A stretch of DNA of 53,495 nucleotides, filler included, from Jimgerdemannia flammicorona (Eukaryota), in the NCBI GenBank assembly GCA_003990765.1. It is 2 parts of 2 records of this genome, joined end to end, with 100 filler letters (N's around TTAATTAATTAA, not from the genome) between each part and the next. Parts side by side here need not be neighbours in the genome. Positions count along the whole stretch, not along the records: positions 1 to 26,706 come from RBNJ01000704.1; 1 more part is not named here. The stretch is one strand, 5' to 3'. Of this stretch, positions 1 to 53,495 are shown in pieces. The notes under the pieces were generated by a model, which was not told the DNA's origin, did no database searches, and was given only the letters and a program-made list of their open reading frames with translations. The position numbers and the translations under genes were made by a program. Within the stretch, counting starts at the first letter, position 1. Each line of letters begins with the position of its first letter.

Positions 1-232
1 TCTTGGTGCTCAGTATATATGCATTTGGTCCTGATTGGTAAGGTTCCGTTTGTGTAGATCTTGTGTTCCGTGACTTCGTATTGACTCAGCTTTGTGCGCT
101 GTGACTTCGGTTTGACTCAGCTTCATGATCACACAGGTGATTTCCAGATTTGTTCAGAGGTCGCGTGTGATTTCAGTGGCTTGTTCAGAGGGTGACGTAT
201 AATTTCGGTGGCTTGGGGGTTGTGCGCTTACA
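1..232 (-). mobile_element. 5' end of a type-A LTR of the Ty3/Gypsy family, inverted and cut by the window edge
   Basis: Reverse complement begins TGTAAGCGCACAACCCCCAAGCCACCGAAAT and aligns with the LTR start at 10408. It abuts an intron-like stretch of the hAT relic. Confidence 0.9.
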
Positions 233-269
233 GAAACTCTGCAAAAACTCACTCTCCTTTTCTTTGAAC

Positions 270-850
270 AGTGCTGGACCCACACTTAAAGCTACAATAC
301 CATAAAGATCAGGGCTGGGAGCAGCACTTCATTGAGAGAACCAAGCAAGCTATAATCGAAGTGTATCAGAAAAACTACACACTGCTACAAGGTTCTGACC
401 AAAGTCTGGATGAATATGCCAAGAGTTCCCTCCTGTCTCACATTTACTTTAGCAGAAAGAGGAAGAGGGAGCTGTCAGTGGAAGAGCTGCCATTAATAGA
501 TGAACTTACCATTTACCTCACCAGCAACCACATGGTCCTGTTGGAGGGCATGGAGGTGCTCAACTGATGAAAGGTGGGTTGTCAGGTGGGTATTATCAGA
601 CAGGCATTGGGCCAATTTAACCCACCAATCTAACCACTGCTCTACCCACCAGGGCATGCAGCTGCATCAAATGGACTTCCCTAGCCTTTGTGGTATGGCT
701 TGGGACTACCTGGCAATTCCTGCCTCCAGTACTCCCATCTAGCAGGTGTTCTCAGGTGGGGTGGACCTCATTGCCCCAAAGAGGTATGTGCTGAATGCTG
801 AGACAATCTGGGCATATATGTATCTGAAGTCTTAGTGGGGCTCAGGCTGA
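270..850 (+). pseudogene. hAT-superfamily transposase, C-terminal part with dimerisation domain, inactivated
   Basis: Reads LDPHLKLQY...DELTIYL...VLN**K, where NWWK has both TGG changed to TGA. An intron follows at ~574-661 (GT..CTAAC..CAG). The last exon reads LHQMDFPSLCGMAWDYLAIPASSTPI*QVFSGGVDLIAPKRYVLNAETIWAYMYLKS*WGSG, matching the hAT C-terminal pattern WW..FP.L..MA.DYLAIPA.S...ERVFS. Confidence 0.85.
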
Positions 851-1035
851 TAAAATTCGGCAGGTCCACAGATAAGTTGGTTGGCCTTGTGGAATATTTA
901 ATACCTTTCAAATTAATACCTTTCAAAATAATAAAAAAGGAAAAAAAAACCTAAGGACTCAGCCCAGAGTTTGCAGCCCAAGTGAGGCAGGGTTGGCAGT
1001 GGTGGCAGAGAAAGCATATAATATTTATGGCCCTC

Positions 1036-1456
1036 AGCCAGCAGCAAGGGGCAGCCTCAAGCTGCCAGTGCCCAGGTCAGTGGGTGGGTCAGTGGGCGGA
1101 TCAGTGGGTCAGTGGAGAGAGCATGCAAAATTTGTAGCCCTCCACCAGCAGCAAGGGGCAGCCCCAAGCTACAAGTGTCCGGGTTGGGGGATAGGCGGAG
1201 GGAGCATGCAAAATTTGTAGTCCTCTGCCAGCAGCGAGGGGCAGCCCCAAGCTGTCAGCGCCCAGGTCAGTGGGTGGGGTCGGTTGGTGGGTTGGCAGGC
1301 ATGGAGTCGGCAGAGAGAGCATGCAAAATTTACAGCCCTCTGCTGGTAGCAAGGGGCAGCCCCAAGCTGCAAGTATCTGGGATGGGCAGGGCAGGTGGAG
1401 GGAGCATGCAAAATTTGTAGCCCTCCACCAGCAGCATAGGGGCAGCCCCAAGCCGC
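1036..1456. repeat. GC-rich minisatellite, ~85-115 bp units, 4-5 copies; probably subterminal repeats of the hAT element
   Basis: GAGCATGCAAAATTT recurs at ~1119, 1203, 1317 and 1403. GCAAGGGGCAGCCCCAAG-like blocks recur five times. Confidence 0.8.
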
Positions 1457-1989
1457 CAAGGAGTCTGGGGTGGAGGGTGCTTCTGGCAGTCAGAGGGTGC
1501 TTCTGGCAGTCAGAGGGCATTTTTGGTGGTCAAAGTCACTGGTTTGGATCCCATGGGCACCCCAGCCCTGCGCCGCAGTGCTGCACTGGCGGCACTATAG
1601 AGCAGGGCCGAGGGACCAGTAGGGCCCTGCATAATGGCTAAGCTTGTGCTATATAAGAGGTGCCCAGCTCACATAAGACTGCCCAACTCACACAAAATAG
1701 CTACCTAACCCGACCAATCTGCTCAAAGAACCCCAGATCATAGCCGCCATTACCATATAGGTCGTGTCGTACTCACATACAGTTTGCTCTTCAACAGTAC
1801 TTCTAAAGTTTCAGTAGGGATACAGAATCTTGTGTATCCCTGAAATTATATCAAAAAGAGTATGTTAGTAAAGAGTGTGATTTATCTGGGGAGGGGTTAA
1901 AAAAAAAGGGAGATGAGTGTGGGGGATTTCGGAACTCTGGAACCCACCCTTTGCCAGTGTTGCAGTATACCCAATTCCCATCCAAACCC

Positions 1990-3237
1990 CCCCTCCTTGC
2001 TTTTTTTGCCCCCTCTTTCCTGCCATCTGGTATTTGATGCAATCCTCGCAAATTTCATTGATATAGTAGTGAAGCTCATCACCATAGAGGTTCCTTACTA
2101 CCATCACAACCACCTCTCTATGTTCATTAATAAAGATATGGTTCTCTTTGTTGTTAGTTACTCCTGCTGGCCAATGGACCCCTTGGTCAAGTATGATTGG
2201 CTCTGATTTGAATATAGACCCCCAAGCCTTGATGACGATGCTGGTACTGCTCATGCTGAACATCTTGCCCTCGAATTTCTCTATTTGATCAGATATTGGA
2301 CATGGTTGAACTCAGGTAACTTTGAACTCTCCTTTTCAATGGAACTGAGCCCTGATCTGAGGGACCGAGATAAGTATGTGGACAGGTTGCATATAGATGA
2401 GTTGCATGCAGATGGATTGTGGGTGGGTGGGTTACATATAGGCAGGTTGCATGTGGGTAGGTTACAGGTGGGTTGCATGTGGGCAGGTTGCATGTGGGCA
2501 GGTTGCATGTAGGCAGGTTGTATGTAGACAGGTTGTATGCAGGCAGATTGCATGTGGGTGTGGGTGTTTTTTAGGAGGAGACTACATAAAAATGAAATTA
2601 AATAAAACATGGAGATGGGTATTTCAGAAAAAGAGTGTGAGTGAGTGAGTGAGTGAGCTGCATGCTGATGAGTTGCATGCCAATGAGTTGCATGCCAACA
2701 AGTTGTATGAGTTACACAAGATTGCTTATGAAGGCTTACTTCTATTCCTTTTGAGACCTCTGCCATGTGATGCATTGACTCAACAGCTCAGCCACCAAAG
2801 GCATGCCCTGCAATGTCCACCAGCCTTTCTTCATCTTGACCAGATGTTGCAAATAAAGTTGGCAGATCTTGCCATAGAGCTGTGGACCCTAAGAAAAGCA
2901 TGAGGTGAATTGGATCATACTGGGGAAGTTTAAATAAATACAAGTAAACAAGTGGTAGCTGAGTGAGCAACCTACATCTACTATTAGCTGCTCCAAAAAG
3001 GCTGCCACGTACATAGTTGTAAGGTCTGTGAATTCTAAGGTCCAAAGGGCTGCCATGAGTTGTTGCCAGAATTCTCCCTCATCCCTGCCATCGCCATCAC
3101 CATCACCACTGCCACTGCTGTCACCTCTTTAGCTCTCAATGAGCAGCTTGTGTGCTGTCCATATATGTAAGAAAGAATCTAACATTGTCAGTAGAGAGTG
3201 TGTTTCCACCTCGAATACTCCCTCTTTTGATAATCAT
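1990..3237 (-). pseudogene. Putative spliced, stop-disrupted gene of unknown function inside the DNA-transposon-like region
   Basis: Minus-strand exon-like segments, mostly bounded by GT/AG: MIIKRGSIR, then ...GDGDGRDEGEFWQQLMAALWTLEFTDLTTMYVAAFLEQLIVD, then YDPIHLMLFLG...EVSKGIE, then IRAQFH*KGEFKVT*VQPCP...EDCIKYQMAGKRG. The stops are of the TGA/TAA type expected from C->T. Confidence 0.4.
2381..2556. repeat. 15-bp tandem repeat (CAGGTTGCATGTGGG-like)
   Basis: About 11 degenerate units are visible. A related GAGTTGCATGCCAAT array lies at ~2655-2715. Confidence 0.85.
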
Positions 3238-3465
3238 TACAGGGTGAAAAATGAGTAGACTGGACCAATATACAAATTAAGGGCTGCTGTTTTTTTTGCT
3301 CATGATGTGGCAGGAAAGAACAAAGAAAAAGAACAAAGAAAAAGAACAAAGAAAAGAACAAAAGAAGAGAGGGAGCAAAAGGAAAGGGTGATGTCACCAA
3401 AGTGCAGTAGGAAAAAAAAAACAAGAGTGAAATGAACAAAAGAAAGGGTGATGTCACCAAAGATT

Positions 3466-3727
3466 TCAATCTGGATGGATTAATCTGGATGGACCAATTC
3501 AGATGGACCAATCCAGATAGACCAATCCAGATGGACCAATCCAGATGGACCAATCTAGATGGACCAATCTGGATCAATCCAGATAAATCAATTCAGATGG
3601 ATTAATCTGGATTAATCTGGATCAATCCAGATCAGATCATGAGACCAATCCAAGTTAATTCGAATCCATCACATGACGAATCTGAATCGAATCTCATCTG
3701 GATCAACTCCATCCATTCAGAGCACTA
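3466..3727. repeat. 15-bp GATGGACCAATCCAG tandem array ending in a possible DNA-transposon terminus
   Basis: More than 8 units. The array ends at ...TTCAGAGCACTA (reverse complement TAGTGCTCTGAA), a hAT-like TIR start. No partner TIR was found. Confidence 0.65.
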
Positions 3728-3986
3728 TTCTTGCCTTTCCTCAGTCAACCCTTCAATTTAATCAATAGCTAACTCTCCTTTACCTTATCAGTAAAGCTCA
3801 TCCTTATGGTCTCCTGTCTCCCAGTACTGTCTTCTTCTCTTTCATGTCCTCTAGCCAGCAAGTCTCTCATGCTTCCCTCCAAGCTATGACTTCTCTCTAC
3901 ATACTGCTAGTCAAATACACTAGGGCTACCCTGCCCAGTATATATCTCAGAATACTCATTGGTTACCATGTTTCTAATACCTATTC

Positions 3987-4232
3987 TGTAAGCATACAAC
4001 CTCTAAGCTACTAAAATCACATATCACCCTCAGAACTAATTCAGAAACTACATATAAGATTACAAAACAAGTTACTGAAGAGATCACCTAGTTATACAAA
4101 ATATACCAGCAAGCATGAGAACTTACTATCAAGATATGAAAATATTAGAAGAAGTACTACAACTATAAGACTGACCCTGAACCTCTATAACTAGTTTTAG
4201 TACTATACTATCATAAAAGGAAACTGAAGCAT
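3987..4232 (+). mobile_element. Truncated type-B LTR (5' 245 bp)
   Basis: Starts TGTAAGCATACAACC and aligns to the reverse complement of 25321-25085. It is fused directly to gag sequence. Confidence 0.85.
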
Positions 4233-7200
4233 CCACTAACAACCTGACCCCAAACCAGAAGCAGGTCCAGCTACAGCCCTACCTGAACCCAAAACCAATA
4301 GTGAACTAGAACTTGACTTTGAATTAAGTCTATCTGAAATCAGATATATAACTGATTCTGTCTACTTTAATACTGAGCAAACCCAATTACACAGAGACCA
4401 AACCAAAGAGAAAGAGTGAATTTGATCCCAGATATACTACTGAAGGAGATGCACCTCTATTAGGACAGAACATACCTATATAGCAACAAACTGCTATCTA
4501 TTGAGCCCTTACTCCTGACCTATAACTACTACTCTAGCAACTTATACAAACTCAAAGAATACTCTCACACACTGCTCCAGTACCTCAAGTAGTACTGGTA
4601 ACACCACTACCAATAGTCCAAGCACCTCCAGTAAACAATATAGCAAACCAACAGATTCTAGACCTTACAGCCCAGATAGCAATAATAGCAGCAACCATTA
4701 CTGCCTTAGTTGAACAGATCTGACCAACCAAAAATCTGAGCCTACCTACCTTCAATGGTACTATACAAGAAGTCCAAAGCTTTATTAGTGTAGTTGATAC
4801 CAACTTTGAAGCCAATCAATGGACCAATGAGTAAGTTGCTGACTACCTTTTGACAAACAATCAAGACTACACTCTGGAACAACTCTTTACTACTACTACA
4901 GCCTATGTCCATTGAGTTGTTACATTCTTCTGAGGATCTGCCAAAGAATAGTGGTGAACCCTTTCTGAAAAATTCCTCACATAGGATACCTGACCTGCAG
5001 TAGTTGCCCAGAATGCAGCAAACAATGCTCCAGGATATAGAGCCCATCCTGCAGCCCCTGGACTCAAACAACTCATGATTGCCCAATACTACAGTGAAAC
5101 CATGATCACTGAATCTCAAGTCAAACTCTGTAACCTCAAATTCAATATACATAGCAAGGAGGAATTTGAAACCTTCTATATAAAACTTGAGTCACTCCTG
5201 AACACTGTTGGCCTAGGATATATGGCCAATGATGAAGCACAAAATAGTATAAGAGCAGATCATTTATTTGATATATTATCTGAATAGCTTACTAGAAAAA
5301 TCTGAGAACAAGGCCACCCAGTTGGTTGTGATTACCAACAATGGTACTTGGTAAGAATCAAGACTATGATCAAGCAAATCTTAACAGCTGGATCAATTCT
5401 GCCCTGAAGACAATTCAACAACAAAGAAAAGACTTAGACCAAGAAAGAAGAATCCAAGCATGAAGTATCTCAAGCTCCCTCTACATCCACCTTATGGATA
5501 CTCAGAAATCATGAACCCACCCAGCTGAGTACCTTTAAGAAACTCACTGAAGGGGAAAGAAATGAACTTTGAAGAAGTGGAGCATACTTTTATTACTGAA
5601 AGACAGGATATATAATCAGTACCTGCCCTAATCAAAAACCCCAAACAGCAACACAAGTAACTATTACTACTCTGTACCACCTCAATAACCTGACTACCAG
5701 AATACTGGATATTATCAAGTTAAGGCAAACTGCTAAGACCCCAACCAAAGAAAGTCCAAAGGCAGCTGGATATAACCTATATGTAGCCGAAGAAGCTACA
5801 GTTTTTAACTGAGAAATCAAACAAATCTACACAGAAATCAGCATACAAATCCCTGAAGGACATGTTGAAAGAATATATTATTACAGTAGCCTAGTATTGA
5901 AAGGACTCTCAGTAGAAGGAGGAGTCATTGATGAAGATTATACAGACAAAATTATTATTCTTATCAGAAACTACAGTTGGACACCATTTAAGATCTTCAT
6001 TGGTTTCTGTATTACTCAGATCCTATTTGAGAAAATTGAATCAACTCTAACAGTCAAGGAAGTCCCTGAACTACTGCCCACCATCTGATGATCTAAAGGA
6101 TTCAGCACATTAAATAAGGCTCCAGCCCAACATACCATGAACAAAGAAAAACAATTCTACAAGAAGATCAAAAATGGATATATACCAAGTGGCCAATGCC
6201 TCCATGGCATTGGAATGTACTCTTCTCAAATGATTGACAATTGCTTCTCTTATGTAAATAAATTGGCTTAAAGAATAATCAATAGAAGGAAAGCTCCTAT
6301 AACCAAAATCACTACCATTGGATCAGACAAACTGCTTACACTTCAAGCTTTTGTCAACTGAGCACCTGTCAAGATTATAATAGACAGCAGTGTCTCAGGC
6401 AACTTCATCAACAAAGAAACAGCCAACAGACTCAAGGTCCTGACATCTCTAGTATAACAAACTCAAGCAGTTGCTATAGCTGATGGAACCTCACATGTTA
6501 TTAGCAAGGAAGTCCACAATCTACCCTTCCAAATTGGTAACTACCAAGTATATATTACCCTCTAGATTGTACCACTTCCTGATAATAAAATCATCCTTGG
6601 GACTCTATGGTTAAAATAAGAGAACCCTATGATCGATTAGGTAAACCATTTTCTGATCATCAAGAAAGGATGCCACAACTTCAAACTATAAGGCAAAAGG
6701 GACCCACTTAGTTCTAGTGACTCTGGACCAAAGATCACCCATATCAATAAGCTACAGCTTAAGAAATTGGCCAAGAAATACTCTTTTTTTGCCATTCCCA
6801 TCTGTCTATCTAAAGGAGAACCCGAGAATGCTGAAGAAGACTTTTCCAAAGTTAACAGCCATATCAGACCCCTACTTCAGAAATTCTGAGATATATTCCC
6901 AAAGAAACTTCCAAAAGGCCTATCACCTAAATGAGCAGTAAACCATACCATCAAGACCATCCCAGATGTCAAATCAGCCTTTAAGTCAATCTACCACATG
7001 TCTCTAAGAGAAATTGATACACTCAAGAAAGAAATTGATGAGCTCCTGGAATAAGGATTCATCAGACTCAGTGTATTACTCATGATGCACCAGTCCTCTT
7101 TATTGTCAAGAAAGGAGAAGATCTGTAAATATGCATTTATTACCATGACCTCAATGAACAAACCATCAAGAACTATTGCCCACTACCCAGAATCGATGAA

Positions 7201-9351
7201 ATATTTGATAGACTTACCAACCTATAATTTATGAGCTCTTTTGACTTGTGAAATGGTTATTGGCAAATTGCTATAAAAGAAGAAGATATCTATAAGATAG
7301 TCTTCCAAACCCGCTATAGACACTTTGAGTTCTTGATTATGCCTTTTGGCTTAACTAATGCTCCTACAACCTTCTAGACACTAATGAATATCATCCTGCA
7401 CCCATATATAGACAAATTTGTTATTATCTATATTGATGACATCCTAGTCTTCAGCAAAACCCTAGAGAAACTTGAACACCTTGAACTAGTACTACTGAAA
7501 CTCTGAGAAAACTGACTCTTTGCAAAACTCAGCAAGTGTGAATTTCTCCTGAAAGAAATTCAATTCCTTAGACACATTGTCATACCAAATGGAATTAAAG
7601 TAGATCCTAGCAAAATCTCTGCAATCAAGGATTGGCCCAGACCCAAGAAGCTGAAAGACTTCTAGTTATTCCTGGGATTAGCAAACTATTATAGGTGATT
7701 TGTTGTCAACTTTGCTAAAATCACTACTGCCCTCACCCAAATGACCAAGTACAATAAGAAATAAGAATAACCCTGGACCATAAAATAAGAGAAAGACTTC
7801 AACAATCTTGTAAATTAGGGACCTAAATAAGATATAGTCTTTCAAGCACTAAAAGATGCCTTAATAACCACTCCAGTACTTCAAGTGGCAAATCCTGCCC
7901 TACCATATGAAGTTATTACTGATGCCTCTGACCTAGCTCTTAGAGCAGTACTCATGCAAGAAGGACACCCTGTGGCCTATCATTCTCATAAGTTCAATGA
8001 TACTGAAATCAACTATGCAACCCATGAAAAGGAAATACTAGCCATTGTAGACACTCTGATCAAATGGTGACCATACTTAGAAGGAGCATACTTCACTGTA
8101 TTGACTGACCATAAGTCATTAGTCAACATCAAGACCTAGGCTACTCTTTCCTGAAAGTAAGCCAGATGGATGAAAGTTCTTACCAACTTTGACTATGAAA
8201 TCCAGTATCAGCCTGATAAGGAAAATATTGTTGCTAATGCAATCTCCAGACCACCAATTGAAGAAGTTATCCAAACTCTCATCCTGATTACCAACACTAT
8301 TATAAAACAAATTATTGCAGCATGTGCTAATGATAAGGAAGCCCAAGCACTCTGAGAAGTCCTGAGCAGTGACAATACCAACAAGCATACCCAGTATAAC
8401 CAATACCAACTGAAGGACAATACTATCTACTATAAGAACAGATTATATGTTCCAAACAACTGAGACCTCTGAAGAACTATCCTATTCAAATGTTATGATG
8501 CCCCTACAGCTGGATATTTAGAATTTGACAAATACTATGAAGTTATTTTCCAAAACTTCTATTGGCCTCATATGGCAGATCAGCTCAAGACCTACATTAC
8601 TTCCTATAATGCCTGCCAATAGAACAAGTCCTCAATACTAGCAAAACCTGGACTACTCCACCCCATCTCAGTACCATCTGCTAATTGGGAATAAATCTCT
8701 ATGAACTTCATTGTATAACTACCCTGAACCAAGAACAGAAAAGATGCAATTGTTGTCTTTGTGGACTATCTTAGCAAGTAAGCCCACTTTGTACTAACTA
8801 CTACTACTGTAACAGTACTAGACATAGCTACACTCTTGTTTGACAATATTTTATGCTATCATGGTCTTCCTAAGATCATTATTAATAATTAAGACCCAAA
8901 ATTCATCAGCTATTTTTGGAAAGCCCTCTATGCATACCTTGGAATGAAACTTGCACTATCCACAGCCTTTCACTCCGAAACTGATGGCCAAACTGAAAGA
9001 ATGAACCAAACTCTAGAACAAATGCTAAGGAACTATATTTCCTATAGACAAGATGATTGGCATGAATATCTCACCACAGTCAAGTTTGCCTATAACAACA
9101 GCAAGCAAGCCTCTCTTGGAATGACTCCATTCTTTACCAATATAGGACAAAACCCAAACATCTCTCTGACACTTATCTAGACCACTGATGAACCTTCTAC
9201 AGTCAAAGCTATTGAAGAATTCTTGCTCTGAATGTACAATCTAAGCCAGATTGCAATCGAGAATTTGTTACAAGCTCAAGAACAACAGTCACAATATTTT
9301 AACTAGCACTGTCAAGAGAAAACTTTTGACATTGGAGAAAAAATTCTACTG
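4233..9351 (+). mobile_element. Degenerate Ty3/Gypsy internal region, copy 1 (partial gag, dUTPase, PR, RT, RNase H, integrase)
   Basis: Colinear with 14187-19312 at an offset of ~9960. Motifs: [54 protein letters not shown]. Many premature stops. Confidence 0.95.
5705..6112 (+). pseudogene. Retroelement dUTPase domain, copy 1
   Basis: AAGYNLY, GGVIDEDYTDKI, ITQIL and SKGFST are degenerate versions of the trimeric dUTPase motifs. Confidence 0.85.
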
Positions 9352-9988
9352 GGTATTTGCAGGATATAGTCATTAGAGTATAAGAAGGTTCTGTCTGTAG
9401 TTTGAATATACTCAATATACTTATGGTTAAGTTCTTATACTATATTATTGATTTAGCCATAGGATAGAGTAGTAACTATTTTAGCAGTAGTAACTTAGAG
9501 GTAGAGAATAAAGGTGCTATACTCATAAAAGAGTTCTCAGTATTTGTAGGTGATGAGTTTCTGGTATTGAGACATCTGAGTAATATATATATCATAGTAG
9601 TATTCAACCATATCTTCCAGAAGATGGCCAATCTGATAATAGCTTAAGATTTGTCTAATTCAGTAGACTTTGTTGAATATATTCAAAGTATTCTATCAGA
9701 CTTCTATAAAGTAGAGGGGTGTTAGATTATAGATATTCATAGGGGGTAGAGGAGGTATATCTTGGTTGACAATGATATTCTAAATATCAGTATGAATGTG
9801 ATTGTAGATCTCAGTGATCATAGTTGTGTATTTGTTCAAGAGTTGTAATTATTTGTTTAGTTTGTTGTAGTTCTCTATTTCAATATATCTGAGTACTCAG
9901 TATATATATATTTAGTCCTAATTGGTAAGGTTCCATTTGTATAAATCTTATATTCTATGACTTTGAGTTGACTCAGCTTTATACTCTA
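9352..9988 (-). mobile_element. Inverted type-A LTR fragment; continues at 25349-25451 after the nested insertions
   Basis: Reverse complement of the LTR ORF region. The sequence ...TCAGCTTTATACTCTA resumes as CTCTGTGACTTTGGTTTAACTCAGC at 25349, matching the uninterrupted copy at 1-232. Confidence 0.85.
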
Positions 9989-10664
9989 TATAAGTGCACA
10001 ACCTCCAAGCTACTGAAATCACACATCACCCTCTGAATAAGCCACCGAAATCACACGCAACCTCCAAATAAATCTAGAAATCATCTGCTCAATTATGAAG
10101 CTAAGTCAAACCAAAGTTACAGCATACAAAGCTGAGTCAACCTGAAGTCACAGAACACAAGATTGACATAAACAAAATCTTACCAATCAGGACTGAATGT
10201 ATATATACTGAGCAGCAAGACACATTGAAACAGAGAACCAAAACAAACAATAATCACACATACAAACATGACCACCAAGATCTACAACTGTATCTGTACT
10301 GATATTTGGAATACTATTGTCAACCAAGCCACACCACCTCTGCCACTCATGAATATCCATAGCCTAGCACCTCTCTACTTTGTAGAAGCCTGATGGAATG
10401 CCCTGAATGTAAGTGCACAACCTCCAAGCTACTGAAATCACATGTCACCCTCTGAACAAGCTACCGAAATCACACACGACCTCCGAACAAATCTGGAAAT
10501 CATCTGCTTGATCACAAAGCTGAGTCAATATGAAGTCACAGAACATAAGATTCACATAAATGGAATCTTACCAATCAGGATCAAATGCATATATACCGAG
10601 CCCTGAGATGCATCAAAACAGAGAACCAAAACAAACAACAACCATAACTTCCAAATATACAAAT

Positions 10665-11762
10665 ATGATCACTGAGATCTACAATTGCATCTGCACTGAC
10701 ATTTGGAATGTCATTGTCAACCAAGCTACACCCTCTCTGCCCCTCATGAATATTCATAGCCTAGCACCCCTCTACTTTATGGAATCCTGATGGAATGCCC
10801 TGAACATGCTTAACAAGGCCCACTGAATTGGACAAATCTCAAGCTACTACCAGATTGGCCGCCTCCTAGAAGACATGATCAAACACTATCATGATACAGA
10901 TATGACCCAGATGTCTCAACATCAGAAGCTCATCACCCGCAAACACCAAGAACTCTTCTTCAAGTATAGCACTGTTATTTCTCACCTCTGAGTTACTACA
11001 GCTAAAATGTTTGCTATTCTGTCTTATGGCCAAATCGATGACATGATACAAGAACTCAACCACAAGTACCTCGAGTATGTTAAAACCACAGATAGAACCT
11101 TCCCACACTCCAACAATCATATCCTGCAAATGCCCCAAGTTGGATATACCATGAAGGACATCTATGATATAATCCACTTCGATGAAGATGAAGTAGAAGA
11201 CAATGATCTCTCTGATACTGACATGACCTCAAGCCAAGGATCTCTACCAACCCTGATCATACTGCCAACCTTGCTGATGAACTTATAACAGTTTATAACC
11301 ACCTACAAGACCTATTAGGACAATGACCATTGGCATAAATACTAACCCATGTTCACTCCCGATTACTTCAACTACAATGAAGAGACTGGAGAACACAACC
11401 TGTACCTTCAGACAACCCTTGACATTGAACCAATCACTTCACCACCCAAGTATGAGTGACATGAACCACAGCCACCAGCTTACTACAATCCTGTAACTCA
11501 TAGTATTGTAACCTATGGAAGGTACATAGACAGTGAATCTGAGAAAAGTGAAGATGATGCATCCCTCCTTTACCTGCCAATACCTTACCTAGTATATGAG
11601 ACTGATGATGTCATTTTGTGGAACAGAGACAAAGTCTCAATATATTACTATCTCAGTGAACAAGGAGAAGTAATCCGCAAACCACTCTTCCTAGATAACT
11701 ACTTCATCAGAGATGATACAATTAATAATGATATCATCGAAGACTACCCAGACAGTGCCTAA
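10665..11762 (+). pseudogene. LTR-encoded ORF A (365 codons, unknown function), 5'-LTR copy
   Basis: One frame from MITEIYNCI to IIEDYPDSA*. Most internal stops are CGA/CAA/TGG in another LTR copy. The length is 1098 nt in three copies. Confidence 0.75.
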
Positions 11763-11950
11763 ACCATAAATAGCTTAGTAGTCATAGTATAGTTAGATTA
11801 TTCTTATACAATATAACTGTGAACTGACTCAGCAGTCAGATGATCTCTTGACATGTCAGATCACTCTTGTACTATGTAACTGCATTCCAACTCAGCAAGG
11901 TACTTAGTGCTACATCCATATTCAGCATAGTCCAGATAGCTCCTCACCAG

Positions 11951-11956
11951 TATAAA
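11951..11956 (+). promoter_or_regulatory. Putative LTR TATA box
   Basis: AGTATAAA followed by a C-rich run, seen at the equivalent position in the LTR copies (~21478, ~23380, ~25926, and ~24325 on the minus strand). Confidence 0.5.
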
Positions 11957-12444
11957 CACCCCCTGCCCCAGACCTCAGAATCTCAGACTCGAACACACAA
12001 GAACATTCCTGAACACTTCCCCACAATACTCCTTTACACAACTACTCCTAGTATAGCAATATCATGAATAACAAATAAACTTATATATGTAATAACCCAC
12101 AAACCACTCTTAAGTAAATCTGCTCCCTGTTAGGTCCCACTCCTAACTCCGTCATGAAATTTCCTAATTGGGTATTATCTGCAGTGATACACCAATTCAA
12201 CTAAGCTGGTCTTAGTTTCTTGAACTTTCTGAAATACAGAAAATTCTGAATATTCAGAACTAGTCTGAAAAAGGACTTTGGTTGAGACATCAACCTGATC
12301 TTGAAATCAATAAGCATAGAGGACATACTCCATATGAAATTGATCTTGATCTTAAGAAAATGGTCTTCCAGAATATTCAGAACTTCCAGAAAACCCTTCC
12401 AGAACTATGTAAATGTTACCCTAAAAAGCAACTCTCTTACAACT

Positions 12445-12456
12445 TGGTAGCAGTGG
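12445..12456 (+). other. Primer-binding site, probably initiator tRNA-Met
   Basis: TGGTAGCAGTGG lies 3 nt after the 5' LTR. TGGTAGC is complementary to the ...GCTACCA 3' end of eukaryotic tRNAi-Met. Confidence 0.75.
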
Positions 12457-12773
12457 TTTACAATCTAATTCCACTTCAAGACGCTTCCTCACCCCACTAC
12501 AAACCCCTCTGAGAATTCTTACAAGTTGGTATAAAGCCCAACCTCTGAACTGGAATTTACCCTGAACTATCTGACAATCTGGAGAGAATTAAACCTGACA
12601 TACAAGGACAATTTGACCTCTACACCTGCAATAAGTGGGACAAACTTTACTTAAAGAAAGAAGTACTCCAATTAAACTAGCAAATAGGTGAAACCCTATT
12701 CACCAAACTTCTTGCTCTACACCTAGTAAGTCAAGATGAAGAAGGTCTTATAGAAGCCTTCTTTACTCTTCTC

Positions 12774-13952
12774 TTTTTTTTTTTGTTTAACGGACTCTAT
12801 GTCCCATGGATTTTTATTGGAAGGGAACCTAGAATATAGGCCAAAACTCTCCCCCACCATCCATTAAGCACTGCCCCCCCATTAATCTAGGCTAGCTATT
12901 GTCCAGCAGCTCAACCATATTAGGCACAGCAGGGCAAAGTAGCCTACACCTCATTCTGTGCACCATGCTCTCCCTATCACCAAGGGAAATCCAGCCATAT
13001 GCCAACAACCAAAAGTATACACCTGAGAACCCAATGTATGTATAAGGCTACACCCGAGCCAAATAGAATAGCCCCTACCACTCTAAAGAGAATGACAGGC
13101 AAAGAAAAAACCCTCATCAAAGTACAACACAGTGGGTAGGGCCTAGTTCTCCCAGTTGAGGTGAGTAAAGGACTTATACATGAGGTGGGAGGAGACCCCC
13201 AATACCCCACTACTCAAGCCTGCAGGTCTTAATCACATTGCCATGTCAGCTCCTGGTTCCAGTTGAGTGTAGCCAAGATGCCTGAAATGGGTAGCCTCAG
13301 GCCCCCCAACCCCCCCCGACAACCGGGGCCCAACCCCATAAATTGCCAAAAGAAGCCGAGAGTGACACCTACCACCTAACCACACCGTACCAATCAAAAG
13401 GCCCCACTGAAGCAGTACCTGCCCCAGTCCCAATGATTGCCCCCAGCCTGGCACCCTACTGGTTCACTGTTATCACCCTTCCTCCTATCTGTAATGGCCA
13501 TCTCTCCTCTCATCCCAACAACACCTAAGAAGCAGTCACCTATGCCAGAACTGTGCTCACCAGGAAGCTCGCCAAAGCCAGAGGGCTCCACCACAGGTAC
13601 TGAGGACCTGCAGGTAACCTACACTAAGCACTTGATGCCCAAGGTTGGCTGACTCTCTATATAGCCCAAGATACACCAGGACACCACCTTATTGGTGACA
13701 GCAAAAGGAAGAAGGCACTGCACCAAAATGGATGCACTCCAGATACAGCTGAAGGCACCAGAAACTGTGAATAAGTGGAGAAGACACCGATCCAGCACTG
13801 ATAAAGGGGCAACTCATCACCATTGTCTTCCTCCTGCCAAGCCCATGCAGGCACAGCAAACTAACCCAAGATAGAGGGGGTAATAATAGGGGAAAGGGGA
13901 CTCAGAAGATCACCTACCAAACCTTGTGACCAGTAAGGTAGCGGAGAAAGGG
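12774..13952 (-). mobile_element. 5'-truncated non-LTR retrotransposon (LINE-like) inserted in gag
   Basis: Perfect 18-bp TSD GCCTTCTTTACTCTTCTC (12756-12773 and 13953-13970). T12 at 12774-12785 is a poly(A) tail on the minus strand. The gag frame is restored when the insert is removed. Confidence 0.85.
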
Positions 13953-15664
13953 GCCTTCTTTACTCTTCTCAACAAGAGTTTTGTCAGCTCCACAAATCTG
14001 AGTGACCTAGGACAACCAGCAGCAGTCTTTCTAGCCTTAGTCCCTCATGAAGCCCAAGTCTCTATAGCCAAGTGGCTCAACTCTACTGTCTTTCACCATA
14101 CCAGAACCAAGACTGTACTATACTACCGATTCCAAAACAGCAAGGTCTACCATATTCTTAAAGAAGAAGCAAGAGAAACTCTTCATCAACTACCTGACCC
14201 CAAACCTGAAGCAGGCCCTACTACAGCCCTACCTGAATCTGAAATCAATACTGAACTAGAATTTGACTTCAAATTAAGTCCATCTGAAATCAGATATACA
14301 ACTAATTCCATCTACTTTGATACTGAGCAAACCCAATTACATAGAGACCAAACTGAAGAGGAGGAGGAGTATCTCAGTAAATTTGATCCCAGATACACCA
14401 CTGAAGGAGAAGCACCTCCATCAGGACAGAATACACCTATACAGCAACAAACAGCTATCTATCAAGCCCTTACTCCAGACCCACAATAACTACTCCAGCA
14501 ACTTACACAGACCCAAATAACACCCTCACACTCTACACAGTACCTCAAGTAGTACCAGTAACACCACTACCAGCAGTCCAACCACCTCCAGTAAACAACA
14601 TGGTAAACCAACAGATTCTAGACCTCACAGCCCAGATAGCCAAAATGGCAGCAACCATTACTGCCTTAGCCAAACAGATCTGACCTACCAAAAATCTGAG
14701 CCTACCTACCTTCAATGATACTGCATAAGAAGTCCAAAGCTTCATTAGTGTAGTTGACACCAACTTCAAAGCCAATCAATAGACCAATGAGCGAGTTGCT
14801 GACCGCATTCTGATAAACAATCAAGACCACACTCTGGAACAACTCTTTGCTACTACTATAGCCTATGTCTGCCAAGTTGTTACATTCTTCCGAGGACCCA
14901 CTGAAGAATAGTGGTAAACCCTTCCTGAAAAACTCCTCACATGGGACACCTGACCTGCAGTGGTTGCTCAGAATGTAGCAAATAATATTCTAGGATATGG
15001 AGCTCATCCTGCAGCCCCTGGACTCAAACAACTCATGATTGCTCAATACTACAGTGAAACCATGATTGCTGAATCTTGAGTAATACTCTGTAACCTCAAA
15101 TTCGATATATATGGCAAAGAAGAATTCAAAACCTTCTGTACAAAACTTGAGTCACTCCTGAACACTATTGACCTAGGATATATTGCCAATGATAAAGCAC
15201 AAAATGGTACAAGAGCAGACCATTTATTTGATGCACTACCTAAATGGCTTACTAGAAAAATCTGAGAACAAGACTGCCCAGTTGGTTGTGACTACCAACA
15301 ATGATGCCTGGCAAGAATCAAGACTATGGTTAAGTGAATCCTAACAGCTGGACCAATTCTGCCCTGAAGACAATTCAACAATAAGGAAAAGACTTGGACC
15401 AAGAAAGAAGAACTCAAGCATGAAGCATCCTGAGCTCCCTCTACATCCACCTCATGGATACCTGGAAATCATGAATCTACTCAGCTGAGTATCTTCAAGA
15501 AACTCACTGAAGGAGAAAGGAATGAACTTCAAAGAAGTGGAGCATACTTCTATTGCCAAAAGACAGGACATATGGCCAGTACCTGCCCTAACTGAAAACC
15601 CCAAACAGCAATACGAGCAACTGTTACCACTCTGTACCACCTCAACAACCTGACCACCAGAACA

Positions 15665-16072
15665 TTAGACTTTGTCAAGTTAAGACAAACTGCCAAGGCC
15701 CCAACCAAAGAAAGTCAAAAAGCAGCTGGATATGACCTGTATGCAGTCGAAGAAGCTACAGTTTCCAACCAAGAAGTCAAGCAAGTCTACACAGGAATCA
15801 GTATCCAAATTCCTGAAGGATATGTTGGAAGAATATGCTGTCACAGTAGCCTAGCATTGAAAGGACTCTCAGTAGAAGGAGGAGTCATTGATGAAGATTA
15901 CACAGGCGAAATTATTGTCCTCATCCAAAACTACAGTTGGACACTCTTCAAGATCTCTATTGGATTCTGTATTGCCCAGATACTATTTGAAAAAATCAAG
16001 TCAATGCTGACAGTCAAGGAAGTCTCTGAACTACTACCTACCATCCAAGGATCCAAAGGATTTGGCTCATCA
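15665..16072 (+). pseudogene. Retroelement dUTPase domain, copy 2
   Basis: All five motifs are recognisable: AAGYDLY, (R>H)SSLA, GGVIDEDYTGEI, (R>C)IAQIL, (R>Q)GSKGFGSS. In frame after the Gag zinc knuckle. Confidence 0.92.
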
Positions 16073-19000
16073 AACAAGGCTCCAGCCCAATCTAGTATGA
16101 ACAAAGAAGAACAATTCTATAAGAAAATCGAAGATAGATATATATCAAGTAGCTGATGCCCCTGTGGTATTGGAATGTACTCTTCCCAAATAATCAATGA
16201 TTGCTTCTCTTGTGTCAATGAACTGGCCCAAGAAGAACCAACAGAAGGAAAACTCCTACAACTAAAATTACCACTATTGGATCGGACAAACTGCTTATAC
16301 TCAAAGCTTTTATCAACCAAGCACCTGTCAAGATTATGATAGACAGTAGTGCCTCAGGCAACTTCATCAATGAAGAAACAGCCAATAGGCTCAAGGTCTT
16401 CACCTCTCTGGTACAACAAACTCAAGTATTTGCAACAGCTGATGGAACCTCTCATGTTATTAGCAAGGAAGTCTGCAATCTACCCTTCTGAATTGGTAAC
16501 TACTGAGTATATGTTACTCTCCAAATTGTACCACTTCCTGACAATGAAATCATCCTTGGGACTCCATGATTAAAATAAGAGAACCCTATGATCGATTGGG
16601 TAAATCATTCTCTGACCATTAAGAAAGGATGTCACAACTTCAAACTGCAAGGTGAAAAGGACCCACTCAACTCTAGTGACTCTAGACCAAAGATCACCCA
16701 CATCAACAAGCTACAACTCAAGAAATTAGCCAAGAAATATCCTCTCTTTGCTATCTCTATCCATCCATCTAAAGGAGAACCCGAGAACTCTGAAGAAGAC
16801 TTTTTCAAAGTTGACAGTCATATCAGACTACTACTCCAGAAATTCCGAGACATATTCCTAAAGAAGCTCCTAAAAGGCCTACCTCCCAAATGAGCAGTAG
16901 ACCATGCCATCAAGACTATCCCAGATGCCAAACTAGCCTTCAAGTCAATCTACTATATGTCTCCAAGAGAAATTGATGCACTTAAGAAGGAAATCGATAA
17001 ACTCCTAGAACAAGAATTCATCAGACCCAGTGTATCACCCTATGGTGCACCAGTCCTCTTTATTGTCAAGAAAGGAGGAGACCTGCGAATGTGCATTGAT
17101 TACTATGACCTCAATGAACAGACCATCAAGAACTATTGCCCACTACTGAGGATCGATGAAATATTTGATAGACTTACCAACCCACAATTCATGAGCTCTT
17201 TTGACCTACGAAATGGTTACTGGCAAATTACCATAAAAGAAGAAGACATCTACAAGACAGCCTTCCAAACCCACTATGGACACTTTGAGTTTCTGGTTAT
17301 GCCTTTTGACTTAACCAATGCTCCTACAACCTTCCAGACACTGATGAATACTATCCTGCACCCATACCTGAACAAATTTATTATTGTCTACATTGATGAC
17401 ATCCTAGTCTTCAGCAAAACCCTGGAGGAACATCTTGAACACCTCGAACTAGTACTACTGAAACTCCAAGAAAACTGACTCTTTGCAAAACTCAGCAAGT
17501 GCAAATTTCTCCTGAAAGAAATTCAATTCCTTAGACACCTTGTTACTCCAAATAGAATCAAAGTGGATTCCAGCAAAATCTCCACAATCAAGGATTGGCC
17601 CAGACCCAAGAAGCTAAAAGACCTCCAATCATTCCTGGGATTAGCAAACTATTACAGGCGATTTGTTGCCAACTTTGCCAAAATCACTATGGCCCTCACC
17701 CAAATGACCAAGCATAGTAAGAAAGAAGAACAACCCTGGACCACAAAACAAGAGAAAGACTTCAACAATCTTGTAAACTGGGGACCCAAACAAGATATCA
17801 CCTTTCAAGCACTGAAGGATGCCTTCCAGTACTTCAAGCAGCAAATCCTGCCCTACCATATGAAGTCACTACTGATGCCTCTGACCTAGCCCTTAGAGCA
17901 GTACTCATGCAAGAAGGACACCCTATGGCCTATCATTCCCATAAGTTCAATGATGCTGAAATTAACTACACAACTCATGAGAAGGAAATGTTAGCCATCG
18001 TAGACACTCTGATCAAATGGTGACCATACCTAGAAGGAGCACACTTCACTATATTAACTGACTACAAGTCATTAGTCAACATCAAGAGCCAGGCTACCCT
18101 TTCTCGAAAGCAAGTCAGATGGATGAAAGTCCTCACCAACTTTGACTATGAAATCCAGTATTGCCCTGATAAGGAAAATATTATTGCTGATACAATCTCC
18201 AGACCACTAATTAAAGAAGTTATCCAAACCCTCACCTTGGTTACAAACTCTATTATGGAACAAATTATCACAGCATATGCTGATGATAAGGAAGCTCAAG
18301 TACTCCTAGAAATTCTAAATAGTGACAATGCTGACAAGCACACCCAGTACCATCAATACCAACTCAAGGACAATGCTATCTACTACAAGGACAGACTGTA
18401 TGTTCCAAATAACTGAGATCTCTGAAGGACTATCCTATTTGAATGTCATGATGTCCCTATAGCTGGACATTTAGAATTTGATAAATGTTATGAAGTTATC
18501 TTCTGAAACTTCTATTGGCCCTGCATGGCAGATCAGCTCAAGACCTATATTACTTCCTGTGATGCCTGCCAATGGAACAAGTTCTCAACCCTGGAAAAAC
18601 CTGGTCTACTCCACCTTATCCTAGTATCATCTGCAAATTGGGAACAAATCTCTATGGACTTCATTGTACAACTACCCTGAACCAAGAACAGGAAAGATGC
18701 AATTGTTGTCTTTGTGGACTATCTCAGCAAACAAGCTCACTTTATACCAACCACCACCACTGCAATAGCACCAGAGATAGCCACACTCTTGTTTGATAAC
18801 ATCTTCCACTATTATAGTCTTCCTAAGATTATTGTTAGTGACCGAGATCCAAAATTCACCAGCCATTTTTGGAAAGCCCTCCATACATACCTTGGAACAA
18901 AACTTGTACTATCTACAGCCTTTCACCCTGAAACTGATGGCCAAACCAAAAGAATGAACCAAACTCTGGAACAAATACTAAGGAACTATGTTTTCTATAG

Positions 19001-19556
19001 ACAAGATAATTGGTATGAATACCTCACTACAGTCGAGTTTACCTATAATAACAGCAAGCAAGCCTCTCTTGGAATAACCCCATTCTTCACCAACACTGAA
19101 TAAAACCCAAACACCTCTTTGACACTCATCTGAACTACTAAAGAACCCTCTATAGTTGAAGCTGTTAAAGAATTCTTACTCCGAATATGTAATCTAAGTC
19201 AGATTGCAATTGAGAATTTATCGCAAGCTCAAGAACAACAGTCACAGTATATTAACCAACACTACCAAGAAGAAATCTTTGATATTGGAGAAAAAGTTCT
19301 ACTAGACATCCAAGGATACCAAGTTGACAACCTGAAGCACAGACCATCTATGAAGCTAAACAGTAAGTTCATTGGACCATTCAAAGTCATCACACAAGTC
19401 TCTCCCACTTTCTACAAATTGGTACTACCAGATACTATTAAAGTCCACCCAGTCTTCAATGTCCAACGTCTCAAGTGATATAATGAAAACAATGATGAGC
19501 TATTTCCAAACCAGACTACCAAACCACCTGCACCTGTCATAATTAATAACCAAGAA

Positions 19557-19706
19557 GAATATGAAGTTGAACAAATCCTCAATAAATGTGGCAACAAGAA
19601 GCACTCTGAGTACCTTGTCAAATAGAAAAGTTACCCAATCTATGATATAATATGGGAACCCAAGACCAATCTCCCAAATGCTACTGACTTAGTTTAGGAA
19701 TATAAT
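19557..19706 (+). other. Integrase C-terminal chromodomain
   Basis: EYEVEQILNK...EYLVK*KSYPIYDIIWEPKTNLPNA matches the chromodomain consensus YEVE.IL...YLVKWKGY....TWEP..NL. Confidence 0.88.
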
Positions 19707-19920
19707 TCCTTGAACAACTGAAATCTGAATACTCCAACACCTATTAGAACATACTATATATTACTCTCCTGAATATTATAATTATCACAAACCTAATCAA
19801 GAACTCAGCAAAACAAGACAAGAATACTGACTCTCTAGAAAAATAGCAAACTGAAAGTAAGCCTATTCTCCCCATACTACTGAGCAAAATTAGAAGGCCC
19901 CAACAAGGATATTGAAAGCT

Positions 19921-19933
19921 AAGAAGGGAAGAG
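19921..19933 (+). other. Polypurine tract
   Basis: AAGAAGGGAAGAG immediately before the 3' LTR. Confidence 0.85.
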
Positions 19934-19934
19934 T

Positions 19935-22228
19935 TATAAGTACACAACCTCCAAGCCACTGAAATCACACATCACCCTCTGAATAAGCCACCGAAATCAC
20001 ATGTGACCTCTAAACAAATCTGGAAATCATCTGCTTGATCACAAAGCTGAGTCAATATGAAGTCATGGAACACAAGATTTACACAAACGGAATCTTACCA
20101 ATCAGGATCAAATGCATATATACCAAGCCCCAAGATGCATCGAAACAGAGAACCAAAACAAACAACAACCACAACTTCCAAACATACAAATATGATTACT
20201 GAGATCTATAACTGCATCCACACTGACATTTGGAATACTATTGTCAACCAAGCCACACCCCCTCTGCCCCTCATGAATATCCATAGCCTAGCACCCCTCT
20301 ACTTCATGGAATCCTGATGGAATGCCCTGAATATGCTTAATAAGGCCCACTGAATTGGACAAATCTCAAGCTACTACCAGATTGGCCATCTCCTGGAAGA
20401 CATGATCGAACACCATCATGATACAGATATGACCCAGATGTCTCAACACCAGAAGCTCATTGCCTGCAAACACCAAGAACTCTTCTTTGAGTATAGCACT
20501 ATTATTCTCCGCCTCCGAGTTACTACAGCCGAAATGGTTGCTACCCTGTCTTATGGCCAAATCAATGACATGATACAAGAACTCAACCACAAGTACCTCA
20601 AGTATATTGAAATCACAGACAGAACCTTCCCACATCCCAATGATCATATTCTGCAAAAACTCCAAGTCAGATATGCCATGAAGGACATCTATGATATAAT
20701 CCACTTCGATGAAGATGAAGCAGAAGATAATGATCCCTCTGATACTGACATGACCTCAAGCCAAGGATCTCTACCAACTCTGATCATACTGCCAACCTTG
20801 CCGATGAACTTATAACAGTTTATAACCACCTACAAGACCTATTGGGACAATGATCATTAGTATAAATACCAACCTGCATTCACTCCTGATTACTTCAACT
20901 ATAATGAAGAGACCGGAGAACACAATCTGTACCTTCAGACAACCCTTGACATTGAACCAATCACTCCACCACCCAAGTATGAGCGATATGAACCACAGCC
21001 ACCAGCTTACTACAATCCTACAACTTATAGTGCTGTAACCTATAGAAGGTATATAGACAGTGAATCTGAGGAAAGCAAAGATGATGCATCCCTCCTTCAC
21101 CTGCCAACATCTTACCCAGCATACGAGACTGATGATGTCATCTTGTGGGATGGAGATGAAGTTCCAATATATTACTACCTTAGTGAATAAGGAGAAGTAA
21201 TCCATAAACTACTTTTTCTAGATGACTACTTTATCAGAGATAATGCAATCGATGGTGATGTCATCGAAGACTACCCAGACAGTACCTAAACCATAAATAG
21301 CTTAGTAGTCATAGTATAGTTAGATTAGCCTTATATAACATAACTGTGAACTGACTCAGTAGTCAGATGATCTCTTAATATATCAGATTACTCTTGTACT
21401 ACATGACTGCATTCTGACTCAACAAGGTACTTAGTGCTATATCCATATTCAGCATAGTCCAGATAGCCCCTCACTAGTATAAATACCCCCTGCCCCAGAC
21501 CTCAGAATCTCAGACTTGAATACACAAGAATATTCCTGAACACTTCTCCACAATACTCCTTCATACAACTACTCCTAGTATAGCAATATCATGAATAGCA
21601 AATAAATCTATCCCTTTGTCTATAGATAAGATCATCTTTTAAAATCATTTAGCAGACAAATTAAAGTTTGAAAAAAATGATTTTTTAAAACATTGTTTTT
21701 CTGTCTCAATTTGTTTAAAAACAAAAAAAAAAATTTTTATAAAATTTTTACCAAAGGTAGAATTATTATATAAAAAATTATTGGTAAATTTTTTTTTAAA
21801 AGCTATTATGATTTTAAAAGTTATAAACTTTTAAAATCTTGCTTCTAAATATAGGTGCAAAACAGTCAAAGAGATATAATAACCCACAAACCACTCTTAA
21901 GTAAATCCACTTCCTATTAGGTTCCACTCCTAACCCCATCACAAAATTTCCTAATTGGGTATTGTCTGCAGTGATACACCAATTCAACTAAGCTGGTCTT
22001 AGTTTCTTGAACTTTCTGAAATACAGAAAATCCTGAACATCCAGAACTAGTCTGAAAAAGGACTTTGGTTGAGACATCAACCTAATCTTGAAATCAATAA
22101 GCATAAAGGACATACTCTATATGAAATTGATCTTGACCTTAAGAAAATGATCTTCCAGAATATTTAGAACTTCCAGAAAACCCTTCTAGAACTATGTAAT
22201 GGTTATCCTAAAAAGCAACCCTCTTATA
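19935..22228 (+). repeat. 3' LTR (type A) containing ORF A (20192-21289) and a MITE
   Basis: Direct repeat of 10408-12441 plus a ~264-bp insertion. Termini TATAAG...CTTATA. Confidence 0.95.
21611..21874. mobile_element. AT-rich MITE-like insertion
   Basis: Absent from the other LTR copies. The ends TATCCCTTTGTCTAT and ACAGTCAAAGAGATA form a 12/15 inverted repeat. A 2-bp TA or AT duplication is present. Confidence 0.75.
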
Positions 22229-23844
22229 CTGAATATGCTTAATAAGGCCCACCAGATCAGACAAATCTCAAGCTACTACTAGATTGGTTGCCTCCTGGAA
22301 GATATGGTTGAACACTACCATGATACAGATATTATTCAGATGTCTCAATACCAGAAGCTTATTGCCCGCAAATACAGAGAACTCTTCTACAAGTACAGTA
22401 CCTTTATTCTCTGCCTCTGAGTTACTACTGCCAAAATGGTTACTACTCTGTCCTATAGCCAAATTGATAACATGATACAAGAACTCAACCACAAGTATCT
22501 TGAGTATATTAAAACTACAGACAGAACCTTCCCACACCCTGACAACTATATTTTACAAATGTCTCAAGTTGGTTATGCTATAAAGGACATCTATGATATA
22601 ATCCACTTCGACAAAGATGAAGCAGAAGATAATGATCCCTCTAATGCCAATATGACCTCAAGCCAAGGATCCCTGCCAACCCTGATCACTCTGCCAATCT
22701 TGCCAATGAACTTACAACAGTTCATAACCACCTATAAGACTTATTGGGACAATGACCACTGGTATGAATACCAACCTACATTCACCCCCAATTACTTCAA
22801 CTATAATGAAGAGATTTGAGAACACAACCTGTACCTCCAGACAACTCTCGAGATCAAACTAACCACTTCACCATCTGAGTATGAGTGACATGAACCACAG
22901 CCACCAGCTTACTACAATCCTGCAACTTATAGTACTGTAACCTACAGAAGGTATGCAGACAGTGAATCTGATGAAAGCAAAGATGATGTACTCCTTTTTC
23001 GCTCACCAATACCTTATCCAGTATATGAGACAGATGATGCAATTCTGTGGGATGGAGATAAAGTCCCAATGTATTACTACCTCAGTGAATAAGGAGAAGT
23101 AATCTGTGAACCACTCTTCCTAGATGACTACTTCATCAGAGACGATGTCATCAATAGTGATATCATCAAAGACTACTCAGACAGTATCTAAATCATAAAT
23201 AGCTTAGCAGTCATAGTATAGTTAGATTAGCCTTATACGACATAACTGTGAACTGACTCAGCAATCAGATGATCTCTTGATATATCAGATCACACTTGTA
23301 CTACATAACTGTATTCCAACTCAGCAAGATACTTAGTGCTATATCCATATTTAGCATAGTCCAGATAGCCTCTCACTAATATAAATACCCTCTCCCCCAG
23401 ACCTCAGAATCTCAGACTCAAATATACAAGAACATTTCTAAACACTTCCCCACAATATCCCTTCACACAACTACTCCTAGTATAGCAATATTATGAATAG
23501 CGAATAAACCTATTTAATAATCCACAAACTACTCTTAAGTAAATCCACTCTCTATTAGGTCTCACTCCTAACTCTGTTATGAAATTTCCTAATTGGGTAT
23601 TGTCTGCAGCAATATGCTAATTCAACTAAGCTAGCCTTAGTTTCTTGAACTTCCTGAAATATGGAAAATCCTGAACATCCAGAACTAGTCCGAAAAGGGA
23701 CTTTGGTTGAGACATCAACCTGATCTTGAAATCAATAAGTGTAGAGAACATACTCTATATGAAATTGATCTTGACCATAAGAAAACAGTCTTTTAGAATA
23801 TCCAGAACTTCCAAAAAACCCTTCCAGAACTACATAACAGTTAC

Positions 23845-25321
23845 TGTAAGAGGGTTGCTTTTTAGGATAACCATTACATAGTTCTGGAAAGGTTTTCTGG
23901 ATATTCTAGATGTTCTGGAAGACCGTTTTCTTATGGTCAAGATCAATTTCATATGGAGTACATCCTCTATGCTTATTGATTTCAAGATTGGGTTGACATC
24001 TCAACCAAAGTTCTTTTTTGGACTAGTTCTGAATGTTCAGGATTTTCTGTATTTCAGGAAGTTCAAGAAACTAAGACCAGCTTAGTTGAATTGGTATATC
24101 GCTGCAGACAATACCCAATTAGGAAATTTCGTGATGGGGTTAGGAGTAGGACCTAACAGGGAGCGGATTTACTTAAGAGTGGTTTGTGGGTTATAGAATA
24201 GGTTTATTTACTATTCATGATATTGCTATACTAGGAGTATTTGTGTGAAGGGATATTGTGGAGAAGTATTCAGAAATGTTCTTGTGTGTTCGAGTCTGTT
24301 TAAGTCTGGGGGAGGGGGTATTTATACTAGTGAGGGGCTATCTGGACTATGCTGAATATGGATGTAGCACTAAGTACCTTGCTGAATTGGAATGCAGTTA
24401 CGTAGTACAAGTGTGATCTGATATGTCAAGAGATCATCTGACTGCTGAGTCAGTTCACAGTCACATCATATAAGGCTAATCTAACTATACTATGACTGCT
24501 AAGCTATTTATAGGTTTAGGCACTGTCTGGTTAGTCTTTGATGACATCACTATTGATGACATCATCACTGGCAAAGTCTGAGCAGTTTTCTGACTTCTGA
24601 CATCATCAGTTTTCAAGATGTCGTCACTTCTATCTTTTGTAAGATTAAGACTGTTCTTGGTAGTGGTGGTTGTACAAGGATAACCAGTCTTGGTTCTCTT
24701 TTTTTTTTGGTTTGCTGGCGCATTTGCGAGGACTGGCCATTCTCGTCTAGGGTGAGGGCTCCCAATGTCGCAGCTGGGGGTTCGAACCTCTCGGAAATGA
24801 TATTTTCTATAATCCGAGGCAATTTCTAGTAGTAATATCTGTCACATGGATGGCTTGAGATTGGTTTTGACATTGTCGGCTTTCTTGAGTTTAGATGAAG
24901 TGTCCGTCACTCTTCAATGGAGGTGACACAGATAAAGCGAACGGAGTTGTTCAAATACATTTTGCTTCTGCTAAGTAATGAGGTCTTGTATAGTCACAGT
25001 ATATCTTGGTCTTGAGTTGATAAGTGCAGTTCGTGAACCTTTTGATGGGTGAGATAGGGTTCTTCTTGTCTTGATTTGAGTTTAGTACTTTCGGTTTCTT
25101 TTGTAATAGTACGGTATACTAAACTAGCTATAGCAGTTCAGAGTCAGTCTTATGGTTGTAGTACTTCTTCTAGTATTCTTGTATCTTAGTAGTAAGTTCT
25201 TGTGCTTGCTGGCATATTTGTGTAACCAGATGATCTCTTGTTTTGTAGTCTCGCATGTGGTTTCTGAATTAGTTCTGATGATGCTATGTGATTTTGGTGG
25301 CTTGGAGGTTGTGCGCTTACA
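23845..25321 (-). mobile_element. Type-B solo LTR (1477 bp), inverted
   Basis: Intact TGTAAG...CTTACA termini and TSD GTTAC (23840-23844 and 25322-25326). Shares its first ~40 bp and last ~720 bp with type A; the middle is unrelated. Confidence 0.93.
24516..25215 (-). pseudogene. LTR-encoded ORF B (~232 codons, unknown function)
   Basis: Reads MPASTRTYY*DTRILEEVLQP...DFASDDVINSDVIKD*PDSA*. It has C->T-type stops and one 1-nt slip in the homopolymer at ~24700. The copy at ~4103 shows CAA at the first stop. Confidence 0.6.
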
Positions 25322-25451
25322 GTTACTCTAAAAAACAACTCTCTTATACTCTGTGACTTTGGTTTAACTCAGCTTCATGATCTTATATGATTTTCTAATT
25401 TGTTCAGAGAGTGATATATGGTTTTAGTGACTTAGAGGTTGTACACCTATA

Positions 25452-26437
25452 ACTAGTATACTATAACCCTATAATATATAGTACCATAATCTATTAAAGA
25501 TATATTAATAGCAAATCTGAAAGTAAAGACAATACACCTCTTCTCTACTCACCAATACCCTATCTAGCTTTTAAGATAGATAATAACATTCTGTAGGATA
25601 GTAATATAGTTCTAACCTACTACTATATAAATAAACAGAGATGTTATCCAAAAACTACTCTTTTTAGGTGACTACTTCTTTAGAGATAATATCATCAATA
25701 GTAATCTTATTGAAGAATATTCAAATAGTATCTAAATCTATAGATAGTCTAGTGGTTATTAGTATAATTAGATTAGTCTTATACTATATAATTGTATACT
25801 GACTCATCAGTCAGATAATCTCTTGATATATTAGTTCTCACTTATATTATATGACTGTATTCTAACTCATCAAAACACCAAGTACTATATCTATATTTAG
25901 TATAGTCTAGATAATATCTTATTAGTATAAATATCTACTCTCTTAGATCTCAGAAACTTAGATACAAATAAACTCAAACAGACAGAAATATAGATAAAGA
26001 ATCTAGAAGAACACTTTTTTATATAAATATTTCTTCATATACTATGCCTAGTATAGTAATATTATAAATAGCAAATAAATCTATTTAATAACTCATAAAT
26101 TACTCTTAAGTAAATCTGTACTCTATTAGGTCTCACTCTTAACCAGATTCCAAAATTTTCTAATTAAGTATTATCTGCAGTAATATACTAATTCAACTAA
26201 ACTGGTCTTAGTTTCTCAAACTTTCTAAAATACAGAAAATTCTGAATATTCAGAATAAGTCTGAAAAGAGACTTTAGTTGAGACATTAATCTGATTTTGA
26301 AATCAATAAGTATAGTAGATATACTCTATATAAAATTAATCTAGACCTTAAGAAAACAGTCTTTTAGAATATTTAGAACTTCTAGAAAATTTCTCCAGAA
26401 CTATATAATGATACTCTAATAAAGTAATCCTCTTATA
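25452..26437 (+). mobile_element. Oldest, most AT-eroded type-A LTR 3' half
   Basis: Colinear with ~11475-12441 and ends in CTCTTATA. CpG has essentially disappeared and TpA is abundant. Confidence 0.85.
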
Positions 26438-26706
26438 TCTAAATAAGATAGATATAAAACTATCAGTATTTTATAAATATATCTCTGATAAATTAATCAT
26501 TATATTCTATGAAGATTTTGAGCAATATAGTGCTATAAAAACTCTAATCATATAATAATAAGTAGCTTTCATATCTTTTAGCCTTTGAGATCTAGCAAAA
26601 GTAGTATTTATAATAGTAAATAATACTGAGAATAATGATAATATAACTCTATTAGTATAAAAGACTTAGCTGTAAACCAACTACTATATATAGTACGCTT
26701 AATAAG

Positions 26707-26806
26707 NNNNNNNNNNNNNNNNNNNNNNNNNNNNNNNNNNNNNNNNNNNNTTAATTAATTAANNNNNNNNNNNNNNNNNNNNNNNNNNNNNNNNNNNNNN
26801 NNNNNN
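26707..26806. other. Assembly gap with a six-frame-stop linker
   Basis: N44-TTAATTAATTAA-N44. Confidence 0.98.
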
Positions 26807-27233
26807 CCCCCCCTACCCCTTCTTGACGAAAAACCACTTTATCAAACACTATCGCCACCCGCCCACCACTCTGCTCACAGATCCCTTCCACCAGACGGCG
26901 ATGTCACCCACCTTGCAGTCCCCACCCAATCCACCACCCTGTCAACAAATCTGCCACCAACTTCTCTCATCTCAATAACTTTTCCCGTATCTCTATCTGT
27001 CGCCTCTCCTCAAAAACAAAGAGCCAATGTCCAGCCAACCCCACCCACACTGCCACAACCCATCTTACAGTAAGCCACCTATTACGGACACCTCCCACAA
27101 GTCTAGATTCCAGATCTTCCCAGCAACCTCTCTCCCCATCTGGTCTCCTTTCAACCCCAAGGCGGTCCCCTACAGCTATTCAAAAGTCCCCCAGAACCTC
27201 ACACTCCCCCAGCCAATGTTCTGGCATTTGCAC
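26807..27233 (-). mobile_element. Possible LINE 3'-end fragment
   Basis: The minus frame reads QMPEHWLGECEVL...RWLTVRWVVAVW..., resembling the ET.EH...EC zinc-finger tail and Trp-rich C-terminus of LINE ORF2. Contains TGA stops. Confidence 0.35.
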
Positions 27234-27915
27234 AAAATTAATAAAAGAGAATCAGTCTAAGTCATATTATAGAAGTTGAAAATATAGACCCAGTTATCAA
27301 AATTGATATTAGATATTAATAGAGTATAAATAGCTCTATTAAGAAATATTCTCAATAAGTCTTTAGAACTATAGTAATTATGAATGAATATAACACTTTC
27401 AAGATATGTTTATATTGCTTCTTAAAACTCATTCTTTATTAAACTTATAAAATAGTTGATAAAAAGAAACAAGTTATCTATCTAAACAGTATAGTCAAAT
27501 ATATTCATCTTTACTATCTTATAAGAATAATTAACTATATATAAGAAACATAAATGCAGTCATGAGCATCAATGTGTCCAGAGCATTGATCATCCTGTCA
27601 TCAGATTGCAAATCTCTTTCTTACTATTGCTGCAAAGCCAAGCAATTAAGGATACAACCTTGCAAATGAACTCACAGCCATAACACCAGTGTTGGTTCCC
27701 CGCAAGAATGAGGAAGGAGATTTTGAGTTTTTTTAATTTTCGCGATTGGTTTATTCCGCATGTTCACTTTGTTGCAGCATGCCATATACTCCGCTAAAGC
27801 AAGATGATATATACATGGCTCTGGCAATAAATACAAAAAAAAAAGAAAGATATCGATTGTTCGTGGTCAAAACATCTCCCACTGTGTGCGGAATCTATCA
27901 TTATATCCGCAATTC

Positions 27916-30656
27916 CTATTCGGTTTGCTTCAAGAACGTCAACAAACGCTTCTTGTGGATCACCCCAATGTATTTGCCAGCATAGTTAGTAACGCAAACG
28001 TAGCACAGCCCAAGCTTAGTGAACAGCTCCATCACAAGTTCCATGTTTGCATTCTCATTGACGGTTATTGGGCCCTGAAGAAAATATATGTTACCCAGTT
28101 AGCTCCAGCATAAGAGAAATTATTAGGTATATATAGATTTTGGAAACCAAGGTAAAATTCGTTGCGCACCTGATCAACATATGGCGAGAAGTCGGCTACG
28201 ACCTCTACCTCATCCGTCTCCTCTGCATCCGCTTCGACTGCCTCCGTCTCCATCACTCCCCATGATCGTTTGAAATGGCACCTTTGCCCTGCTTCCGCCT
28301 CATCCTTCTTGGCAGACGTGCCGGCCGTCAGGGACGACTTCATCAGTCGCCTGCTCACCCGATCCAGCGCGTGTTGTAGCTCGTGACATGCGATGAAGCC
28401 CACCAGCGAATCTTCTTCGTTCAGGATGGGCAGACCGCCGTCCTCCAGGTATCCTGCAGCTTCTACGATTGCCAATTTGTCTCGCAGGTCTGTCACCGTG
28501 TTGCGCGCGTTGACATTGATGGTGGCCACAGATTCGGTGACGTCCGAGATGGTGGGAGGGTTGATGTTTTCGGGGCGTTGATCGAGATATGGGTAGCCGT
28601 TGAGGTCGATGATCAAGTCGTAGATGCCGTGTGGATGCATCGCGTCTGAGGTCCACTTGGAAACCTGATATAATATAGAACCTCGGCAGTTTAATATCTA
28701 ACACATTGCCCTCGATGTTCCTCTAGGCGAGAAAGCTTGAAAGGCTTACCATTACCGCCAGCATGATTGGCTGTATACGTTGTGATATAAATACAACAGC
28801 CGTCAGACTCCTGCGAGGCATAAAACATATGGCCACCAACACAATCGCGTAAAAAAAGCAAGATAATTTAGCGTACCAACAGATATGTCAACGCTCCTGT
28901 CAACTCAAACATGATTACAACGAGAGAAACTGGAATAAGGATGAAAGGTGTCATCGTGCATATTAGATACAGAGACAGAGATCCCCAGATGTACATTTCG
29001 CAGATATGTTCAAGGCCCACCAGAAACGCAATACTGAAGGTGTTTGGAATCCACCCAAGCCTTACCAGTCGTTCTTGTCACGCCCGCTAAACTCGCCGCG
29101 GCCCCAACCATAGCGTATACGCCCGGGATGACGCATTCGCCCTCTGCAGCCATCTCGCTACCGCAGCGCGCGAACAGCTCGAGGTCCGGGAAGCGCATGG
29201 TCAGGTACTGCATGCCGAGCCCAACCATGCGCCCGAAAATGGCACCCACTGCAAGAGAAGGGAGAAAGATGCCGGCGGGGATTCTCAGGCCGAAGGTGAA
29301 GATGATGAGGATAACCTTGATGACCAGGGTGGCGGCGAGTAGGTTGAGGCGGGGGTAGATGGCGCTAATGGTGGTGCTGGAGCCAAGATTGGGTTGAGTC
29401 GAGGAATTTTGAGTTAGCCGTTAAAGTAGACGGTCATTTTCCGACAGAAAAACAGATGTTGCACTTACGCGCAAAGACCTTCATTATCGTTGGTTGAGGT
29501 GCACTCGGCAAACAAATTCATTACGAATTCCGTCAGACCCATCCTGTCGTTCGTGTTCATACAATTTTTAAACTGTAAGTCAGCATCGAGGTTATGTAAC
29601 TTCAAAGACAGCTTCGCAATGCCAACGATTTCCCCATATTTCAATGGCGGTAACTTATCTAACCTCGCAAATGGATTCCAGTAGCTCACAAGGACAGTGA
29701 TAACCATGATCACCACGACTTCAGCGACTGGATGCCGACCGAGCCAGGTCGTTTTGCGAACGTGCTGCCACCGTATGTTGAGCTTGCTAAAGATAGCCCC
29801 AAAGAATCCCTGTGGAAAGTGGGAATGATGTGGAAATGGTTGATTTCCAATGGCGACTCTCAATACGCCATGACAAGTAAACGAAACCTGGCCATACGCA
29901 CCCCAAACAATCCGCACAGCAAGAATCCCGCCATCTCGAACCAGTGCCAGTCTCGATCGTAGCTGACTTGGAACATTGCAATCTTGCCGTTACCGAACGG
30001 GTTGAGGAGCTATGCGAAAAACGGCACACAAAAATACTGGTGAGATGAACATGTTGAAATATTTGTAATATTTATGAAGAGAGGTACCCCGCTGAACCTT
30101 TACGCTCTCCTAGGGACTTGAGGCAAGTACCTTCAACGTCATCGCCGCAATGAGCGCGCTGAAGAAGCTTCGGATCATGGTTTTTATAGGAAAGTAATAG
30201 CTGACTTCCTCGAGACTGAAGAGCACACCGCCAATGGGTGCCGCAAACGCGACTGCGACGCCTGCTGCCGCAGATGCTGAAAGGATCTCGCGGCGCTTTC
30301 CTAAAAGCATTTAAAGTCAGATACATGATTTGCAAGAATGACAACAAGCGAAAAATACATAGGGCCGGTAAACCGCAAGGTGAAGTGCTAAAAAAAAAAT
30401 ACCTTCGTTTTTGTTGAATTTGCTAAAAATACGGCACAAGATGTTACCAACACAGCAGGCAATATGAACAAAGGGACCTTCCTTGCCACAATTTAAACCT
30501 GAGGAGACAGCTAGCGTCTAAAAGAGGTGGTTGGAACGAGAAAACCATAAGTATGTTAATATCAAGCGAGAAATTTAGACAAGGAGATGAAGGTTGTGAA
30601 CCAATGGATTGTTTCACATCATTGGCTTTCTTCTCACACACTCCCCCCACCACCAC

Positions 30657-30697
<41 letters not shown>

Positions 30698-32318
30698 ATC
30701 TGTCAATAAATATATTCATAGCAAAGGATCCCCAGCTACTCACCGATCCTATAATTTTAACTATAAGCGTTTGGATACCCAAGAACTTACGGATGACGAA
30801 CCCCCCCAGGATGGTTTTCACCTCGGCAATACCCGAGCCCGCCGCGAAGTACACAACTTTAAGGTCGGGTTGCGCGGTGGGGGATGCGCAGCGAGTGGCG
30901 ATCACGTCGGCAGAGATTTTGACAAGAATGGCAGCGGTCAGCGAGAAGAGAACCTTGAAAATTGAACGTATGTAGATGATGATACGATGTATGGAAAGGA
31001 AGTAATGAATTTTCGGGCGTAACACGATTTCGAATTTGCTGTAGGATTATCGAGATCGAGAAATAGTGCATAAACCCTCCAGTGTGAAAAAACCATGATC
31101 ACAGGCACTAACGACTTACTCCCCACGCGCCATACATGAACATGGATACTTCATAAGCCTTGTCTCCTCCGTTAGGGATATCGAAAGCCTCGGACCATGT
31201 TTTCCATTCGGGGCAAGCTTCACGTTCTATGTGGGCGGGTGCGCAACATTGGAAAATGCAGCGGAAACACATGTTATGTGCGGCCCAGTGTAGGGTTCTG
31301 AGAGGTATCATCCTCATCGTTTTTCTATGCTACGCGGAGAGATAAATGGAAATGATAGAAACATACCCTCTTTTCCCCAACAACAAAATTCTTGATTCCA
31401 CCTGAAGTTGGTCGTGCAGTAGCCATTCTTGAGGCCACTCAACCACTGTTGCATGATGTCGATAGATGCCGCAATGCAAGCGGTTACAATGCCTACAGAT
31501 GTCAAGAAACCATTTACAAATACGATATGGTAAAAGAATTTCGCATATCAAACACACAAGGAATGGTTTGATTCAATATACAAGAAACAAAACATGAATA
31601 AAATGACGGAAAATAATAAGGTTATGTACCGATTAAAGTGACCAGAATCCAGGCCTTCGCCCGATCCCATGTGTTAATGAGCCGCCCACGGAATCCTTTC
31701 ATGGAACGTAATTTACGTAGCCTGACTCGTTCCTTTGTGTAGTCGTGGATCCAATCTTCGAAACAGTTCAGGGGGGTGTGTTTAGGACAATAAATTTCAT
31801 TGAAACATGACGCTTCGCTTTGCAACAGGCCGTTTTCCTTTTATGGTAAACTTACCGATGGTGGAGTAATTCTCGTACCACACCCGAATGCCCGCCCGCT
31901 CGTCTAGCAAACCCTGCCTGTCTTCGTCGTAGTTGCCCGTCCGCCTCCGACGCCACTTGAAAGTCAATGATCTCTTTGGAACGGAGGAGCGGTGCTGAAG
32001 GGGATTCAGGTAGGGGCGGAGACGTGTCTGCTGGCCGGAGGGCGTGGCAGACGGGCGGACGCTCGTGGACGAAGCGGGAAAGTGGTAGTCCCTTGAAGGA
32101 CGCCGCTCACCATAGTTTGGAGGCGGGGTTCCAAGCAGGGCACTGTGTTCACTGTAGCTACTGGGCGCCTGAGTGACCTCGGGAGTTCGGGAGCGGGAGC
32201 CGGAGGGCATGGGGACGGGGTGGTAGTTTACTGGGGATGAAGAGAGGGAGTCTGTGTCGGAAGGGTTGTCGTAGTCGAGGGTTAGCTCGACGCGACGGGG
32301 CTTTGGTATGTTCTGCAT
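27916..32318 (-). CDS. CLC-family chloride/proton exchanger (Gef1/ClC-3-like), multi-exon, with C-terminal CBS domains
   Basis: Motifs [34 protein letters not shown] (gating Glu), [16 protein letters not shown] (proton Glu), [15 protein letters not shown] and [11 protein letters not shown]. The last exon ends ...LLTFLKQTE* at 27916. GT-AG introns. Confidence 0.95.
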
Positions 32319-32463
32319 GGGTTGGGGGGTGGGTTAGTTTGGGAAGGGGGAGCGAGGTTGGGCAGAGCGGTGGATCAAAGGTCATGGGACGGTCACAGGT
32401 GGCTTGTCGCGTCATAGTCATGAGGAAAAAAATTGGAGTTTCCTTTTTCTCTCCTTGTCCACA

Positions 32464-34649
32464 ATGATCTCCGCCCTGCACTGGATACAAAGGGGCGTCG
32501 CCCTCCAGCACCCCGAAAAGTACAACCTCGACGAGAAGGAGTTCCAGCGCATTAGTGCACTGGCAGCAGAGCAGCTTCAAGATGCAAGGGCTGATTTGGC
32601 AAACGCTCAGAGGGCAAATGGGTAATGGATATATTTCCCTTACGTGCGATAATGATAATTTGACGATAGAATTGCATCTAGGGTGTTTGCAAATGTTTTC
32701 TCAACCGTTGTGTTTTTGTTTAGCGCCTCGTCTGCTAAGGAGGAGCCCGCTAAGGCGATATTGGCTGATGACGAACTGGCGAAATACGATTTGGAGCATT
32801 ATGATGATCCACCCGAGGAGGGTGACGGACAATGTAGTTATCTCCCCCCCTTCCAATTAATAGAGCCGCATACCCTTCTCTTTCTGACATGTCTCGTGAC
32901 TGCCATCCGCATCCGCAGCTATGAACATCTTCTCCAGCATCAAGGGCCTCACCTACTACCCCACGAACGAAGATGATCCCTATATCACCCTCAAGGACAA
33001 CGGCGATGACGAGGATGAGCGCGCCGAGCTCGAGATCCTCTCGACAGATTCTCTTCTTGTCGCTGCCAAGACAGAGGACGATATCTCGCATCTCGAGGTG
33101 TATGTGTACGAGACCGAGGACGAGAACCTCTACGTCCACCACGACATCATGCTGCCGGCGTTTCCGCTATGTCTCGAGTGGCTCGACTTCCGGCTCGGTC
33201 GCAAGTCCGGCCAGGAGGGTGGTGGGAACTACATTGCCGTTGGGACATTTGAACCCGAGATCGAGATCTGGGACTTGGACGTGGTGGATTGCATGTACCC
33301 CGATGCAATTTTAGGGCAGCAGAATAAGGGAAAGGAGAAGAAGAAAAAAAGCAAGAGCAAGAAGGCGAATGCCGAGCATCATACGGATGCCGTGATGTCG
33401 TTGTCTTGGAATGAGCTGCATAGGTATGTAGGCGGAACCGTTATTTTGGCATTTTAAATAAATTCGTCGTCACAACTAGAGCAGGAGTAATGAACTTGTG
33501 TTTCTAATATCAACTACTTTTTTTGCCCCTGCTTATCTTCAGGAACCTCCTCGCCTCCTCCTCTGCCGACACCACTGTCAAACTATGGGACCTCACGACT
33601 CTGAGCTGCGCCCACTCCTTCACACACCACACCTCCAAGGTGCAGACGGTGATCTGGCACCCGACGGAGTCGACGGTCCTGCTAACGGGCTCGTACGACC
33701 GCACGGTGGCGGCGTTCGACTCGCGGGCGCCTGCGGCGGTCTCGCAGTGGCGGGTCACGTCGGACGTGGAAACCCTTAAGTGGGACCCCCACCACCCCAC
33801 CCACTTTTACGTCTCCACCGAGGAAGGCATCGTCATGTATTACGACGGCCGTGTTACCGAAAAGGCCGTCTACATTCTGCATGCCCACGACTCGGCCGTG
33901 TCTACCCTCGAAGTCAATCCGTGCGTGCCCGGATGCATCGTCACCGGGAGCGTGGATAAGATCGTTAAGGTGTGGGATGTGAAGGATAGTAAACCGAGGA
34001 TGGTGACGAGTCGGGATTTAGGATTGGTAGGGTCTCTTGTTATGCGCTCTTGTTTTTATCGCCTATTTGTTACAATAGACACAAACAAACTCTGACTACC
34101 GCATTGTTTACTAAAACTCAACAGGGTAAGATTTTCTCTGCCAGCTTTTGCCCTGATGCGCCTTTCCACCTGGCTGTCGCTGGGTCCAAGGGACAGGTGC
34201 AGGTCTGGGATCTGTCGTCCAACGCGGGTGTGCGACGGGCGTTCGAGGGACGGACGCCCTTGATTGCCAAGGTCAAAGCAGAGGTCGTGGAGGTATGTTA
34301 TCCTAAACGGGAGTAATGTGACTAGGGTAATGGGAAATGGATATTGTCCCCAGGCGAAAGTATGAAGCATTGAAGACGTAGCGGCAATGGTGGACGAAAT
34401 CAATACGTGACACGGATTCGCGGCCCCGCGCAATTGCATATACTGGCTTTATAAACTTCGAGAGGAATTGCTCACGGTTTGCCTCTTTCTACTCAATGCT
34501 AGAAAAACCCCGTCGGCCTCGTCGATGACGAAGGATCAGAGTCCGAGGAGGACGATGAACCGGCCGGGGCGGCGGATAAGGAAGTGGTGATGATGGAAGA
34601 AGACGATGAGATGGACGAGGAGGATGAGGAGAGCGAGGACGATGTGTGA
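32464..34649 (+). CDS. PWP1: Periodic tryptophan protein 1, a WD40 ribosome-biogenesis factor
   Basis: MISALHWIQRG...PEKY, EDDISHLEVYVYE...NLYVHHDIMLPAFPLCLEW, YIAVGTFEPEIEIWDLDVVD, several WD repeats and an acidic tail. The last exon is 34503-34649. Confidence 0.95.
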
Positions 34650-35127
34650 GGCGGTCTTAGGATCTTTGTACAGAACTCTAAGTGTGGCTGCGAAAATAGC
34701 AACACCAGAGTGTGTAGATGTGTACGTTTAATATAATTGCTTCAGATAGAGAGTATTTTAATCACTTGGGACTGGATAAGTGGGCTAGCATTGCGGATTC
34801 AATCGTTTGTGTCATCTTTTGAGTCCGTGCTTAGGCTCAATCTGGATGTAAAGGCGAACGAGCATAACAGAGAACCAGACAGAGTCTAAGCACAGGAGGA
34901 CGAGAGACGTTGGGTCAGGTTTAAATGGTAAGGGGGGGGGGAGGTCATGGGTGTGGTGGGGTGAAGATGAGGTGGGGGGAGCAAGGAGTGTTGGGCCTAA
35001 TTCAGTTTGACAGCTCTGAAAGGAATTCCTGTGGCTTGTCCATTGGGCAGGGTCGGATGACGTCATCCTTCGCCACATCAACATCGAAATCATTGTGAAA
35101 AGATGGGTCTTTCTTGCACTCAACCAC

Positions 35128-37163
35128 ATGGCATCCTCTCAGATCATTGGGAAACTGTCCAAGGAGGACTACCGTAAGCAGAAGGACCTCGAGGCTGCAC
35201 GGAAGGCCGGTACCGCTCCCGCAGAGCGTGACGAGGAAGGCAAGGAGATCAACCCCCATATCCCACAGTACATCTCAAAGGCACCATGGTACCTCGACAC
35301 CGGTCATGCCTCGCTCAAGCATCAGCGTGTGCCGACCAGCGGTTCGGAAACGGCGTTGAAGGACAAGGGCGAATGGTACGCGAGAGGTGTGAGAGCTGTA
35401 GGTCGAGGTTTTCATTTTTTTTTCGCAAGTTCGCTCATTCAGAACGTTCGAGTTATAACTATTCGACATGGTCATGGTTCTATAGGGTCCCGCCGCGACA
35501 AAATTCCGCAAGGGCGCCTGCGAGAACTGCGGCGCCATGACGCACAAGACCCGGACGTGCATGGAACGTCCGCGGAGGCAGGGCGCCAAGTGGACAGGCA
35601 AAGACATCCAAGCCGACGAGGTCGTAGAGAATTTGAAGCTGGACTGGGACGAGAAGCGAGACCGCTGGAACGGTTACGATCCGCGTGAGCACGACAAGGT
35701 CGCGGAGGAATACGAGAGAATTGAGGAGGAGCGCCGCAAGCTCAAGGCCTCGGAGCTCGACAAGCAGGGGCCCACTACCACCGCTGAGGCCAAGAAGATC
35801 GTCGAGGGCGGCGCTGGGGGTTTCTCGAGCGACGATGATAATGATGATGAGGAGAAGTATGCGGAGCAGATGGATATGCCGGGGCAGAAAATCAATACCA
35901 AGACGAGGACGACCATCAGAAACTTGAGGTATGATGCTTCCTCCGAATTTATATTTGCATTTAGTCTACCCTACAAAAACGATCCTGACATCTACTTCCT
36001 CGTGTAACAAATAAATAAATAAATAAAGGATTCGCGAAGACACGGCCAAATACCTCCTCAACCTTGATATCAACTCCGCACACTATGACCCCAAGACCCG
36101 CTCGATGCGCGACAACCCGAACGCGGAAGTAAATCCGGAGGATGCGCACTACGCTGGCGATAACTTTGTGCGGTACACGGGCGACGCGCCCGAGCTGGCC
36201 AAGGTGCAACTATTCGCGTGGAACGCTGCCGAACGCGGCAACGACGTGCACCTCCAGGCCAACCCCACCCAGCTGGCCCTGCTGCACAAACAATACGAGT
36301 CAAAGAAGGAGAAGGTCAAGGACACAAATCGCGACTCCATTCTGGAGAAATACGGGGGGGAGGAGCATCTCGAGGCTCCGCCAAAGGAGCTGCTACTTGC
36401 GCAGACGGAGAACTACGTCGAGTATTCGAGGACGGGGAAGCTCGTCAAGGGGCTGGAGAAGCTAAAGGCGAAGTCGAAGTACGATGAGGATGGTGTGTAT
36501 CTCTTATTGGTTTTTAGGAGACATGTTGCAAAGATTTATTTCCATATGGATGAATCCGAACACTCACCCTGCCGTTCATTTTCGTCAACGCCACCAGTTC
36601 ACCCTTACAACCATACTACCATTTGGGGGTCGTACTGGGCTGACGGCCGTTGGGGCTACAAGTGTTGCCGCTCTTTCAACAAGAACGCGTATTGTACCGG
36701 TCTCGCGGGTATCGAAGCCGCCAAAGCCGCGACCGCGGCTCAGCTCCTCGGCGAGGGCTCCGCCTCCTTCTCCGCCGCGGCCGCCATGGCTGCCGGCGGC
36801 GAAGACGATGGCACGCAGAAGACACTACTGGAGCAGCATCTCGAGAACAAGAAGAAGAATAGAGGTAAGGACAAGGATAAAGAAGGCACGTCCAACCCGC
36901 ACCTGAAGCGTAAGGACCTGGGCGAGGGAGACGTCGAGCTCGACCAACACAAGCTCAAGAAGGCGCTGAGAGAGCTGGACGAGAAGAAGAGGGGAGGGGA
37001 AAAAGGAGAGGAGTTGGACGAGCGGAAGAGGAAATACAACTCGGCATATGCTAGCGGGAAGGCGGAGGAGGAAGTTACGGAAGAGCAGCTAGAGGCGTAC
37101 AGGTTGAGGAGGCAGCATTACGACGACCCCATGACGAATTACAAGGACGACGACGACGATTGA
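35128..37163 (+). CDS. SLU7: Pre-mRNA splicing factor Slu7
   Basis: [35 protein letters not shown], zinc knuckle [38 protein letters not shown]...YDPKTRSMR and WGSYW...WGYKCC. Three introns. Confidence 0.97.
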
Positions 37164-37206
37164 GCGGTTAATAGAGAGGGAAGCCAGGGATTTAGGGGGA
37201 GAAGTG

Positions 37207-37209
<3 letters not shown>

Positions 37210-37278
<69 letters not shown>

Positions 37279-37280
37279 TT

Positions 37281-37327
<47 letters not shown>
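37210..37327 (+). repeat. ~118-nt poly(T) tract
   Basis: Seen directly, with two G interruptions, followed by a short (TG)n run. Confidence 0.9.
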
Positions 37328-37328
<1 letters not shown>

Positions 37329-37889
37329 TGAGCTTGTGTGTGTGTGTGTGTATGTGTTGCGCAGTTTTCACTATGTATGCGTTGCACTACTGTGTCCGCA
37401 CTATAGTATCGCCGCGGTTTTTAGTACTTTATGTTATGGAATAAAATCAGTTGCGGAGAGAAAAGAAAAATCCAATGGGAGCTGCGTTATTGATCTCTGT
37501 CTGATTCAATATCGCCTGTCTTTGTTCGGTGTTTGACGCAGGCACTAAGCGATAGCCACTTCCTCGGCAGGCAATTCGGAGAACACGTATTCTGCGGCCA
37601 CCACCGTTGGCGATGGTGAAGATATGTTTTGGTGTAAAATTGGCAATGATATTCACATCCAACACACCTTTCAGACTGATGCATTTCTGATCGCCGATGA
37701 CCTTTTTGGATCCATGTGCGTTACCAGGCATCTACCTACCTACCCGAGAAAGCTGAGCATTGGATGTTCCACCATGTCAAGGACCAGAGCGCTTACTCTC
37801 AATCGGACCACCCTTCCGGATTTCTGGCCAATGGGATCCCTATTGGTCAGTGCGATCTGTTTGGCGTCGTGGTGTGTTGGGCCCTTTGT

Positions 37890-38035
37890 GTCGCGCCAAG
37901 GCTCCTTTGTGTGTTTGGGCGTCGCGCAATGGCCCCTTTGTGTGTTTGGGCGTCGCGTAATGGCCCCTTTGTGTGTTTGGGCGTCGCGTAATGGCCCCTT
38001 TGTGTGTTTGGGCGTCGCGCTATGGCTCCTTTGTG
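37890..38035. repeat. 31-bp tandem repeat, ~4.7 copies
   Basis: Unit GTCGCGTAATGGCCCCTTTGTGTGTTTGGGC; GTCGCG occurs at 37890, 37921, 37952, 37983 and 38014. Confidence 0.92.
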
Positions 38036-38421
38036 GGGTTGGCGTCCTTTTTTTTGTTTGTGCCCGACCCCAATCCATCAACGTCCCCCTTTGTCTTGTG
38101 CATAAATACTCTACTCTGGGGAGCGTTCGTCCGCTGCGGTGGCCAGCGAGCGAGCGCCAAGTGCCTGGTGGCCTGGCGACCCTGGTGAGCGGTGAGCGTG
38201 AGCGATGTGCAACGATTTATATATATAGTATAAAAATAAATATAACAATGCGCTCCGAGGTCCTTCCTTGGGCTTTGCTGCATGTAGCTATCTTTAGGGC
38301 GTTAGGATCTTGGAGCCACCGGTGCACCACCTATCGGAAATGTGATTTAGTAACGCCAATCCTGTCTGAGCCATCCATGCTGCACAGCCCCTACTCCGGC
38401 GCCAAAATGCTCAAGAGAGGG

Positions 38422-38453
<32 letters not shown>

Positions 38454-38778
38454 CGGCCAAAATCTCAACATAACCCTGACCTAACTCCGCCGGAATTAAA
38501 AAAGGCATATTTCCATTTATCCGAAATATGGGGTATGCTAAAACAAACCCAATGCTGATCTCCAAAATAACCGTCGCATTTTAAATAAACATCCGCCTTC
38601 TTGGCTAAGAGTCCTTTACGAAGTTCTTCGATTTGCTCGCGTTCGAACCCCCTTTTTTATGTGGTAGGCCCTTGACGTCACTGCCTTAGAGGCGCCCTCG
38701 ACGGCAGCCTCACGTGATTAGCACCGGCATCGCGTCAAAAGGAAGGATCTGCGTTTACAATCAAACTCACTTCCCACC

Positions 38779-40511
38779 ATGAAACAGACCGAAAAATACA
38801 CACGGATATATCTAAACACAGCCCCTCCTTTCGTCTCCTACATCGGCTTGCCATGGAGCGCCTTCGATCTAAAAGTGAAGGGCCACGTGAACAGGAACAT
38901 AAAATTTCTCCAAAAGTACCTCACCGAGCCCTCCTCCCCGCTTGTCGCCCTCTTCACACCAGAGTGGACCGCCAAGGTCGCGGAAACCGTACAGACTCTC
39001 TCCAAAAAGAGGCGAAACATCTTCAGACCGTTCCCGAAAAACCTCGATTTCACGCACTGTCTCCCGCCGGCGGCCCGGCAGAACCAGAGGCCGGATGTGA
39101 TGGATAGACTCTCAGTCGGCGCCTCCGTCAATTTCCACCTCTCCGATCTCAACCCCGATGACTCTAGCAGACCTGCAATTCTGTGCATCTCGGCATACGA
39201 TAGTGTTGACAAGGCGCGCGTTGCTCCCTACGACATGATTTTCGGAGGAATCGCTGCAGTACCCGTGAGGAAAGAGTTCAAGCGAGACCCGCGGAGATTC
39301 TATGGGATGGAGAGGGTCGAAAATGATCGTTTGAGGGTGTGGAGGAAGAATGGGACAGATGGCGAGGCTCGGGTAAATGGGAGGCTGACCCAGGATTTCC
39401 CGCCCGACATTCTTTATGTCTTGCTGCGGATGGTGCGTGAGACGAACACGAAAATGGACTTGATACCAATGTTGCTCTGGTGCCGACTTGTCAATTGGAA
39501 CTGGTATGCTGTTCTCCAAGCACATGTGGAAATAATTGAATCTTTCCCACCCGTGTCATCATCTCTCTTTCTCCTTTCCTCCCACTCCTCAGGCACGACA
39601 TCGCCACCGAGCTCGCCATCGCTGACCTTACCCTCACGCGCGACAAGATTCCTCGTTTCTTCACCGGTCCCACGTCCAACCTCTACCGTCATGTCCGCCA
39701 CATCCACGTCCACACCCGCCTCCCCGAGCCTGGTGCGCTCGGCTCCAAAGACTCCCACCGGTGTTATCACTCCCACGAGCTCCAGATTCTTGACCTCCTT
39801 AACCATGCGCCCAAGCTACGCGAAGTCGAAATGCTCCAGGCTCCATCTGATAACCTCCCAGAGCTCCACCTCGTCTGCTGCCGTGAGGTAGCGCGCGTCG
39901 TGGCGCGTGTCGTCGGGTGGATGGGGTCCACCCCATCCGCTACGACAGATGCGCTCGAGCCGCACCTCATCCACACGCTCGACCTTTGCACGTCGGAGCT
40001 GTACCGCCTGGCCTCCGAGCACGCGTCTTCTCCCCGTGCAGCACGTTACTGGCATCGTTACGGAGGGACGGAGCGATCGGCGTACGACCGCATACTTCAC
40101 GAGCAATGGTCTCGGACGCCCATGCTATTCTTCTGTCTGTCTGCACCCTCAATAAGGATTATGGAGGCTATCGGGCGCGCCTTGCAGGTATTCGTGAGCG
40201 TACACGCACTTGTCGAGCCCCAGCCCACAGATCGTGACGACGAGGACGCAGAATGGACGCATCGCCCCGTGACGCCTACAGTCACGTTCGTGACGTGGAA
40301 TGGGTGGAAAATCGAGGAGGCTGTGGCCTGGGTGAAGGGGATGAGTTCGTGGGTGGTGGAGTGGTGGCCCCCGGGGACGATCGTATTGGTGAGTGGATGG
40401 GGTGCAAGGGGAGAATGTGCGGGGTTGGAATGGATTGTCGGCTGCAATTGGTCCCAGAGGTGGGATGGAGCGAAGGGAAAAGCGGTGTGCAGGTTCGAGG
40501 AGATGGGTTGA
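38779..40511 (+). CDS. Two-exon hypothetical protein (547 aa) with a central F-box-like motif
   Basis: An intron at 39504-39592 (GTATGC, pyrimidine tract, CAG) joins the 370-aa and 226-aa ORFs in frame. This gives DFPPDILYVLL...LLWCRLVNWNWHDIATEL and later NLYRHVRHI. Confidence 0.75.
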
Positions 40512-42880
40512 TGGAGTGGAGGCTGTCGGTGGACTGAGATGACATGCATACGAAGGTGATTATGGTGTTTGTAATGTATAAAGAGCGTTGGGATGAGGCG
40601 TTGTATTCGGGTGACAACCAGAATTGTAGCATCGTATTTTGACCCGAAGGCCGTTAATGGTGAATGTAATAGATAACCATAGTATTATTCTCATGAAGAC
40701 CCATCGCCAGAGAGAGCTGGCATATTAGTCTTACTTTTTTTATTACACGCATTTCTTCTTTCTCACTTTTTTTTTTTTTTTTTTTTTTTTTTATGTCTTT
40801 ATTTTTCAATAAACGGCATTCCGCTCACGTGAGATTTCCTTGCAAGTCAGCACAGATAATGTCTCCTCACCACTCATCAAATGCTTACAGTGATCGAGTT
40901 GGACTCCATTCAGGAGCCTGAAATATCGTCGTGGTTGGTTGGGTCGATGATAACTGCCCACGTCCAAAGTTCTAAAATTACATGGCCAGGTTGAACATGA
41001 GGAACGAGAGCCGAGAGCATCGCAAAAAAAGAAATCGGCGTTCATCATGCACCTCCTTTCCACATCCTTTGTGAAACTCATTGACCAAAATCTCCGCCTC
41101 AATGCACTCAAGCCGGAAAGATGATCCGGCGCATCGTGGTGTAATACGTTCGGGTCATGTGTTTGCTTGCTCACCCTCCCCCAAATAGCAACCCGGACAA
41201 GTGCGTGAACTTAACTTTTTCTGAGGTCGATCGACGATTGCGATGGGAAGGTGTGGGTCAGTTACTGGAGGATTGCCTTCGTAGGGAATTTAATATAATA
41301 CGTTTGCTTCAACCCTTTCATAGTGTAAGCAAGCCAAGAGTGTTCCGAAATATCTATGCCAATATCGAGCTATGCCGATGCCATTTCGAAAGCACCACAA
41401 CCCGGGGTTGCGGCTCTAATGCACCTGTTCGATCGGCCATGTGAGGACGTTGCAGCGGAAAATATGGGCGGCACCAACGCGTGGAATGTCGTAATGTGCC
41501 ATCATCTGAGAAACGCCACGAATATACGAGCGTATGCAAAATCTAATCCAACTTTTCGGCAACCGATGCTTCCTCCAGTATACAGGCCGGCACAAAAAGG
41601 AATCTACGCCTTATTCGTGGCGAACAGATTTCCTTGCTCGCATATCATGATCAAGCAATTGGGCCGACTGGCGACCGCATGGTTGCCCATAATTCAAACC
41701 AGCTGTCGAAGATCACAAAAGAAGGCAGCGATCGGCTAGGGTAGAGAATATGCCAAAGCTTGAAGCGAAATGTTCAATCATCTCATGAAGAACTCAAGCT
41801 GTACGATTGACCATTCTGGGTTATAACATTCGATAGAATCATGGTCGCGTACCGTTCTTGTACTTTTAGCCGTTGGCATCGTCTATATGTCTCCCTTGGC
41901 TCGCATCCGTACAAAGGCGTCAACGCGAGTAATCTCATCAAGCCAAGCACAAGTCTATCAACATTCTATACTTGGCAATTTGAGGCGCTTGCTATACATT
42001 TGTTTGTAAAGTGCAAGGAGATAGAGAGATATACTGGACATGGTAGAGGGCTCAGATATTTCATTTGTGAGCCAAACTTACAAATGCCGGGTTCACGCAC
42101 ACCAATCGATCATTTGTCACCTTAACCTTCACGGGGAAAGGATAAAAAAGATGATCGCCATTGTCATGTGCCTACCTCCGTTAAAGTTGTCTCGGCTATA
42201 ATTATATTACTAGCATGAATAAGGTGACTCGCGATAGCTAGGATGTATATCCAGGGCAATTTGTAACTAAGCACATGACAGTGCTGTGCCTTTATATCAA
42301 TTTAGAGTATATAATTACCTAAAGCAGAGCTAATCTCATTGAAGCACCAAATGGTTGGCACTTATCAAGAATATGTCCGAACAGACGCAGTTGGTGAACT
42401 ATGAGTATCGCTTCATACAAGGGGGTTTTTTTTTTTTTTTCATATATCAGTCATCTTAGTAACGTTTACAAGGTACTCATGATCTCGACTATGGTAATAT
42501 GAACTGTCCCCAATCGTATTTTTACGGGAATATAATTTTCCGTGTCGATGATTGAATGCAAGCATACAATCGTCTCGAAATTTCCCCCTTTCCGTATGCT
42601 CAATTCATATAAACTTACTCTTTTTTTTTTTATTTTATTTTATTTTTTTTTGGGGGGGGGGGAGGGTAAACGTTATGATACTTATATTGATCGTGCCCCT
42701 TGACGACAAAAAAAGCCACAGGTTTCCTAACGAATGCCAAGGAATAGGAGTTTCTACGTGATACGAGCCGGAATGCAAAGCCGAATCCGACGTGGGTTTT
42801 ATGGGCCCCGCTCTCGCAAATTCATGACTTACAACGCCATCCTTCCGAGCGTTCCTTGAAACCGTCAATCGTGTCAGATC

Positions 42881-43812
42881 ATGTCGTCCTCGGTAAACCT
42901 CCCCGAGGGGTTCAGGCTGGTCCGTGACCGCATATTCAACACAAACTGATTACTTGCTCCCGAACGATGACAAGGAGGTAATGTATATCCTCTCTTTCTC
43001 TCTCTTGGTGTTCTAGCGGCAGAGAGGGAGGGGTTTTTTTTCCGGTTGACTGGTGTTCACAATCATTTCGTTGAAAGGCATGTAGACTCGAGATGCAGCA
43101 TTACGTTTTGAGGTGAGTTTGCGTGTGGTAGCTTGTATTCCGTGGCTGCGGGAAGGACAACGACAGAAATCTTGTTGCTTATCGAATTCTCGGTTCGATT
43201 CCAACAGAAATTTCGCACACGGTAGCTTCCAGGCTCCCGTGGAGGAGTTGCTTCTGCAAGGATGCAAGGTTTTGGATGGTACTTTTTTCTATTTTTATTT
43301 ATTTATTTATTTATTTATTTATATGCTCGCGACTATGCCATTTCTCATGAACACGTCGATTCTACAGTTGGCTGTGGGGCCGGAAGCTGGCTTTTGGATA
43401 TGGCCAGGTCGTATCCTCTCTCCATGTTCGTCGGAACGGACATCACAGATGTGGTCTTCCCCGACCCAGACATCATACCGCCCAATTGTGCGTTTCTCAA
43501 GGCGAACACGGTGACGAAACTACCATTCGGCGACTCGAGCTTTGACTTTGTACATCAACGCCTTATGGTTCTGGGCTTCACGCCGGACGACTGGACCACC
43601 GCCATGCGGGAGGTGGCTCGTGTGACCAAACCGGGAGGATGGGTGGAGCTGTTTGAGTACGATAACAGGTTTCAGCGAGCCCCATGCTTTTGGCCATCAT
43701 GAACATCTCCATGAAAGAGTACGAGGAGCTAGTAGGCGCCGTTGTTGAGGATTGGAAGACACAAAAAACCTGGCACAAAGCCCCTTTCGTCTATGGTAGA
43801 AAGCCCTTGTAA
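42881..43812 (+). pseudogene. Class I SAM-dependent methyltransferase (LaeA-like/Methyltransf_25 type), probably a pseudogene
   Basis: YLLPNDDKE, LEMQHY, KVLDVGCGAGSW, LPFGDSSFDFVHQR, RVTKPGGWVELFE and the C-terminus VYGRKPL*. Frameshift at ~42947 and a frameshifting internal deletion at ~43680. Confidence 0.8.
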
Positions 43813-44627
43813 TCAAAAGGACCAAAAAAGCCTAATATGTCCCGACTTGTATTGGTTCTCTTGGAATTTATTATTTTCTTTATGTCAAATCACACGTGCA
43901 TGTAAGGATGTGGCGAATACAATATACCCTAGAATAGTTTATTTGCTCGAAAAAGGAAGCCATTGCACGGGCAGAATGATGCGACGCATTGCATCGTTGT
44001 CTTAGGAACAAATCAATATATATTCCAGGGCCTGGAATGTGCATTGCCCAATGGTGATTAGGCTTTGGAGGTGTATGAATTCGAAGAGTACATGTTAGCG
44101 GAAATCCTGGGTTGTATTGTAACACTAGTCATAGAGTTCTGGGTGGAAATTGATGCGTAATGCACAGCTCTTAGCCAAAGTTCCTTCAGATTCTGGGATG
44201 CAAGACTTCGCCAATCGTGAAAGGTCGTTGTCATCATTTCTCCCAAGTATATACATATCTGTCAACAAACAATGAGTGCCATCATTAAGGGTCGTCGATT
44301 GGGCGTATCGTAATTATGATTAGTCCATTCCGCACGATGACGCGGAGCCCGGACAAGGCACAGAATCACAAGTAGCTAGGAAGGTGTGGGTAGTAAATAG
44401 ATTGCATGGGGCATGGTGCTCGTTGCTATAATACAGTGGTAATTGCAATTGCAAGTATAAACCGAGGCGAAAATCACTCAAATAGTCAAAGCAGGAAGAA
44501 GAAAGCAGGTTTAGATTACAATGAATATTATATTTCGCATTTGATACTCGATGCATTAAATACTTCTACTTAGCGGGCTCACATTCCAACAGGCTACAAG
44601 CTACAACGGTATTCCCACCCAACTTCC

Positions 44628-47600
44628 CTACAACACAGTCGGCAATCGCCGCACCTTGGCCATTTCATCCTTTTTCTCTTCGCTCTCCGGCTTAATCACC
44701 GAAGACAGGGAAGCTTCCGACGACTTTATCGGCGACGGCGCTGTCAACGAGATGGGCGGAGGGTCCTTGGTCGATCCCTTTAAGCCGTTCATGGACGCCG
44801 GGGATCGCAGGCCTGCTGGCAAAGCCGACGCTGATGGGAGCCGTGGGATGGAAGGGGGCGGAGGGATCTCGGAGACCGGTTTCACCCATTTATCTTATGA
44901 TCACAACAGGGGAGGGGTTAATGTGGAATTGCGAAAAAGGTTCAACATTGGCTAATATCGTATTGCTGTGGGCGACGAACATACCTGGTACTGACAAGAA
45001 ATACTGCTCCATTGCGTCTCTAAATCTCGCCTTGTACTGCTCCGGTGGCAGGACCGTCACTTCTTTGTGTGGCTTTAGTGTGGACTTGCTTTTCGACTCA
45101 ATTTTTTTGTACCATGTGAAGGCACCGATGAAATCTAATCAACGTTCACATATCCACGAGTCAAATATAACTGGCAATCCAAAGCGTCGTACGAGTTACA
45201 GAACCGCGAACATACCGACGATCCCGACAACCAACTCCTTCTGCTCGTCATCGACGCCGACCAATAAAGAGTAGTCCATGATGTTCGCATTAGCGAGGAA
45301 TTGTGTATCGTTGCGGATCGACTCGCGGATGATTCGTTTAGAGTGGGAATGGATCAAGAGCAACGTTTTATATCGACCTGGGGAGATAATTAGCATTCGA
45401 AGACATTAATATATATATATTAGAAGGCGAATTATTCATAAATATAAGATCAGATTCACTCGCTTGTCGCCACAAAAAAAAAAAAAAAAAAAAAAAGCTC
45501 TAAAGGATTTACCTTCAACCCAATCCCCATCCCACAACGTTGTATCATTTTGTTGCACCTTGGTTTCCTTCACGTGCCGATCCTGGATGCCCTTGAGATC
45601 GAATTTCTGGAATGCAATAATAAATAACCACCGGTAAATAACGTAAAAATAAAAGAACCAAATTTGACTATCCATTAGAATAACACAAAATATACTGAAT
45701 AGGGCGCATACCCTCGTGATTGTCTGTCCGAAGAACAAGTGCTCCATGACCAACACGTCCATCTTCATGGCGGTTTGGTTGTTGGCTAGGTTCTTCATCT
45801 TGATGGTGTAAAAGCCAAAGATCTTGGCCAACAACGTCGGCGACTGGAATTGAACGTTTTTAAGGGAAGAGCGGATGAATCAACCCATGTGTGAGTAAGA
45901 CTAACTCTCCAATCTTTACATGTCAACGTGAGACATCCAAACCTAGCGAATCCCTCACTCATAATTCAAAACAAGCTTCCATACCTCAACCGACTGATCC
46001 ATATAGTCAAAGTACTTTGGCGCAAACTTGAGCAACGCGTCTTTCTCGGCAATATTCCACGACGACACCATCTGCTTCAACACTAGCCTATCATCTGTAA
46101 AAAGAAAAATTAAAAATTAAAAATAACACCCACCAATTCGTTATTAACATCCAGCCACTCATCATCGTCCGCAACCTGAACCCCACCACACTCTCTCAAA
46201 CCACAAACCTTTCGTCTTAAAGAAGTTGCTCTTGCTTTTTCCGCCACTCACGTTCCAGGTGGCGCACCGACTAAGCGACTGTAAGCACAGCTTGTCTATC
46301 CCGCATTTGCGCCTTAAAGCGTCGAACTGCGCGGCGAAGTAAATCGTGCACGTGAACCGGGAATTGCTGTGCGTGAACTCTGCGAGCAAGCACGGCGTAT
46401 GAGTCAAACGTCAGGCAAAGCGCGACGACACGGACACAATTAGGCACGCCCTCTCAAAACGAAACTAAAGAAGTTTCTCGCCCAACCCGCACTCCACAAC
46501 GTACCATATTTAACATGCGGATTCTTCCCACCTAACCCAGGTCCCGGAGCGTCTTCAGTATGCGCGGGCGAATCTGTTATACTACCACCCAAGAGCCCTG
46601 GCGTGGCGACCGAATGCGGCATACCTTCCTCGCCCTCACGCGGTAACCCGCCGGCTTCCTCAGTCTCCGAACCCTTAGCCCACCCATTCGCGTTCCCGTT
46701 CCCATTTAAGCTGCTGTTCTTCGACGCGGGCGCCGAACTCGAAGGCGATGGCTTCCTCGAGCTCGCTGCGCCGAATGATCCCAGGCCGGCGAGGCCCTTT
46801 AGATTTCCGGAGAGTGATGTTCCAAACGTCTGGGCGGCGTGGGCCGTTACGGCGTCGCGGTCCGTGATGCGGTGGATGGTGGTGTAGTACTCGTCGAGTA
46901 CGAGGTACCCGTCGTCGGGGTCTGAGTCTTCGGCGTCGAGGCCCGGAAACTGGGTGCCTGGGATGAGGTTACGGAGGGAATGAGCGGGGGAGGGACGGGT
47001 GGTTGGGAAGTAGTCGTGCGCGCCTGGGGTGGAGGATGGGGAGCCAACGTGTTGGAGCTGCACAAGTTCTTTGAGGTAGTCTTTGGAACTGGGGATAGAT
47101 GCGGCGGGTGGTGTGGGTTATCAATCTTGATCGTGTGTTGTTATGGGAAAGGTATATCAGGAATGTACTTGAAATTCGAATGATGTACAGATACACTACC
47201 TTAGTGCATAGGCAATAATGGAACTTGGCTCATCCTCTCTCACAATAATTGACGACCCAGGGAACAGATGAAGCTTCTTATTGCTTTATTTTGAAAAAAA
47301 AAAATGCGAACAGAGAAAGAGACGCACATTGAGATTCAAGACCGAGCAAAAAAACAATCACATTCTATTAGCAGATGACGAATCATCATCATCGACACCA
47401 AGCGAACTTGGAACCCTCGAATCGACTGCCAGACCCAATATCACTTCTCCGTCTAACCCAGAGGTCCCAATTCTCAAACTACCCTAACCGAAAGCAAAGG
47501 TACTTACGTGACATACTCGGGCACGACCCACGGACACTCAGCATCGAGCTCAGGGCATTTTTCCGCCTGCCACGCCTTGATCTGGTCCTTTGTAGCCTCG

Positions 47601-50511
47601 ACCTTCTTCGCGAACGTCCTTCTGGCATCGTTGAGGCACTCACCAGTCGATCGTATGAGTGTCTCGTCGAGCGCGTCTCTCTCCCTCCCAAACTCATCCG
47701 CCATCCTCTCGAGCTGCAACCTGCGCTCTGACGACACGCTCGTCACCTCCACCTCCTCTCCCAGTTCGGCGTTCCTAACCGCACCGGTGTTCAGCGACGT
47801 GCCGCTCGTCCTTGCCATCCTATTCTCCGTCCCATCGACATGGCTCGCGAGGAACTTCTCTTCGGACACGACGTACCCATCGAGCATAGCGATATGTCTG
47901 TCCAGCGACCTATAAAAATGCGTGATCTCCTTCCTAGTTGCATTCGTCGCTTCCTCCCTCTCCTCCTCCTCTGTGACCCCCTCAACCGGTACCCCATCCT
48001 CCCCCAGGACAACCTCGCCGGGAGTCCTCACACCAGCCGCGACACTCTCCAACGCACCTTTAGCAACACCGCCCTTTGTATCCTCATTGGGGACGCACTG
48101 CAGCCTTGGCACACGCATCTCGAATAAATCAACGCGCTCGCACTCGAACCACACCACGAGTCCGTTGCGCTGAAAACACCGGACCACGTTCTCCACTCCG
48201 GCCGTGGGTGAGACGTGCTCGCAAAGTGGTTCGTGTGGTATGAATCGTGGATTATAGAGAAGGAGCTCGAGGTACTTTCCGAACGAGTACCTATATGTGG
48301 CATCGGACATGCGTAGAGGGAACGTTCGAGCCTGGCACAACTTGCACTCAGTCCACATGACAATAACGTCTCTAAGCTCTTGCAGGGCCTTATCGGCATC
48401 GTTATCCCGGGCGCCTAAGGCCTCGTCGACGATAGCGTTGACGCGTCCGGACCCATGTGTGAACGTCATGATGTGACGGATGCGGTCTCGGCCGCACCCT
48501 TTTTGCAGTCCCTCGCCTTCGCATTTCTGGTATGCACCCTCGCACCAGAACTCGATAATCTCGCCGAGCATGCGGTCGGCGTGAGAGGAGGAGCGGGGGT
48601 GGAAGCGGTAGAAGTCTAACGTGACGACCCGGGGCCCTTCGCATGCGATTGGATTCTTCGGATCAAGGAAGGATGAATAAGAGTACGAGAAGGATTGGTA
48701 TTGGATTAGGCCGTCGACGGTACGGGTATTCATCGTGAGGTGGGAGAGACCCGTCTTCGCGTCGAGAATGTTTGTATTGTTTGCACGGAGGGTCGAATAT
48801 GCGAGAATATGCTGTGGGAGAGAAGAGGGGCGCGAGAGCGGGGTATTTGGCAAGCGGGTCGAGTTCCATGGTGTGGCTGACGCGAAGTCGGCATTATTGG
48901 CCAGGTCCGGCGAGTACAGGGCGCGGATGTTCCGCTCCTCGGATATTAAGGTGTGCGACAAGTTCTCTCCGAATCTATTAACGCGGTTCTCCTCCTCCTT
49001 GAGTCTGACGAGCAGATACGGCGGTGGGAACACGACGTCCGGCGATGACGACACGACCGACGACTCCATGTTGCTGATGATGTCTGCGAACCGGTGCGAG
49101 GGCAACCACACGTCCTCGGGCTCCTCCATCGTCAGGCTGTTCAGACTTCGTTGCCCCGGTGTGGCGGGCGGCGTTGGGACCCACGAGCCAGGCAGTCGCT
49201 GCTCCTTGGTGGGGGGGGCCGGCGGAACCGAAGAAATGGGTCGTGCCACCGTGCTCGACTTTGAAAAGGAGAGCCTGTGTGAGAGGTGATTGTTCGGGCT
49301 GGGAGTCGGGTTCTGGCCGAGTCCGGGCGATGAAGAGATGCGCTGGTTCCGCCTCATGATCCAGCCGAAAATTCCTTTGTGGGTGACCTTCTTGGCGAGT
49401 CGAACGGTATTGTGGACCTCCTCGGCCTCGCTCTTGTACTTGTCCTCGGTTTTAGGATCTTGGGTCTCGCGCTTGACGTGATGGTCGCGCATGACAGCCA
49501 TCTCGAGCTTGAGGTTGCAGACCACGAAGATGAGGAGCTCAAAGATGCGCGAGACCTTGACAAGATCGCTCGAGGTGCCTTTCAGAACGATGGTGCCACC
49601 GATGTACCGGTATTTCGTGTGATTGAGGGCGTCTGTGGATGTTAGATTGTGTAAATATTGGTAGGAAATTCAAACTTTCTTTACTTCCCCCATCCTCTCA
49701 CACACATGGCCCTCCTTCCATCTTCTCCACAATACCGCTCATCCCACTCCGTCCCGTCCAAGCCAACACCCACCCTTGGGGAATACCTACCATCCTCGGG
49801 TCTTTGCAATAGCGAGACCCCTGTAAACCGATTATACACGTAATACGACTCATGCGGGTTCGCCATCGGCGATTCTTCTTTCGCGAGCATAATGCAATAC
49901 CTCGGCGGCAATGACACAGGCGACGGCAATGCCACAGACGGCGCCTGCTCCTCAATCTTCTCTGGTTCCGGCGTCAGCGGTGCTGCGATGGCGGACGCCG
50001 GTGTGAGCGCGGAGGAAATGCTGAGTATAGCCTTTGTCGCGCCGATGATCCCAGCGGTTGCAGCTTGGAGGTGCGGGTGGTTACTGGGAGGCTGTGGTGC
50101 ACTCGAGGCGGTTGCTGCCTCGTCGCTCTTAGTGGAAGCCGCGAGCGCGGCAACGGCGCGATCGTGAGTGGCTAAGAGCTCTATGACGGAGGGGATCTGG
50201 TCCGCGACGTCTATTACGATAGTTATGATGACGCGCTCCCAGGGGTCGTGATCGAGGAGGGAATTGTCGAGGGCCTGGCGGAGGAGCGCGCGGAGGTGGG
50301 CGAGGGAGCGGGTGTCAAGGGGAAGGTCGTCAGTAAGAAGCCGGGGGATGACGGGTAGCGAGGGGAGTGGGTGGGAGGGATCGTTCGAGGGGAGGGCGGG
50401 GAGAGGTTTGGTGAAGGAGTGGACGCTGCGGAAGGTGAAGGAGCGCTCACTGGTCGGAGTCGAGGGAAAGGCGCCGGGAAAGGGAGGATTAGTAGTTGCA
50501 AGCGTGGCCAT
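44628..50511 (-). CDS. Fab1/PIKfyve-like phosphatidylinositol-3-phosphate 5-kinase, multi-exon, no FYVE domain seen
   Basis: CCT-end motif GGTIVLKG...NLKLE; Cys-rich region IVMWTECKLC...MSDATYRYSFGKYLELL; kinase motifs GGKSKSNFFKTKDDR, FDLKG, IMDYSLLVGVD and DFIGAFTWYKKIES. The start codon is uncertain. Confidence 0.9.
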
Positions 50512-52219
50512 GGCGACGGTGGAGGTGGCGGCGATCGGAAGGATCTAAATGGGAGGTGTGTAGGACAATATAGTGTTATACAGACAAGGTGATGTGGTGG
50601 TAGAGAGGGAGGTGTGTTGTTATGTACATAATTGTATGTTGGGGGGGGGAGCAAATTTCGACAAGGCTTTGCTGCTCTGTAGACAGTTATGTGGCTGTAG
50701 GCTCAGATGGCATACAGAGTTTACATTTACAGGAGGGTGGTGTGTTTGTCGTCTTGTGTAGTATCGCAATGAACCACTCGTGGACTACTGGTGGACTGCT
50801 CGTGGTGGAAAACGTTTCTCAAGTCCCTCAAACTCAAAAAAAATTAACCATTATTGCGGTCTTGTGACTTGACGCACCATCCACTCTCTGCTGCTACATG
50901 TAATCCTATAGTGTCAACGTGTGGTCTGTGCTGCCCCAGTTTACCTGTTGTCAGGGGCTACTTACTGTCCCACCTTCCCTGGGCCTCTCGCCTTCCCTCC
51001 CTCCCATCTTCTGTGCCCAAAAAATATGATCCGAATGACAACTGTATACAAAAGAGAAAATGTTCTGAACGAGCGGGCGAGCACCGCGTGGTTCCCGAAC
51101 CTTGTTGCGCCAGCCGCTTCACCATGCTATTCTCAACCCTCGGAGTAGCCGCGGCCTACGCGCGCCACACAACAGGACTGGTCCGCTTCGGATGTGGCGG
51201 TATACGTAAGGAACCAGAATGGGGGATCGGAGGGTTGTTGGGATGGATGGGTTGCGTAATGACATACATATGTAATCAGAACCCGGTCAAGTCCCGGAAC
51301 TACATTTATTCGTGAAATATGATTGTTATTACTCGTAATGCATTCTTGTTTACAGGCGCAGTTATACAGCCATTCATTCTTTTTAGCATTTAATATCTGA
51401 TCTAAACACAGGCTTTTATACAAGAAATAGTTTGGTTCTGTTTAGTTATATTAAATCTAACTTGAGACTATAAGCAATTATTAAATTCAATATATTACTT
51501 TAAAAATATAAATAAATAAAAAGACTATTGTAGACTATATATCTACTTAATTTGTTGCATAAAAATAAAAATATATAGATTATTATTTCGATTGCAGTAT
51601 TTCAAATTATCAAGCTAAATTTTTGTACGTTTGGTCAATTTACTGTCATCAAAGTATTCATGCATGTCTACCAGTAAAATATGTGCGTCGACCGACGTAC
51701 TGGTATGTTTGTCCATGTTTATCTTGCTTGTGGTCGGAGCAGAATCTAGATCGACGTGATGCTGTCCATATCGGTTTCGACCTGTTTGACCTTGCATTCC
51801 CTGTCCATATTGGTTTCGAAACGTGCCATGCGGAAAGGACCTTGTGGATAGGCAAAAATTCCATCCTTCATCCAACCATACAATGGTTTGAGGTTCCAGG
51901 CCTATTGGACTTAGACGGCGCAGTTCTGAGAAGGGGTTGATTTCCATTTCCTTATTCCCTACCTGACCGCTGTTCTACCATACAGCCGCAAAGGGGCAAG
52001 CATGGATTCACCAAAACCGCGATTCACGTCGTTGCTGACCCCTTGAATCTAGACCCTAATGGACCCTTTCTTTTTTTGTTGTATATATTTATCCAAGTGG
52101 CCCGGTTTTTCGACAAACCACCCGCTCGACATAGCGCTTCCCGAACTACAACGCTGACCTGTTGAAAAATCATATAGATATTAACCCCTCCCTTCCTCTT
52201 CACGACATAGCATTAAAAT

Positions 52220-52863
52220 ATGGAAAAATATATGATCGAATACGATGAATCTATGGAGGCTTTGGAGAAGGAGAGGATACGATTGGAATTAATCGTGGAG
52301 CGTATGGACAGAGAATGGGCTGTAAGGTAATCGAAATGCGTTTCTGTGTCGGGTTGGGTAAGCGCTACCAACATTTTGATTCACGTCGAAATCGATTTAA
52401 TGCTTTCTGACTTTCCAACTGCAAACTTAGCGGTGCCGGTGTAGGTTGGATGGACAACGGTCCTCGACGAAGAAGTGGCTCCAAGCCTTCTCACCCATCC
52501 CACCCTTCGGCCTACACTTCTTTGCAGCCACAACGTCGTCGCATGACATCTCCTCAGTCCCACATCCCAGCCGCCGCCCACGACCGGGACCCGTTGCACC
52601 TCAGCCCACTAGCGCGCCCCGTAAGAGAAACTCTACCCAACCCGCGCGCTCCATCTCTTCGCCTTCCTCGCTCAGCATCTCAAACCACCCTACCATCTCA
52701 AACCATTTTACCTCCGAAGAATCTGCTCGTTTATTCGACGAGACGTCATCCACCTCCACCTCTCTGGGCCCAAACTCAATCCACGACCACCTCGGCACCT
52801 TCGCACAGCGAGCCAGCCAGGCCGGCATATCCATCCTCGCCGTCGGACAATAAGTCGTTGTGA
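52220..52863 (+). CDS. Small two-exon hypothetical protein (~179 aa)
   Basis: MEKYMIEYDESMEALEKERIRLELIVERMDREWAVS joins GAGVGWMDNG via a GT-AG intron at 52327-52430. Helical N-terminus and Ser/Pro-rich tail. Confidence 0.45.
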
Positions 52864-53495
52864 TCAAATCATGGGCCGGTTCGGGGCAGGAACATAATTA
52901 TTCAGGAAAGTCGAGGATAAAAATGAGAAACCGGAGTAATGGTTATTAGATGTGAGGTGAGATTCCGATGCAAAGCACCAAAAGGAACGATTATGCCTAT
53001 ATTTGATCGACTGTACATGTGCCAGTTCTCATTTCAAAGTTTTTATTGTATTTGTATCTATCTGTGCCGCCACCGTGGATATTACATTAATCGTCAGGCC
53101 TGTTAAAAGTTTCATGAGTACGATTGTGTTTCGCAGAAGGATGATGTTTAATAGAATCACTTTCATTTCCGGAGTGACATTAAGTGAAGGACGATGCTCC
53201 CCTTACTTTGGCAGACTGCGGCATTTCAGTCGCATGCTGGACGAGCACACCGTTTTAGCAGGGACACGGCTTGTTTTGCAGTATAACTTGTGTTTGCGAA
53301 TTTCTACGGATCGTCCCTGCGCTGATGCCTCTTTCCCCTTCCGCGTGCTCGGGCCCCTCTTCTCACATTTCAACGTGGCCGCCTATCCATAGGTACAGGG
53401 TATCTGGATTTATTGGTAACATCGCTGACGACATTATGTTTGAAGCTTTCACGTCGCTCCCGTGGCCGAATCGACAGATTTTTTTTTTTTTTTTT

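Follow-up and report, generated by a model that had tools for sequence, protein, structure and literature searches.

A probable 365-codon gene inside the long terminal repeat of a dUTPase-bearing chromovirus from Jimgerdemannia flammicorona

The long terminal repeat (LTR) of a dUTPase-bearing chromovirus from Jimgerdemannia flammicorona very probably contains a genuine gene of 365 codons, which was intact in its ancestors, was killed by RIP-like mutation in the DNA analysed here and may have been expressed from an LTR with two promoters. Judged from sequence data, the LTR-borne gene is real and belongs to an orphan family; its copies in the window are dead, and intact relatives exist elsewhere. 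The window is the whole analysed stretch of DNA, 53,495 nucleotides in length with filler included (NCBI GenBank assembly GCA_003990765.1), of which positions 1 to 26,706 come from record RBNJ01000704.1. Apart from this element, such an arrangement has mainly been described in a small number of retroviruses, and LTRs are treated as non-coding regulatory DNA and masked by annotation pipelines. A gene in this position would mean that elements of the Metaviridae can house accessory genes where only few retroviruses were known to do so. Being LTR-borne, it doubles with each insertion and outlasts the formation of solo LTRs, and it raises the question of what an LTR retrotransposon gains from an extra acidic protein in a RIP-proficient host.

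Results and Discussion

Structure of the element and its repeat nest

Between 3 and 28 kb, the window consists of an AT-enriched repeat nest with a GC content of 0.27-0.43 in most 1-kb bins, while the region from 28 to 53 kb is genic and GC-rich and contains an exon of Slu7 (a splicing factor) and a WD40 gene. Self-BLAST and multiple alignment of the window revealed seven copies or fragments of one repeat of ~2 kb, designated A1 to A7. Positions 10408-22228 constitute a complete Ty3/gypsy chromovirus that is nested in a third LTR, A3. Its two direct LTRs were delimited by self-BLAST and alignment and by reading the junctions. The 5' LTR, A1, extends over 2034 nt (10408..12441, + strand) and the 3' LTR, A2, over 19935..22228 (+ strand), the latter with an additional AT-rich insertion of ~262 nt at ~21611-21873. 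Both start with TGTAAG and end with CTCTTACA, thus having TG..CA ends, and they are 90% identical to each other. At the junctions, a 5-bp target-site duplication, CTGAA, was read at 10403..10407 on the left and at 22229-22233 on the right. A PBS-like TGGTAGCAGTGG is found on the + strand at 12445..12456, 3 nt past the 5' LTR, and the polypurine tract AGAAGGGAAGAG (19922..19933, +) lies directly before the 3' LTR.

The internal region (12442..19934, +) has a length of ~7.5 kb and is riddled with stops, which were translated as X for the Pfam domain search. All domains lie on the + strand in the order gag, dUTPase, PR, RT, RNase H, INT, SH3_Tf2-1 and a C-terminal chromodomain. The dUTPase (~15692-16075) is followed by the aspartyl protease PR (~16282-16627, E 1.7e-07), RT (RVT_1, ~17062-17533, E 1.2e-27) and RNase H (RT_RNaseH, ~17823-18143, E 9.4e-29). 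Between RNase H and SH3_Tf2-1 stands the integrase, with matches to Integrase_H2C2 (E 5.2e-14) and to rve (E 7e-05), the latter reaching 23.5 bits and being under Pfam's cut-off of 32.6; SH3_Tf2-1 itself (E 1.2e-14) comes after the integrase, and the chromodomain (Chromo, E 4.7e-08) is located at ~19560-19706. Upstream of the dUTPase, a gag-like stretch ends in a putative, damaged CCHC knuckle at ~15548-15592, where the zf-CCHC match (E 0.011) is below the Pfam cut-off and the first Cys reads Tyr, as expected of a G>A change. With target-site duplication, PBS, polypurine tract and the order from gag to chromodomain in place, the repeats can be accepted as the LTRs of a chromovirus, as an earlier note on this DNA had proposed.

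The host LTR, A3, is interrupted by the element. Its first part (9988..10407, +; self-BLAST and alignment) holds ORF codons 1-47 at 10268-10407, and in its second part (22229..23844, +) the ORF resumes at 22234-23191. The element was inserted inside codon 47 of the ORF of A3, and the third ORF copy is therefore split in the way the earlier note described. Among the further fragments, A4 (23845..24570, inverted, - strand) spans the final 18 codons of the ORF together with its stop and the remaining LTR, and A6 (9351..9983, inverted, - strand) contains ORF codons 1-157, with no indel in the ORF part. A5 (25459..26445, +) is a diverged fragment of ~73% identity that covers the last ~93 ORF codons and shows one 3-nt and one 2-nt deletion, and A7, another inverted fragment, was placed at 1-232 by alignment.

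The ORF and its copies

The ORF occupies positions 258-1355 of the 2034 positions of the LTR on the sense strand, lies wholly within the LTR and occurs in both LTRs of the element, in the host LTR and in three further fragments. Copy 1 (10665..11762, +) comprises 365 codons plus TAA and contains seven internal stops, at 10788, 10824, 10989, 11286, 11316, 11343 and 11457. Copy 2 (20192..21289, +), with five internal stops (20315, 20351, 20813, 20858 and 21188), is 89.4% identical to copy 1 across exactly 1098 nt, and copy 3 (10268-10407 joined to 22234-23191, +) has six internal stops. Alignment thus confirmed a frame with a conserved ATG and stop and a length of exactly 1098 nt in three copies. 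There are zero gap columns across the ORF among A1, A2 and A3; outside the ORF, the same three LTRs differ by indels of 31, 10-19, 10, 15 and ~260 nt. Beyond its ends, the frame contains four stops in 150 nt upstream and 17 in 500 nt downstream, the stop-poor stretch being bounded exactly by ATG and TAA. The codon-aligned antisense frame is likewise stop-poor, with 10, 7 and 9 stops.

Decay of the window copies

RIP-like hypermutation of the C>T/G>A type has killed every ORF copy in the window. An element has identical LTRs at insertion, and the sister LTRs A1 and A2 now differ within the ORF by 114 transitions versus 2 transversions. Over the whole LTR, the differences between A1 and A2 amount to 63 C/T, 61 T/C, 34 G/A and 29 A/G, and the share of available sites that were mutated was 0.345 for CpA, 0.291 for CpG, 0.165 for CpC and 0.053 for CpT. 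The earlier note had regarded most internal stops as sense codons in another copy. The three full copies together have 18 internal stops, and 17 of these are each a single C>T or G>A change away from a sense codon in another copy or homologue, forming the pairs CGA/TGA, CAA/TAA, CAG/TAG and TGG/TAG. The exceptional stop, GGA>TGA in copy 3, is due to a G>T transversion. In copy 1, all seven stops can be traced through C>T/G>A changes to sense codons found in other copies or in P0002, a homologous predicted protein described below. The TGA at 10788 was correctly reported as common to all four copies covering this site, namely A1, A2, A3 and A6 (9351-9983), and the TGA at 10824 is present in A1, A2 and A6.

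Stop-free homologues

A search of 5.8 billion clustered proteins with the ORF uncovered one near-length match, P0001 (one of 366 candidates), and one shorter match, P0002 (one of 34 candidates). A profile search of all 1.84 billion representatives returned P0001 and P0002 only and no further homologue, and the masking of LTRs may account for the near absence of this protein family from databases (2/1.84 billion representatives). Both are predicted metagenome proteins in single-member clusters, encoded on contigs of 998 and 1180 nt, and a metagenome-contig search for loci related to P0001 or P0002 found none. Both correspond to the sense frame of the ORF, not to the antisense frame, and presumably reside in LTRs.

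P0002 comprises 128 aa, is stop-free and begins at the same Met as the ORF. It is identical to copy 2 in 104 of 128 positions, and the identity reaches 94-98% after correction of the window copies for C>T/G>A changes. At the position of TGA 10788 it has Arg, as it does at TGA 10824. The earlier note would have given up its reading if the consensus kept stops such as the TGA at 10788 in the youngest copies, and the Arg of a stop-free relative at this site removes that objection.

P0001 comprises 247 aa, is also stop-free and matches residues 115-364 (149/250 identical, E 1e-101), with only two gaps of two residues each and with the same C-terminus as the ORF. Indels other than multiples of three, which had been named as a sign against a gene, are thus missing both here and among the three full window copies, which align without any indel. 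The first residue of P0001 aligns to Met115, so that in its subfamily the N-terminal third may be missing or disrupted. After C>T/G>A correction, P0001 is only ~74% identical to the ORF and yet open over 247 codons, which means that a diverged relative kept the frame open; by a rough estimate, neutral drift at this divergence should have given several stops.

Evidence for coding and selection

As RIP makes transitions only, transversions mostly record divergence that preceded insertion. Among the five copies covering parts of the ORF, there are 39 transversion columns, which are distributed over the three codon positions as 12/6/21 (binomial p=0.0066), and 15 of the 39 are synonymous, where the full set of possible transversions would lead one to expect 14.1% (p=1.5e-4). 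A lack of codon-position bias would have spoken against a gene according to the earlier note; the transversions favour third positions and synonymous changes. For A6 alone, the third-position bias is absent (2/10 transversions), and the transversion density between A1 and A3 is not lower in the ORF (17/1098) than upstream (4/246) or downstream (7/653). We conclude that the ORF was intact in the ancestors of the window copies and was under purifying selection.

Small word shares were detected in nine public runs from six studies, none of which is recorded as RNA. Four of the runs were aligned to the LTR at a likeness of at least 80%, giving 2984, 576, 274 and 416 short contigs, whose differences from the LTR are mainly T>C, C>T, A>G and G>A. 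The contig indel tables list the best-supported events only, and eight of the ten small indels in them lie outside the ORF; the two inside are a +1/-1 pair located 5 nt apart in one contig. The sole joint that falls fully inside the ORF among the contigs skips 75 nt, equal to 25 codons. Contig depth and coverage gaps are uninformative, and the contig indel pattern agrees with a constraint on the frame.

Two other explanations of the frame have to be weighed against a genuine gene. It might be a stop-poor frame that arose by chance from the A/C-rich strand composition of the LTR, with no gene at all, and the strand is indeed poor in T and G and the codon-aligned antisense frame is poor in stops too. 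Composition of this kind almost never yields such a frame, however: when the sequences were shuffled with their dinucleotides preserved, the most open of the six frames was equally stop-poor in 1/2000 cases for copy 1 and in 0/2000 for copy 2, and the ORF frame has eight and six stops in copies 1 and 2 (terminal stop included) compared with 17-42 in the other two sense frames. These results, together with the two stop-free homologous predicted proteins and the codon-position and synonymous biases, refute an origin by chance, to which we attach next to no credence. A passenger ORF, captured or arisen de novo, useless to the element and conserved-looking because the family is young, would be in keeping with the absence of a known domain or fold, with a transversion conservation in the ORF no better than in the LTR flanks, and with an orphan family of two homologues. 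It is nonetheless improbable, since P0001 at ~74% corrected identity is still open for 247 codons, has whole-codon gaps and ends at the same place, and since synonymous and third-position transversions are in excess.

The predicted protein

Pfam gave zero matches for either ORF copy, in accordance with the earlier note, which had recognised no domain. A PDB profile search with the ORF reached a best E of 0.18 and revealed no relative, and in the ESM Atlas P0001 had a pLDDT of 0.39, no usable feature match and structure rows with TM <=0.30. The AlphaFold2 models, each based on a 4-row alignment, are of low confidence, with a pLDDT of 32.1 for P0001 and of 49.7 for P0002, which is near-neutral and was modelled as all-helical at that low confidence. 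P0001 has a pI of 4.05, with 46 Asp+Glu versus 10 Lys+Arg, and contains 23 Tyr and 24 Pro but lacks Cys; a hydrophobic segment is absent (maximum 19-aa hydropathy 0.97), as is a signal peptide. Variable acidic linkers separate conserved blocks such as QFITTY.TYW, FTPDYFNYNE.TGEHNLYLQTT, AYYNP and YFIRDD. The N-terminal third of the protein is neutral and probably helical, and the C-terminal two thirds are strongly acidic with a high content of Tyr and Pro.

A motif scan of P0001 and P0002 for late-domain, NLS, CCHC, LxxLL and glycosylation motifs found none. The idea of a late domain was dropped, as the PPAY of the window copies reads PLAY in P0001. A paralogue of gag was rejected as well, the hhalign probability of the ORF profile against gag being 0.5%, and a separate gag-like stretch with a putative knuckle (zf-CCHC E 0.011) is present in the element, so that the ORF product is not gag. 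From its predicted features, the product would be a soluble cytoplasmic or nuclear protein outside known families. Our best guess at its role, and a pure conjecture, is that it serves the element as an accessory regulator, for instance as an acidic protein of the activator type whose target would be the LTR or chromatin. Such a role is compatible with the acidic, aromatic-rich tail, and the anti-silencing or host-interaction role suggested by the earlier note is neither favoured nor disfavoured by the results, composition being the sole functional clue.

Promoter motifs and expression

Two sets of motifs frame the ORF. CCAAT (10571-10575) and TATATAC (10589-10595), both on the + strand 70-95 nt before the ATG, form a candidate ORF promoter, P1, and are followed by an A/C-rich leader and then by the ATG with A at -3. 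By motif scan, CCAAT was also detected in A2 and A3, and by alignment the P1 block is conserved in the five covering copies. Behind the TAA of the ORF, there are stops in all frames, then TATAAA (11951-11956, +), 189 nt beyond the stop codon, and AATAAA (12074-12079, +), a candidate genomic promoter, P2, and a candidate polyadenylation signal that would delimit a short R. The pair recurs at the same spacing of 123 nt in A2 (21478/21601) and A3 (23380/23503). Read as promoter and polyadenylation signal, these motifs suggest a U3 of ~1.58 kb, an R of ~0.1 kb and a U5 of ~0.34 kb. By the position of these motifs, the ORF, which lies upstream of TATAAA/AATAAA, would fall in U3, as the earlier note proposed, and a second CCAAT/TATA precedes the ATG. 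Both CCAAT and TATA are short motifs, and RIP generates TA-rich ones.

For the expression of the ORF, the model that we prefer, at a little under an even chance among the expression models, is an LTR that acts as a self-contained gene with two promoters. P1 would give rise to a monocistronic ORF mRNA of ~1.45 kb ending at the LTR's own AATAAA, and the genomic RNA would come from P2, which lies downstream of the ORF. Under this model, the ORF protein could be made from any LTR, whether 5', 3' or solo. On motif evidence, the CCAAT/TATA upstream of the ATG would allow expression independent of a spliced genomic RNA.

Retroviruses have established the use of spliced subgenomic RNAs for extra genes, and a mode like that of sag or nef is the main alternative to the two-promoter model. 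Genomic RNA would then start from P2 in the 5' LTR, and translation of the ORF in the 3' U3 would proceed from a subgenomic mRNA made by splicing. The ORF stands upstream of TATAAA/AATAAA and hence at the 3' end of any full-length RNA, and the leader offers a consensus fungal donor, GTAAGT, at 12726; the acceptor would have to lie just upstream of the ATG. A lone GTAAGT in 560 nt is weak evidence, though, this candidate donor has no identified acceptor, and the CCAAT/TATA right before the ATG provides a simpler route, so that we regard splicing, with its donor in the leader and its acceptor near the ATG, as somewhat unlikely. Alternatively, P1 could be the sole promoter, with a U3 of ~200 nt and the ORF in a very long R (or R-U5) as the first cistron of the genomic RNA. 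The CCAAT/TATA at LTR positions ~164-188 would indeed make a U3 of ordinary length, and the first AATAAA past the ORF does not come before 12074. Against this speaks that an upstream ORF of 365 codons would block the translation of gag and that the TATAAA-AATAAA spacing of 123 nt, kept in three copies, resembles a normal promoter plus R. To our knowledge, an R of ~1.45 kb is unprecedented, and we consider this arrangement very unlikely.

The preferred two-promoter model can be taken a step further by viewing the LTR as a portable, complete gene with promoter, ORF and terminator, whose product would be an acidic regulator of the element's second promoter or of the surrounding chromatin. This extension is unlikely in our judgement. 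If true, it would be the equivalent, in a fungal retrotransposon, of the transactivator genes that complex retroviruses carry, and solo LTRs would seed the genome with expressible copies after the internal part is lost.

Comparison with known systems

The literature on LTR ORFs, in the portions available to us, deals nearly entirely with MMTV sag. Like the ORF described here, sag is a whole sense ORF of similar size (~320-365 codons) inside the LTR and upstream of promoter elements, and each is consequently carried by the two LTRs of an element and by solo LTRs. MMTV is a vertebrate betaretrovirus, whereas the present gene is found in a fungal-type element of the Metaviridae. Sag is a type II membrane glycoprotein, in contrast to the ORF protein, which has no hydrophobic segment, no N-glycosylation motif and no Cys, and the Pfam and PDB searches matched nothing that would point to homology between the two. 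The ORF is a positional analogue of sag and not a member of its family.

HIV/SIV nef and the foamy-virus genes tas/bet resemble the ORF as accessory genes at the 3' end that reach into U3, but they merely overlap the LTR while the present ORF is fully inside it, and there is no homology. Foamy viruses express their accessory genes from a separate internal promoter, and these genes encode an activator with an acidic domain. They are the nearest analogy to the proposed two-promoter model, with the activator role being guessed here from composition alone.

Extra ORFs in plant Ty3/gypsy elements, in bdelloid rotifer elements and in some fungal chromoviruses are comparable in that genes that are unknown or captured accompany gag-pol. 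Those of the plant elements sit between the LTRs. The bdelloid rotifer ORF3 is described as a third ORF beside gag and pol (PMC5408684), and an 'add. ORF' of some fungal chromoviruses is mentioned in the legend of a figure, Fig. 3 (PMC2864245). The crapaud element of Podospora, with its variable U3, was considered as a precedent and rejected, its LTRs measuring 339-443 bp and the accessible part of its description containing no LTR ORF. Our full-text literature search, outside subscription journals and Repbase, turned up no fungal LTR retrotransposon for which a gene within the LTR had been reported.

Closest in domain content are PosPlaTy3 from Postia placenta, elements of Phanerochaete chrysosporium and Tmt1 from Tuber melanosporum, which are chromodomain Ty3/gypsy elements with a dUTPase in the polyprotein as well. 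A gene borne by the LTR is not mentioned for the dUTPase-bearing fungal chromoviruses in the sections available of their description, on which alone the comparison is based (PMC2864245). The presence of dUTPase in fungal chromoviruses has already been described in the same sections (PMC2864245), where the enzyme of PosPlaTy3-3 is placed at the N-terminus of Pol, ahead of PR, and the same placement is seen in the element from J. flammicorona.

Internal Region of the Chromovirus

The nested Ty3/gypsy chromovirus (10408-22228) carries a dUTPase domain at 15692-16075, placed between gag and the protease and recognised by Pfam with an E-value of 5e-31; such a domain is already on record for some fungal chromoviruses (PMC2864245). 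A further copy of the internal region lies at 4238-9350, showing 85.7% identity to 14188-19303. It is cut off at both its 5' and 3' ends, the latter adjoining the inverted LTR fragment at 9351-9983.

As this second copy aligns to 14188-19303 only, it offers no counterpart of the segment lying between the primer-binding site and gag (12700-14188). This stretch has a GC content of about 0.5 and contains a single stop-poor frame, and a Pfam search on both of its strands returned zero matches. It may represent a unique insertion, or captured sequence that was spared the C>T decay. The leader also displays the consensus fungal 5' splice-site hexamer GTAAGT at 12726-12731, 285 nt past the 5' LTR, which is its sole occurrence within 12442-13000.

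Variation of the LTR

The 3' LTR (19935-22228), and only this one, harbours a very AT-rich insertion of about 262 nt (21611-21873) directly 3' of the candidate polyadenylation signal AATAAA. Inverted repeats are present inside the insertion, while inspection of it did not clearly reveal terminal repeats or a target duplication.

Four public sequencing runs (X1, X2, X7, and X8) yielded short contigs, in numbers from the hundreds into the thousands, that aligned on the 5' LTR, within the interval 10408-12700, with 80-99% likeness. This means that the LTR family or its close relatives are plentiful in those samples and show a high degree of variation there.

Surrounding Sequence

A local direct duplication occupies 1004-1453, where 1004-1252 and 1194-1453 match at 81%. 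The GC-rich half of the window contains exons of two host genes, one encoding WD40 repeats (33523-34095) and the other the pre-mRNA splicing factor Slu7 (36105-37163).

Follow-up and report, generated by a model that had tools for sequence, protein, structure and literature searches.

A Solo LTR of Jimgerdemannia flammicorona Probably Represents a Mosaic Subfamily Without an Open Reading Frame in U3

Introduction

Can a retrotransposon's long terminal repeat (LTR) serve as a slot in which one accessory gene is exchanged for another? The question is raised by a 1477-bp repeat in the genome of Jimgerdemannia flammicorona (assembly GCA_003990765.1). The first-pass annotation of this DNA distinguished two LTR types, A and B, with common ends and unrelated middles, and proposed that each type carries its own open reading frame (ORF) in U3, fused in frame to one constant acidic C-terminal peptide and its stop. 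If this reading were true, retrotransposons would have a previously unseen way of carrying genes as modules. The results described below instead favor an ordinary mosaic LTR subfamily, like those already known from the crapaud elements of Podospora. "The window" refers here to the whole stretch of DNA that was analyzed, which is 53,495 nt long and consists of two joined parts, with positions 1 to 26,706 taken from RBNJ01000704.1.

The Nest of Retrotransposons and Its Decay

From about position 1 to 27000 the window is made up of nested Ty3/gypsy retrotransposon copies, with host genes to the right. Six A-type and two B-type pieces were counted in the window. The elements and their LTRs are located as follows:

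3987..4228, plus strand: head of element 1, another LTR piece of type B that matches B nt 1-245 at 80% and is joined directly to gag
4238-9350: gag-pol of element 1, ~86% identical to the gag-pol of element 2
10408..22228, plus strand: element 2, a full Ty3/gypsy copy, with target duplication CTGAA at 10403-10407 and 22229-22233
10408..12441, plus strand: LTR A1, type A, the 5' LTR of element 2, 2034 bp, followed by the primer-binding site
19935..22228, plus strand: LTR A2, type A, the 3' LTR of element 2, with the polypurine tract just before it
22229..23844, plus strand: main part of LTR A3, whose remaining parts lie at 9988-10407 and 25327-25348
36105-37160: Slu7 splicing-factor gene, an example of a host gene to the right of the nest

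Element 2 contains gag, dUTPase, protease, reverse transcriptase (RT), RNase H, integrase, and a Tf2-type SH3 domain. When its stop-free pieces were submitted to Pfam, families were found in 7 of the 11 frames sent, with dUTPase at an E value of 8e-33 and the other matches being aspartic protease, RT, RNase H, integrase, and SH3_Tf2-1. A1 and A2 flank this internal region and, together with the primer-binding site, the polypurine tract, and the CTGAA duplication, establish type A as a bona fide LTR. A2 additionally contains an AT-rich insert of ~265 bp at about 21610-21874. A3 is the host of both element 2 and the solo LTR of type B. The first-pass annotation had also reported a second type-B copy starting at 3987. 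This copy does begin as type B, but it runs only through B nt 1-245 before gag takes over. One internal gag-pol family stands behind both LTR types, with a B-type head on element 1 and A-type LTRs on element 2.

All of these copies are decayed. A1 and A2, the two LTRs of element 2, are 90% identical and differ by 189 transitions and 6 transversions, and the internal regions of elements 1 and 2 (85.75% identity, 5130 bp) differ by 642 transitions and 66 transversions over 5099 sites compared. Changes between copies are mostly found in CpA context, and CpG stands at 0.12-0.43 of expectation in the retrotransposon copies versus 1.04 in genes. The classical indices of repeat-induced point mutation (RIP) are equivocal, with TpA/ApT values of 0.72-1.24. 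The decay is nevertheless described as "RIP-like", apparently of the RIP kind, on the strength of the surplus of transitions and of the CpA context in which copies differ. Decay of this kind would account for the many stop codons in the copies. Two degenerate patterns, one from the shared tail of the LTRs and one from the LTR 5' end, returned 0 matches each in metagenome DNA.

The Open Reading Frame in the Type-A U3

The type-A LTR has a long ORF, which can be followed in both LTRs of element 2:

10524..11762, plus strand: A-type U3 ORF in A1, 413 codons long when its 8 internal stops are read through; positions 48-412 are matched by intact relatives
20051..21289, plus strand: A-type U3 ORF in A2, with 5 internal stops

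In type-A coordinates the ORF extends from nt ~120-123 or 258 to nt 1355. It is wholly contained in U3, and its stop is followed ~190 nt downstream by the TATA box. In the shuffle test the frame had 8 and 6 stops, compared with ~25 per frame in shuffled sequences, and none of 1000 shuffles was as low. A codon model trained on the gag-pol of the elements gave this frame +74.6 and +85.1 bits. A word-indexed search with the ORF found one relative, P0003, and a profile search of 1.84 billion representatives found only two, P0003 and P0005, which are metagenomic. P0003 is an intact protein of 247 aa that aligns with the C-terminal 250 residues of the ORF at 60% identity and 78% similarity; it ends in EYPDSI and keeps the tail as FIRDDVIDDDLIAEYPDSI. 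P0005 (128 aa) corresponds to positions 48-175, and where A1 and A2 have two TGA stops in common it reads Arg each time. Both relatives thus have amino acids at places where the copies in the window are interrupted. Judged by codon usage and by these relatives, the type-A U3 ORF is genuine, sense-strand, and at least 365 codons long. Its value lies in this length, in its position wholly within an LTR, and in the 60% identity that has been kept in another sample.

Further searches added little about what the protein might be. The ORF had no Pfam match, and among viral contigs 149 pattern matches to its profile yielded 0 confirmed cases. In the Atlas, P0003 had no usable match by features and its structure neighbors had TM values of 0.30 or less, while the feature matches of P0005 pointed to no consistent family. 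The Atlas model of P0003 has a pLDDT of 0.39, and AlphaFold2 run on a 4-row alignment of the A ORF gave a mean pLDDT of 33.2. Since the ORF lies in U3, it should be present only at the 3' end of the genomic RNA, and a spliced or internally initiated mRNA is predicted to be needed for its expression.

The Solo LTR of Type B

The repeat that raised the question lies on the minus strand within A3, and its parts are as follows:

23845..25321, minus strand: type-B solo LTR, 1477 bp, with TGTAAG...CTTACA ends
23840..23844: left copy of the target-site duplication GTTAC; excision of B restores the end of A3
25322..25326: right copy of the target-site duplication GTTAC
25217..25321, minus strand: B nt 1-105, the 5' terminus that can be aligned to A, close over the first ~36 nt and then decaying
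24578..25216, minus strand: B-specific middle of 639 bp, which has no relation to its A counterpart and no convincing coding signal
23845..24577, minus strand: B nt 745-1477, common to A (89%), comprising the end of U3 with the TATA box and then putative R and U5
24516..24569, minus strand: remnant of the A-type ORF's final codons, SDDVINSDVIKD(stop)PDSA(stop)
24318..24328, minus strand: TATA-box motif AGTATAAATAC, identical in 4 A copies
24700..24810, minus strand: G+C-richer patch in the B middle, with a G+C content of 0.52 over B nt 501-600 and a CpG observed/expected ratio of 0.92 over B nt 501-620

The TG...CA ends, the 5-bp duplication, and the restoration of A3 when the flanks are joined show that B is a true insertion unit and a solo LTR. 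It has the features by which solo LTRs are recognized, namely short inverted TG...CA ends, a target-site duplication, and homology to repeats that flank gag-pol. The TATA motif had 9 matches versus 1.72 expected, a count reached in 0 of 100 shuffles, and it is found at about B nt 996 and at about A nt 1544. A drop in depth near 24295 in run X4 is a hint only of an R boundary, as it comes from contigs of a run whose RNA label is a guess. Of the runs listed as containing B, none is recorded as RNA.

The G+C-richer patch is little touched by C-to-T decay. A tRNA or SINE origin was considered for it and dropped: ARAGORN found 0 tRNA genes in the patch; Rfam gave only sub-threshold miRNA-like matches, 3 of 4 of which fell on the tail-to-tail LTR hairpin around 23800-23910; and the folds were unremarkable, with z-scores of -0.04 and +0.43 and thus no excess of RNA structure. 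The idea that contigs of run X4 place the patch in foreign flanks was likewise dropped. The flank that had appeared unlike the window resembles window sequence, and these contigs therefore represent a diverged B-like copy and not a different context.

Comparison of the Two LTR Types

Several elements of the first-pass annotation held up when the two types were aligned. B shares only its ends with A: B nt 1-105 aligns to A nt 1-111 with 72% identity and B nt 745-1477 to A nt 1294-2034 with 88.8%, which leaves B nt 106-744 (639 bp) and A nt 112-1293 (1182 bp) as unrelated blocks. No match between the middles was found by blastn with word size 7 or by tblastx. The Smith-Waterman score was 14 against a null of 13.6 +/- 1.6, and a transition-tolerant matrix gave 82 against 66.9 +/- 9.5. 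The tail peptides also read as had been quoted, with A ending in DDTINNDIIEDYPDSA and a stop and B in DDVINSDVIKD(stop)PDSA(stop). The breakpoint was correctly placed inside the A coding sequence. It lies 52-59 nt ahead of the A stop codon, so that 17-19 codons of the A ORF are stranded in B, and this position is the reason that a shared tail peptide can be read in B at all. The premature stop in the B relic is a C-to-A transversion relative to A.

The two shared ends differ in character. Over the first ~113 alignment columns, A1 and B differ by 12 transversions and 8 gap columns, as opposed to 0-1 transversions in the same stretch among full-length A copies. Over the about 730 nt of the 3' shared part, B has 14 and 9 transversions relative to A, and its identity to A (89%) is about that of A1 to A2 within element 2 (90%). 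The likeness between B and A fades gradually from the 5' terminus inward, whereas the 3' junction is sharp. The types differ only within U3, in the part upstream of the TATA box; R and U5, whose boundaries are putative, are conserved.

Contigs from other public runs support this layout. Contigs of type A cease to agree with B precisely at 24570 and 25286, and loose A-type ends occur at 25286 in runs X5 and X2. The B junction is bridged by contigs (X4 record 21 and X5 record 27), and the B bins are covered in four public runs at 30/30, 29/30, 30/30, and 30/30. The junction between A-like and B-specific sequence is not an assembly artefact.

Coding Tests on the Type-B Middle

The first-pass annotation had described an ORF of ~232 codons in B that runs into the shared tail. 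Read in the frame of the tail, however, the 212 codons of the B middle include 12 stops, little different from the average of 13.7 per frame in shuffled sequence, and on the B strand no stop-to-stop frame of at least 70 aa terminates in the tail. Stops number 5 and 8 in the remaining two sense frames. The codon model scored the three sense frames at +6.6, +4.4, and -16.0 bits, the last value belonging to the tail frame, and the least-interrupted frame is a different one; the proposed fusion of another ORF to a constant C-terminal tag finds no footing in these numbers. Antisense scores in B, which reach +26.0, were set aside because the model is inflated on antisense, where a non-coding control received +45.9 bits.

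Letter-by-letter comparison of B within the window draws on one full copy and one 242-bp piece. Over the first 245 nt, B and the copy at 3987 differ by indels, and they have in common a stop at nt 196 in frame 1 and stops at nt 150 and 192 in frame 3. B nt 192-194 also reads as a stop in the copies of run X1, in 227 of 235 depth units. Variants from other copies remove at least 1, 3, and 3 stops in the three frames, among the 40 of 290 variant places listed. As far as can be tested here, then, B is not open in the frame of the tail. Frame 1, the least interrupted, has no protein relative among proteins of 152-487 aa or of 30-151 aa. Six-frame Pfam analysis of B gave no family at the cut-off, the sole row being LepB_N with an E value of 0.065 and 13.3 bits against a cut-off of 25. 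From this pattern of stops and codon scores, the B middle is most likely non-coding.

Origin of the Type-B LTR

We consider it likely that 23845-25321 is the solo LTR of an ORF-less subfamily B, that this LTR is a mosaic, and that its "tag" is a leftover of the 3' end of the A ORF. From its ~100-bp 5' terminus to a point that precedes the A stop by 52-59 nt, B holds 639 bp of unrelated sequence, a description that is neutral as to the direction of gain or loss. The proposed origin is one non-homologous crossover between two LTRs, in which 733 bp at the 3' side would have come from an A-like LTR and 745 bp at the 5' side from a more distant LTR lineage. The route may have been a switch of templates, during reverse transcription, from one RNA to another packaged with it, or alternatively ectopic recombination or gene conversion between DNA copies. 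A single crossover is preferred to a cassette set between two constant arms because the 5' part is far more diverged and fades while the 3' junction is sharp. The likeness at the 5' terminus could then reflect conservation of the LTR end for integration. What had been taken for a shared acidic tag looks like the stranded 3' end of the A ORF and not like a functional module.

Part of the original proposal survives in this account. LTR types that vary in U3 and arose by recombination or template switching remain the likely explanation, with the variable block lying upstream of the TATA box; the ORF cassette in B does not survive. A modular accessory-gene system would have each U3 type carrying an ORF, which A does and B does not, and such a system is left without evidence because a cargo ORF has been shown for type A only. 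B-type elements have nonetheless transposed, as is seen from the target duplication, the two B copies in the window, and the B-specific sequence in other runs. Since B moved without a U3 ORF, the ORF would not be needed in cis for mobility. LTRs with and LTRs without a validated U3 ORF, both of them transposed, form a natural contrast that bears on this need.

Counter-evidence to a non-coding B middle comes from frame 1, which could be read as a decayed ORF of B's own, either never fused to the A tail or fused to it before a frameshift near the junction. This frame has only 5 stops in 213 codons, a minimum as low as that of 22 in 1000 shuffles (P = 0.022). Its longest open run in the middle is 88 codons (P = 0.072), and a 118-codon open run crosses the junction. 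One of its stops is TGG in most other copies, since of 182 depth units in run X1, 180 have TGG in place of the TGA at B nt 406-408, and its second half (B nt 421-744) scores +14.3 bits versus +17.0 for the first part of the A ORF. Nevertheless, no ATG precedes the long open run, the tail is read in a frame other than frame 1, the codon score for the whole cassette is just +6.6 bits, and neither a protein relative in the two length classes nor a Pfam family was found. The stop at nt 196 is present in both B copies, and indels between the copies break the frame. The B sense strand is also T-poor, and stop counts are generally lower on it for that reason. On balance a decayed ORF in frame 1 is unlikely. 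If this stop-poor frame were the wreck of a second ORF, U3 could be a true site of cargo exchange at which a hotspot upstream of the A stop swaps the bodies of the encoded proteins, a scenario that we regard as quite improbable.

The cassette slot as it was reported, with a different accessory ORF in B fused in frame to the constant acidic peptide and stop, can draw on the position of the junction inside the A coding sequence, on the conservation of the tail in the intact relative P0003, and on the transposition competence of B. It must contend with a tail frame that is nearly as interrupted as shuffled sequence and scores negatively as coding, with stops at nt 150 and 192 that the second B copy shares (the latter also seen in run X1), with the lack of any stop-to-stop frame of at least 70 aa that ends at the tail, with variant letters that remove stops alike in all frames, and with a premature stop within the B tail itself that arose by transversion. 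This makes it very unlikely.

Equally hard to sustain is the idea that the two middles are homologous throughout but have diverged strongly, and that B is a shrunken, decayed A ORF region. Residues 36-93 of B frame 1 resemble residues 137-197 of the A ORF, at a level reached by 9 of 300 shuffles with A1 and 28 of 300 with A2. An hhalign comparison gave an E value of 0.13, and a 13-nt identity (B nt 712-724 and A nt 1194-1206) reads TDDV in both. Against the intact relatives, however, the match is reached by 187 of 500 shuffles for P0005 and 85 of 500 for P0003, and because it is gone there, the resemblance is treated as chance. The hhalign probability is 0.45%, BLASTP E values are 44 or worse, the nucleotide local score falls within the shuffle range, and the 13-mer has a blastn E value of 1.3. 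Homology of the middles is thus highly improbable. Finally, an assembly chimera or local rearrangement that was never a moving LTR type, which a dense nest of near-identical repeats and an N run near 26762-26806 might suggest, is extremely unlikely in view of the perfect 5-bp target duplication, the host LTR restored on removal of B, the second B-type 5' end at 3987, the coverage of B bins in all 4 runs (29-30/30), and the contigs that bridge the junction.

Comparison with Known Systems

The type-A ORF and the exchange that produced type B call for different comparisons. Retroviruses provide examples of genes in an LTR: MMTV encodes sag within its LTR, and nef of HIV and SIV overlaps the 3' U3. 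By position in U3, these two genes are the nearest analogues of the type-A ORF, while type B has no such ORF. The setting here differs in that the host is fungal and the element is without env, and no sequence or fold likeness between the A ORF and retroviral sag or nef was found (no Pfam match; AlphaFold pLDDT 33).

Among LTR retrotransposons, additional ORFs (aORFs) reportedly occupy the interval from the 5' LTR to gag or that from pol to the 3' LTR. One aORF is brtn of Botrytis Boty/BcGypsy1, according to PMC7264820 and PMC8365987, where Zhao et al. 2011 is cited. Like the type-A ORF, the aORFs described there, brtn among them, are extra, lineage-restricted ORFs with no assigned function in Ty3/gypsy elements (PMC7264820, PMC8365987). 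The cited title presents brtn as antisense, in contrast to the type-A ORF, which is sense and inside the LTR. The available text of the aORF review (PMC7264820) does not contain "within the LTR" or "in the LTR", and a survey of the titles and abstract openings of listed papers, which dealt with retroviruses or other topics, found no prior description of a sense ORF wholly inside the LTR of an LTR retrotransposon.

For type B, one parallel is offered by the hybrid LTRs of Ty1 and Ty2 in Saccharomyces cerevisiae, as cited in the accessible part of PMC10787394. They are mosaic LTRs, as B probably is, and arose when related lineages of elements recombined; as cited there, only regulatory sequence was exchanged in them, unlike A and B, with no ORF gained or lost. 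The closest parallel is crapaud of the Podospora anserina complex. In the accessible part of Westerberg et al. 2024 (PMC10787394), 14 LTR subfamilies of crapaud are described, set apart mainly by the portion of U3 upstream of the TATA box, and recombinant LTRs are reported. As in the B family, the element is a fungal Ty3/gypsy-type LTR element under RIP with solo LTRs in abundance, the variation lies in U3 upstream of TATA with R and U5 conserved, and recombinant LTRs or template switching are discussed as its source. The two systems differ in number, with 14 LTR types in crapaud and two in the window, and in content: the same part of that article gives no coding description of the variable U3 parts, whereas the type-A U3 here is a validated ORF of at least 365 codons whose 3' end is cut by the junction. 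By analogy with that system, B is probably a crapaud-like, U3-variable LTR subfamily.

An Open Reading Frame Enclosed in U3

The U3 region of the type-A LTR, the common LTR of this Ty3/gypsy family, encloses a whole open reading frame in the sense orientation, and it is present in both LTRs of element 2, the full copy in the window.

10524-11762 and 20051-21289, + strand: type-A LTR U3 ORF, sense, at least 365 codons

Intact relatives of this ORF were found in two metagenomic proteins, P0003 (247 aa) and P0005 (128 aa), and no others were recovered among 1.84 billion representatives. The ORF was assigned to no Pfam family and to no confident fold. The two LTRs of element 2 also differ by an insert that is carried by A2 and missing from A1.

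about 21610-21874: insert in LTR A2, approximately 265 bp, very AT-rich

The B LTR and Its Junction with A3

The middle of B, a solo LTR in inverted orientation, is decayed apart from one patch.

24700-24810, - strand: G+C-richer patch in the B middle, CpG content normal

Coverage of the B middle by the public sequencing run X4 is best at this same patch, in which no tRNA, Rfam family or RNA-fold signal was detected. The word depth of the X4 contigs (the kind of run was guessed as RNA) is 315-9371 in bins 23895-24294 and falls to about 10-19 in 24295-24594, directly upstream of a site that lies ~30 nt beyond the TATA box. Such a drop would be consistent with transcription beginning at that site, but because the depth is that of contigs it gives no more than a weak hint. 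Rfam matches to the plant miRNAs MIR781 and MIR396 at 23799-23911, all of them below threshold, are a by-product of the tail-to-tail junction at which the B LTR, in inverted orientation, meets LTR A3; the arms there span 431 nt and are 87% complementary.

Nesting, Flank, and dUTPase

Own-family LTRs host nested elements at 9350-10407 and 22229-25451. LTR A3 is the host of both element 2 (TSD CTGAA) and B (TSD GTTAC), and A3 itself lies within the inverted LTR A5, with a TSD of about CGCTG that has since decayed to CTCTA/CTCTG. Such an arrangement suggests self-targeted integration or merely a dense repeat island. At the right margin of the nest, the run of N at about 26762-26806 (X in translations) is an assembly gap, and the gene-bearing flank, unmutated and of ~50% GC, contains a host gene.

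36105-37160, + strand: host gene, Slu7 domain (pre-mRNA splicing factor), E 2.4e-47

Element 2 contains a dUTPase domain, and element 1 has its equivalent.

15596-16153, + strand: dUTPase domain, element 2, Pfam E 8.2e-33
near 5600-6088: dUTPase equivalent, element 1

The domain is positioned in the order gag, dUTPase, protease in a fungal Ty3/gypsy element.
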